A stretch of DNA of 32,000 bases from Telmatocola sphagniphila (GTDB lineage: Bacteria > Planctomycetota > Planctomycetia > Gemmatales > Gemmataceae), in the NCBI RefSeq assembly GCF_018398935.1, contig NZ_CP074694.1, positions 5,070,001-5,102,000 of the forward strand, in the 5' to 3' direction. The position numbers and the translations under genes were made by a program. The notes under the pieces were generated by a model. It was not told the origin of the DNA, did no database searches, and saw nothing but the letters and a program-made list of their open reading frames with translations. Position 1 is the stretch's first letter. Each line of letters opens with the position of its first letter. Positions 1 through 32,000 of this stretch are shown here, piece by piece.

Positions 1-3000
1 AGTTCCCGACGCTCCTGCGAAAGTAGCACACGCGGCATTATCGCTGAACTGGTTGTAAGCCAGCATCAGAGAGTAAGCCGAGCAGGTTCCCTGCACGGGT
101 CGGGGCACACTTTCGATTGCTCCGGGCACCGAGTTGTTTGCGGTATCGGTTTCGTACGGCGTGATTTCCAGACTGCTGCTGGCATTATCGATCACGTACT
201 GCGGGAAGTAGAGCGAGTTGATGATGCGATTGTAGTCCTGGCACAAGGGTGCACGCACCGCGTTGTAGTAGCCGTTGTAAGTCGTGCCGCTGTAGCTCCA
301 CGTGGGGATCGAGAAACCAATCACCGAAACGAAGTCGTTGGGGTGGTTGTTCTTGATATCCGAAATAGCCGTTTGCACACCTGCTTTAAGCTGCCACATC
401 GGCGCCTCGTGAGAAGTTCCCGGCGACCAGAACTGCTGGCAGGCGAAGTTCTCGATGAAGTCCCACATCGTCAAGGGACCGAACCAGAAGCGCGTAATCG
501 GCCGTCGCGGATTGTCGCGGTAATCCATATACCGCTCGTCGACGATCGTCATGCTGACCGTGTTGCGTACTCCACCCGGGTTAGCGGTATAGGCCTGAGC
601 CTCATACCGACGGGTAGTGATCGTTTCCGTACACGGCTTCGGAGTAATGCTCGCTTTGTACGCCGAAACCCCGTTGGTTACGAGAGGAAATTGATTCGAC
701 GAGGACGGAGTAGTCACATCGGGAATTTCGTCTGCCCCGTAACCTTGAAAACCACTCGCATTGATCGTGCTCCAGCTGCCGTTGGAATTTTGCTTCCAAC
801 CCAGCACGAAGTCGATGTATTCCTTCCAGAAGCGCTGATCGCGCTGGGCCTGAGTGGCAACGGGCATATTACCGCTCGGATTGGTGATGGTAGTCGGAAT
901 GCTGCTGTAATAAAGAATGCCCCCGGCCCGCATACGAGGCGGGAACGGATTGGGTCCGGTGTTCTGCAACCAGTACAGAATCGCATTGTAGTTGAAGGTG
1001 TAATAGTAACTGCCATAGGCGTTACGAACCGCTTCCCCAGCCGCGCTGTAGTTCGTACCTGCTTTCGTCGAAACGTAATTTGCTGTCGTCGAAGGTTTTT
1101 GTTGGAACGGACAAGGGTCGAAGTTGGTCGTGACCGCGTACTCCGAACCCGAAGCGTAGCTCGTCCCTTCCCAACCGCTGCTATTGATCAACGCAGGCCA
1201 AGTCACCGACGACGAGGGAGCTCGCATGCCGGCATAGTTCGAACTGCTGATGTTGCTTTCGAAAATCACCGCGTTGTTATTCACACCCCCGGTGACCGTA
1301 TAAGCCAAGGGTGATGGATTCGAAGGCGGAGGTGTGGTTGCCGTTGTGTTACTGCTCGAGGAAGAGCTACTCGAAGAACTGCTGCTTGAGGAAGAACTCG
1401 AGGAACTACTACTGGAAGTCGAGCTGCCTGTAGTGCCAGTGGTACCTGTAGTACCAGTGGTACCTGTGGTGCTGGACGAACTACCCGTTGTGCTCGGAGG
1501 AGAGGGCACCGTAACAGTCGTGCCCGGCAGGCTCGAAGCCTGGAACGATTGAATGAAGAATCGCTGTCGCCAGTCCTTCGCATCATTATTCGCCGCGACG
1601 TTACCCGCCACGGAAGGACCGCGCGGATCGGGTGGCCAGATGAAGAAGGTTTTGCCCCAGAAGCTCGGCCCCATGGTGTAGCCGTTGTAAGTGCTGCCGT
1701 AACCGTTGGTTTCCCAGTTGGAATTGGTTTGAGCCACGCGGGCTTCGACCGTCTGACTGGTCCAGGCGTTGGTCTTATAGTTCCAGATATTGGTGGTTTG
1801 GACCGTACCGACCATATTCACAGTCGGAGCAGTAGTAATTACCGGATCGCCGAAGCTGACCGTGGTGCTGCTGTTGGTATCCGGCACGGGAGAGGGCAAT
1901 CGCGAAATCGAAGCGATTTTTCCGTCCGTCGCACCCAGAGCGTTGAGACTGGTGTTGGTATGGTTAGCGGAGTTACTCGTGTTTTTGATATAGTAGTATC
2001 CCGTTCCACTTTGCGGGTTACCGCCCCCATTACTGGTCGAACCGTTATTGTAATTTAAAGAGTATCCGCTGGTATCCAGCATACTCCAGATCTGGTTCCC
2101 GGCAATTTCATTCACATTGCGAACCGGATAGCTGCTGCTGGTCGTCAGGTACTGATCGCCGGGTGGAGCTGTGCAATACGAAGAGGGAGCGCGAGTAAAA
2201 GCAGGAACCGAATTACCGTAGGGTACGTTATCCTGAAAGAAGTCATTGGCGCAAATTGAAGGATTACCGCTCGTGGTGTCGAACGACATATTCCCGGTCC
2301 CGGCATATTCACCAGAAACCATTTGGACGTTAATAGTGGGAGGGTTGTAAAGAACGAATCCCGTTGAACTATTCGTGTTGGAATACGGGCCGAAGCGCGG
2401 ATAATCGGGATCGGCATTCATGCTGGTGGTTCGAGCTGCGATCGCGGTACCGGTCGAAGTGGTGAGTGGAGTGGCCATCTGACTGTCAAGCGACATCGAG
2501 CCCGAAAAATCGATGATCATGGCGACGTCGCGCGGCCGGTGAATCGCCGTCGCGGTAGCGCTCACATTCACGCTGTTGATTCCGAAAATTCTGGCGAAAT
2601 AAGTCGGAGGTGTCGTGTTGATAGTGGATTGGACGAGAGTGTACGGGTAACCCGATTGAGTTGTGGAACCAGTATCCGAAGGATAGGCGACGAAACGGGC
2701 CGAGCTTCGATTGTAGTAGTACTGACCCAGCGCCAGTGTCACCTGCCCACTAGTAATAGTCTGACCTAGAACCGAACTGGACAGCGCCGCCGTCTGTGCT
2801 TCCGGTAAAGCCTTCGCGGAGTTGAAATTGGTTGTTGGATCGCCCGTCAATTGACGAGTACCTGCCAAGGCTGCGGCATCCGCCGCCGCCTGAGCCTGAG
2901 TACGAGCGACAAGCAATACACCCACGTCGATGGCTAAGGCAACGAAACTTAGTAGTCCGACGAGACTGATTGCCACTAGAGGTATAACGGCCCCGCGCCG

Positions 3001-3033
3001 TTGAACTCCAGAATGTTCGATACGCCTAAACAT
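1..3033 (-). CDS. TadG-like Flp/Tad pilus-associated protein with a von Willebrand factor A (vWA) domain; partial, 3' end runs off the left edge (>=1011 codons)
   Basis: Absent from the supplied ORF track because there is no stop in the window. My translation of the minus strand from ATG 3033..3031 stays open to base 1 (3033 nt, in frame at base 1). The N-terminus [58 protein letters not shown] matches the TadE/TadG-like N-terminal anchor pattern. Residues 169-180 ([12 protein letters not shown]) carry a DxSxS MIDAS motif at 2497..2511. The gene lies directly downstream of two TadE-like genes on the same strand. Confidence 0.8.
   Translation of the reverse strand, partial: [1011 protein letters not shown]
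1427..1480. repeat. 18-bp tandem repeat (about 2.5-3 units) inside the Ser/Thr-rich linker of the TadG-like gene
   Basis: cctgtagtgccagtggta (1427..1444) and cctgtagtaccagtggta (1445..1462) are followed by a degenerate third unit, cctgtggtgctggacgaa. On the minus strand they encode repeated TGTTGT units. Confidence 0.7.
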
Positions 3034-3102
3034 GCTTCGTCCTCTTATGATGTCTGACAAGGTGTTGCGCCGGGCGCCTTGTTGATATCTCAATTCCGTA
3101 AA

Positions 3103-3594
3103 TCAGTTACCTTCGCTGCACATAACGCAGCTCGTTGTAATGCTCGTCAAATTCGTCATGTTCAAAAACGTGGGCAACACGGGTTTATAAGTTCCCGTCA
3201 CCGTCACACAAATGTAATCCCCAAAGGATGTCTGGTCGAAGGTGGCCGCCGAAGTGGAGGCAGAAACCACGTTCCCGTACTGATCGGTGGGCTGACCATA
3301 TACGTTGGTTTTGTAAACCGTGACAGTGACGTTGGTGAGCGAACTACCCATCTGGCTGACGAAGTTCGCCACGTTCTGCTGCACGTTCGTGACCGAAATT
3401 CCGGTCTGAAGAGTGTCCGTTCGAGCCAGAGCAAAACGCGTCCCTTCCCGAACAGCATTCTGAGTCACATTCAGAGCCATGACATACCGGCTCCATTCGA
3501 TGATCCCGAAAATCATCATGAACACAACGGGGGCCACCACGGCGAATTCGACCGTGGTTGCTCCGCGACGCTGCTTCGATTTCTGTAATCGCAT
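3103..3594 (-). CDS. TadE-like pseudopilin (Flp pilus assembly minor component)
   Basis: The track ORF is 3103..3627. The N-terminal pattern RRGATTVEFAVVAPVVFMMIFGIIEW is the TadE signature. I prefer the ATG at 3594 (MRLQKSKQRRG...). It sits 9 nt after an AAGAGGAG Shine-Dalgarno-like run and does not overlap the upstream gene stop at 3611. The earlier in-frame starts do overlap that stop. Confidence 0.8.
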   Translation of the reverse strand: MRLQKSKQRRGATTVEFAVVAPVVFMMIFGIIEWSRYVMALNVTQNAVREGTRFALARTDTLQTGISVTNVQQNVANFVSQMGSSLTNVTVTVYKTNVYGQPTDQYGNVVSASTSAATFDQTSFGDYICVTVTGTYKPVLPTFLNMTNLTSITTSCVMCSEGN

Positions 3595-3610
3595 CAAAAC
3601 CATCTCCTCT

Positions 3611-4273
3611 TTATGGCAGCGGTCCACCCGGAATCGTCGTATTAACGGTGATGGGTATATCTTTCATGCATAACCAGGTTTGCTTCGCGTAAACGGTGGG
3701 ATTGGCACCCAGGAAAAAGAACAAGTTACTGGGAGACCACCGGGCGAAACTGAACGGATAGGCGACACTCACCTGCAACACGTCATACTGCTGCACCGTA
3801 GAGTCGTTGCAGGGATCGTAAGAGGGTGCGCTGCCAGACTGAGTCACAGCGACGATTTGTGAAATTCCGGTCGAACTGTTGGGTGTCACTTGGGCTGTAC
3901 AAGTCACGCCACGCGTAACGTTGGTGACGGTAATGGTGATGATCGCTCCACCGGTACCCGACATCGGCAGGCCCGAGTTTTGCATGTAATTGGCAACCGC
4001 CGATTGCACCTGGAAGGTCAGGGGACCACTATTCGAACTGAATTGGTTCGGGGTTTGGGTTAATATCGAAGAAGCGTTGTAAAGACCGGTTGCGGCCAGT
4101 CGCGCCCCCTCCCGCGCGGAATTCGATACCATTTGGGTGACATTTAGTAATTGTCCCACTTCCCAAATTCCGAACAAAAGCAACATCATAAACGGCAGCA
4201 CGACGGCGGTTTCGACCGCAGCAACACCCCGTCTGACATGGCCTTTGATCTGTCGCATTCGCATGGGTTTCAT
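3611..4273 (-). CDS. TadE-like pseudopilin (Flp pilus assembly minor component)
   Basis: N-terminus MKPMRMRQIKGHVRRGVAAVETAVVLPFMMLLLFGIWEVGQ: a basic stretch, then the xVExAxxxP motif, then a hydrophobic helix, as in the TadE N-terminal domain. It is the first gene of a three-gene minus-strand operon. Confidence 0.8.
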   Translation of the reverse strand: MKPMRMRQIKGHVRRGVAAVETAVVLPFMMLLLFGIWEVGQLLNVTQMVSNSAREGARLAATGLYNASSILTQTPNQFSSNSGPLTFQVQSAVANYMQNSGLPMSGTGGAIITITVTNVTRGVTCTAQVTPNSSTGISQIVAVTQSGSAPSYDPCNDSTVQQYDVLQVSVAYPFSFARWSPSNLFFFLGANPTVYAKQTWLCMKDIPITVNTTIPGGPLP

Positions 4274-4561
4274 CCCCGTTTTCGATCCTATTAAGGCACT
4301 TTCGCGCTGATAGCGTAATGATCTAGTTTCAACCGTAGATCAGAATTTCGGGCTGTCAAACAAAGTTGAGATTTCGTTCTTTAACGAAAAATCCTTGACG
4401 CCCGGGCGCGATTTTTAGATGCCAAAATTCAAATCTGAGCCCGATTCGCTTGTGATTGCCGCAATTATACCCGCGCGGTTCCGGGCGATCCTAGAGTTAA
4501 ACTGGGTATCTTGGGCCGAAAATCGACCAGTCGTCATTTCTGAACCAAGAAAATCCTACTC

Positions 4562-4591
4562 TTGACAGAATTGGCACACTCGTCGTATCCT
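4562..4591 (+). promoter_or_regulatory. candidate sigma70-like promoter for the ketosynthase cluster
   Basis: TTGACA (4562..4567), an 18-nt spacer, then TATCCT (4586..4591), about 110 nt upstream of the GTG at 4703. This is a pattern match only, and promoter consensus in this lineage is poorly known. Confidence 0.25.
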
Positions 4592-4702
4592 TCCCAATCG
4601 CACTTATGAGAAAAGCTGGCTTCCAAGGCATCCCATGAGCAACGAGGCATTCGGATAACATTGGAACACCCGCTTTAAGCATCCTGAGAGAAAGGATTCT
4701 CC

Positions 4703-5485
4703 GTGATTGCCAAGATTGTCGCGAACGGAAGAAATTCCGCACCACGTCCCAGCGAATCCACGCTTTGCATTGGTATTGGGGCGATCGCCCGAACGGCGGT
4801 TAGCTTCGAAAAATTGCCGGAATTGCGAAAAGAGCTCTCGCTTCGCTTCAAGGATACCCTCACCAGTTCTGTCGTGAAGAATGCAGATGAGCAAAGTCTG
4901 GTGGCGCTATCGGCCATGTCGGAAGCCATACAACAGATGCCGATGCGCAGCGCCGCCGACTGGGGGGTGATTGCCACCCCGCGCTATTTCGGTCGTTCGC
5001 GCTGCGCCGAAATGATTCGCAAGTACCGCGATCAGGGGGCCTGGAGCGCTTCCCCCCATATTATCCCGCAGTGCATGTTGCATTCGCTTTCGGGTCTTCT
5101 CAGCCAGGCCTTTGGAATCACCGGGCCCAATATCGGGGCCGGCGGAAGTCGCGGCGGAGAACGCGAGGCCCTGCTCGCCGCGTTCGGCTGGCTCTCCGCC
5201 GGGAAACTTCCTGGCGTCTGGTTGATCATGACCAGCTGGGATAGCGAGGAAACGGCATACTCCAGCGGAGTTTGCCATGCGGTTGTTGTCGCGTTGAAAT
5301 CTTCCACGACCGGATCGACGCGGCTGCGGCTGAAACCCGCGGGATCGGGAGAAAATCTCGAACCCTTCTCGCTGGAAAGTTTGACCGATGAATTGACGAA
5401 CGAATGGAGCCGGCCGGTGACCTGGGATATGAGTCATGTCGGTACGCTCCATCTAGAACCCTCCAACCAGTTTCAGATTGTCTGA
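4703..5485 (+). CDS. Ketosynthase-like protein lacking the catalytic cysteine (chain-length-factor / ApeC-like partner subunit)
   Basis: 260-aa ORF with a GTG start preceded by GAGAGAAAGGA. The segment ...SPHIIPQCMLHSLSGLLSQAFGITGPNIGAGGSRGG... aligns by eye with the KS region that normally ends in xACxS, but no Cys is present there. The protein is short, roughly the N-terminal thiolase half. It sits immediately upstream of a complete KS. Confidence 0.6.
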   Translation: MIAKIVANGRNSAPRPSESTLCIGIGAIARTAVSFEKLPELRKELSLRFKDTLTSSVVKNADEQSLVALSAMSEAIQQMPMRSAADWGVIATPRYFGRSRCAEMIRKYRDQGAWSASPHIIPQCMLHSLSGLLSQAFGITGPNIGAGGSRGGEREALLAAFGWLSAGKLPGVWLIMTSWDSEETAYSSGVCHAVVVALKSSTTGSTRLRLKPAGSGENLEPFSLESLTDELTNEWSRPVTWDMSHVGTLHLEPSNQFQIV

Positions 5486-5521
5486 GGCTTAAACCTTTGC
5501 CCTCCTTGAGGCCGAGCTCGC

Positions 5522-6760
5522 ATGGTAAGTTCTCACTTACGCTTTCCGACCGATCGCACCTGTATCACGGGGATAGGTGCCGGTACGCCTTTGGGTTGGG
5601 ATTTCGAATCGATATCGCAGAATCTGCTGGCGGGTAAATCTGCCGTGCGGGAGATCCTGGGTTTCGACGTCGCGAACCATCCTTCGAAGATCGGGGCGGG
5701 AATCGCCGATGTGCCGGTGCCGCCCGGTTTCAGCGAGGTTGCCTTCCGAAGCCGTTCCCGACTCGAGCAACTCTGTCTGTTCTGCGTGCAGGCTTCGCTG
5801 CAGGACGCCGGCCTGTGGCAGAAGAAAGACCAACTGCGAATCGGACTGATTATCGGCAATGCTTCCGACTGCATGTGGCACTGGGAAGAAGATGGCCTGA
5901 CGTTCATGAAAGAGGAATACTGTCTGGCCAAGAGAGATCGCCCGCCCTTGGTTTCGATCATACAAAAAGAACTGGGCATCCAGGGACCGGCCACCGTTCT
6001 GTCGGCGGCCTGTGCTTCCGCCAACTTTGCCTTCGACATGGCCCGGCAATGGCTCGACCTGGGACTGGCCGATGTCTGCCTTGCGGGAGGTTGCGATACC
6101 GGCCTGACGGCCGTGACGCTAGCCTGCTTCGGTAACCTCCGGGCGCTCTCTCGCAACAACGAAAATCCTGCCGGGGCTTCCCGACCATTCGACCGGGGCC
6201 GCGATGGCTTCGTTCTGGGCGAAGGGGGCGTCATGTTCGTTCTGGAAAAAGAAAACCGGGCTAAGAGCCGTTCCGCTCCGATTTATGGCAACGTTCTCGG
6301 TTGCGGCTTAACCAGCGACGCCCACCATATGGTGATCCCCAATCCGGAACCGACTCAGGCGGCCCGGGCCATTCGCATGGCCCTCGAAGAAGCCGGGCTC
6401 AATCCTGATCAGGTCGATTATGTAAATGCTCACGGCACCAGCACTCCAGTCGGCGATGCCGCGGAGGCGAAGGCCATCCAGATGGTGTTCGAGGAGATCA
6501 CTCGAATCGTGCCGGTCAGCTCGACTAAGAGTATGACTGGTCATTTATTGACAGCCGCCAGTGCTCTGGAAGCTTTGGCTTGTCTAACGGCGTTTCGCTA
6601 CAGCGCCATCCCGCCGACAATCAATCTGCAGGACATAGATCCTGATTGTCAGCTAAATCACGTCGCAAATCACGTCCAGGAACGCAAAGTCAAAGTAGCC
6701 TTGAGCAACAGCTTTGGCTTCGGTGGGTCCAATAGCTGCCTGGTGCTGGCCGCCGCGTAA
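5522..6760 (+). CDS. Beta-ketoacyl-ACP synthase family protein (FabF/KAS II-like, complete Cys-His-His triad)
   Basis: 412 aa. Active-site Cys in LSAACASANFAFD, first His in TSDAHHMV, second His in VNAHGTSTPVGD, and the C-terminal SNSFGFGGSNSCLVL motif. Confidence 0.9.
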   Translation: MVSSHLRFPTDRTCITGIGAGTPLGWDFESISQNLLAGKSAVREILGFDVANHPSKIGAGIADVPVPPGFSEVAFRSRSRLEQLCLFCVQASLQDAGLWQKKDQLRIGLIIGNASDCMWHWEEDGLTFMKEEYCLAKRDRPPLVSIIQKELGIQGPATVLSAACASANFAFDMARQWLDLGLADVCLAGGCDTGLTAVTLACFGNLRALSRNNENPAGASRPFDRGRDGFVLGEGGVMFVLEKENRAKSRSAPIYGNVLGCGLTSDAHHMVIPNPEPTQAARAIRMALEEAGLNPDQVDYVNAHGTSTPVGDAAEAKAIQMVFEEITRIVPVSSTKSMTGHLLTAASALEALACLTAFRYSAIPPTINLQDIDPDCQLNHVANHVQERKVKVALSNSFGFGGSNSCLVLAAA

Positions 6761-6874
6761 CCGGAATTGTTGGAGAAAAGTTTGACGGCGATTTCCCGAT
6801 CGCCCGAATCTGTTCGTGAGTCGCCTTGGTATAATGCCTCTCAGCGCTCCATTTGCAAATCCATGGACTGAGTG

Positions 6875-8548
6875 ATGTTCCGTCGATTATTACTTCGCAC
6901 CGCCGGGCGATTGGTGGCTCGACCCATTCGCCGTCGTCTCAATGCCTTCGTTGCAACCACGCATCATCCGGAAACCGCTCAGAGCGATCTGCTGCAGCGA
7001 ATCATTGCCAAGCAGCGGGACACTGGCTTCGGCCGCGATCACGGCTTCTCCACCATTCGTACGGTCGAAGACTTCCGCCGACAGATTCCGGTTGCGCCCT
7101 ATGAATACGTCGCCCCGTACGTTCAACGGGTGCAAAAAGGGGAAACCAGCGCGCTGCTGTCCGATCCGCAGGTACTGATGTTCGCCCTCACTTCCGGCAC
7201 CACGGCCAGCCGCAAGATGATCCCCATTACTCAGGACTACCTGGACGATTATCGCCGGGGCTGGAACATCTGGGGACTGACGGCCATGCGCGATCATCCG
7301 GTGATCTCGCTGAAGCCGATGGCTCAGATGGTTGGCGATCCCGAAGAATTCCGCTGCGAAGCGGGCATCCCCTGCGGCAATCTCTCCGGCTATACGGCGC
7401 AAGTTCAAAAGAAGATCGTGCGCGGTCTGTACACTGTCCCGGCGTATACCGGAAAAATCAAAGACCCGGTTAGTCGATACTATGTGGCTCTATTGTGTAG
7501 CTTGCGCCGAAAAGTCGGCATGCTGATGGCCGCTAATCCCAGTACGCTGGTGGCACTGGCCCGGGTCCTCGATCTGCACAAGGAAAACCTCCTCCGGGAT
7601 CTGGCTCAGGGCACCCTCTCCAACAACTTGGACATCGCCCCCGAATTGCGCGCAGCCCTGGCACTGCGACTCAAGGCCGATCCGGCTCAGGCAAAAAAAC
7701 TGGAAGCCATCGCCCAGCGCGAACCTGTGTTCCTTCCCAAACATGTCTGGAAACCGGAAGAACTGATGATCGGCTGCTGGACCGGCGGCAGCGTGGGGCC
7801 TTACCTGCGTCAGTTGCCCGATTACTATGGCAACACCCTGCTGCGCGATATCGGTCTACTGGCCAGTGAAGGACGGATGACCATTCCGCTGGAAGACAAC
7901 TCCCCGGCGGGCGTTCTGGATATCAGCAGCCATTACTTCGAGTTCATTCCGGAAGGGGAGATCGAGTCGAAGCAGCCGATTTGTCTGCGCGCCCACGAAC
8001 TCGAAGAAGGTAAGCCCTACTACATCCTGCTCACCACCAAATCGGGATTGTATCGGTATCACATCGTCGACCTGGTGCGGATGACCGGTAAATTCAACGG
8101 CACGCCGCTCATCGAATTCCTCGGGAAGGGAAACCGCTTTGCGAATCTGACCGGGGAGAAGCTCAGCGAACATCATGTCACCCAGGCGATGATTCATGTG
8201 ATGAAGACGATCCCTCAACCGATCACGGCCTACGCCCTCGCGCCGGTCTGGGACGAGAAGCAGCCTTATTACGGGATTTTTCTGGAAGAGCAGGATATGA
8301 AAGATCCGGTGCTGCTGGCCAGCTTCCTGAAGGGACTGGAAGCCGAGTTACGCCGGCAGAACGTGGAATACGATGCGAAGCGGGACAGCGGCCGGTTAGG
8401 TCCGGTACAAGCCCTAAAGATTTCAACCGGAGCCTGGAGCCGCTGGGACAAACAGAACCTCGCCAAGCGCGGCGGCAGCCCGGAGCAATACAAGCATCCT
8501 TGTCTGATTGGCGATCTCGAATTTGTGAAAGAGATCGAGAAGTTTTAA
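6875..8548 (+). CDS. GH3-family acyl-acid amido synthetase (adenylate-forming, ANL superfamily)
   Basis: The three GH3 nucleotide-binding motifs are visible: LTSGTTASRKMIP, LLASEG (compare plant YASSE), and GLYRYHIVDLVRMTG (compare plant GLYRYRxGD). The track starts at GTG 6872; the adjacent ATG at 6875 is equally possible. Confidence 0.85.
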   Translation: MFRRLLLRTAGRLVARPIRRRLNAFVATTHHPETAQSDLLQRIIAKQRDTGFGRDHGFSTIRTVEDFRRQIPVAPYEYVAPYVQRVQKGETSALLSDPQVLMFALTSGTTASRKMIPITQDYLDDYRRGWNIWGLTAMRDHPVISLKPMAQMVGDPEEFRCEAGIPCGNLSGYTAQVQKKIVRGLYTVPAYTGKIKDPVSRYYVALLCSLRRKVGMLMAANPSTLVALARVLDLHKENLLRDLAQGTLSNNLDIAPELRAALALRLKADPAQAKKLEAIAQREPVFLPKHVWKPEELMIGCWTGGSVGPYLRQLPDYYGNTLLRDIGLLASEGRMTIPLEDNSPAGVLDISSHYFEFIPEGEIESKQPICLRAHELEEGKPYYILLTTKSGLYRYHIVDLVRMTGKFNGTPLIEFLGKGNRFANLTGEKLSEHHVTQAMIHVMKTIPQPITAYALAPVWDEKQPYYGIFLEEQDMKDPVLLASFLKGLEAELRRQNVEYDAKRDSGRLGPVQALKISTGAWSRWDKQNLAKRGGSPEQYKHPCLIGDLEFVKEIEKF

Positions 8549-8679
8549 AATGAGATGAAGTTTATGCGATGGGGTTTAAAATAAACTTTCTCTTATTTAA
8601 AATCTGTTCTTCGCAAGTACTTCATAAGCAATTTCTAATTTTAAACTCCGTCGCCCGGGTCTATCGGAGTTTCAGGTTA

Positions 8680-9738
8680 ATGCGTTCTATCAAACGTGGG
8701 GCTTTCACGCTCATCGAACTGCTGGTGGTGATCGCCATCATCGCGGTTCTCATCGGCCTTTTGTTACCGGCCGTGCAAAAAGTCCGGGAGGCCGCTTCCC
8801 GGATGCAGTGTTCCAACCATTTGAAGCAAATCGGGCTGGCTTTTCACAACTACGCCAGCGTCAACGGGACATTACCGCGCGGCGGTCGCGATGGTCGACC
8901 GTCCGGCCAGCCGACTCAGAACTGCTGCAACTGGACGGATAATAACCAGGCGAAATCCAACGCGGCCGGCGTCAAGGATGATCGGGACGGCTACAGCTGG
9001 CGCTACTGGATCCTGCCGTACATTGAGCAGGATAATGTTTACAACGCGATCGAGCGTGCAACGGTATACAACGCGGCGATCAAAATCTACTATTGCCCCT
9101 CCCGTCGGGACGCCGAGTCCTACAGCGGTTCGGCCCGCTGCGACTACAACGGGAACGCCGGATCCTATTTCTCCAACGGCACCCCCACCGACGACTCCGC
9201 CGGTTCGAGCGGCAACGGCAGTCCGGCTGTGACGGAAACCAATACTTTCGATGGCGTGGTGCTTCGATCCAACGTCGCTCCGGTGGCCTTAAACCGCATC
9301 AGCGATGGAACTTCCAATACACTGCTGGTCGCCGAGAAGTGGCTCCATCCGCTGCGGGTGGCAACAGCGGCCGCCTCCGGCAACGATGGGGGCGATAACG
9401 AAGTCTGGTGTAATGCGGGTTGGGATGAATGCATTGTTCGCGTCGGTGCAGGCACTTATAGCTATCTCTACAACGGCGGCCAACCCGCCGGACCCGGCTC
9501 CACGACTCGTACCATTCCCCGGACTCCTCGGCCCGACATCGAAGCCCCTTGCGTGGTCGATGCCGCGGGCAAACCCGTAACCATCTGGAACCAACAATTC
9601 GGCGGACCGCACCCCGGCGGCGTTAACACGGTCTTTTGCGATGGATCGGTGCGTACCGTGACGTTCAGCGTGGATGCCGCGACCTGGGCCGCTGCCTGCA
9701 CGCGTAACGGCAATGAAACGTTGTCCATCAACAACTAA
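8680..9738 (+). CDS. DUF1559-family protein with a prepilin-type N-terminal cleavage/methylation leader
   Basis: [58 protein letters not shown] is the classical [10 protein letters not shown] pseudopilin leader followed by the DUF1559 signature. The C-terminal part contains ...FCDGSVR.... I use ATG 8680 (GGAG about 10 nt upstream) rather than the track start at 8569, which adds 37 non-pilin residues. Confidence 0.9.
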
Positions 9739-9757
9739 ACTCTGGGCGGAGAAAACT

Positions 9758-9937
9758 TTGAATAAATGGCTATTGGTGATTTTTCTGTGCGGAATTCCGC
9801 TGGCTGCAGGCTGCGGGGGCGCCAAGGAAGAGAAAAGATCGGCCCAGGATCTGGAAGCTTTACAGAATAAGGATCAGGCGTCCGTGGACGAAGCCGAGAG
9901 GCGACTGGAGCGTCCCGGCGAGAAGCGCAAACGCTAG
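9758..9937 (+). CDS. 59-aa mini-lipoprotein with a charged, probably disordered tail
   Basis: TTG start 6 nt after GGAG (9748..9751). It reads M-NKWLLVIFLCGIPLAAGCGGAKEEKRSAQDLEALQNKDQASVDEAERRLERPGEKRKR, a short signal peptide with lipobox LAAGC. The track ORF 9674..9937 is in the same frame but overlaps the DUF1559 gene. An ATG at 9713 is an alternative start. Confidence 0.55.
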   Translation: MNKWLLVIFLCGIPLAAGCGGAKEEKRSAQDLEALQNKDQASVDEAERRLERPGEKRKR

Positions 9938-9943
9938 TTGAGT

Positions 9944-10420
9944 CTACTTGTCGTCCCGGTTCGGATCGAACGCGGGACTATTGGGATCGTCATCCCGGGG
10001 TACGCCGGTCTTTTCACCGGCTCCCCCATCCGGCAGTTCAATTTCAATCTGATTCCGCGTTTCCTCCACCGTCAACCTGACTTTCGATTCGATTTGAGTT
10101 CCGGTGACTGCGCCATTGCCGCCCGGATGATAAATCAGCTTGTATTTGCCTTTGGGCAAGCCCGGATAGAAGATCACCGGAGTATCTTTGAGCCGGCTGG
10201 TCCGCGCTTCGTAGGTGCCATCCGGATTGACTGATGCATCGAAGATGCAACCGCCACGGCCTCCCTCCTCGGCCACGAACAGGAGTCCGCCGCCGGTTAC
10301 CGGCTTGCCGTTTTGAATCACTTTTCCATTCACCGGATACAAACCCGAGAGGGTCGGGCCGGAATCCTGGCATCCGGAACACAAAAAGAGAGCGGTCAGT
10401 CCCAAAAACAGTCTTCGCAT
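9944..10420 (-). CDS. Lipoprotein with a carboxypeptidase-regulatory-like (small beta-sandwich) domain
   Basis: MRRLFLGLTALFLCSGCQ is a signal peptide plus lipobox. The body (YPVNGKVIQNGKPVTGGGLLFV...NPDGTYE...GLPKGKYKLIY) has the pattern I associate with CarboxypepD_reg-like lipoproteins that often neighbour DUF1559 genes. Confidence 0.7.
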   Translation of the reverse strand: MRRLFLGLTALFLCSGCQDSGPTLSGLYPVNGKVIQNGKPVTGGGLLFVAEEGGRGGCIFDASVNPDGTYEARTSRLKDTPVIFYPGLPKGKYKLIYHPGGNGAVTGTQIESKVRLTVEETRNQIEIELPDGGAGEKTGVPRDDDPNSPAFDPNRDDK

Positions 10421-10968
10421 AAAGATTTCCTTATTTGGTTTCTGTTTTTCTATGGGTGGCGATTGGCAATTGAGTGTAGTTATTGCAAAGGCCTGGCGAA
10501 GTTTGGCGGTAGAGGGGTTTCGAGAAGCATTTGAAAGAACTCCGATCCCGCAAACGGGGAGTTTTGGGCGAAGAGTCCAGAATTTTTAAGAGGGCGGCTT
10601 TTGACCCAACGGGAGGGTTCGGGAGCTTTTGGAGCTCTCTCGCGAAAACTATTTGGCGAAATCGCAGTGAATTGAAATGGATTATTCCCAAGAAATGAGG
10701 GGGCCTTTAGGCGAAAGCGGTCTCGAGCACCGCCGCAACTCTCTTCCAGACCGAAACACCCTCACAATCGAACGACTTTCGCCGATCGGTACAAAGGCGC
10801 TAGCGTCCGCATATTTTTCAGCTTTTCGACCCTATCAAAATTTCCCATTCTTCGCAGGCGCGTCATACTGCCAGTGTACATGTCGAACGTAGGCGTCGTG
10901 TTTTCCGCGGTTCTGGATGGCCGCAGGCGATGACCACGGGCGACCCAAAGGAAACGGAGAAGATTTCC

Positions 10969-11976
10969 ATGTTTAAGCTCAGTCTGGGCAAATGTTTGTC
11001 CGCGGGTGCGCTCCTGGCTCTGGCCCCGTTCGCGGCCCAAGCCAAGGATGCATGTAGCCCCTGCACCTCGACCGTCAAAGTGTTGGAATACGTTCCGACC
11101 CAGGTACAAGAAAAGCGATGCAGCTACAAGACCGAACAGAAGGTCGAAAGCTACACCGCCTACAAGTACGAAACGGTGTCGGAAGTTAAGACCCGACAAG
11201 TGACGGTTTACCACAAGGTCACCGAACAGGTGGTCGAACCCCGCACCGTGACCGTCAAGGTTCCCGTGTGGGAAGAGCGAACTGAATTGGTGAAGAAGAC
11301 CCGCATCGAACACTACACGGAAAACGTGACCAAGTGCGTCGATAAAGGTCACTGGGAAACCCAGACGGTTGCCGCTGGCCCCAGCATTCTGGACCACTTG
11401 AGCAGCCTGAAGCCCAGCTTCGGCCATCTCCACAGCAAGATCGCTAGCGACAACGGTTGCAGCACGGGATGCGACAATCCTTGTGCAGCTCCTGCACCGT
11501 GTCCCACGGTTCGCACCAAGTGCGTCAAAGTATGGGTTCCCAACCTGGTTCAGGAATCTCACCCGGTCTGCAAGACCCGTCACGTAACGGAATGCGTTCC
11601 CGTGACCAAGAAGGTCTGCAGCTACAAGTGTGAGACGAAGGTTGAGCAGGTCACCGTCTGCAAGACCAAGTGCGTTCCAGAAACGAAGACCGAAAGCTAC
11701 ACGGTTTGCAAGAAGGTTTGCGTTCCTTACCAGGCTACCCGCACGGTTTGCGTGAAGGTTCCGGTCGAAGAAACCGTGACCGTGACCAAGTGCATCCCGA
11801 CTTGGGTTGAAAAGCAAGTCGCCGTTGCTCCCGCAGTTTCGGCTTGCGACGCTGGTTGCGGCAGTGCTAGCGGAATCAAGAGCTTCTTCGCTGGCCTCAA
11901 AGGCAAGCTCCACAGCATTGGTTCCTCCACGGCTTGCGGCTGTGCAGCTCCCACGACCAGCTGCGGTTGCAAATAA
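10969..11976 (+). CDS. Secreted Cys/Lys/Val/Thr-rich repeat protein, possibly related to the planctomycete YTV-repeat family
   Basis: ATG 10969 with GGAG 10 nt upstream. Signal peptide MFKLSLGKCLSAGALLALAPFAAQA|KD. The body consists of short beta-strand-like repeats (xTVxVKVPV, ESYTVCKKVCVP, RTVCVKVPVEETVTVTKCIP). The YTV assignment is from memory of the Pfam family and is unverified. Confidence 0.7.
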   Translation: MFKLSLGKCLSAGALLALAPFAAQAKDACSPCTSTVKVLEYVPTQVQEKRCSYKTEQKVESYTAYKYETVSEVKTRQVTVYHKVTEQVVEPRTVTVKVPVWEERTELVKKTRIEHYTENVTKCVDKGHWETQTVAAGPSILDHLSSLKPSFGHLHSKIASDNGCSTGCDNPCAAPAPCPTVRTKCVKVWVPNLVQESHPVCKTRHVTECVPVTKKVCSYKCETKVEQVTVCKTKCVPETKTESYTVCKKVCVPYQATRTVCVKVPVEETVTVTKCIPTWVEKQVAVAPAVSACDAGCGSASGIKSFFAGLKGKLHSIGSSTACGCAAPTTSCGCK

Positions 11977-12004
11977 TTAATACTCTCCCTCTCAAGGGCT
12001 GAGC

Positions 12005-12043
12005 GAAACCCGCGTGTGAACACCACGCGGGTTTCTTCATTTC
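12005..12043 (+). terminator. Rho-independent terminator after the repeat-protein gene
   Basis: Perfect 12-bp stem gaaacccgcgtg (12005..12016) / cacgcgggtttc (12024..12035) with a 7-nt loop, followed by ttcatttcc. A second, weaker hairpin plus T-run lies at 12081..12100 (aagcgg cgaga ccgctt ttt). Confidence 0.6.
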
Positions 12044-12132
12044 CAGAGACTTGTTTTCCGGGCACTCAGCCCGATTTTGGAAGCGGCGAGACCGCTTTTT
12101 CAAATTGCCCGAATCGAACCCACTGCTATCTG

Positions 12133-13254
12133 CTAATACCGAATTGTGACTTTGAAGCCGGCATAAGGGCCATCGCCAATATCGAGCTGATCGTGATTGC
12201 GGTCACTGTAGCTCTTACCCGTAAAGTAGAAGCGATCGTAGGCATAGCCGCCGTACATATCTAAAAACAGGTGGGAGCTGGCCTCGAAACGCAAGCCGGC
12301 CTGAACGTGCTTTTCGTAGTAAAGCAAGCGTTCCTGATTGTCGATCCGATCCGACAGATAAGCCCCTTCACTGATCCAGTCCCAACCGATGTACGCCTGC
12401 CAGTTTTTATCGAATTCCCAGGTGAGCTTCGAATGGATTGTGCGCACCGGCATATACGAAAAACTCACCACCCAGTCGTCCATGGGCCGCCAGCGCATCA
12501 TGAAGGGCAGACCGATATTCATGGAAAAGTTTTCACTGGGCACCCACTGGTAGGCCACGCCGGGTATCGGAATGTTCAATTCGCCCGTCGGGTTGTACAT
12601 CAGGCTGAAGATCCAGGCGTTGTTTTCCCCCGAAGGGACGCGCAGCATGCCCATGAATCCGAAGTTCACTTCGTGGATGGTGGCGAATGGTTTATCGCTG
12701 GCCGAACCTAAATTCGTCGAAAAGCTGGCTAACCAGCCGTTGTCGAACATGTGGCTGTAACCCAGACCCAGATGAACATTCCAGATCTGGTTGGGAAACT
12801 GCCGCATCGAATCGGGGAAAATGGGATTTCCGTTGAACCAGGTGGTACCGATACCGGTATTGAAGGTGACCTTATCCGGACCATCGATCCATAAGGGAAC
12901 GACGATCGATGTCTGCTGCCGGACAAAACCCAGATCGGCGTTCTGGCCCCGGACATTTTGATTTGGCATCCAGGTGACCCCGATGCCCGGCCCCGTCATT
13001 CCATAGATCCCGCCAAAGCCACTACCCGGTCCGCCGGTCATGCCCGCCGGTCCGAAGCCGAGGCCGCCTTTGCCGTCGAAGCCACCTTGATCGGCCAGTT
13101 GTATCGGAGGATCCACGGGAGTCTTGGTGCTTTCCAGGGCGGCCGCGGGCGGATTCTTATTCGGGATTTCGTAATCCTGCATGGGAGAGATCTGCGCCCA
13201 GGCCGGCGAAAGCCAGGCCGCGGCAGCAATCAATACAAACAGATAGCGATACAT
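12133..13254 (-). CDS. Outer-membrane beta-barrel protein with a Gly-rich N-terminal extension
   Basis: Signal peptide MYRYLFVLIAAAAWLSPAWA|QI, alternating amphipathic strands rich in aromatics, and a C-terminal ...GFKVTIRY ending in an aromatic residue, as in OMP sorting signals. Confidence 0.7.
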   Translation of the reverse strand: MYRYLFVLIAAAAWLSPAWAQISPMQDYEIPNKNPPAAALESTKTPVDPPIQLADQGGFDGKGGLGFGPAGMTGGPGSGFGGIYGMTGPGIGVTWMPNQNVRGQNADLGFVRQQTSIVVPLWIDGPDKVTFNTGIGTTWFNGNPIFPDSMRQFPNQIWNVHLGLGYSHMFDNGWLASFSTNLGSASDKPFATIHEVNFGFMGMLRVPSGENNAWIFSLMYNPTGELNIPIPGVAYQWVPSENFSMNIGLPFMMRWRPMDDWVVSFSYMPVRTIHSKLTWEFDKNWQAYIGWDWISEGAYLSDRIDNQERLLYYEKHVQAGLRFEASSHLFLDMYGGYAYDRFYFTGKSYSDRNHDQLDIGDGPYAGFKVTIRY

Positions 13255-13739
13255 ATCTTCTCGTATTCAAAGATCGGGAATCCGGAGGAGCGGTTAATAA
13301 CCGCTCGCGGGCAATGCCACAAGATCGCCTGAGCCCAAACAGGGGGAGTTTCTTGAATCAAAACGCACATTTTGGAGGGGAATTAAAATTTGGTTATTGG
13401 ACGGGGTCTTAGCTGGTCTACTTCAATTCAAGAGATGCCCCAAGCTTCCAGGTTGCCGGGTAAAAACATCTGGCTTAGGGGAAAATTCTTCATTCTCCCC
13501 AGTTCCGCAAAGACGGACTTTGGCTCCAGGCTCACCGATTTCCCGCCTGGCTCAATAAAATTCATTTCATGCAAAAAATGAAGTATGCTCAAATTACTCG
13601 CACTATTGCCGATAATCCCCTTCTGTCGTCGAGATAGAAATTTTATTTATTTGCACTCAAAAAAGTTCAAACTAGGCTTTTAGCAATATGTAAGGGTATT
13701 TTCGGAGGTGGCTGCCCACGATTATTGAGGGGTTACGCA

Positions 13740-14096
13740 ATGTCTCGCATTTCCAGCATGACGCATCTATCGAAGGACTCCTTGAATCGTTGGTATCAGC
13801 ACACCTTTACCACCAAGTACGGCATCGTTCTGATCAAGTATGAAGTGCTGCACGAGATGATCGAGGCGGCGTTTGGTCCAGGGGTGAATTCCGACAAATT
13901 GCTTCGGGATCGCGGTCCGGAAGCCCTGCCCTACATTACCAGTAAATTGGAAGTCTCGATACTCTCCCGCGATCGCAAGCATAAACAAACGGCCCATTTC
14001 GAAGCCTGGGAAGCGGCGAATCTCTTCCAGGGCGAATGGCCCTGTGACAGTACTTTTTCCTACTTATCCCAGACCGTGCGCGATCGCCGCGATTAA
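13740..14096 (+). CDS. Hypothetical protein (118 aa)
   Basis: ORF with GAGGGG 7 nt upstream of ATG 13740; the track starts it at TTG 13725. I recognise no motif. It is preceded by a roughly 480-bp intergenic region that is partly AT-rich. Confidence 0.45.
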   Translation: MSRISSMTHLSKDSLNRWYQHTFTTKYGIVLIKYEVLHEMIEAAFGPGVNSDKLLRDRGPEALPYITSKLEVSILSRDRKHKQTAHFEAWEAANLFQGEWPCDSTFSYLSQTVRDRRD

Positions 14097-14235
14097 TCTG
14101 AGCCTGTCTCCTCCCGCTTCCGCTGGATTCGCCCATTCCTTTCCCTCGTAAATTTCAGATTTTTCTCGCATTCGTTTCGTCCATTCCGGATCGTAGAAGG
14201 GGCAGGATCTTTTTTCCTCAAACCTCTTTTCTACT

Positions 14236-15135
14236 ATGAACCGACGCACTCTGCTGAAAACTTCTCTGGCCGCCGGGCTGCTGGCGGGGACACAAACGCT
14301 ACAGGGCGAGGTATTGATGAACGAGACGAAATTCAAACAATCGCTGGCTTCCTGGTGTTATTCCGGCGGCGATAAGTGGACGCTGGACCGGCTCTGCCAG
14401 ATCGCCAAGGAACTCGGCTGCAGTTCGGTGGAACTGGTCACCCCCGCCGAGTTTCCGACACTGCAGAAGCATGGGCTGAGTTGCGCGATGAGCGGTAATA
14501 CCATGCCGGGCGTCTTCAAAACGGGTTTCAACAATCTCAAATATCACGACGAACTGGTAGAACGTACCGGCAAAGTCATCGAAGCGTGTGCCGCCGCCAA
14601 GTTTCCGAACGTTATCGGCTTCATCGGCTACAAGTACCTGGAGCCGGAAGATCCCAAAAGCGGCACGATTTCCCGCGACGACGCCATCGCCAACAGCATC
14701 AAGGGTCTGAAGCGGGTGATGCCAATCGCCGAGAAGTTGGGCGTCAACGTTTGCATCGAACACCTCAACAGCCGCGATGGCAGCCATCCGATGAAAGGAC
14801 ACCCGGGCTATCAGGGGGACGACCTGGAACTCGTGGCCGAGGTGATTCGCAAAGTCGGTTCCCCGCGCTGCAAACTGTTATTCGACGTTTACCACGTGCA
14901 GATCATGCACGGCGATGTGATTCGACGGCTGGAGGAGTGCAAAGACATCCTCGGCCATATCCATACTGCCGGGAATCCGGGTCGCGGCGAACTGGATGAA
15001 AATCAGGAATTGAATTATAAGGCGATTGCGAAAAAGCTGAAGGAAATGAAGTACGATGCCTTCGTCGGGCACGAATTTCTGGCGACCAAAGACCCGCTCG
15101 AGTGTTTGAAACAAGCGGTCCAGTTATTTGCTTAA
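14236..15135 (+). CDS. Tat-signal sugar-phosphate isomerase/epimerase (xylose-isomerase-like TIM barrel, hydroxypyruvate-isomerase-like)
   Basis: Twin-arginine leader MNRRTLLKTSLAAGLLAG. TIM-barrel metal-site style motifs are present: ...VCIEHLN..., ...LFDVYHVQIMHGD..., ...HIHTAGNPGRGELD..., ...FVGHEF.... Confidence 0.75.
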   Translation: MNRRTLLKTSLAAGLLAGTQTLQGEVLMNETKFKQSLASWCYSGGDKWTLDRLCQIAKELGCSSVELVTPAEFPTLQKHGLSCAMSGNTMPGVFKTGFNNLKYHDELVERTGKVIEACAAAKFPNVIGFIGYKYLEPEDPKSGTISRDDAIANSIKGLKRVMPIAEKLGVNVCIEHLNSRDGSHPMKGHPGYQGDDLELVAEVIRKVGSPRCKLLFDVYHVQIMHGDVIRRLEECKDILGHIHTAGNPGRGELDENQELNYKAIAKKLKEMKYDAFVGHEFLATKDPLECLKQAVQLFA

Positions 15136-15174
15136 TGGAATTCGGGCGGCGGACGATTAATTCAGCTTCGTCGC

Positions 15175-16224
15175 TCAACTCTTTTTGAAAAGCCGACGAA
15201 ACACATTGGAGTCGGTCGATTTGTTAGTGGGGGCCGCTTGCAGCGGACCGTGGGAGGATTCGAGGACTTCTGCCACCGGCGGCGGAGCGACAGCGGAGGC
15301 CGGTGCGGATCCTGCCCGGGCGAGAATATCCTGGTGCCGACGCGAGAAAACGGCCATCTGCTGACGCAGGGCCGGATCGCCCCGTTGCGCCAATTCGAGT
15401 TCCTGGTTAATTTCCTGGTTCAATCGGCGAAGTTCGGTTTCCTGGCGGGCCATCACGGCTCGTTCCTTGGCCATGGAAACTTCCATCTCGCGCATCTGGC
15501 GCTCGAGATCCTGCTCATCGAGTTTCATCTGCCGACGGTCGGCATCGAGATCGCGCCGCAATTGAATGATCTTGGCGTTTTCTCGTTCCAGTTCGTCGGC
15601 CCATTCCTCAAGCTCATCGGCGTTTTTGTGCTTGGGAGCTTCCTGAATCGCCCGCACCTGGTCTTCGAACGATTGCAGAATTTCTTCGAGTTCCGCAATT
15701 TTAGCCGTCTTCTGTTCGAGATCGGCCTTTTGACGAACGTCGGCATCGTTGGCTTCCTGCAGCAGATGCCGCATTTCATCCAGAAGCTCGCGAAGGTCAT
15801 TGTTCTCAGCGCGAAGCGATTCGAGTTCATCTTTTTCAGAACTGGAGGGCACTTGAGATTGCTCCGGGAAAAACACATCCAGCTGCGAGGGGGATTTGGA
15901 TTTTCTCGTAGAGCCGGCGGGAGGTAATGTTCCCATGGGTCGGATCACGCTCCGAGTATTGAGTGTTTCTTCAGGGGCGGGCGTGTTATGGGAGACCGTT
16001 GGCCGGGTGGCGGCGCGCAGCACGGACAGAGTATCGGGTTCGAGGACCGGGGCGGGAGCGGGAGCCGGGGCTACGCTAGCGATTTCTTCGCCTTCACTCA
16101 AGGGCATGGTCAGACGACGGCGCAGTTCCGTAGTACTGAGCTTGTTAATATCTGTCGAAGTCGAGTTGACCATAGGGGTCGGCCTCATGCAGGTCCCGAG
16201 TAATAAATCGACACACCTTCTCAA
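15175..16224 (-). CDS. Coiled-coil protein of unknown function
   Basis: About 190 central residues are rich in E/R/K/L/Q in a heptad-like pattern (ELESLRAENNDLRELLDEMRHLLQEAN...ERQMREMEVSMAKERAVMARQETELRRLNQEINQELELAQ). The N-terminal part is Pro/Ala/Ser-rich (PAPAPAPV). The start is uncertain: TTG 16224, ATG 16188 or ATG 16173. Confidence 0.6.
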   Translation of the reverse strand: MRRCVDLLLGTCMRPTPMVNSTSTDINKLSTTELRRRLTMPLSEGEEIASVAPAPAPAPVLEPDTLSVLRAATRPTVSHNTPAPEETLNTRSVIRPMGTLPPAGSTRKSKSPSQLDVFFPEQSQVPSSSEKDELESLRAENNDLRELLDEMRHLLQEANDADVRQKADLEQKTAKIAELEEILQSFEDQVRAIQEAPKHKNADELEEWADELERENAKIIQLRRDLDADRRQMKLDEQDLERQMREMEVSMAKERAVMARQETELRRLNQEINQELELAQRGDPALRQQMAVFSRRHQDILARAGSAPASAVAPPPVAEVLESSHGPLQAAPTNKSTDSNVFRRLFKKS

Positions 16225-16391
16225 TGCTACCCATTTTAACCGACCTAAGCTTGAATCCTTTGCTTAAAATCGGCAAACAGGAGCCTCACATCCGGCAGGA
16301 TGTTTCGAAAAGGAGGATTTCGAGGATAGCTCCATCTAAACCTAATTTGCTGAACAACGATGTCAAATTAAAAGCGCTTCGACGGACGCTT

Positions 16392-16414
16392 TTCGCGCCG
16401 GGCGCGAATTTTTT
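16392..16414 (+). terminator. Canonical-looking intrinsic terminator with no upstream plus-strand gene
   Basis: 7-bp stem ttcgcgc (16392..16398) / gcgcgaa (16402..16408), 3-nt loop cgg, then six T (16409..16414). It lies in the divergent intergenic region between 16224 and 16777. Confidence 0.45.
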
Positions 16415-16776
16415 CAATGAATTTCCGATTTCTTTAGTCATTTTGGAAACGAATGGTCTAAAGGTGTCGCTAAAACCGATATCGCCCGCACATTCTTATT
16501 GAAGTTCGCAGAATACCAATTCTCCTTGACCCAAAAAATCAGCCCCCTTAAACTATAGCGGATATCGTTAGGGTAGATCGCCTTCGATTGGCCATTAATT
16601 CCGCTGCCAAAACGGGTTACCACCTGGGCAGCTCTTTGGATTATTCGCAGGAACTGCAAATCTCTTATTCAAAATGCCTTAAACCGGACGCTCTCCCGAT
16701 TCCCAGTGCCAGGATCGCTTCCCTGGTGATGGTCTCTTTCAATGTGAACGTCCGCTAATTTTTGGGGAACCTCTTC

Positions 16777-19700
16777 ATGGTAATTCGATTCAAGCCCCGT
16801 CGTCTCTTCGCCAGTCTGGGGGCTGCTTGCCTATTTGCCGCAAATTCCCCAGTTCAAGCCCAGAACTATACCTGGAGCAGCTCGGCCCCCGGTGGCAACT
16901 GGTCGCAGTCAGCCAACTGGGGCGGCAGCGCCCCGTCCGGCGCCTCCCCCACGACTACGCTCACTTTCGGAGGCACGACGACCGCCGGCCTGACTAGCTC
17001 CAACGATATTGCGAATCTTCAAGTAAACTCGATCACTTTCAACTCGACGGCCGGGGCTTATAGCATCTCCGGAAACGCCATTCAGTTCCTGAACAGCGGA
17101 TCCACCATCACCCAAAATTCCAACAGTAATATCAGTCTACCTGCTTTGACTATCTCGAATGGGCTCAGCATCAACGGCTCGGGCACCGGAACTCTCACAG
17201 TTAATAGCCTGGCCTTCAACAGTGGCGGGGCCGGAAATCAGGCCAGTCTTGATACGGGATCGAAAGTGCTGGTTCTGAACGGCGATATGTCGCTGGATGG
17301 AAGCGGTGTACCGAATGCGGTGACTGTAAAAGGAACGATTCAACTGTCCGCGGGCAACCATACTTTCAATGGGTTGAACTATACCGGGGCGAATGCCCAG
17401 GACATCGTGTTCAGCAACGTCTTTCAGGGCTCCGGGGGCATCACTTATACCGGTATCGATTCTGTAGCCATCACGGGAGTCAGCACTTACACCGGTGCGA
17501 CCATCTTCTCGAGCACTACTGCCAACTACCTGGGAGCCACCAACGCCCTGCCCTCGGCCAGCGCGGTCACCGTGAATTCCACTTTGCAATTCTTCACGAC
17601 GGATCCCAGCGGCGGGGTGACCATTGGTAACTTCAGCCAGAACATCGGTTCGCTCGCGGGAGCGGGCTCGGTGAATATGGGCTCCGCCAGCCTGACCACC
17701 GGTAACGACAACACCAACACGACCTTTTCCGGTATTCTCAGCGACGATGGCTCGGGTAGCAGCACCATTACGAAAGTCGGAACAGGCACCTGGACTCTCA
17801 GCGGTACCAACACTTTCACCGGACAACTGGTCATCGCGAATGGCACAGTCGCCGTCGGTTCGTTCGCGGCCCCGGGAAACAGCAGTAATCTGGGAGCCAC
17901 GGCGGCCAGTAAGAACTTTATTTTGGGGGGTAACGGCACCACGGGCTTCCTCCAATACACCGGATCGAGTGCCGCCAGTTACTCCCGTAACTTCACCTTG
18001 GCTACCGGCGGAAGCGGCGGTTTCCTCGGAAATCTCGGCGATTTGACCCTCTCGGGCAGTATTAGCGGCAGTGGGAATCTGATCAAAGCCGGAACCAACA
18101 ACCTGATTTTAAGCGGTACGAACACCTTTACCGGTTCGATTACCGTCACCGGTGGGAATTTGAGTCTGACCGGAACCGCGAACTCTTCGGGCAATATTAA
18201 CCTGCTCGGTGGAAAACTCACTCTCGATAATACGGCCTCGGCTTTGACTCGATTGGGAACCACTCCCACGCTGACCCTGAACATGGGCGAGTTGAACATC
18301 ATCGGAAACACTGTGAATCCCAGCGGAAACATCGAAAACTTCGGTGCGCTCAATGTCATCGGGGGAACGAGCGCCAACAATCGCCTCACCCTGACGAATT
18401 CCGGCTCCGCTTTGCAAGTGACTTTTTCCAGTCTCAACGTCAGCAATGGCTCCAGCCTGCTGATTCGCGGCGACAATCTCGGCGGCAGCAGCGGCAGCTA
18501 TACCCGCGTGCTGTTCACCAGCGCCCCCGGGACGACTTCGGCCCCCCTATCGGGCGTACTCTTCGATAATTCCTCCAGCGGCACGGGACTGGGACTGGCC
18601 GCTTACAGTTCCACTCTCGGCATCGTTCAGTTCACCGCGGCCAACACCACGGGGAACATCATCGACAACATCAATTCGCCCAATACTTCCACGATCGCCA
18701 ACTTCACCACCGGCAACGGCGGCTCGACCTTGACCATCAACGCCGGGGCCACCATCGTCGCCCTGAACTTCAGCAACGAATTCAGCACGGCCAACTTCAA
18801 AAATCTCTACGGCTCCAGCGGCAACAACGCCAACGCTCCCGCCGGCACTCTGGTAGTCAGTAGTGGTCTGATCCAGGTCTTGAACACGGCCACCAATGTG
18901 ACCGTGAACGGCGATACGGGAGGCAGCACCCTCAGCACCGCGGGAGGCTTCACTTTCAATTTGAATCAGAATCTCACCTTCGCTTCGAACATGACACTCA
19001 GCGCGGCCGGTCTGACAAAACTGGGGGCCGGTAGCTTGGTGATCAACGGGACGAATTCAATCGCCGGAGATTACAACATTTCCAGCGGAAGTGTGAGCAT
19101 CGCCGGAGCCACGACCGCGGGGAACCTCAACATCAGCGGCTCTTCCGTGGCTTCCTTCAATAGTGCCAGCACTCTGAATTCGATCAATCTCAGTGGCACC
19201 GCAACAGTGAATTTTGCCGGCGGATCGGCCGGTAGCATCAGCTCGTCTTCCTCTTCGACATCTTTGAACCTGACCGGCAACCTCACTCTGACCGGCAATT
19301 CGACCACGACCTTCGCGGGTGTGATCAGTGGCGGATCGGCTTCGCTGATTACCAGTTCCGGCAGCACCGGCACTCTGACGCTAACCAACTCCAATACTTT
19401 CGGCGGTGGCTTGGCGGTTAACGGTGGAACGGTTTATCTGGCTAATGGCAACTCGGCCGGTACCGGCACGCTCACCCTCAACGGCGGGACCGTCAGTTAT
19501 TCAGGCGGCACGACGACCCTGGCCGCAGCCGGATTGAGCTTTGGAACCTTCGGAAGTAGTACTCTGCAAGTGACCACGGCCGGAACGGTCCTCACCGTCG
19601 CTGGCGTTTCCGGCTCGGGCTCCTGGACCTTCGATGGCGGCCAAGGCATCACTTCGACCAGCCGTGGCGGAACCCTGCTCATCAATTCGACCTCGGTCTC

Positions 19701-21147
19701 CTCGGGCGGTTCGCTGTCGGTCATTGGCAACGGGCTGGTACAACTGGGAGCCAATAATGCCCTACCCAGCGGCATCAACTTAAATGTGACTCCCGGCAAC
19801 GTCTCGAACGTTGGAGCCGGCCTGGATCTTCAGACGTTCAACCAGACGGTTGGCAACATTACAGCGACACTCGGCACCAGCAACTCGCCGATCACCGGCC
19901 AGCCCATCGTTCAGGGAAGCGGTACTTTAACGCTCAACGGCGATGTCAGCATTGTGACCTCCGGCTCGGCCAGCTATCCTCTGACCATCAATCCTTCGGT
20001 CGTACTGTCGGCGGGTAACCACAATTTCTCAACGCAGGCCGGCGGTAATTCGGATGTGTATCACGGCGATTTGCAGTTCCTCGGTAGCATCAGCGGCGCA
20101 GGCAGCGTGACACTGCCCTCCACTTCTCAAGGAATTATCGACTTCGAAGTCGCCAACACTTACACCGGCACAACTTCCGTGCTCGGCGGCACGCTGTACT
20201 TACGCGGCAATAATGCCATTCCCTCAACCAGTGCCGTCACCCAGGCGGCCGGGACGGTGATCGATTTCACCGGCGGGAACGTCCTCACCAGCGGTACCAG
20301 TTCTACCTTTGGTTCACTGACGGGAGCCGGCAGCATTATTCTCGGCTCTTCCTCAATACTGACAATCGGAGCCGATAACACCTCCCCCGCGGCCTACACG
20401 GGAGCCATCAGCGGCGGCGGCAGTCTTACGAAAATCGGAACCGGCACACTCATCCTCAGCGGAACGAACACGTACACCGGCGGGACCAACGTGAATGCCG
20501 GTAGCCTTCGCATTAACGGGTCCCTCTCCACGGGGGCCGTGCAAGTTTCGCAGGGGGCAATCATCGGCGGGAACGGCAGCATCAATGGCACTCTGACGGT
20601 CGCGGCCGGAGGGACGATCGACATTGGTAGTGCACCGGCAACTGTCGGTACCCTACGCGTCGGAGGCAGTGTCACCATTAATGGCGGTACCGGGGGCTCG
20701 ACGACCAACTGGAATGTCGACATCAACGGTACGACTACCAGCAGCGCCGACAATTTGACGCTGCTCAGTAGCTCGGCGGTTTTGAATTTCGTCGCCACCG
20801 GCGGCAACAAAATCAACATTCAGATGAATGATCTGGCGTCGGGTATGGTGGTGAATAACGACTACACATTCAAGATTGCTACCGTTTCGACCGGCACGGG
20901 ATCGACGAACATCCAGAGCAACGGCGGCGTGTTCACCGCCTCGCAGTTCACCTTCTCGGCAACGAATTTCGCATTCACCAATCAGAACATCGCCATCAAT
21001 GGCGACAACCTGATCATCTCGTTCACGGTGATTCCCGTGCCCGAACCCGCCACACTGCTGGTGTTTGGTTCGGCCGGACTGGGAATGCTGGGGTGGATGC
21101 GAAGGCGCAAAAATCGCAAACTTACCAGCACCGCCTCGATTGCGTAA
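16777..21147 (+). CDS. Giant secreted autotransporter-associated beta-strand-repeat protein with a C-terminal PEP-CTERM sorting domain
   Basis: Signal peptide MVIRFKPRRLFASLGAACLFAANSPVQA|QN, using ATG 16777 (the track uses TTG 16762). There are many repeats of the type K(V/A/I)GTGTLxLSGTNT(F/Y)TGxxxVxxGxLxV. The C-terminus VIPVPEPATLLVFGSAGLGMLGWMRRRKNRKL has VPEP at 21037..21048, then a TM helix and a basic cluster. Confidence 0.9.
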   Translation: MVIRFKPRRLFASLGAACLFAANSPVQAQNYTWSSSAPGGNWSQSANWGGSAPSGASPTTTLTFGGTTTAGLTSSNDIANLQVNSITFNSTAGAYSISGNAIQFLNSGSTITQNSNSNISLPALTISNGLSINGSGTGTLTVNSLAFNSGGAGNQASLDTGSKVLVLNGDMSLDGSGVPNAVTVKGTIQLSAGNHTFNGLNYTGANAQDIVFSNVFQGSGGITYTGIDSVAITGVSTYTGATIFSSTTANYLGATNALPSASAVTVNSTLQFFTTDPSGGVTIGNFSQNIGSLAGAGSVNMGSASLTTGNDNTNTTFSGILSDDGSGSSTITKVGTGTWTLSGTNTFTGQLVIANGTVAVGSFAAPGNSSNLGATAASKNFILGGNGTTGFLQYTGSSAASYSRNFTLATGGSGGFLGNLGDLTLSGSISGSGNLIKAGTNNLILSGTNTFTGSITVTGGNLSLTGTANSSGNINLLGGKLTLDNTASALTRLGTTPTLTLNMGELNIIGNTVNPSGNIENFGALNVIGGTSANNRLTLTNSGSALQVTFSSLNVSNGSSLLIRGDNLGGSSGSYTRVLFTSAPGTTSAPLSGVLFDNSSSGTGLGLAAYSSTLGIVQFTAANTTGNIIDNINSPNTSTIANFTTGNGGSTLTINAGATIVALNFSNEFSTANFKNLYGSSGNNANAPAGTLVVSSGLIQVLNTATNVTVNGDTGGSTLSTAGGFTFNLNQNLTFASNMTLSAAGLTKLGAGSLVINGTNSIAGDYNISSGSVSIAGATTAGNLNISGSSVASFNSASTLNSINLSGTATVNFAGGSAGSISSSSSSTSLNLTGNLTLTGNSTTTFAGVISGGSASLITSSGSTGTLTLTNSNTFGGGLAVNGGTVYLANGNSAGTGTLTLNGGTVSYSGGTTTLAAAGLSFGTFGSSTLQVTTAGTVLTVAGVSGSGSWTFDGGQGITSTSRGGTLLINSTSVSSGGSLSVIGNGLVQLGANNALPSGINLNVTPGNVSNVGAGLDLQTFNQTVGNITATLGTSNSPITGQPIVQGSGTLTLNGDVSIVTSGSASYPLTINPSVVLSAGNHNFSTQAGGNSDVYHGDLQFLGSISGAGSVTLPSTSQGIIDFEVANTYTGTTSVLGGTLYLRGNNAIPSTSAVTQAAGTVIDFTGGNVLTSGTSSTFGSLTGAGSIILGSSSILTIGADNTSPAAYTGAISGGGSLTKIGTGTLILSGTNTYTGGTNVNAGSLRINGSLSTGAVQVSQGAIIGGNGSINGTLTVAAGGTIDIGSAPATVGTLRVGGSVTINGGTGGSTTNWNVDINGTTTSSADNLTLLSSSAVLNFVATGGNKINIQMNDLASGMVVNNDYTFKIATVSTGTGSTNIQSNGGVFTASQFTFSATNFAFTNQNIAINGDNLIISFTVIPVPEPATLLVFGSAGLGMLGWMRRRKNRKLTSTASIA

Positions 21148-21170
21148 GTGATGCTGAACCTATTCGCAGA

Positions 21171-21201
21171 GGCACACTCTTTGGAGTGTGCCGTTTTTAT
21201 T
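21171..21201 (+). terminator. Rho-independent terminator after the PEP-CTERM gene
   Basis: 9-bp stem ggcacactc (21171..21179) / gagtgtgcc (21184..21192), loop tttg, followed by gtttttatt. Confidence 0.7.
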
Positions 21202-21226
21202 GGTGGCCGCGCCTAGAATACCTACC

Positions 21227-22369
21227 ATGGGTAAAAAGAAAAAAGTCCGCGTCGAGTTGCGGAAGAACCGCTCCAAGCCACCCCGGGATCATTCCTGGAC
21301 CAAAGGCTTCGGGGAGCATGGCTTTGAAGAGCTGGCTCCCTTGTCCGATGAACGCGTCCGTCCCAAAGGGGAACTTTCCCGCCATCGCACCATTATTCAG
21401 GAACACTCCGCCGTACGATCTGCCGAGATGGAGATGCCCACGGTTAGTATGGACGGCTGTCTGCATGGCCGGGTGCTTCGCGTGCACGGTCTGCAAAGTG
21501 TCGTCCAAACGCTCGACGGCGCGATTTACCGCTGCACCGTCCGCCGTCTGCTGAAAAGCCTGGTAACCGATGAACGAAGCGTGGTGACTTGCGGCGACCG
21601 AGTCTGGTTCCGCCCGGCCGCCGATAACGAAGGCATGATCGAGGTTGTTGATCCGAGGCATGGTATTCTCACCCGCGAATCCCGCCGGCGCGAGCACGTG
21701 CTGGTGGCCAATGTCGATCAAGTGGTCATTGTCTTGTCGCTGGTGGAACCCGATCTCAAACCCCACCTGATCGATCGCTATCTGGCCAGTGCCCGCCAGG
21801 GGTCGCTGAAGCCGATCATCGTCCTCAACAAATCCGATCTGGCGGAGACGGTGCCGCTGCAATCGCTCATCGGGGCCTATTCTCAGCTCGGCATTACCAC
21901 CCTTTTGACCTCCGCGAAGACCGGCCAGGGAATCGAACGGCTACGGCGTTTTTTGGCCAACCGCTCCAGCGTGTTTTCCGGCCAATCGGGCGTCGGCAAA
22001 TCGTCGCTGCTCAATGCCATTCAGGATGGGCTGACTCTGCGCGTCTCGCACGTATCCGACGTGAATCAAAAAGGACGGCATACCACTACCACGGCCGAAT
22101 TGATTCCGCTGCAATTCGGCGGCTGGGTTGTCGATACGCCGGGTATTCGCCAGATGCAGATCTGGGATGTTCGACCCGAGGAAGTAGAAGGATTCTTTGT
22201 GGAATTTCATCCGCTCGTACCGCTTTGCGGTTTTCCCGATTGCATGCACACTCACGAAGAGAATTGCGCTGTGAAAAAAGCCGTCGATCAGGGACTCATC
22301 GGCTCCCGCCGCTATCACAGCTACATCGGCATGTTCGAAGAAGCCAAGGGCAAAGTCAAACACGCGTAA
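21227..22369 (+). CDS. rsgA: Ribosome small-subunit-dependent GTPase A
   Basis: Circularly permuted GTPase order: NKSDL (G4) precedes GQSGVGKSSLLNAI (G1) and DTPGIRQ (G3). Zn-finger motif CGFPDCMHTHEENCAV. I use ATG 21227 (MGKKKKVRVELRKN...). The track start GTG 21188 lies inside the upstream terminator stem. Confidence 0.9.
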   Translation: MGKKKKVRVELRKNRSKPPRDHSWTKGFGEHGFEELAPLSDERVRPKGELSRHRTIIQEHSAVRSAEMEMPTVSMDGCLHGRVLRVHGLQSVVQTLDGAIYRCTVRRLLKSLVTDERSVVTCGDRVWFRPAADNEGMIEVVDPRHGILTRESRRREHVLVANVDQVVIVLSLVEPDLKPHLIDRYLASARQGSLKPIIVLNKSDLAETVPLQSLIGAYSQLGITTLLTSAKTGQGIERLRRFLANRSSVFSGQSGVGKSSLLNAIQDGLTLRVSHVSDVNQKGRHTTTTAELIPLQFGGWVVDTPGIRQMQIWDVRPEEVEGFFVEFHPLVPLCGFPDCMHTHEENCAVKKAVDQGLIGSRRYHSYIGMFEEAKGKVKHA

Positions 22370-22408
22370 TCTCCCTCACGCCCTTCAAAAATCATCTACG
22401 ATAATTGC

Positions 22409-23362
22409 ATGCGAACCTGCCGGATCATCATCGTCAATTACCGGACGAAAGAACTCGTAGCCGATTGTCTGCAATCCCTTGAAGCGGAAATGCGCCAGGA
22501 GCCCGGTTGTCACGTGATAATCGCTGACAATGCTTCACCGGACGATTCGGTAGGGTATTTGAAAAACATCATCGCCCAGCACAACTGGACTTGGGCGAGT
22601 GTGCTGCCGTTACCCAAAAACGGCGGCTTTTCCTACGGCAACAATGCCGGCATCCGGCCACTGTTCGAAACCGACAACGACATTCGCTACATTCATCTTC
22701 TGAATCCGGATACGATTGTCCGACCCGGTGCGATCAGCCGACTGCTCGATTTTCTGGAAGAGCATTCCGAAGTTGGAATCGCGGGGAGTTTTCTGGAAGA
22801 GATCGATGGCACGCCGCAGTGCGCGGCATTCAACTTTCACAGCGTGTTGAGCGAGTTCGAGCGCGGGCTCCGGTTCGGCCTGGTCACAAAAATTTTGCAC
22901 CGGCAGATGGTGGCCCCGCCGCCGGGTGGGCCGACGCGGCGGGTGAACTGGGTCTCCGGCGCCAGCATGATGATCCGGCGCGAAGTGTTCGAAGATATCG
23001 GCTTATTCGACGAAGATTATTTTCTGTATTACGAAGAGACCGATTTTGAATTGCGGGCGCGTCGCGCCGGCTGGCCGATCTGGCATGTGGCCGAGAGCAA
23101 AGTGGTGCATCTGGAAGGGGCCAGCACCGGCGTGACCGGGGCCGGTAGGGCTCTGAAGAGAGTGCCCTCCTACTGGTTCGAATCGCGCCGTCGCTATTTC
23201 CGCAAGCATCACGGCAGCGGCTATGAATTCATGGCGAATTTAGCTTACGCATCCGCCTATGGGGCCTGGCGGATTCGCCGTAAGCTGCAGGGCAAGCCCG
23301 ATCCCGATCCACCTCGGTTATGGCAGGATTTCGTTCGTTTCAACTTCGGGCTGGGGCGCTGA
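22409..23362 (+). CDS. Family 2 glycosyltransferase (rhamnosyltransferase-like)
   Basis: IIIVNYRTKELVADCLQSL, VIIADNASPDDS, GGFSYGNNAG, LLNPDT, and SGASMMIRREVFEDIGLFDEDYFLYYEETDFELRARRAGW are typical GT-A/GT2 motifs, including the DxD-like and ED acid residues. Confidence 0.85.
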   Translation: MRTCRIIIVNYRTKELVADCLQSLEAEMRQEPGCHVIIADNASPDDSVGYLKNIIAQHNWTWASVLPLPKNGGFSYGNNAGIRPLFETDNDIRYIHLLNPDTIVRPGAISRLLDFLEEHSEVGIAGSFLEEIDGTPQCAAFNFHSVLSEFERGLRFGLVTKILHRQMVAPPPGGPTRRVNWVSGASMMIRREVFEDIGLFDEDYFLYYEETDFELRARRAGWPIWHVAESKVVHLEGASTGVTGAGRALKRVPSYWFESRRRYFRKHHGSGYEFMANLAYASAYGAWRIRRKLQGKPDPDPPRLWQDFVRFNFGLGR

Positions 23363-24697
23363 AACCGGTTTTCTGGCTTCCACTTCCTTGACGACGACCC
23401 CTTCCCCGGCAATGTGATAGAGCAGATGCCGAGGCAGTCGCAGGAGCATCAACACCTGATCCTCCTTGAACTCCTGGCGATAGATATCTGCGTGAGTATT
23501 CAGGTAGGAAAGCACTTTCCCCTGACTTTGGGGACAGGTCACCTCGGCATCGACGAAATCCATCGTCAGCGCTTCGATCACGGCATCGGTCAAATCGTCG
23601 AGACCTTCTCCGGTCAGCCCGCTGATGGCAATCGCCTTGGGGTACATGTTCTTCAGGAAGATCAAATCGTCCCGATTGTTCGGCATGGCATCGATCTTGT
23701 TGAGAACCAGAATCATCGCCTTTTTGTCGCAGCCCAGTTCTTTGAGCACCTTATTCACCGCACTGATATGTTCTTCCACGGCCGGGTTGGAGGCATCGAC
23801 CACGTGCAGCAGGAGTTTCGCCTGCCGGGCTTCCTCGAGGGTCGCTTTGAAGGAGGCCACCAGATGGTGGGGCAGATTGCGAATGAAACCTACGGTATCG
23901 GAGAGCAGGACTTTGCCCCAATCCTTGAGCCGCCACTGCCGGGTGCGCGTATCGAGCGTGGAGAAGAGTTGATTTTTCACCAGCACATCGGACTTGGTGA
24001 GCACGTTCATCAAGCGGCTTTTGCCGGCGTTGGTATACCCCACCAGACTGACCGTATGTTCCTCGCGGCGACTGGCGACTTCCCGCTCTTTGCGGGCCTG
24101 CACTTCGACCAGCTTGTTCTTGAGATCGCGAATTCGGCCGCCAACAATCCGGCGGTCTTCTTCAAGCTGCGTTTCCCCGGGACCGCGGGTCCCGATGCCG
24201 CCGCCACCCAGTCGCGACAAGTGGGTCCACATCTGTTTCAAGCGGGGAAGGCTATATTCGAGTTGAGCCAGTTCGACCTGCAGCCGGCTTTCTACCGTAC
24301 GGGCGCGGGTCGCAAAAATATCGAGAATCAGTTCGCTGCGATCGATGACCTTGATGCTCGTGGCTTTCTCGAGGTTCTTGACTTGCCCCGGCGAGAGATC
24401 ATTGTCGAAAATGATCACATCCGCTTCGGTCGCTTCGACCAACTGATGAAGCTCATCGAGTTTGCCTTTGCCTATGTAAGTACCGGGATTGACATCGTGT
24501 TTCTTCTGCGTGAGTTCGCCGACAATTTTGGCCCCGGCGCTTTCGGCCAGACCGCGGATCTCGTCGCAGGGGTCGTCGGATAGCCAGGGACGATCGGGTA
24601 AAGCCACCGATACGAGAATCGCCTTTTCCTGGCGAACCGACGTACTTTCCCGATCATTTTCGAATGATGTGCTGATGAACGGACTCCGGAAGGTCAA
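23318..24697 (-). CDS. hflX: GTPase HflX
   Basis: HflX N-terminal domain (EKAILVSV...PGTYIGKGKLDEL), a linker (GPGETQLEEDRR), and a G domain (LVGYTNAGKSRLMN, DTVGFI, NKID). Confidence 0.9.
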   Translation of the reverse strand: MTFRSPFISTSFENDRESTSVRQEKAILVSVALPDRPWLSDDPCDEIRGLAESAGAKIVGELTQKKHDVNPGTYIGKGKLDELHQLVEATEADVIIFDNDLSPGQVKNLEKATSIKVIDRSELILDIFATRARTVESRLQVELAQLEYSLPRLKQMWTHLSRLGGGGIGTRGPGETQLEEDRRIVGGRIRDLKNKLVEVQARKEREVASRREEHTVSLVGYTNAGKSRLMNVLTKSDVLVKNQLFSTLDTRTRQWRLKDWGKVLLSDTVGFIRNLPHHLVASFKATLEEARQAKLLLHVVDASNPAVEEHISAVNKVLKELGCDKKAMILVLNKIDAMPNNRDDLIFLKNMYPKAIAISGLTGEGLDDLTDAVIEALTMDFVDAEVTCPQSQGKVLSYLNTHADIYRQEFKEDQVLMLLRLPRHLLYHIAGEGVVVKEVEARKPVSAPQPEVETNEILP

Positions 24698-24798
24698 TGA
24701 ATGCTCACTCTAAAGCTATTTTACTACGGTGGGCCCTGGAATTGATAGACCGGGCCTCGCGAAATCCAGGAATTGATACCGACTGCCAAAAGATCGGA

Positions 24799-27096
24799 TT
24801 ACTTCAGCTGTTCTTTCTTCTTTTTTGCAGAGTCGGCTTTATGCTTCTGGAGGCTCCAGACATCGGCCTGATAAGCCCCGATCGCTTTGTCGAAGGCTTC
24901 CCGGGCTTCAGTCAGTTCTTTCAAGGCAACATGCACATCTCCCAGATGTTCCCATTCCTCTCCAGTGACATCCTCCGCTTTGCTGAGGTTCAATGCGCGC
25001 AGCAAATATTCTTTTGCCTCGAGATGCTTGCCCTGCTTGTGCAGCACCCAGCCCAGGCTGTCCAGATAGGCACTGGTCTCAGTGGGCAGCTTAGCGGCCT
25101 GCCGTTGCGGGATCAGTCGGGCATCTTCCTGGATGGCCTTGCGAATCAGGCGCTCGGACTCGTCGAGGGAACCCTTGAATTCCAACAAAAAATAGCCGAG
25201 GTTATTATTCACCAGCGGGTCGTTCGGATTCTGTTCGTACCAGAGCCGTAGCTGTTTCTCGGCTTCCTCAATTTTCCCGGCGTCCTGCAGAACCCGGCTA
25301 TAGGTCGCCCGGACGCGGTAGATCTCCTGAGCCGTCAGCGGTTTCTGAAGCAGCTCTTCCAATTCGCGGATCGCTTCCGCCGGGCGATTTGCCCGCGATA
25401 ACACATCGCAGCGCATACACTGAATGGCCAACCGCTGATCGGCCTGGGCCTGCGTCAGCATCTGCTCGATGGTTTTCAACGATTCGTCCCAAAGTCCCTC
25501 GTGATCCTGTGCCCGAGCCAGATTCCAGGTGAGATTGAACTCGACGAGTTGTGGCAGCTGGGTTTCCGTTTTGAGTTCTTCTTTGGCGAAAGCGATGACT
25601 TTTTTCCAATCCCGCGCGGAGCTATACAGAGTCATCAGGTCGGAAATAACCGTCGGGCGAAGATTTCGCTGATACGGCGGGACCGGCAATTCCAGCGATT
25701 TTTTGAGGAGGATTTCACTCGAATTCCGATCTTCCTGGAAGAGGGCCAGATAGCCGAACAGGTACCAAGTCCGGACATGATAGTTGGGATTGTCCTTCAT
25801 CTGCTTCACCAAAAAAGTGATCGTCTGGGTCGACAGCTCCCGGGAATGATTCAAACAGGAACAGAACAGCGGAATCAATCGCTGAGCGTTGGCCCGTTCC
25901 GGTGAGTAGCGATCTTCCGGCGGGGTGGATTGCATGACCAGCTGATTGAAGCGGTCGACGAGAGCCTGAAAGCGCCCCTGTTCCTGATACATTTCCAGCA
26001 GTTCCTGAATCGGCTCGTTGGTCGTGGTCTTTTCAATCAGGGCCTCCAGGATCTTTTCAGCCTCCGCTTCGCGCCCCGGGGTGCGGGCCAGTTCGTGCGC
26101 GTAGATGAGCTTCAGACCGGTCTGATGGCTCTGCCGGGCGATTTCCTTCTCGAGCATCGGCAGGATTTCGGCAGAGCGATTCAGTTTGCGCAGCAGCTCG
26201 ACTTTACGGCTGTACGGAGCCTTTTCGTTGGGTTGGTAGAGGATGTAGCTGTCGAGCAATTTCAGCGACTCGGCGAACTCGCCGCGCTGGTAAGCGATAT
26301 CGGAGAGATACCAGTTAAGACGGACGGCCGAGAAACGTTCTTTATCTTCCTTCAGTTCCAGATAGAGGTCCCGGGCTTTTTTGTAGGGCTCCACCGCTTC
26401 GGAAAATTGTTTCAGGGACTGATGCAGGGTGCCGAGCTTTTCGTAGGCCTCGGCCTGGGCGGCAATCATTCTTTGATCAGTGAATATCGCGTTATCTAAA
26501 AACTGATCCTTGTAGCGAGTAAAAATAGCTACTACTTCGCGCTCCGATGCGATGGCCCCGGCAATGTCCTTAGTGCGTTCGAGGTAACTGGTCAGCGCCG
26601 TCTGCATCAGGTATCTTCGCTCGGGCGCCCCTTTCAAATGCGGGCTGGCCAGACCCAGCCGCAGATCCTCGATGGCCCCCTTGAGATCGCCCTGAGCCTC
26701 GCGCAAGCGAGCCAGTTGAAAGCGCGATTGATAATCCTGCGGTTCTTGCTTCAGGACTTTTTCGCAGGAAATTTTGGCATCGTCGGCTCGGCCCAGACTG
26801 AGATAGATCGGGACCAGTTCTCTTTGAATACTGGCCGCTTCCGGATCGAGCAAGGCCGCGCTTTCGAGGGTGCTGACGGCCAGCAATAAGCGTTCTTCCC
26901 GGGCGTACATAGCGCCGAGGGCAAAAAGAGTCAGCGCCTCGGAGGAGCGAGCCATCGCCTTCGTAGGTGGAACAACCCATTTTTCAGGGCGTTCGTCGAT
27001 CTGAAACCCGGGGGCTAGGAATATTACAAATAAGCAAGTATGCATGGCAAATCCGTTCGCGAAGCTAGCCAATCTCCAGTTGGGACAAAGCAGCAT
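24799..27096 (-). CDS. Tetratricopeptide-repeat (TPR) protein, probably signal-anchored or exported
   Basis: Repeated 34-residue TPR-like units run through the protein, for example YLSLGRADDAKISCEKVLKQEPQDYQSRFQLARL and LGWVLHKQGKHLEAKEYLLRALNL. The N-terminus is hydrophobic (MLLCPNWRLASFANGFAMHTCLFVIFLAPG). The start is uncertain: TTG 27120, ATG 27096 or ATG 27045. Confidence 0.75.
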   Translation of the reverse strand: MLLCPNWRLASFANGFAMHTCLFVIFLAPGFQIDERPEKWVVPPTKAMARSSEALTLFALGAMYAREERLLLAVSTLESAALLDPEAASIQRELVPIYLSLGRADDAKISCEKVLKQEPQDYQSRFQLARLREAQGDLKGAIEDLRLGLASPHLKGAPERRYLMQTALTSYLERTKDIAGAIASEREVVAIFTRYKDQFLDNAIFTDQRMIAAQAEAYEKLGTLHQSLKQFSEAVEPYKKARDLYLELKEDKERFSAVRLNWYLSDIAYQRGEFAESLKLLDSYILYQPNEKAPYSRKVELLRKLNRSAEILPMLEKEIARQSHQTGLKLIYAHELARTPGREAEAEKILEALIEKTTTNEPIQELLEMYQEQGRFQALVDRFNQLVMQSTPPEDRYSPERANAQRLIPLFCSCLNHSRELSTQTITFLVKQMKDNPNYHVRTWYLFGYLALFQEDRNSSEILLKKSLELPVPPYQRNLRPTVISDLMTLYSSARDWKKVIAFAKEELKTETQLPQLVEFNLTWNLARAQDHEGLWDESLKTIEQMLTQAQADQRLAIQCMRCDVLSRANRPAEAIRELEELLQKPLTAQEIYRVRATYSRVLQDAGKIEEAEKQLRLWYEQNPNDPLVNNNLGYFLLEFKGSLDESERLIRKAIQEDARLIPQRQAAKLPTETSAYLDSLGWVLHKQGKHLEAKEYLLRALNLSKAEDVTGEEWEHLGDVHVALKELTEAREAFDKAIGAYQADVWSLQKHKADSAKKKKEQLK

Positions 27097-27308
27097 AACC
27101 GGAATTTCTTTTCCGGGCAATCGGACTCTGGGCGGATCAGCCCCCCCTGAGTTGCCGGATGCAACGGATAAAACTGATCTAATGTGTTGTAAATCTCAGG
27201 GAGTAGACTAAATTTCGTTCTGACCGAATGCGGAGAAACAAAATGGATATAACCTAGTAAAATATGAAGATGGCAGAGAACGGCTAAATCAGGAGGATGA
27301 CAGATACC

Positions 27309-27554
27309 ATGAATTCTGAAACGCAGAAGGTATACAATCAGGCCGTTTCGCTTATCGAACCGGACCAGCTGGAATTGATCGATTCGCTGCTTCAGCATCT
27401 GGAGCAAATCAAACCCGATTGTCTGGATTATTCCTGGGGACGCGTGATTCATTTTCGTTCCGCGCACTGGAAAGCGGGGAACCCCGCCACCATTCCTTAC
27501 TCGGATATAAAAAAGCTGCGCGACTCCCAGAAATCGGACGAGACAAAATCCTGA
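27309..27554 (+). CDS. Small protein resembling the 'putative addiction module component' antitoxin family (Unstab_antitox / TIGR02574-like)
   Basis: AGGAGG at 27291..27296. ATG 27297 abuts the AGGAGG, while ATG 27309 lies 12 nt downstream. AVSLIEPDQLELIDSLLQHLEQ and the distal AGNPATIPYSDIKKL resemble the family pattern (L-x-x-x-ER-x-EL-x-x-x-L-x-x-SL ... G-x-x-x-x-IPWEEV). This is a match from memory. Confidence 0.45.
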   Translation: MNSETQKVYNQAVSLIEPDQLELIDSLLQHLEQIKPDCLDYSWGRVIHFRSAHWKAGNPATIPYSDIKKLRDSQKSDETKS

Positions 27555-27709
27555 CGCGCCTCGGCCTCAAATAAAATTTAGCTACCAATTTTCCAATTTG
27601 CTCGCTCTGCTTGCTTCCAGCCGTTGCCCGCTCGTTTCTCATATAAAAGCCGTAGAAACAAATCTTGTCAGCGATTCGTATCGCCGGTCGAACACGGGTT
27701 TTCGAACAT

Positions 27710-29152
27710 ATGATGACCACCAATTCCCTGAATACCATCCACGGCACATACGAAAAATTGGATACCCACGCCAAAGCCTTGCGAATCAACATCGATAAGC
27801 GCCGTTACGGCACCTTTGCGGAAATCGGCGCCGGCCAGGAGGTGGTCCGCTGGTTCTTTCGCGTCGGCGGTGCCTCCGGCACCATTGCCAAAAGCATCTC
27901 CGCCTACGATATGTCGGTTTCCGACGCCATCTACGGCGGCTGCGATCGCTACGTTTCCCGGCAGCGACTCGAAGCCATGCTGGATCACGAATATCAGCTC
28001 AACCTCGACCGGCTGATGCCCGATCGCGGCGATTCCTCGGCCTTTTTTGCCTTCGCGGATACCGTGGCCGCTCGCAATTTTTCGGGCACCAACGAAAGCC
28101 ACGGCTGGATGGGGGTCCGCTTCCAGGTCTTCCCACGCGATGAGGCCAGTCAGATCACTCTGCACGTGCGCATGCTCGACAAGGAAAATCTGTTACAGCA
28201 GGAGGCGCTGGGAATCATCGGCGTCAATCTGCTCTATGGAGCCTTCTACTTCAATCAGGAGCCCGAACAGCTGCTCGAATCGCTGCAGGATGGCCTGGCA
28301 CCCGGGCGGATCGAAATCGACATGATCGAATTCGCCGGGATCGGCTTCCGGCAGGTCGACAATCGACTGGCGGCCTTGAAACTGGTCCAACTGGGCCTGA
28401 GCGATGCGGCCATGTTCGACGCCTCGGGTAAGGCGCTGCAGCCTTCCGAAGTGTTTCGCAAAAGACCGGTCCTGGTCGAACGGGGCAGCTTTCATCCGGT
28501 GACCAACGTAAACGTCGATATGATGCGGGCGGCTGAGGAGACCTTTGCCAGCGAGCTCCCCCCGGAGGACAAAGACAACATCGTGCGGGTCATGGAATTG
28601 ACCATGAAAAATCTGCTAACCGGGGAGAAGGTCGATCACCGCGACTTTCTGGCCCGGGCGGATCTGATGGCCGCCTGCGGAATGACCGTACTGATTTCCG
28701 ATTACTTCGAATACTATCGTCTGGCCGCCTATCTCAATCAGCACACCAAAAAACGCATCGGCATCGTCATGGGGGCGGCCAGCGTTCGGGAACTTTTCGA
28801 TCCCAAATATTACACGCATCTCGATGGGGGAATTCTGGAGTCGTTCGGCCGGTTGTTCAAACACGAATTGAAAGTCTACGTTTATCCGTTTCTGAATCCG
28901 GAGCTGCAGAAGCTGGAAACGGTGGATAATCTGGAAGTGAACCCGCTGCTCTCCAAACTCTACGGCCATCTGGCCGATCATGGCTATCTCGTCCAGCTGA
29001 AGAACTACCGGGACGACTGCCTGGGAATCTTCTCCCGCGATGTGCTCAACAAGATTCAAAAAAATATCCCGGGCTGGGAAGCTTCAGTGCCCGAGGAAGT
29101 GGCCAAACTCATTCATCAGAAGTGCTTTTTCGGCTATAAAGCGCATCGATAA
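27710..29152 (+). CDS. Conserved-looking protein of unknown function (about 480 aa)
   Basis: Long ORF with protein-like composition. The N-terminal segment INIDKRRYGTFAEIGAGQEVVRWFFRVGGASGTIAKSISAYDMSVSDAIYG looks like a conserved motif that I cannot assign to a family. I use ATG 27710; the track uses TTG 27665. Confidence 0.6.
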   Translation: MMTTNSLNTIHGTYEKLDTHAKALRINIDKRRYGTFAEIGAGQEVVRWFFRVGGASGTIAKSISAYDMSVSDAIYGGCDRYVSRQRLEAMLDHEYQLNLDRLMPDRGDSSAFFAFADTVAARNFSGTNESHGWMGVRFQVFPRDEASQITLHVRMLDKENLLQQEALGIIGVNLLYGAFYFNQEPEQLLESLQDGLAPGRIEIDMIEFAGIGFRQVDNRLAALKLVQLGLSDAAMFDASGKALQPSEVFRKRPVLVERGSFHPVTNVNVDMMRAAEETFASELPPEDKDNIVRVMELTMKNLLTGEKVDHRDFLARADLMAACGMTVLISDYFEYYRLAAYLNQHTKKRIGIVMGAASVRELFDPKYYTHLDGGILESFGRLFKHELKVYVYPFLNPELQKLETVDNLEVNPLLSKLYGHLADHGYLVQLKNYRDDCLGIFSRDVLNKIQKNIPGWEASVPEEVAKLIHQKCFFGYKAHR

Positions 29153-29184
29153 GTATCGAAGTGGGGATCTCGATCTGTAACAAA

Positions 29185-29210
29185 CTTGGAGAATAATTGA
29201 ACTCTCCAAG
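29185..29210 (-). terminator. Hairpin in the convergent gap; likely terminator of the minus-strand DUF1559/lipoprotein unit, possibly bidirectional
   Basis: 8-bp stem cttggaga (29185..29192) / tctccaag (29203..29210) with a 10-nt loop. On the minus strand it is followed by TTTGTTAC. Confidence 0.4.
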
Positions 29211-29238
29211 CAAATCTATTTCCGCGGGACGCGTGAAA

Positions 29239-29412
29239 TCAATCGGATCCCTTGGGTTTGGGAGCTTCTGCCGCTTTACCGTTCTTTCCGACTGGACCCG
29301 GAGGAGCCGTTGGGGGAGCCTTCGTCGCGGTAGGCTTGCTCGATTCGCCCCCACAGCCCGCCAGAAGACCAAAACAACCACACAGTACACACACGCTCAG
29401 TAACTTTCTCAC
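29239..29412 (-). CDS. 57-aa mini-lipoprotein (copy A), not in the supplied ORF track
   Basis: GTG 29412 to TGA 29241..29239 gives MRKLLSVCVLCGCFGLLAGCGGESSKPTATKAPPTAPPGPVGKNGKAAEAPKPKGSD, with lipobox LLAGC. The protein is identical to copy B. All 5 nucleotide differences between the copies are synonymous third-position changes. Confidence 0.75.
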   Translation of the reverse strand: MRKLLSVCVLCGCFGLLAGCGGESSKPTATKAPPTAPPGPVGKNGKAAEAPKPKGSD

Positions 29413-29434
29413 TGCTTCTGCCCTTCTACTTGAT

Positions 29435-29474
29435 GTTAAAACCGAAAATGGCGAAAAGTTCCCTTCTCGCCATT
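29435..29474 (-). promoter_or_regulatory. Conserved intercistronic hairpin plus T-tract (attenuator/terminator-like), copy A
   Basis: 8-bp stem aatggcga (29447..29454) / tcgccatt (29467..29474) with a 12-nt loop. On the minus strand it is followed by TTTCGGTTTTAAC. It lies between the DUF1559 stop (29500) and the lipoprotein start (29412). The hairpin is identical in copy B. Confidence 0.4.
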
Positions 29475-29499
29475 ACAGATTGCTTCGAATCAAAAATTA

Positions 29500-30471
29500 T
29501 TAGTTGCCGCCAATGAGATCGAAGTTGATGATACCACCATCGTTGATACCGCCACACTGCTGCAGAGCCGTCCAATCCGCCGCACCCGGAGTGGTTCCCA
29601 CACCCTTGCGGACGTGGCGAACCGAACCGTCGCAATAGGCGAACTGCACGATACCCGTGTGCTTGCTGCCGTAGGTGTACCACTGAGCCGTACTCGGGAT
29701 ACCCCAGTACAGAGGCAAAGAACCCGCACCCATCCACGTCAAAGAATAATCCCGAGGACCGACGTCGGTACCACCCAGGCATTCACCGAATGCAAACGTG
29801 TTCGACGTGCCGTCCGTGATCGACGTGATCTTCGTCTTCGAGTCGGCGTAGTAGACGCCCGCGTTCGGATAGGTCTGACCGAACTCGCCCGCGCAACCGA
29901 TGTAGTTGCAACGGCCAGCTCCGGGATACAGCGAAGGAGAACCGCCGGCGGCATTCCCACCGTTGGCGTTGTAGTAACCCGTCAAGGTACTGCCAGTGAT
30001 GGTCAAGCCGATGAACACGCCGTATTGCTGGTTGAATTGATCGCCATCGGAGGGGCACAGGAAGCTCTTCACTACCGTGCGACCAGCCGTGATGCCCGGG
30101 GCCGTGGCGCCCAGACCGATGGAGCCCCACCAGTTGCTGCTGTAAGAGTCCATGAACATATTCGCGGGAATCAGGTTGTACGCGTTACCCTGCTCGATGT
30201 ACGGCAGAATATAGGCCATCACACCCAACCACGAGGTGCTGGCATTCAAGCCGGGAGGGAAGTAACCGTAGGCGCTTTCGTAGTTGTGAGAGGCCAGAGC
30301 GATCTGCTTCAGGTTGTTCTGGCAGCTCATACGAGCCGCGGCTTCACGAACCTTCTGCACCGCCGGCAGCAACAGACCGATCAGGATCGCGATGATCGCG
30401 ATCACCACCAGCAACTCGATCAGCGTGAAACCGCGTCGAGCTTGCTTACGGGCGTTCAACAATTTCAACAT
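29500..30471 (-). CDS. DUF1559-family protein with a prepilin-type N-terminal leader (paralog 1)
   Basis: [66 protein letters not shown]..., with C-terminal ...FAYCDGSVRHV.... I use ATG 30471 (GGAG 8 nt upstream). The track start at 30519 adds 16 residues from a poly-pyrimidine tract. Confidence 0.9.
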   Translation of the reverse strand: MLKLLNARKQARRGFTLIELLVVIAIIAILIGLLLPAVQKVREAAARMSCQNNLKQIALASHNYESAYGYFPPGLNASTSWLGVMAYILPYIEQGNAYNLIPANMFMDSYSSNWWGSIGLGATAPGITAGRTVVKSFLCPSDGDQFNQQYGVFIGLTITGSTLTGYYNANGGNAAGGSPSLYPGAGRCNYIGCAGEFGQTYPNAGVYYADSKTKITSITDGTSNTFAFGECLGGTDVGPRDYSLTWMGAGSLPLYWGIPSTAQWYTYGSKHTGIVQFAYCDGSVRHVRKGVGTTPGAADWTALQQCGGINDGGIINFDLIGGN

Positions 30472-30816
30472 GCCGCACTCCAACAAAAGAAAAAAAGAAA
30501 AATGAAAGAAACAACTCACAACTACTGCTTGTGTGGAATCGAGATTTATCGCAACTCCTGAACAAACAAACAGTTCCTGACAGCCTCAAATGTGGCGATG
30601 AGATAATGTGCAGAACAGAGGAAAGTTTCTCTGCTTAATTGATAATGAAAATGCTATTAAATAACAATGATTTATAAATTAATAATTGATTTTTAATTCG
30701 ATTAAAATTTGTTTATCTGATGTGAAAATCAACAAATTAAAGAGTCAAATCTGGCTGAAGGCTCACTTCCACCAGATTATATAAATATTATTTAATTTAA
30801 AATAAGACTCATTTAA

Positions 30817-30990
30817 TCAATCAGATCCCTTGGGTTTGGGAGCTTCTGCCGCTTTACCATTCTTGCCGACTGGACCCGGAGGAGCTGTCGGGGGAGCCTT
30901 CGTCGCGGTAGGCTTGCTCGATTCGCCCCCACAGCCCGCCAGAAGACCAAAACAACCACACAGTACACACACGCTCAGTAACTTTCTCAC
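30817..30990 (-). CDS. 57-aa mini-lipoprotein (copy B)
   Basis: Same protein as copy A when started at GTG 30990. The track calls 30817..31050 (77 aa) from an ATG that exists only in this copy. A 1-nt indel puts that ATG out of frame in copy A. Confidence 0.75.
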   Translation of the reverse strand: MRKLLSVCVLCGCFGLLAGCGGESSKPTATKAPPTAPPGPVGKNGKAAEAPKPKGSD

Positions 30991-31011
30991 TGCTTCTGCC
31001 CTTCTACTTGA

Positions 31012-31051
31012 TGTTAAAACGAAAATGGCGAAAAGTTCCCTTCTCGCCATT
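31012..31051 (-). promoter_or_regulatory. Conserved intercistronic hairpin plus T-tract, copy B
   Basis: aatggcga (31024..31031) / tcgccatt (31044..31051) with the same 12-nt loop as copy A. On the minus strand it is followed by TTTCGTTTTAAC. Confidence 0.4.
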
Positions 31052-31073
31052 CAATTTTCAAATCTCGAGTTTA

Positions 31074-32000
31074 TTAATTGCCGCCGATCAGATCGAAGTT
31101 GATGATATTACCATCCGAGATACCGCCGGCCGACTGCAGGGCCACCCAATCCGCTGAATAAGGAGTGGTACCCACGCCTTTGCGAAGGTGACGAACCGAG
31201 CCATCAGCATAAGCGAATTGAATGATATCGGTGTGCTTGCTGCTGAAGTTGTACCAATTCGAAGGTTTTGGCAGACCCCAGTACAAAGGCATCGAACCCG
31301 CACCCGCCCAGGTCAACGAATAATCCCGAGGACCGGTATCCGTCCCACCCAGGGTTTCGCCGAACGCGATCGTGTTCGACGTACCGTCGGTGATGGACAC
31401 AATCGACGTCTTGGAATCTAGAAAGTAGATCCCGCCGTACGGCTGGAAGGTCGGACCAAATGCACCCGCACAACCAATGTAGTTTGATCGACCGGCCGGG
31501 GGATTGGGACTGCTACCGCCACCCGCGGCGTTACCGCCGTTAGCGTTATAGAAGCCGTAGAAGGTCGAATTGTACTGATCGATCACCAGACCGATGAACA
31601 CGCCGTATTGCTGATTGAATTGATCGCCATCGGACGGACACAGATAAGACTTAATCACCGTTCGGGCGGCAGTGATACCCGGAGCCGTGGCACCCAAACT
31701 GATCGAGCCCCACCACAGTGAACTGTAGGTCGGCTGGAACATCGCCGAAGGAATCAGATTGTACGCATTGCCTTGTTCGATATAGGGCAGAATTTCAGCG
31801 AGGACCCCCAGCAGGGATTGATTACCCGCACTCATACCGGCTTGAAGATTCGTGGGATTCACGACCAAACCGGGAGGAAATACCCCGTAGGCGCTTTCGT
31901 AGTTGTGAGAGGCCAGAGCGATTTGCTTCAGGTTGTTCTGGCAGCTCATGCGAGCCGCGGCTTCACGAACCTTCTGCACCGCCGGCAGCAACAGACCGAT
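31074..32000 (-). CDS. DUF1559-family protein (paralog 2); partial, 5' end beyond the right edge
   Basis: The frame is open from stop 31074 to the window edge. The visible N-terminal part ...[36 protein letters not shown]... begins inside the pilin-like helix, so the leader lies outside the window. By eye it is roughly three-quarters identical to paralog 1. Confidence 0.9.
   Translation of the reverse strand: MGLLLPAVQKVREAAARMSCQNNLKQIALASHNYESAYGVFPPGLVVNPTNLQAGMSAGNQSLLGVLAEILPYIEQGNAYNLIPSAMFQPTYSSLWWGSISLGATAPGITAARTVIKSYLCPSDGDQFNQQYGVFIGLVIDQYNSTFYGFYNANGGNAAGGGSSPNPPAGRSNYIGCAGAFGPTFQPYGGIYFLDSKTSIVSITDGTSNTIAFGETLGGTDTGPRDYSLTWAGAGSMPLYWGLPKPSNWYNFSSKHTDIIQFAYADGSVRHLRKGVGTTPYSADWVALQSAGGISDGNIINFDLIGGN

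Follow-up and report, generated by a model that had tools for sequence, protein, structure and literature searches.

Adjoining ketosynthase and GH3 amido synthetase genes in Telmatocola sphagniphila: a probable meeting of two separately conserved modules

Introduction

Plant GH3 enzymes adenylate a free carboxylic acid with ATP and then condense the activated acid with an amino acid or amine to give an amide. In prodiginine MBC biosynthesis, PigJ/PigH (RedX/RedN) comprise a ketosynthase (KS) and a Cys-less KS-like partner that extend an ACP-bound acyl group, and an alpha-oxoamine synthase performs the condensation with an amino acid. ApeO-ApeC (6QSP, 7F28) combines a Cys-His-His KS with a Cys-less thiolase-half partner of about 200-260 aa, encoded just upstream.

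An earlier note on the DNA studied here knew of no characterised bacterial pathway combining a KS pair with GH3. The view that no bacterial GH3 pathway is characterised is outdated since the publication in 2025 of OlsH/OlsI of the planctomycete Singulisphaera acidiphila, in which the GH3 protein OlsH is an N-acyl-ornithine synthetase acting on free fatty acid, ATP and ornithine, although that pathway contains no KS (PMC12493201). OlsB and OlsF are both missing from S. acidiphila, where OlsH/OlsI take their place (PMC12493201). Among the intact polar lipids of Telmatocola sphagniphila, trimethylornithine lipid is the most abundant, so that the host is known from the literature to make ornithine lipids, and such lipids also occur in other Gemmataceae (PMC7828035).

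We analysed a 32 kb stretch of T. sphagniphila (Gemmataceae), referred to as the window, in which a Cys-less KS-like gene, a complete KS gene and a GH3 gene follow one another. This trio is a junction found in T. sphagniphila alone, not a proven pathway, because in relatives the KS pair and the GH3 always fall in two different conserved gene sets.

Results

Composition of the locus

The features of the locus are as follows.

4274-4702, no strand assigned: divergent intergenic region between Tad-like genes (minus strand) and gene 1, with one sigma-70-like match, TTGACA-18-TATCCT, at 4562-4591, by consensus alone
4703-5485, plus strand: gene 1 (QVL31178.1), 260 aa, GTG start; Cys-less truncated thiolase-fold protein, putative ApeC-like CLF-type partner of gene 2
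5522-6760, plus strand: gene 2 (QVL31179.1), 412 aa, ATG start; FabF-like beta-ketoacyl-ACP synthase with an intact Cys-His-His(+Lys) site
6761-6871, plus strand: gap between gene 2 and the GH3 gene, 111 nt, containing TGGTATAAT (6827-6835), similar to an extended -10 box
6872-8548, plus strand: gene 3 (QVL31180.1), 558 aa, GTG start (ATG at 6875; NCBI annotates 557 aa); GH3-family acyl-acid amido synthetase, predicted ATP-dependent carboxylate-amine ligase

All sequence observations of the earlier note hold: open reading frames, Pfam/NCBIfam matches, catalytic residues and motifs agree that all three genes exist and had been identified correctly, and they are co-directional with short gaps of 36 nt and 111 nt (114 nt counted from the ATG of GH3). 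As the note had said, a homologue search of the whole 32 kb detected no ACP, ketoreductase or dehydratase; homologues of the alpha/beta-hydrolase and alpha-oxoamine synthase discussed below were likewise found nowhere in the window.

Pfam gave no match for gene 1, and NCBIfam gave weak matches to fabF and the PKS-KS N-terminal domain (E about 3e-5). A profile of the gene-1 family (27 sequences) aligned with FabF residues 76-158 (E 6e-6), setting FabF 'GPNYA' against 'GPNIG' of gene 1, and in the family alignment the consensus HGPNIGAGGxPG lacks Cys at the catalytic position and in its vicinity. Gene 1 is a real conserved gene: a protein search gave 35 homologues, a metagenome scan gave 117 relatives, and 20 alignment columns are invariant. 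When its AF2 model (pLDDT 85.5) was searched with Foldseek, the best target-normalised matches were the ApeC chains 7f28_C (198 aa, TMt 0.65) and 6qsp_B (238 aa, TMt 0.58), and the model is consistent with a short ApeC-type partner of about 200-260 aa having a thiolase fold minus its C-terminal half. The profile match to FabF, the ApeC fold match and the Cys-free consensus bear out the proposal that gene 1 encodes a Cys-less thiolase-like half-domain.

Gene 2 matches the N and C domains of Pfam Ketoacyl-synt (E 1e-36 and 1e-37) and retains Cys163, His303, Lys335 and His340 (E. coli FabF numbering), so that the complete Cys-His-His triad reported earlier is present by alignment. Its score of 382.5 bits does not reach the cutoff of the FabF equivalog TIGR03150 (493.75 bits); the nearest solved structure is FabF 1j3n.

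Gene 3 carries the GH3 N, M and C domains (PF03321/PF23571/PF23572; E 1e-69, 4e-20 and 9e-17; 235.5, 72.1 and 62.3 bits, all above the gathering cutoff of 23.6). Residues 24-546 give a full-length alignment with grape GH3-1 (4b2g, E 1e-30), and nucleotide-binding motifs 1-3 (TSGTTASRK, LLASEG and GLYRYHIVD) are conserved; the Pfam domains and the full-length match to plant structures confirm that all three GH3 ATP/AMP motifs are in place. Gene 3 resembles plant GH3 proteins (JAR1 4EPL, grape GH3-1 4B2G, GH3.5, GH3.12) in being alignable over its full length (E 1e-30 to 1e-19), in its three-domain architecture and in these motifs; it differs in being bacterial and in an orthologue context that suggests fatty or polyketide acids rather than hormones as substrates.

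The gene 1/gene 2 pair in related genomes

Homologues of gene 1 were surveyed at 82 loci, the denominator for each feature being the loci informative for it. A gene-2-type KS follows gene 1 in 52/52 loci, with a 4-nt stop/start codon overlap in three (L001, L002, L168). Gene 2 itself is orthologous to the KS of this module (58% and 53% identity to those of L001 and L002). Together with the ApeC fold match, the invariant co-occurrence and the overlaps uphold the ApeO/ApeC-like view of genes 1 and 2, in which a KS is joined by a truncated partner without Cys; they are an obligate KS/CLF-type pair and a candidate heterodimer.

The likeness to ApeO-ApeC has limits, as TM-scores are moderate (0.5-0.65) at 12-14% identity and the usual neighbours differ: an alpha-oxoamine synthase lies upstream of gene 1 in divergent orientation in 27 of 44 informative loci, and an ACP within 3.5 kb in 8 of 21. 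Assignment to an aryl-polyene cluster was considered and rejected, since ACPs, an ApeH-type ligase, a ketoreductase, ApeI/P dehydratases and export/LolA-like genes are absent from the window and none is conserved around gene-1 homologues.

The enzyme classes of PigJ/PigH are presumably those of the gene 1/KS, oxoamine synthase and ACP module. Differences are that the proteins are here separate rather than fused and that pyrrole-pathway genes are absent; gene 2 matches the PigJ model weakly (102 bits against 900). The Telmatocola orthologue of the oxoamine synthase (QVL34753.1, 65% identity) is encoded far from the trio, alone at its own locus.

The GH3 orthologues in related genomes

Gene 3 is an orthologue of a GH3 protein spread across the Gemmataceae (55-79% identity). 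The survey comprised 80 Gemmataceae loci with an orthologue at 55-67% identity, 71 of them informative. A characteristic gene set, encoding in order a FabZ-like protein, a FabG-like protein, an ACP, a second FabZ-like protein, a Cys-less KS (Asp/Glu), a FabF-like KS, an alpha/beta-hydrolase and GH3, was seen at 45 of these (29 with all seven upstream genes, 16 with hydrolase and KS until the contig end). A further 10 had the hydrolase alone upstream and 16 neither hydrolase nor KS, so that the uncharacterised hydrolase precedes the GH3 orthologue in 55/71. The Cys is replaced by Asp or Glu in all 35 sequences of the first, upstream KS, and all 44 of the second carry Cys-His-His. Because this second KS and the ketoreductase score at or near the FabF and FabG equivalog level (the second KS of L003 reaches 500 bits), the set is closer to FAS than to PKS. 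It shares a KS, a Cys-less KS, a ketoreductase, two FabZ-like dehydratases, an ACP and the lack of an enoyl reductase with highly reducing type II PKS (ishigamide Iga11/Iga12, 6KXD-F) and with FabF, FabG and FabZ of FAS II; it differs in ending in hydrolase and GH3, and it is missing from the Telmatocola window. No published account of a FAS-like set terminating in hydrolase and GH3 was found in the literature searched.

Loci with the full cluster are scattered over the entire GH3 tree, in which Telmatocola and L086 (GH3 alone) are sister to L006 (full cluster). None of the seven upstream genes is found in the window, though gene 3 is 67% identical to the GH3 of L005 and L006. The flanks of the nearest GH3 relative (79%) share no homology with the window, and no KS lies upstream of it.

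A probable juxtaposition of two modules

The earlier note had proposed the trio as a candidate minimal pathway and had named lack of co-conservation in related genomes as evidence against it. The synteny comparison shows this lack, and the trio is not a unit: gene 1 or gene 2 occurs at 0/80 GH3 loci, and GH3 (like the hydrolase) at 0/82 gene-1 loci. Furthermore, gene 2 shares just 34-37% identity with the KS found in the GH3 cluster. We therefore favour, with a probability of about 0.6, the explanation that two separately conserved lipid/polyketide modules adjoin in T. sphagniphila and do not form one conserved pathway.

According to this explanation, gene 2 would catalyse decarboxylative Claisen condensation on an ACP-bound substrate, and gene 1, a predicted non-catalytic truncated thiolase half, would stand in as the second KS subunit of the dimer and shape the substrate pocket, by analogy with ApeC and ApeO. 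The neighbours of the pair in other Gemmataceae-like planctomycetes, usually a divergent BioF/Kbl/Spt-family alpha-oxoamine synthase and sometimes a small ACP, suggest that it usually makes an acyl- or beta-ketoacyl-ACP for condensation with an amino acid. Gene 3 would activate a free carboxylic acid by adenylation with ATP and then couple it as an amide to an amino acid or amine. Its orthologues appear to have stood ancestrally at the end of the FAS-like set, which points to a fatty or reduced-polyketide acid, built on the ACP of the set and freed by the hydrolase, as the most likely substrate; amide formation would then yield an N-acyl amino acid or lyso-aminolipid. In the line leading to Telmatocola, the GH3 gene would have lost these neighbours, and a gap of 111 nt now separates it from genes 1 and 2 upstream.

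Comparison with OlsH

It is possible, though we regard it as tentative, that gene 3 is an OlsH-equivalent lyso-ornithine-lipid synthetase supplying the N-acyl-ornithine precursor of the dominant trimethylornithine membrane lipids, with the KS pair irrelevant. The lipid composition of the host and the replacement of OlsB and OlsF by OlsH/OlsI in S. acidiphila fit such a role. Both proteins belong to the GH3 family and to planctomycetes with ornithine lipids; the gene-3 type is present and well conserved in all sampled Gemmataceae, and a hydrolase is usually encoded directly upstream, much as OlsI neighbours OlsH. At two loci (L004/L010) a methyltransferase follows GH3, and the resulting order of hydrolase, GH3 and dual N-methyltransferase represents the three enzyme classes of olsH-olsG-olsI. 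Against this stands the distant homology: on NF052613, gene 3 scores 114.9 bits and its Tuwongella orthologue 125.4, compared with a cutoff of 620. Motif 3 is plant-like in gene 3 (GLYRYHIVD) and reads GMWSHLIGD in OlsH, the hydrolase of the GH3 loci matches no OlsI-like NCBIfam model, and neither hydrolase nor methyltransferase lies beside gene 3 in the window. The OlsH operon, unlike the set around the GH3 orthologues, has no KS, ACP, ketoreductase or dehydratase genes. Moreover, Tuwongella immobilis has two GH3 proteins, of which VTR97332.1 was assigned to the OlsH clade by the OlsH study (PMC12493201) and the separate VTR96604.1 is the gene-3 orthologue.

A possible single pathway in Telmatocola

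The notion of a KS/CLF system feeding GH3 conjugation is reasonable for the GH3 family, since the orthologues usually end a KS/CLF, ketoreductase, dehydratase and ACP set; it is not supported for the present KS pair, and a supply of GH3 by genes 1 and 2 in Telmatocola appears doubtful. Similarly doubtful is the fuller version in which the trio forms one Telmatocola pathway, the gene 1/2 pair having taken over functionally from the ancestral Cys-less KS and FabF-like KS by non-orthologous displacement, with ACP, ketoreductase, dehydratase and thioesterase borrowed and the acid conjugated to an amino acid by GH3. The Telmatocola pair does occupy the position in which a CLF/KS pair normally precedes GH3 orthologues; it shares the strand of GH3, the gaps are short, and the 111-nt gap holds no terminator-like hairpin. 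That a CLF/KS pair should directly precede, in the same direction, a GH3 with orthologues that normally follow another such pair is unlikely to be pure chance (a rough estimate for random placement is well under 1%), which favours a functional link in Telmatocola and speaks against the two-module explanation. The oxoamine synthase, the usual partner of the pair, is unlinked and solitary here, and Zavarzinella formosa, with a gene-1 homologue (P0024) and a GH3 locus lacking the KS set (L024), is compatible with a complementary distribution. However, the adjacency recurs in no other genome surveyed, the 10 kb around the Zavarzinella GH3 do not include gene 1, and the 79% GH3 relative has no KS upstream. 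GH3 enzymes require a free carboxylate, and the window holds no hydrolase to release one. The extended -10-like box in the gap hints that GH3 may have a promoter of its own; co-transcription with gene 2 is nevertheless possible, because gaps of about 100 nt also precede GH3 within the conserved cluster.

A possible role in primary metabolism

It is improbable that genes 1 and 2 serve primary metabolism with the oxoamine synthase and ACP, supplying for example pimeloyl-ACP for BioF (biotin) or a sphingoid-type base, and that the GH3 adjacency is meaningless: bioF is the best match of this widely conserved synthase (63-80% identity), the divergent adjacency to gene 1 is frequent, and precedents exist in BioZ, a KS that starts pimelate synthesis, and in the KS, ACP and oxoamine synthase logic of PigJ/PigH, but other bio genes were not seen in the loci, the bioF scores of 269-291 bits lie under every equivalog cutoff (bioF, 426), and the synthase also occurs with no gene 1/KS nearby (L170, L171).

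On the upstream side of the trio, the closest gene-1 relative (L167, 67%) retains the same arrangement as Telmatocola, with TadE divergent from gene 1 and gene 2 following.

The gene trio and its surroundings

The trio occupies a co-directional stretch of the 6.59 Mb T. sphagniphila chromosome, flanked 5' by a Tad-like pilus region on the opposite strand and 3' by a DUF1559/prepilin-like gene that begins 20 nt past the GH3 stop codon. The relevant window features are:

4703-5485, + strand: gene 1 (QVL31178.1), ORF for a Cys-less thiolase half-domain
5522-6760, + strand: gene 2 (QVL31179.1), ORF for a FabF-like ketosynthase (KS)
6872-8548, + strand: gene 3 (QVL31180.1), ORF for a GH3 ligase
1-4273, - strand: Tad-like pilus region, including an ORF (>1034 aa) that is cut off by the window edge
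3103-3627 and 3611-4273, - strand: two TadE-like genes in the Tad-like region
8569-9738 (+), 29500-30519 (-) and 31074-31991 (-): three DUF1559 paralogs bearing prepilin-type N-methylation motifs

Genes 1 and 2 are separated by 36 nt, and genes 2 and 3 by 111 nt (114 nt if translation is taken to start at the ATG, 6875). Such DUF1559 proteins are typical of planctomycetes. No homologs of an acyl carrier protein (ACP), ketoreductase (KR), dehydratase, alpha/beta-hydrolase or alpha-oxoamine synthase were detected in the 32 kb by tblastn with reference proteins, in keeping with the earlier description of an orphan trio of co-directional ORFs, and Pfam searches of ten further window ORFs revealed no lipid-synthesis domains.

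Gene 1 resembles a truncated chain-length factor

Gene 1 has no Pfam match, and its weak NCBIfam matches (E about 3e-5) fall in the N-terminal region of FabF-type models. Homologs were identified in the protein database (35) and in JGI metagenomes (117), and the family alignment contains 20 invariant columns and the blocks KQADEQSLVAL, WGxVAAPR, QGAWSxSPHxIP and HGPNIGAGG. The family profile matches residues 76-158 of FabF (E 6e-6); the alignment stops at the loop bearing the FabF catalytic Cys, where the gene 1 family has no conserved Cys. An AlphaFold2 model generated from the family alignment (mean pLDDT 85.5, pTM 0.84) retrieved only thiolase-fold proteins in Foldseek. The best matches after normalization by target length were the two short 7F28 chains (TMt 0.65 and 0.55) and chain B of 6QSP (TMt 0.58), which are the ApeC chain-length factors (CLF) of ApeO-ApeC complexes from Acinetobacter and Xenorhabdus, and this lends substance to the ApeO/ApeC analogy drawn in the earlier note. 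The conserved family length, the invariant residues and the confidently folded model rule out that gene 1 is a pseudogene or fragment of a full-length KS.

Gene 2 encodes a complete FabF-like KS with Cys163, His303, Lys335 and His340, confirming the Cys-His-His triad previously read from the sequence. It scores 382 bits against the FabF equivalog model, below the cutoff of 493.75 bits, and is always paired with gene 1, leaving a role as the housekeeping FabF unsupported.

The gene 1/2 pair belongs to a widespread module

The context of gene 1 was analyzed in 82 loci (545 kb altogether): L001, L002 and 80 contigs from metagenomes. A gene-2-type KS, 52-65% identical to its counterparts, lies directly 3' of gene 1 wherever enough downstream sequence was available (52/52 loci), and the two ORFs overlap by 4 nt in L001, L002 and L168. 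A divergent PLP enzyme of the alpha-oxoamine synthase (BioF/Kbl/Spt) family, best matched by the bioF model (269-291 bits) and under every equivalog cutoff, is found 5' of gene 1 in 27/44 loci, and a small ACP is encoded nearby in 8/21, immediately 5' of gene 1 in L152 and L154. Unbiased clustering of neighboring ORFs, in which shadow ORFs of the GC-rich DNA predominated, associated DUF6134 weakly with gene 1 (7 loci). The truncated-CLF/KS pair, together with an alpha-oxoamine synthase and in some loci an ACP, is defined here as a widespread uncharacterized module, of which no description was found in the literature searched. Examples are:

L001 8219-11994 and L002 8378-11940: oxoamine synthase and truncated-CLF/KS pair, in some loci with a nearby small ACP

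The Telmatocola ortholog of the synthase (QVL34753.1, 65% identical) is encoded far from the trio; in a near-identical assembly, located through the near-identical cluster member P0432, it stands alone among unrelated genes. The locus with the closest relative of gene 1 (L167, 67%) has the same order as the window, a TadE gene divergent from gene 1 followed by gene 2; the position of the pair beside Tad genes is therefore older than T. sphagniphila.

The GH3 lineage of Gemmataceae is usually associated with a FAS-like gene set

Gene 3 is a canonical GH3 protein, as previously assigned from its ATP/AMP motifs: three Pfam domains are matched, the alignment to plant GH3 structures is full-length and the nucleotide motifs are conserved. 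Orthologs of 55-67% identity occur throughout the Gemmataceae, including Tuwongella, Zavarzinella, Limnoglobus, Gemmata, Fimbriiglobus and Frigoriglobus. Their contexts were compared in 80 genome loci, in which neighbors were assigned by tblastn with reference proteins as distinct from full annotation.

Gene context 5' of GH3 (number of loci)
Seven genes complete: 29
Hydrolase and FabF-like KS, contig then ends: 16
Hydrolase only: 10
Neither hydrolase nor KS, flank of at least 3 kb: 16
Uninformative: 9

The complete cluster consists, in order, of a FabZ/ApeI-like dehydratase, a FabG-like reductase, an ACP of 128-132 aa, a FabZ-like dehydratase, a Cys-less KS (KSa), a FabF-like KS (KSb), an alpha/beta-hydrolase and GH3:

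L003 1807-9707: eight-gene GH3 cluster, also present in L005 and L006 among the 29 complete loci

At the catalytic Cys position KSa carries Asp (31 sequences) or Glu (4), and its second His is mostly Asn; the full triad is present in all 44 KSb sequences. KSb scores at the level required by the FabF equivalog model (500 versus 493.75 bits), and the reductase falls just short of the FabG cutoff (290 versus 297.75 bits). DUF1571 was rejected as a core member, being encoded within 3 kb 3' of GH3 in only 8 of 59 loci.

In a neighbor-joining tree, a simple distance tree, full-cluster loci are distributed over every major GH3 branch, a pattern which suggests that the full cluster is likely the ancestral arrangement. 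Loci in which GH3 stands alone fall into several separate clades. Across the Gemmataceae this GH3 lineage is usually wired to its own FAS-like gene set and hydrolase. The literature searched yielded no description of a FAS/PKS-like gene set to which a GH3 ligase is attached and nothing relevant on Gemmataceae ketosynthases. The Telmatocola GH3 groups with that of L086 (79% identical, GH3 alone), and the sister group comprises L006 (full cluster) and L007/L010 (hydrolase only). Homology between L086 and the window is confined to the GH3 gene itself. The hydrolase-GH3 interval of L006 (about 9880-9990) contains a long inverted repeat with three GTGGTCA and three TGACCAC units.

Probably two juxtaposed modules in Telmatocola

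The earlier note had treated the three genes as one candidate pathway. No gene 1 or gene-2-type gene was detected by tblastn at any of the 80 GH3 loci, and neither GH3 nor the GH3-cluster hydrolase at any of the 82 gene 1 loci; the three genes are not co-conserved in related genomes, and the trio as a conserved unit is therefore refuted. KSs of the gene 1 module share 58% and 53% identity with gene 2, against only 34-37% for KSb and 31-32% for KSa. We consider gene 1/2 and gene 3 to be two juxtaposed modules, with a probability of about 0.6. What stands of the proposal that a KS/CLF system feeds the GH3 enzyme is that this GH3 lineage is normally coupled to a KS/CLF acyl-ACP factory.

A functional coupling of gene 1/2 to GH3 in Telmatocola is rather unlikely, although a co-directional CLF/KS pair directly 5' of a GH3 gene whose orthologs normally lie behind a different CLF/KS pair can hardly be put down to chance, and a consensus-match scan found no terminator-like hairpin in the gene 2-GH3 gap. 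However, the gene 2-GH3 junction occurs in no other sampled genome, the place of the pair beside Tad genes predates it (L167), and the closest GH3 relative (L086) has different flanks. Moreover, the 111-nt gap holds a promoter-like element:

6827-6835: TGGTATAAT, extended -10-like, consensus match only, 36 nt 5' of the GH3 start

TAnAAT boxes also precede GH3 in some loci with GH3 alone (L086, L017, L080), likewise as consensus matches. A three-gene 'minimal pathway' thus calls for caution, its junction being found in this species only and not in a conserved operon.

Predicted chemistry of gene 3

A free carboxylate is required by GH3 enzymes, and from its position between the KS genes and GH3 the alpha/beta-hydrolase would be well suited to cleave the acid off the ACP. 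Since the lineage is normally coupled to a KS/CLF acyl-ACP factory, the substrate of gene 3 is most likely a fatty or reduced-polyketide acid, predicted to be adenylated with ATP and then joined to an amino acid through an amide bond. The reaction would parallel that of OlsH, the N-acyl-ornithine synthetase of Singulisphaera acidiphila, a GH3 family member which converts free fatty acid, ATP and ornithine to N-acyl-ornithine (PMC12493201). The link of OlsH to ornithine lipids, made in 2025, was the first function for bacterial GH3 enzymes; the gene 3 lineage represents a second bacterial GH3 lineage, with motifs much nearer the plant enzymes.

The most abundant intact polar lipid of T. sphagniphila is a trimethylornithine lipid (PMC7828035), and some ornithine-lipid synthase must therefore exist there. 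That gene 3 is this OlsH equivalent is a tentative reading at best. It is favored by the conservation of GH3 in all Gemmataceae sampled, by the hydrolase usually adjoining its orthologs, and by the following arrangement:

L004 6505-11794 (= L010, OY970367.1): hydrolase, GH3 and a 612-aa protein with two protein-lysine-N-methyltransferase-like domains

The S. acidiphila olsH-olsG-olsI operon encodes the same three enzyme classes, and by this analogy the gene order hints at methylated aminolipid synthesis. Against an OlsH role, the equivalog model gives 115-125 bits (cutoff 620), motif 3 of gene 3 is plant-like, unlike that of OlsH, and in Tuwongella, which has two GH3s, the OlsH study used VTR97332.1 and not the gene 3 ortholog VTR96604.1 (PMC12493201). 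A representative protein search with gene 3 gave at least 150 matches, and those listed all scored at least 274 bits, with none of OlsH type among them.

Apart from the juxtaposition favored here, a bolder and rather unlikely reading would have Gemmataceae carry an undescribed FAS/PKS-hydrolase-GH3 pathway: a KS, an Asp/Glu-type CLF, a KR, two dehydratases and the long ACP would build an acid, the hydrolase would free it, and GH3 would amidate it to N-acyl amino acids or aminolipids of a new class. In Telmatocola the ancestral KS genes would have given way to the unrelated ApeC-like CLF/KS pair. If true, Telmatocola would possess the minimal KS/CLF-to-GH3 route proposed in the earlier note. 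Both modules are variants of GH3 amido synthetases and KS/CLF heterodimers, and neither is categorically new. From the association of GH3 with a FAS-like set and hydrolase, a new N-acyl amino acid or aminolipid family is predicted in Planctomycetota, a phylum known for unusual lipids.

Other proteins encoded in the window

A 348-aa protein without a Pfam match (10930-11976, + strand) is rich in Cys, Lys, Val and Thr; it has a signal-like N-terminus and 'CxxVxxKVxV'-like repeats. Further downstream, a repeat-rich 1461-aa protein high in Gly, Ser, Thr and Asn (16762-21147, + strand) combines a signal-like N-terminal segment with a C-terminal tail resembling PEP-CTERM, VPEPATLLVFGSAGLGMLGWMRRRK.

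Follow-up and report, generated by a model that had tools for sequence, protein, structure and literature searches.

Concerted evolution by gene conversion is best known from its textbook case, the tufA and tufB genes of Salmonella, and in the pilE/pilS system of Neisseria conversion transfers the variable part. A terminator-like hairpin behind the gene is a layout common for major pilin genes. Among small envelope components, Braun's lipoprotein Lpp is a small lipoprotein, and the (Lys-Pro) region of TonB is a Pro-rich periplasmic spacer. The DUF1559 proteins are the largest paralogous family in Planctomycetes, and two of the genes are essential in Planctopirus (PMC10632474). The family counts 68–100 paralogues per genome, its function is unknown, and its proteins fractionate with membranes (PMC10632474; PMC2754498; PMC8567305); the proteomics of Tuwongella located proteins with N_methyl and SBP_bac_10 domains in the detergent-soluble membrane fractions (PMC8567305).

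In our judgement, the mechanism of evolution at the locus described here is ordinary, and the two-gene module on which it acts is recurrent and essentially undescribed; the function of the module is inferred.

Results

Two head-to-tail copies of a predicted envelope module

Judged from the sequence, the locus consists of two tandem two-gene modules of a Gemmataceae-type planctomycete, arranged head-to-tail and assigned to the envelope. The window, i.e., the whole 32,000-nt stretch of DNA that was analysed, carries both of them on the minus strand. Each module is composed of a DUF1559 gene (N_methyl, SBP_bac_10, and H-X9-DG), followed by a hairpin and then by a 57-aa ORF with a lipobox. The coordinates of all the features are collected in Table 1. 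An earlier note on this DNA had reported a repeat period of ~1.58–1.62 kb, and the local alignment of both minus-strand copies gave 1578 nt at the stops of the lipoprotein genes and 1619 nt at the starts of the DUF1559 genes; the other coordinates and counts of that note were reproduced as well.

The full length of the DUF1559 gene of copy B was recovered using the protein P0002 and the metagenome contig L001, by which the start codon was placed. The first 15–30 codons of copy B were taken from this contig of a close strain and lie outside the window. The full protein of copy B has 338 aa and is 76% identical to that of copy A. Copy B, together with its hairpin and lipoprotein ORF, was found in two independent metagenome contigs with 3 and 12 mismatches per ~1.2 kb. 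The contigs L001 and L002 (JGI 3300019242/3300019256; metagenome or metatranscriptome) cover both genes and have an identical 5' end. A third, distant module on the plus strand served as the internal control for the comparison of copies A and B.

Table 1. Features of the tandem modules and of the control module in the window.
Feature	Coordinates	Strand	Remarks
DUF1559 gene, copy A	29500..30471	-	323 aa from ATG; protein P0001
DUF1559 gene, copy B	31074..32000	-	truncated by the window end
57-aa lipoprotein ORF, copy A	29239..29412	-	GTG start
57-aa lipoprotein ORF, copy B	30817..30990	-	GTG start
Intercistronic hairpin, copy A	29447..29474	-	12-bp stem, GGAA loop, then UUCGGUUUUA; terminator scan
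Intercistronic hairpin, copy B	31023..31052	-	13-bp stem, then UCGUUUUAAC; terminator scan, fold z = -3.8
Hairpin after lipoprotein gene A	29184..29211	-	11-bp stem, then UUUGUU; fold z = -4.1
Hairpin after lipoprotein gene B	30748..30778	-	fold z = -3.3
Spacer between modules B and A	30520..30816	-	~300 nt, very AT-rich; GC 0.23 at 30600-30824
5' homogenised tract, copy A	30266..30426	-	~codons 16-68, pilin alpha-1 helix; dS 0.136, dN 0.008
5' homogenised tract, copy B	31885..32000	-	part inside the window, extends past it; 2/116 nt differ from 30266..30381 (local alignment), both synonymous
3' homogenised tract, copy A	29239..29474	-	hairpin, lipoprotein ORF, and TGATT
3' homogenised tract, copy B	30817..31051	-	partner of 29239..29474
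Old diverged core, copy A	29565..30267	-	alignment columns 69-317; partner in copy B 31139..31886
Third module (control)	8569..9937	+	DUF1559 gene 8569..9738; small lipobox ORF 9713..9937 (…LAAG|CGG…)

The DUF1559 proteins are pilin-like

On sequence criteria, the proteins of copies A and B are ordinary DUF1559 members resembling type IV pilins and pseudopilins. Both exceed the cutoffs for the DUF1559, prepilin leader, and H-X9-DG families. For PF07596 (cutoff 23.3), copy A scored 139.3 bits and copy B 135.1 bits; for the H-X9-DG family TIGR04294 (cutoff 19), the scores were 26.7 and 20.0 bits, respectively. The leader of copy A, MLKLLNARKQARRG|FTLIE, is of the prepilin type and contains the cleavage/methylation motif RRG|FTLIE; the prepilin leader families PF07963 and TIGR02532 were matched with 35.6 bits (cutoff 21.2) and 32.3 bits (cutoff 16.3), respectively. 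The H-X9-DG motif corresponds to H271..D281-G282 in copy A, and all three residues are invariant in the 50-sequence alignment. The N-terminal helix is near-invariant across the family, most of the 53 invariant columns being located within residues 15–59.

The AF2 model (pLDDT 92) predicts a helix at residues 17–68 followed by strands. The top Foldseek matches were type IV pilins, covering only the ~60 N-terminal residues (E 0.2, TM ~0.16), and the search returned no PDB match at E ≤ 0.001 for the globular domain of ~250 residues. The GspG family TIGR01710 was not reached (34 bits vs. the cutoff of 88.85), the match being limited to residues 13–72. No secretion or pilus assembly genes adjoin the modules within the window.

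Hairpins and spacer

Both intercistronic hairpins conform, as a pattern match only, to an intrinsic terminator, with a GC-containing stem-loop, a GGAA loop, and a U-rich tail. The hairpin region of copy A folds with -22.9 kcal/mol over a 101-nt stretch, and Rfam gave no match to the intercistronic hairpin at E ≤ 1. A strong hairpin was present between the DUF1559 and lipoprotein genes at 10 of the 18 other loci scored, in a survey that used rough mononucleotide shuffles only. The hairpin following lipoprotein gene A is likely the end of module A.

The spacer between the modules presumably contains the promoter region of copy A. The sequence upstream of copy B, as read from L001, is unrelated and has no counterpart of this spacer. 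The sigma-70 scan, which is uninformative for planctomycetes, gave no minus-strand match in the spacer.

The 57-aa ORF and its counterparts at other loci

The 57-aa ORF encodes a signal peptide, MRKLLSVCVLCGCFGLLAG|C, in which a basic n-region and a hydrophobic core are combined with the canonical lipobox [LVI][ASTVI][GAS]C, the Cys of which is at position 20. The mature peptide of copy A consists of 38 aa rich in Pro, Gly, Lys, and Ala with a net charge of +3, and is predicted to be a disordered, positively charged lipopeptide. The protein is identical in copies A and B, all five nucleotide differences being synonymous third positions; the antisense ORF over the same DNA takes an F/L change from these differences. 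An ATG-extended ORF of 77 aa exists in copy B only, because a 1-nt indel breaks the frame upstream of the GTG start in copy A. Since all the differences are synonymous, a lipobox is present, and the indel that breaks the frame precedes the GTG, we consider the 57-aa ORF to be a real gene.

The 57-aa protein was absent from a collection of 5.8 billion proteins and was therefore not called in the source annotation. It matched no Pfam or NCBIfam family, the single-sequence homology search gave no candidate, and the scan of genome contigs revealed no relative. Downstream of the closest foreign homologue of the DUF1559 protein (P0003), a 60-aa gene is called.

The earlier note had raised the idea that a fixed small lipoprotein accompanies DUF1559 genes. 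Such a partner was indeed found: a lipobox ORF lies 3' of 44 of the 87 DUF1559 genome loci, compared with 12 of the 298 control genes (p = 9e-23). It is conserved in position, lipobox, and composition, but not in sequence, which is poorly conserved across loci. Of the 20 closest homologues, 18 are followed by a lipobox ORF, as are 58 of the 69 metagenome loci. Among 20 partners, G19-C20 is invariant. The mature peptides comprise 30–50 residues, are rich in Pro, Gly, Ala, and Lys, and match no described families. The profile built from the 20 partners detected five hypothetical proteins. The reciprocal test holds in the genomes of Gemmata sp. SH-PL17 and G. palustris, in which equivalent ORFs are annotated directly after DUF1559 genes. 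Among the more distant DUF1559 genes, approximately half lack a small lipobox partner; more distant paralogues have a lipoprotein of ~150 aa instead, or none. In Pfam, this ~150-aa class gave only a sub-threshold match to CarboxypepD_reg, in one of three proteins. These results support the small lipoprotein as typical of the DUF1559 subfamily of copies A and B.

Divergence between copies A and B is mosaic

The full alignment confirmed the strongly non-uniform identity described in the earlier note, and uniform divergence was not observed. The 5' ends are as similar as counted there (Table 1), the 3' block differs by five substitutions and one 1-nt indel in 236 nt, the central DUF1559 body is strongly diverged (~75% nucleotide identity, several indels), and a stretch of ~25 nt that separates the DUF1559 stop from the hairpin aligns poorly. 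The divergence figures given below come from the comparison of two sequences, copies A and B.

The lipoprotein ORFs differ with dS 0.119 and dN 0, and the low-divergence 3' part also takes in the final ~20 codons of the DUF1559 genes. For the core, dS was 1.30 and dN 0.22 (omega 0.17). Codons 1–15 are of intermediate divergence (dS 0.38), and a weaker similarity, seen in the alignment of the 5'UTR with L001, reaches approximately position -33 of the ATG and then stops. Codons for the same amino acid differ in 47% of cases within columns 69–317 and in 11.5% outside, and the observed value of the max-chi-square test, from which the segment boundaries were taken, was reached by none of 300 permutations. 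The same-amino-acid codons are identical at 46 of 51 positions in the 5' tract vs. 102 of 183 in the body (Fisher p = 2.5e-6), and the 3' tract compared with the body gave Fisher p = 2.4e-7. At the protein level only, the N-terminal identity of A and B is 98% vs. 82–93% to the outgroups, and that of the body is 75% vs. 73% between B and P0006. No orthologous two-copy locus was found for a phylogenetic comparison of the tracts.

Discussion

The earlier note had left two explanations for the mosaic, namely gene conversion homogenising the ends, or a strongly constrained leader and lipoprotein combined with a diversifying body. The contrast is present at synonymous sites, with dS 0.12–0.14 in the ends vs. 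1.3 in the body, and this supports gene conversion. We regard it as probable that the locus is an old tandem two-gene module whose ends were later gene-converted, and that it works by termination and read-through and as an envelope pair in the way proposed below. The duplication would have come first and would be old, as indicated by the body dS of ~1.3 under purifying selection (omega 0.17). Two tracts of ~0.2 kb, one with the pilin-helix codons on the 5' side and one with the hairpin and the lipoprotein gene on the 3' side, would then have been overwritten by non-reciprocal recombination between the neighbours, by which the divergence of the tracts was reset to dS ~0.12–0.14. The evidence for these steps is at the level of the sequence. 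In the body, A and B match each other better than they match any other of 5.8 billion proteins (75%; the next match of B is at 73% and that of A at 67%). The environmental variants of copy B in L001 and L002 carry copy-A alleles at two and four, respectively, of the five distinguishing sites in the lipoprotein gene. It is possible that this reflects ongoing exchange between A and B; these alleles could also be chimeras from the short-read assembly of near-identical copies.

The same mosaic would arise if the whole module had been duplicated recently (dS ~0.12) and if, in one copy, homologous recombination with a diverged DUF1559 gene had then replaced the middle ~750 nt, the donor being a paralogue elsewhere or a foreign allele and the anchors being the pilin-helix region and the 3' end. 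The near-equal dS of both ends (0.136 and 0.119) is expected for ends of one age, and, given equal dS of the tracts, a single event is more economical than two conversions. The poorly alignable 25 nt past the stop codon would fall within the imported piece, and paralogues resemble each other closely enough in the N-terminal coding region for recombination to be anchored there. However, there is no candidate donor: no third protein of the 6.59-Mb source contig occurs among the 120 best matches to the body, which argues against a donor of the core within the genome. Besides, the duplication is not clean, as the spacer of 300 nt precedes copy A only and the upstream homology ends at approximately -33, and the dS of codons 1–15 suggests a patchwork left by several exchanges. 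On balance, we consider a replaced core unlikely.

Selection acting on copies of uniform age, with the ends under very strong constraint and the globular domain free or driven to diversify, is very improbable. The near-invariance of the N-terminal helix in the family and the dN of ~0 in the ends agree with it, but the tenfold contrast lies at synonymous sites. The same 52 N-terminal codons, compared with those of the third paralogue, which are equally constrained, have dS 1.73 although 44 of 52 residues are identical. Small lipoproteins of five other tandem arrays evolve fast, at the pace of the DUF1559 bodies, being only 26–37% identical (pN ~0.5), and in a young pair in L006 the lipoprotein and the body keep pace in their divergence (81% vs. 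86%). Because of this control and of the fast lipoproteins in the other arrays, we conclude from the compared sequences that protein constraint cannot explain the mosaic, which is explicable by recombination between the copies. Identity also extends to the non-coding hairpin with its flanks. Diversifying selection on the DUF1559 body was rejected, as omega of 0.17 indicates purifying selection.

That the repeat arose as an artefact of the assembly, or that the 57-aa ORF is a non-gene and the 3' block young non-coding DNA, would fit the absence of the protein from the collection and from the family databases, but is hardly credible in view of the two independent contigs in which copy B recurs together with its hairpin and ORF, the exclusively synonymous differences in this frame, the canonical lipobox, and the comparable ORFs behind close homologues and in the two annotated Gemmata genomes.

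In the gene-converted old tandem module that we prefer, most transcripts likely end at the hairpin after the pilin-like gene, and the lipoprotein would be produced, at a lower level, by read-through. Prepilin peptidase probably processes the DUF1559 protein, which is probably anchored in the membrane via its helix, and the lipopeptide is probably active beside it in the envelope.

A more far-reaching and rather doubtful idea is that the DUF1559 protein and the downstream lipoprotein are obligate two-component envelope units, in which conversion keeps the machinery-docking parts interchangeable while the ligand-binding body drifts. The components may be a pilin-like, membrane-anchored binding protein and a lipid-anchored, disordered, polycationic peptide; in other subfamilies, the ~150-aa lipoprotein, as a beta-sandwich, may be the second component. 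A specific folded interface is argued against by the poor conservation of the lipopeptide sequence across loci. If true, such units would for the first time open an experimental way into the function of this gene family, the largest that is specific to planctomycetes.

The short lipoprotein gene, located behind nearly all members of one DUF1559 subfamily with a terminator-like hairpin in between, in itself gives a concrete experimental entry to a family of unknown function, and it is systematically overlooked by current annotations. The mosaic is a clean, small case of concerted evolution in tandem paralogues, and it warns that constraint is not readable from the identity between such tandem copies.

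Compared with the DUF1559 family, copies A and B do not differ at the protein level; what is added is the recurrent hairpin and mini-lipoprotein behind one subfamily. With type IV pilins and type II pseudopilins (gonococcal pilin 1AY2, GspG), they have the G|FTLIE leader in common, and the AF2 model of the copy A protein predicts an N-terminal helix of 50 residues followed by a beta-sheet domain; the structural likeness is limited to the ~60 N-terminal residues, and the assembly genes are not adjacent in the window. The 57-aa lipoprotein resembles Lpp and the TonB region in its size (~40–60 mature residues), lipid anchor, and Pro/Lys-rich, probably extended segments, but has no sequence family match, no TonB domain, and no coiled-coil-like composition (Pro 19%, Gly 15%, hydrophobic residues almost absent). 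Whereas conversion in Neisseria pilE/pilS transfers the variable part, it is the conserved part that would be exchanged between copies A and B. As in tufA/tufB, tracts near-identical at synonymous sites stand beside older sequence in paralogues of one genome, but here the two ends alone are homogenised and the copies are adjacent.

Two tandem modules with mosaic identity

At the end of the window, two head-to-tail modules lie on the minus strand, each with a DUF1559 gene, a hairpin and a 57-aa lipoprotein ORF. The module period is 1619 nt between starts and 1578 nt between lipoprotein stops. The full protein of copy B (P0002, 338 aa) was found in the protein collection and is 76% identical to that of copy A. 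Copy B is also present on the 1.4-kb JGI contigs L001 and L002, with 3 and 12 mismatches, respectively. The spacer between the modules (~300 nt) has ~23% G+C in surroundings of 50-60% G+C and has no counterpart 5' of copy B.

Positions of the two modules and of other features in the window
Feature	Position	Strand
TadE-like protein	3611..4273	-	
Beta-ketoacyl synthase + GH3-family protein, directly upstream of third DUF1559 gene	5522..8548	+	
Third-module DUF1559 gene, 389 aa	8569..9738	+	
Third-module lipobox ORF, overlapping the 3' end of its DUF1559 gene by 26 nt	9713..9937	+	
158-aa lipoprotein (MRRLFLGLTALFLCSG|C…)	9944..10420	-	
1461-aa protein, PATR repeats + PEP-CTERM anchor	16762..21147	+	
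495-aa ORF convergent with module A	27665..29152	+	
Copy A 57-aa ORF, after DUF1559 gene	29239..29412	-
Copy A DUF1559 ORF, 323 aa	29500..30471	-
Spacer between modules	30520..30816		
Copy B 57-aa ORF, protein identical to that of copy A	30817..30990	-
Copy B DUF1559 ORF, truncated at window end	31074..32000	-

An earlier note had described this region as a tandem two-gene duplication with non-uniform identity, and both the alignment and the synonymous-site tests confirmed it. Local alignment reproduced exactly the difference counts given there for the two ends: 2 differences in 116 nt (30266..30381 vs 31885..32000), and 5 substitutions with a single 1-nt indel over 236 nt (29239..29474 vs 30817..31051). 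The DUF1559 bodies are ~75% identical with several indels, and alignment is poor over the ~25 nt that follow the stop codons of the DUF1559 genes. The max-chi-square segmentation delimited the diverged core to columns 69-317, the observed value being reached in 0 of 300 permutations.

The Nei-Gojobori method was applied to the codon alignment of the two copies. It gave a dS of 0.136 and a dN of 0.008 for codons 16-68, 0.119 and 0 for the lipoprotein ORF, and 1.30 and 0.22 for the body (columns 69-317; omega 0.17). Among the codons encoding the same amino acid, 46 of 51 were identical in the 5' tract (Fisher p = 2.5e-6) and 52 of 57 in the lipoprotein ORF (p = 2.4e-7), compared with 102 of 183 in the body, which served as the reference. 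The ends of A and B are thus young and the core old, which indicates that the two copies have recombined.

Over the body, the closest match of each copy is still the other one (75%), ahead of a 73% match to B and a 67% match to A, and no third protein from the 6.59-Mb source contig was found among the best 120 matches. These two observations lead us to favour an old duplication whose ends were converted later over the import of the core of one copy from a foreign sequence, although such an import would explain more simply why both ends are equally old. Of the two explanations offered in the earlier note, the conversion of the ends is supported, while protein-level constraint on the ends with diversification of the body is contradicted by the dS contrast and the body omega, and is excluded by two controls: the third DUF1559 gene of the window, whose N-terminal 52 codons share 44 identical residues with copy A at a dS of 1.73, and the fast-diverging small lipoproteins of five other tandem arrays (L006, L015, L016, L019, L116), which are merely 26-37% identical. 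In the young duplicate pair of L006, lipoprotein and body diverge in step, the amino-acid identity being 81% for the lipoprotein and 86% for the body, and pS 0.42 and 0.34, respectively.

These five loci, and also L004, are Gemmataceae arrays of two or three DUF1559 + lipoprotein modules. In the five, the lipoprotein genes have diverged as much as the DUF1559 bodies; L004 has two DUF1559 genes 86% identical, with a lipoprotein behind the second one only.

In the environmental variants of copy B, alleles of copy A occupy 2 (L001) and 4 (L002) of the 5 sites that distinguish the two lipoprotein genes, as a result of either ongoing exchange or chimeric short-read assembly. Conversion between paralogous genes is textbook knowledge, and the mosaic reflects an ordinary mechanism at work on ordinary members of the family.

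The 57-aa lipoprotein ORF and the hairpin

The 57-aa ORF starts with GTG, is preceded by AAGGG and encodes a textbook lipoprotein signal peptide, MRKLLSVCVLCGCFGLLAG|C, followed by a mature peptide of 38 residues. Neither Pfam nor NCBIfam gave an above-cutoff match to its product. All five A/B differences within the ORF are synonymous third-position changes. In copy A, an ATG extension of the ORF is disrupted by the 1-nt indel in the tail of the hairpin, which leaves the GTG ORF as the only one common to both copies, and an antisense ORF over the lipoprotein gene shows one amino-acid change between them. These three observations argue that the 57-aa ORF is translated. Neither the 57-aa proteins nor the 77-aa ATG-extended version of copy B was found in the collection of 5.8 billion proteins, which does include the DUF1559 proteins of the window; the 57-aa genes were evidently left uncalled in the source annotation.

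In both copies, the intercistronic hairpin has a stem of 12-13 bp capped by a GGAA loop and followed by a U-rich tail. Apart from weaker terminal hairpins behind the two lipoprotein genes, no other terminator-like pattern occurs in the region, and the intercistronic hairpin matched no Rfam family. Strong hairpins of unrelated sequence also separate the end of the DUF1559 gene from the start of the lipoprotein gene at 10 of 18 other loci scored.

A small lipoprotein recurs behind DUF1559 genes

For the survey of partners, 79 genome regions surrounding relatives of copy A were collected, all from Gemmataceae or other planctomycetes, and each long ORF was scored for a same-strand lipobox ORF starting at most 300 nt downstream. 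Under the strict criterion, such an ORF followed 36 of 94 DUF1559 genes and 8 of 350 control genes. The relaxed criterion gave 44/87 against 12/298 for any lipobox ORF (Fisher p = 9e-23) and 27/87 against 6/298 for ORFs of at most 100 aa (p = 4e-14); the matches behind control genes look mostly spurious. When homologues are ranked by similarity to copy A, 18 of the top 20 are followed by a lipoprotein ORF of 49-83 aa, and one of the exceptions is the leading gene of a tandem pair. In 80 metagenome loci, a lipobox ORF lies behind 58 of the 69 DUF1559 genes with enough downstream DNA. The idea of a small lipoprotein partner in the earlier note is supported by the excess of such ORFs behind DUF1559 genes.

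Among the closest foreign homologues, P0003 is followed by a called 60-aa gene, P0006 by MIHRVLATAVFLGALIATGCGSGS… and P0022 by MIQRLIAVAVLVGAVLVAGCGKSE…PPTAP…. A profile of 20 partners retrieved five of the 5.8 billion proteins, all from Gemmata or metagenomes and named 'hypothetical protein' or 'Lipoprotein'; the same-strand gene immediately 5' of the retrieved partner encodes N_methyl + SBP_bac_10 both in Gemmata sp. SH-PL17 (locus VT84_36115) and in G. palustris.

The mature partner peptides have 30-52 residues, are rich in Pro (19%), Gly (15%), Ala (12%) and Lys (11%), nearly lack hydrophobic residues and usually carry a net charge of +2 to +4. In their alignment, conservation is limited to G-C, a single Pro and a loosely kept PPxxP…G/K…PPxP…[DE]-end pattern; the partner is conserved in kind rather than in sequence. 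What these results add is a defined module that recurs and is for the most part unannotated, made up of a DUF1559 gene, a hairpin and a mini-lipoprotein gene.

More distant DUF1559 paralogues have a lipoprotein of ~125-175 aa instead, or none. This second, larger partner class (e.g., at L025, L037, L040, L044, L062, L140, L148, L150 and L157-L163, genome and metagenome) follows the pattern GC…V.G.V..DG.P…, and a sub-threshold CarboxypepD_reg match was seen in 1 of 3 tested.

The mature lipoprotein of the third module (AKEEKRSAQDLEALQNK…RLERPGEKRKR) is a different flavour of partner, being charged rather than Pro-rich. Convergent to this module lies the 158-aa lipoprotein, which resembles the ~150-aa partner class of distant DUF1559 genes and has no DUF1559 gene upstream. 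Neither it nor the 495-aa ORF matched Pfam or NCBIfam.

The DUF1559 proteins and the proposed working of the module

DUF1559 has been described before as a family without known function, and in several planctomycetes it makes up the largest group of paralogues (PMC10632474, PMC2754498). PF07596 (DUF1559/SBP_bac_10; cutoff 23.3) matched copies A and B with 139 and 135 bits, respectively. Copy A also matched the prepilin N_methyl motif, and TIGR02532 and the H-X9-DG domain TIGR04294 (NCBIfam) were both above cutoff. NCBIfam pseudopilin equivalogs such as GspG were far below cutoff and covered the first 60 residues only.

Gene order, signals, module recurrence and the recombinational mosaic being established, the module probably works as follows. 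The pilin-like protein would be cleaved at G|F, with its helix as an anchor, consistent with the Triton- and SDS-soluble fractions in which Tuwongella proteomics placed N_methyl + SBP_bac_10 proteins (PMC8567305). The hairpin would end most transcripts after the first gene, the lipoprotein would be made from read-through, and the lipopeptide may act beside its DUF1559 neighbour in the envelope. L001 and L002 span both genes and begin at the same base in two samples, which would fit a candidate bicistronic transcript.

Dozens of JGI contigs of 1.2-2 kb (L001, L002, L084-L163; Ga0181502, Ga0181508, Ga0170475 and others) hold a DUF1559 + lipoprotein gene alone, and many end 0-60 nt from the stop codon of the lipoprotein gene. 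In appearance they resemble assembled transcripts of both genes and are candidates for such bicistronic messages.

The AlphaFold2 model built from 50 homologues is confident (pLDDT 92.3) and has a helix at residues 17-68 followed by a mixed alpha/beta domain. The Foldseek search against the PDB found no solved structural analogue of this globular domain; it returned type IV pilins only, at E = 0.2 or worse. As these matches are limited to the N-terminus, the DUF1559 protein is predicted to be pilin-like in its leader and helix, the likeness to type IV pilins being confined to ~60 N-terminal residues.
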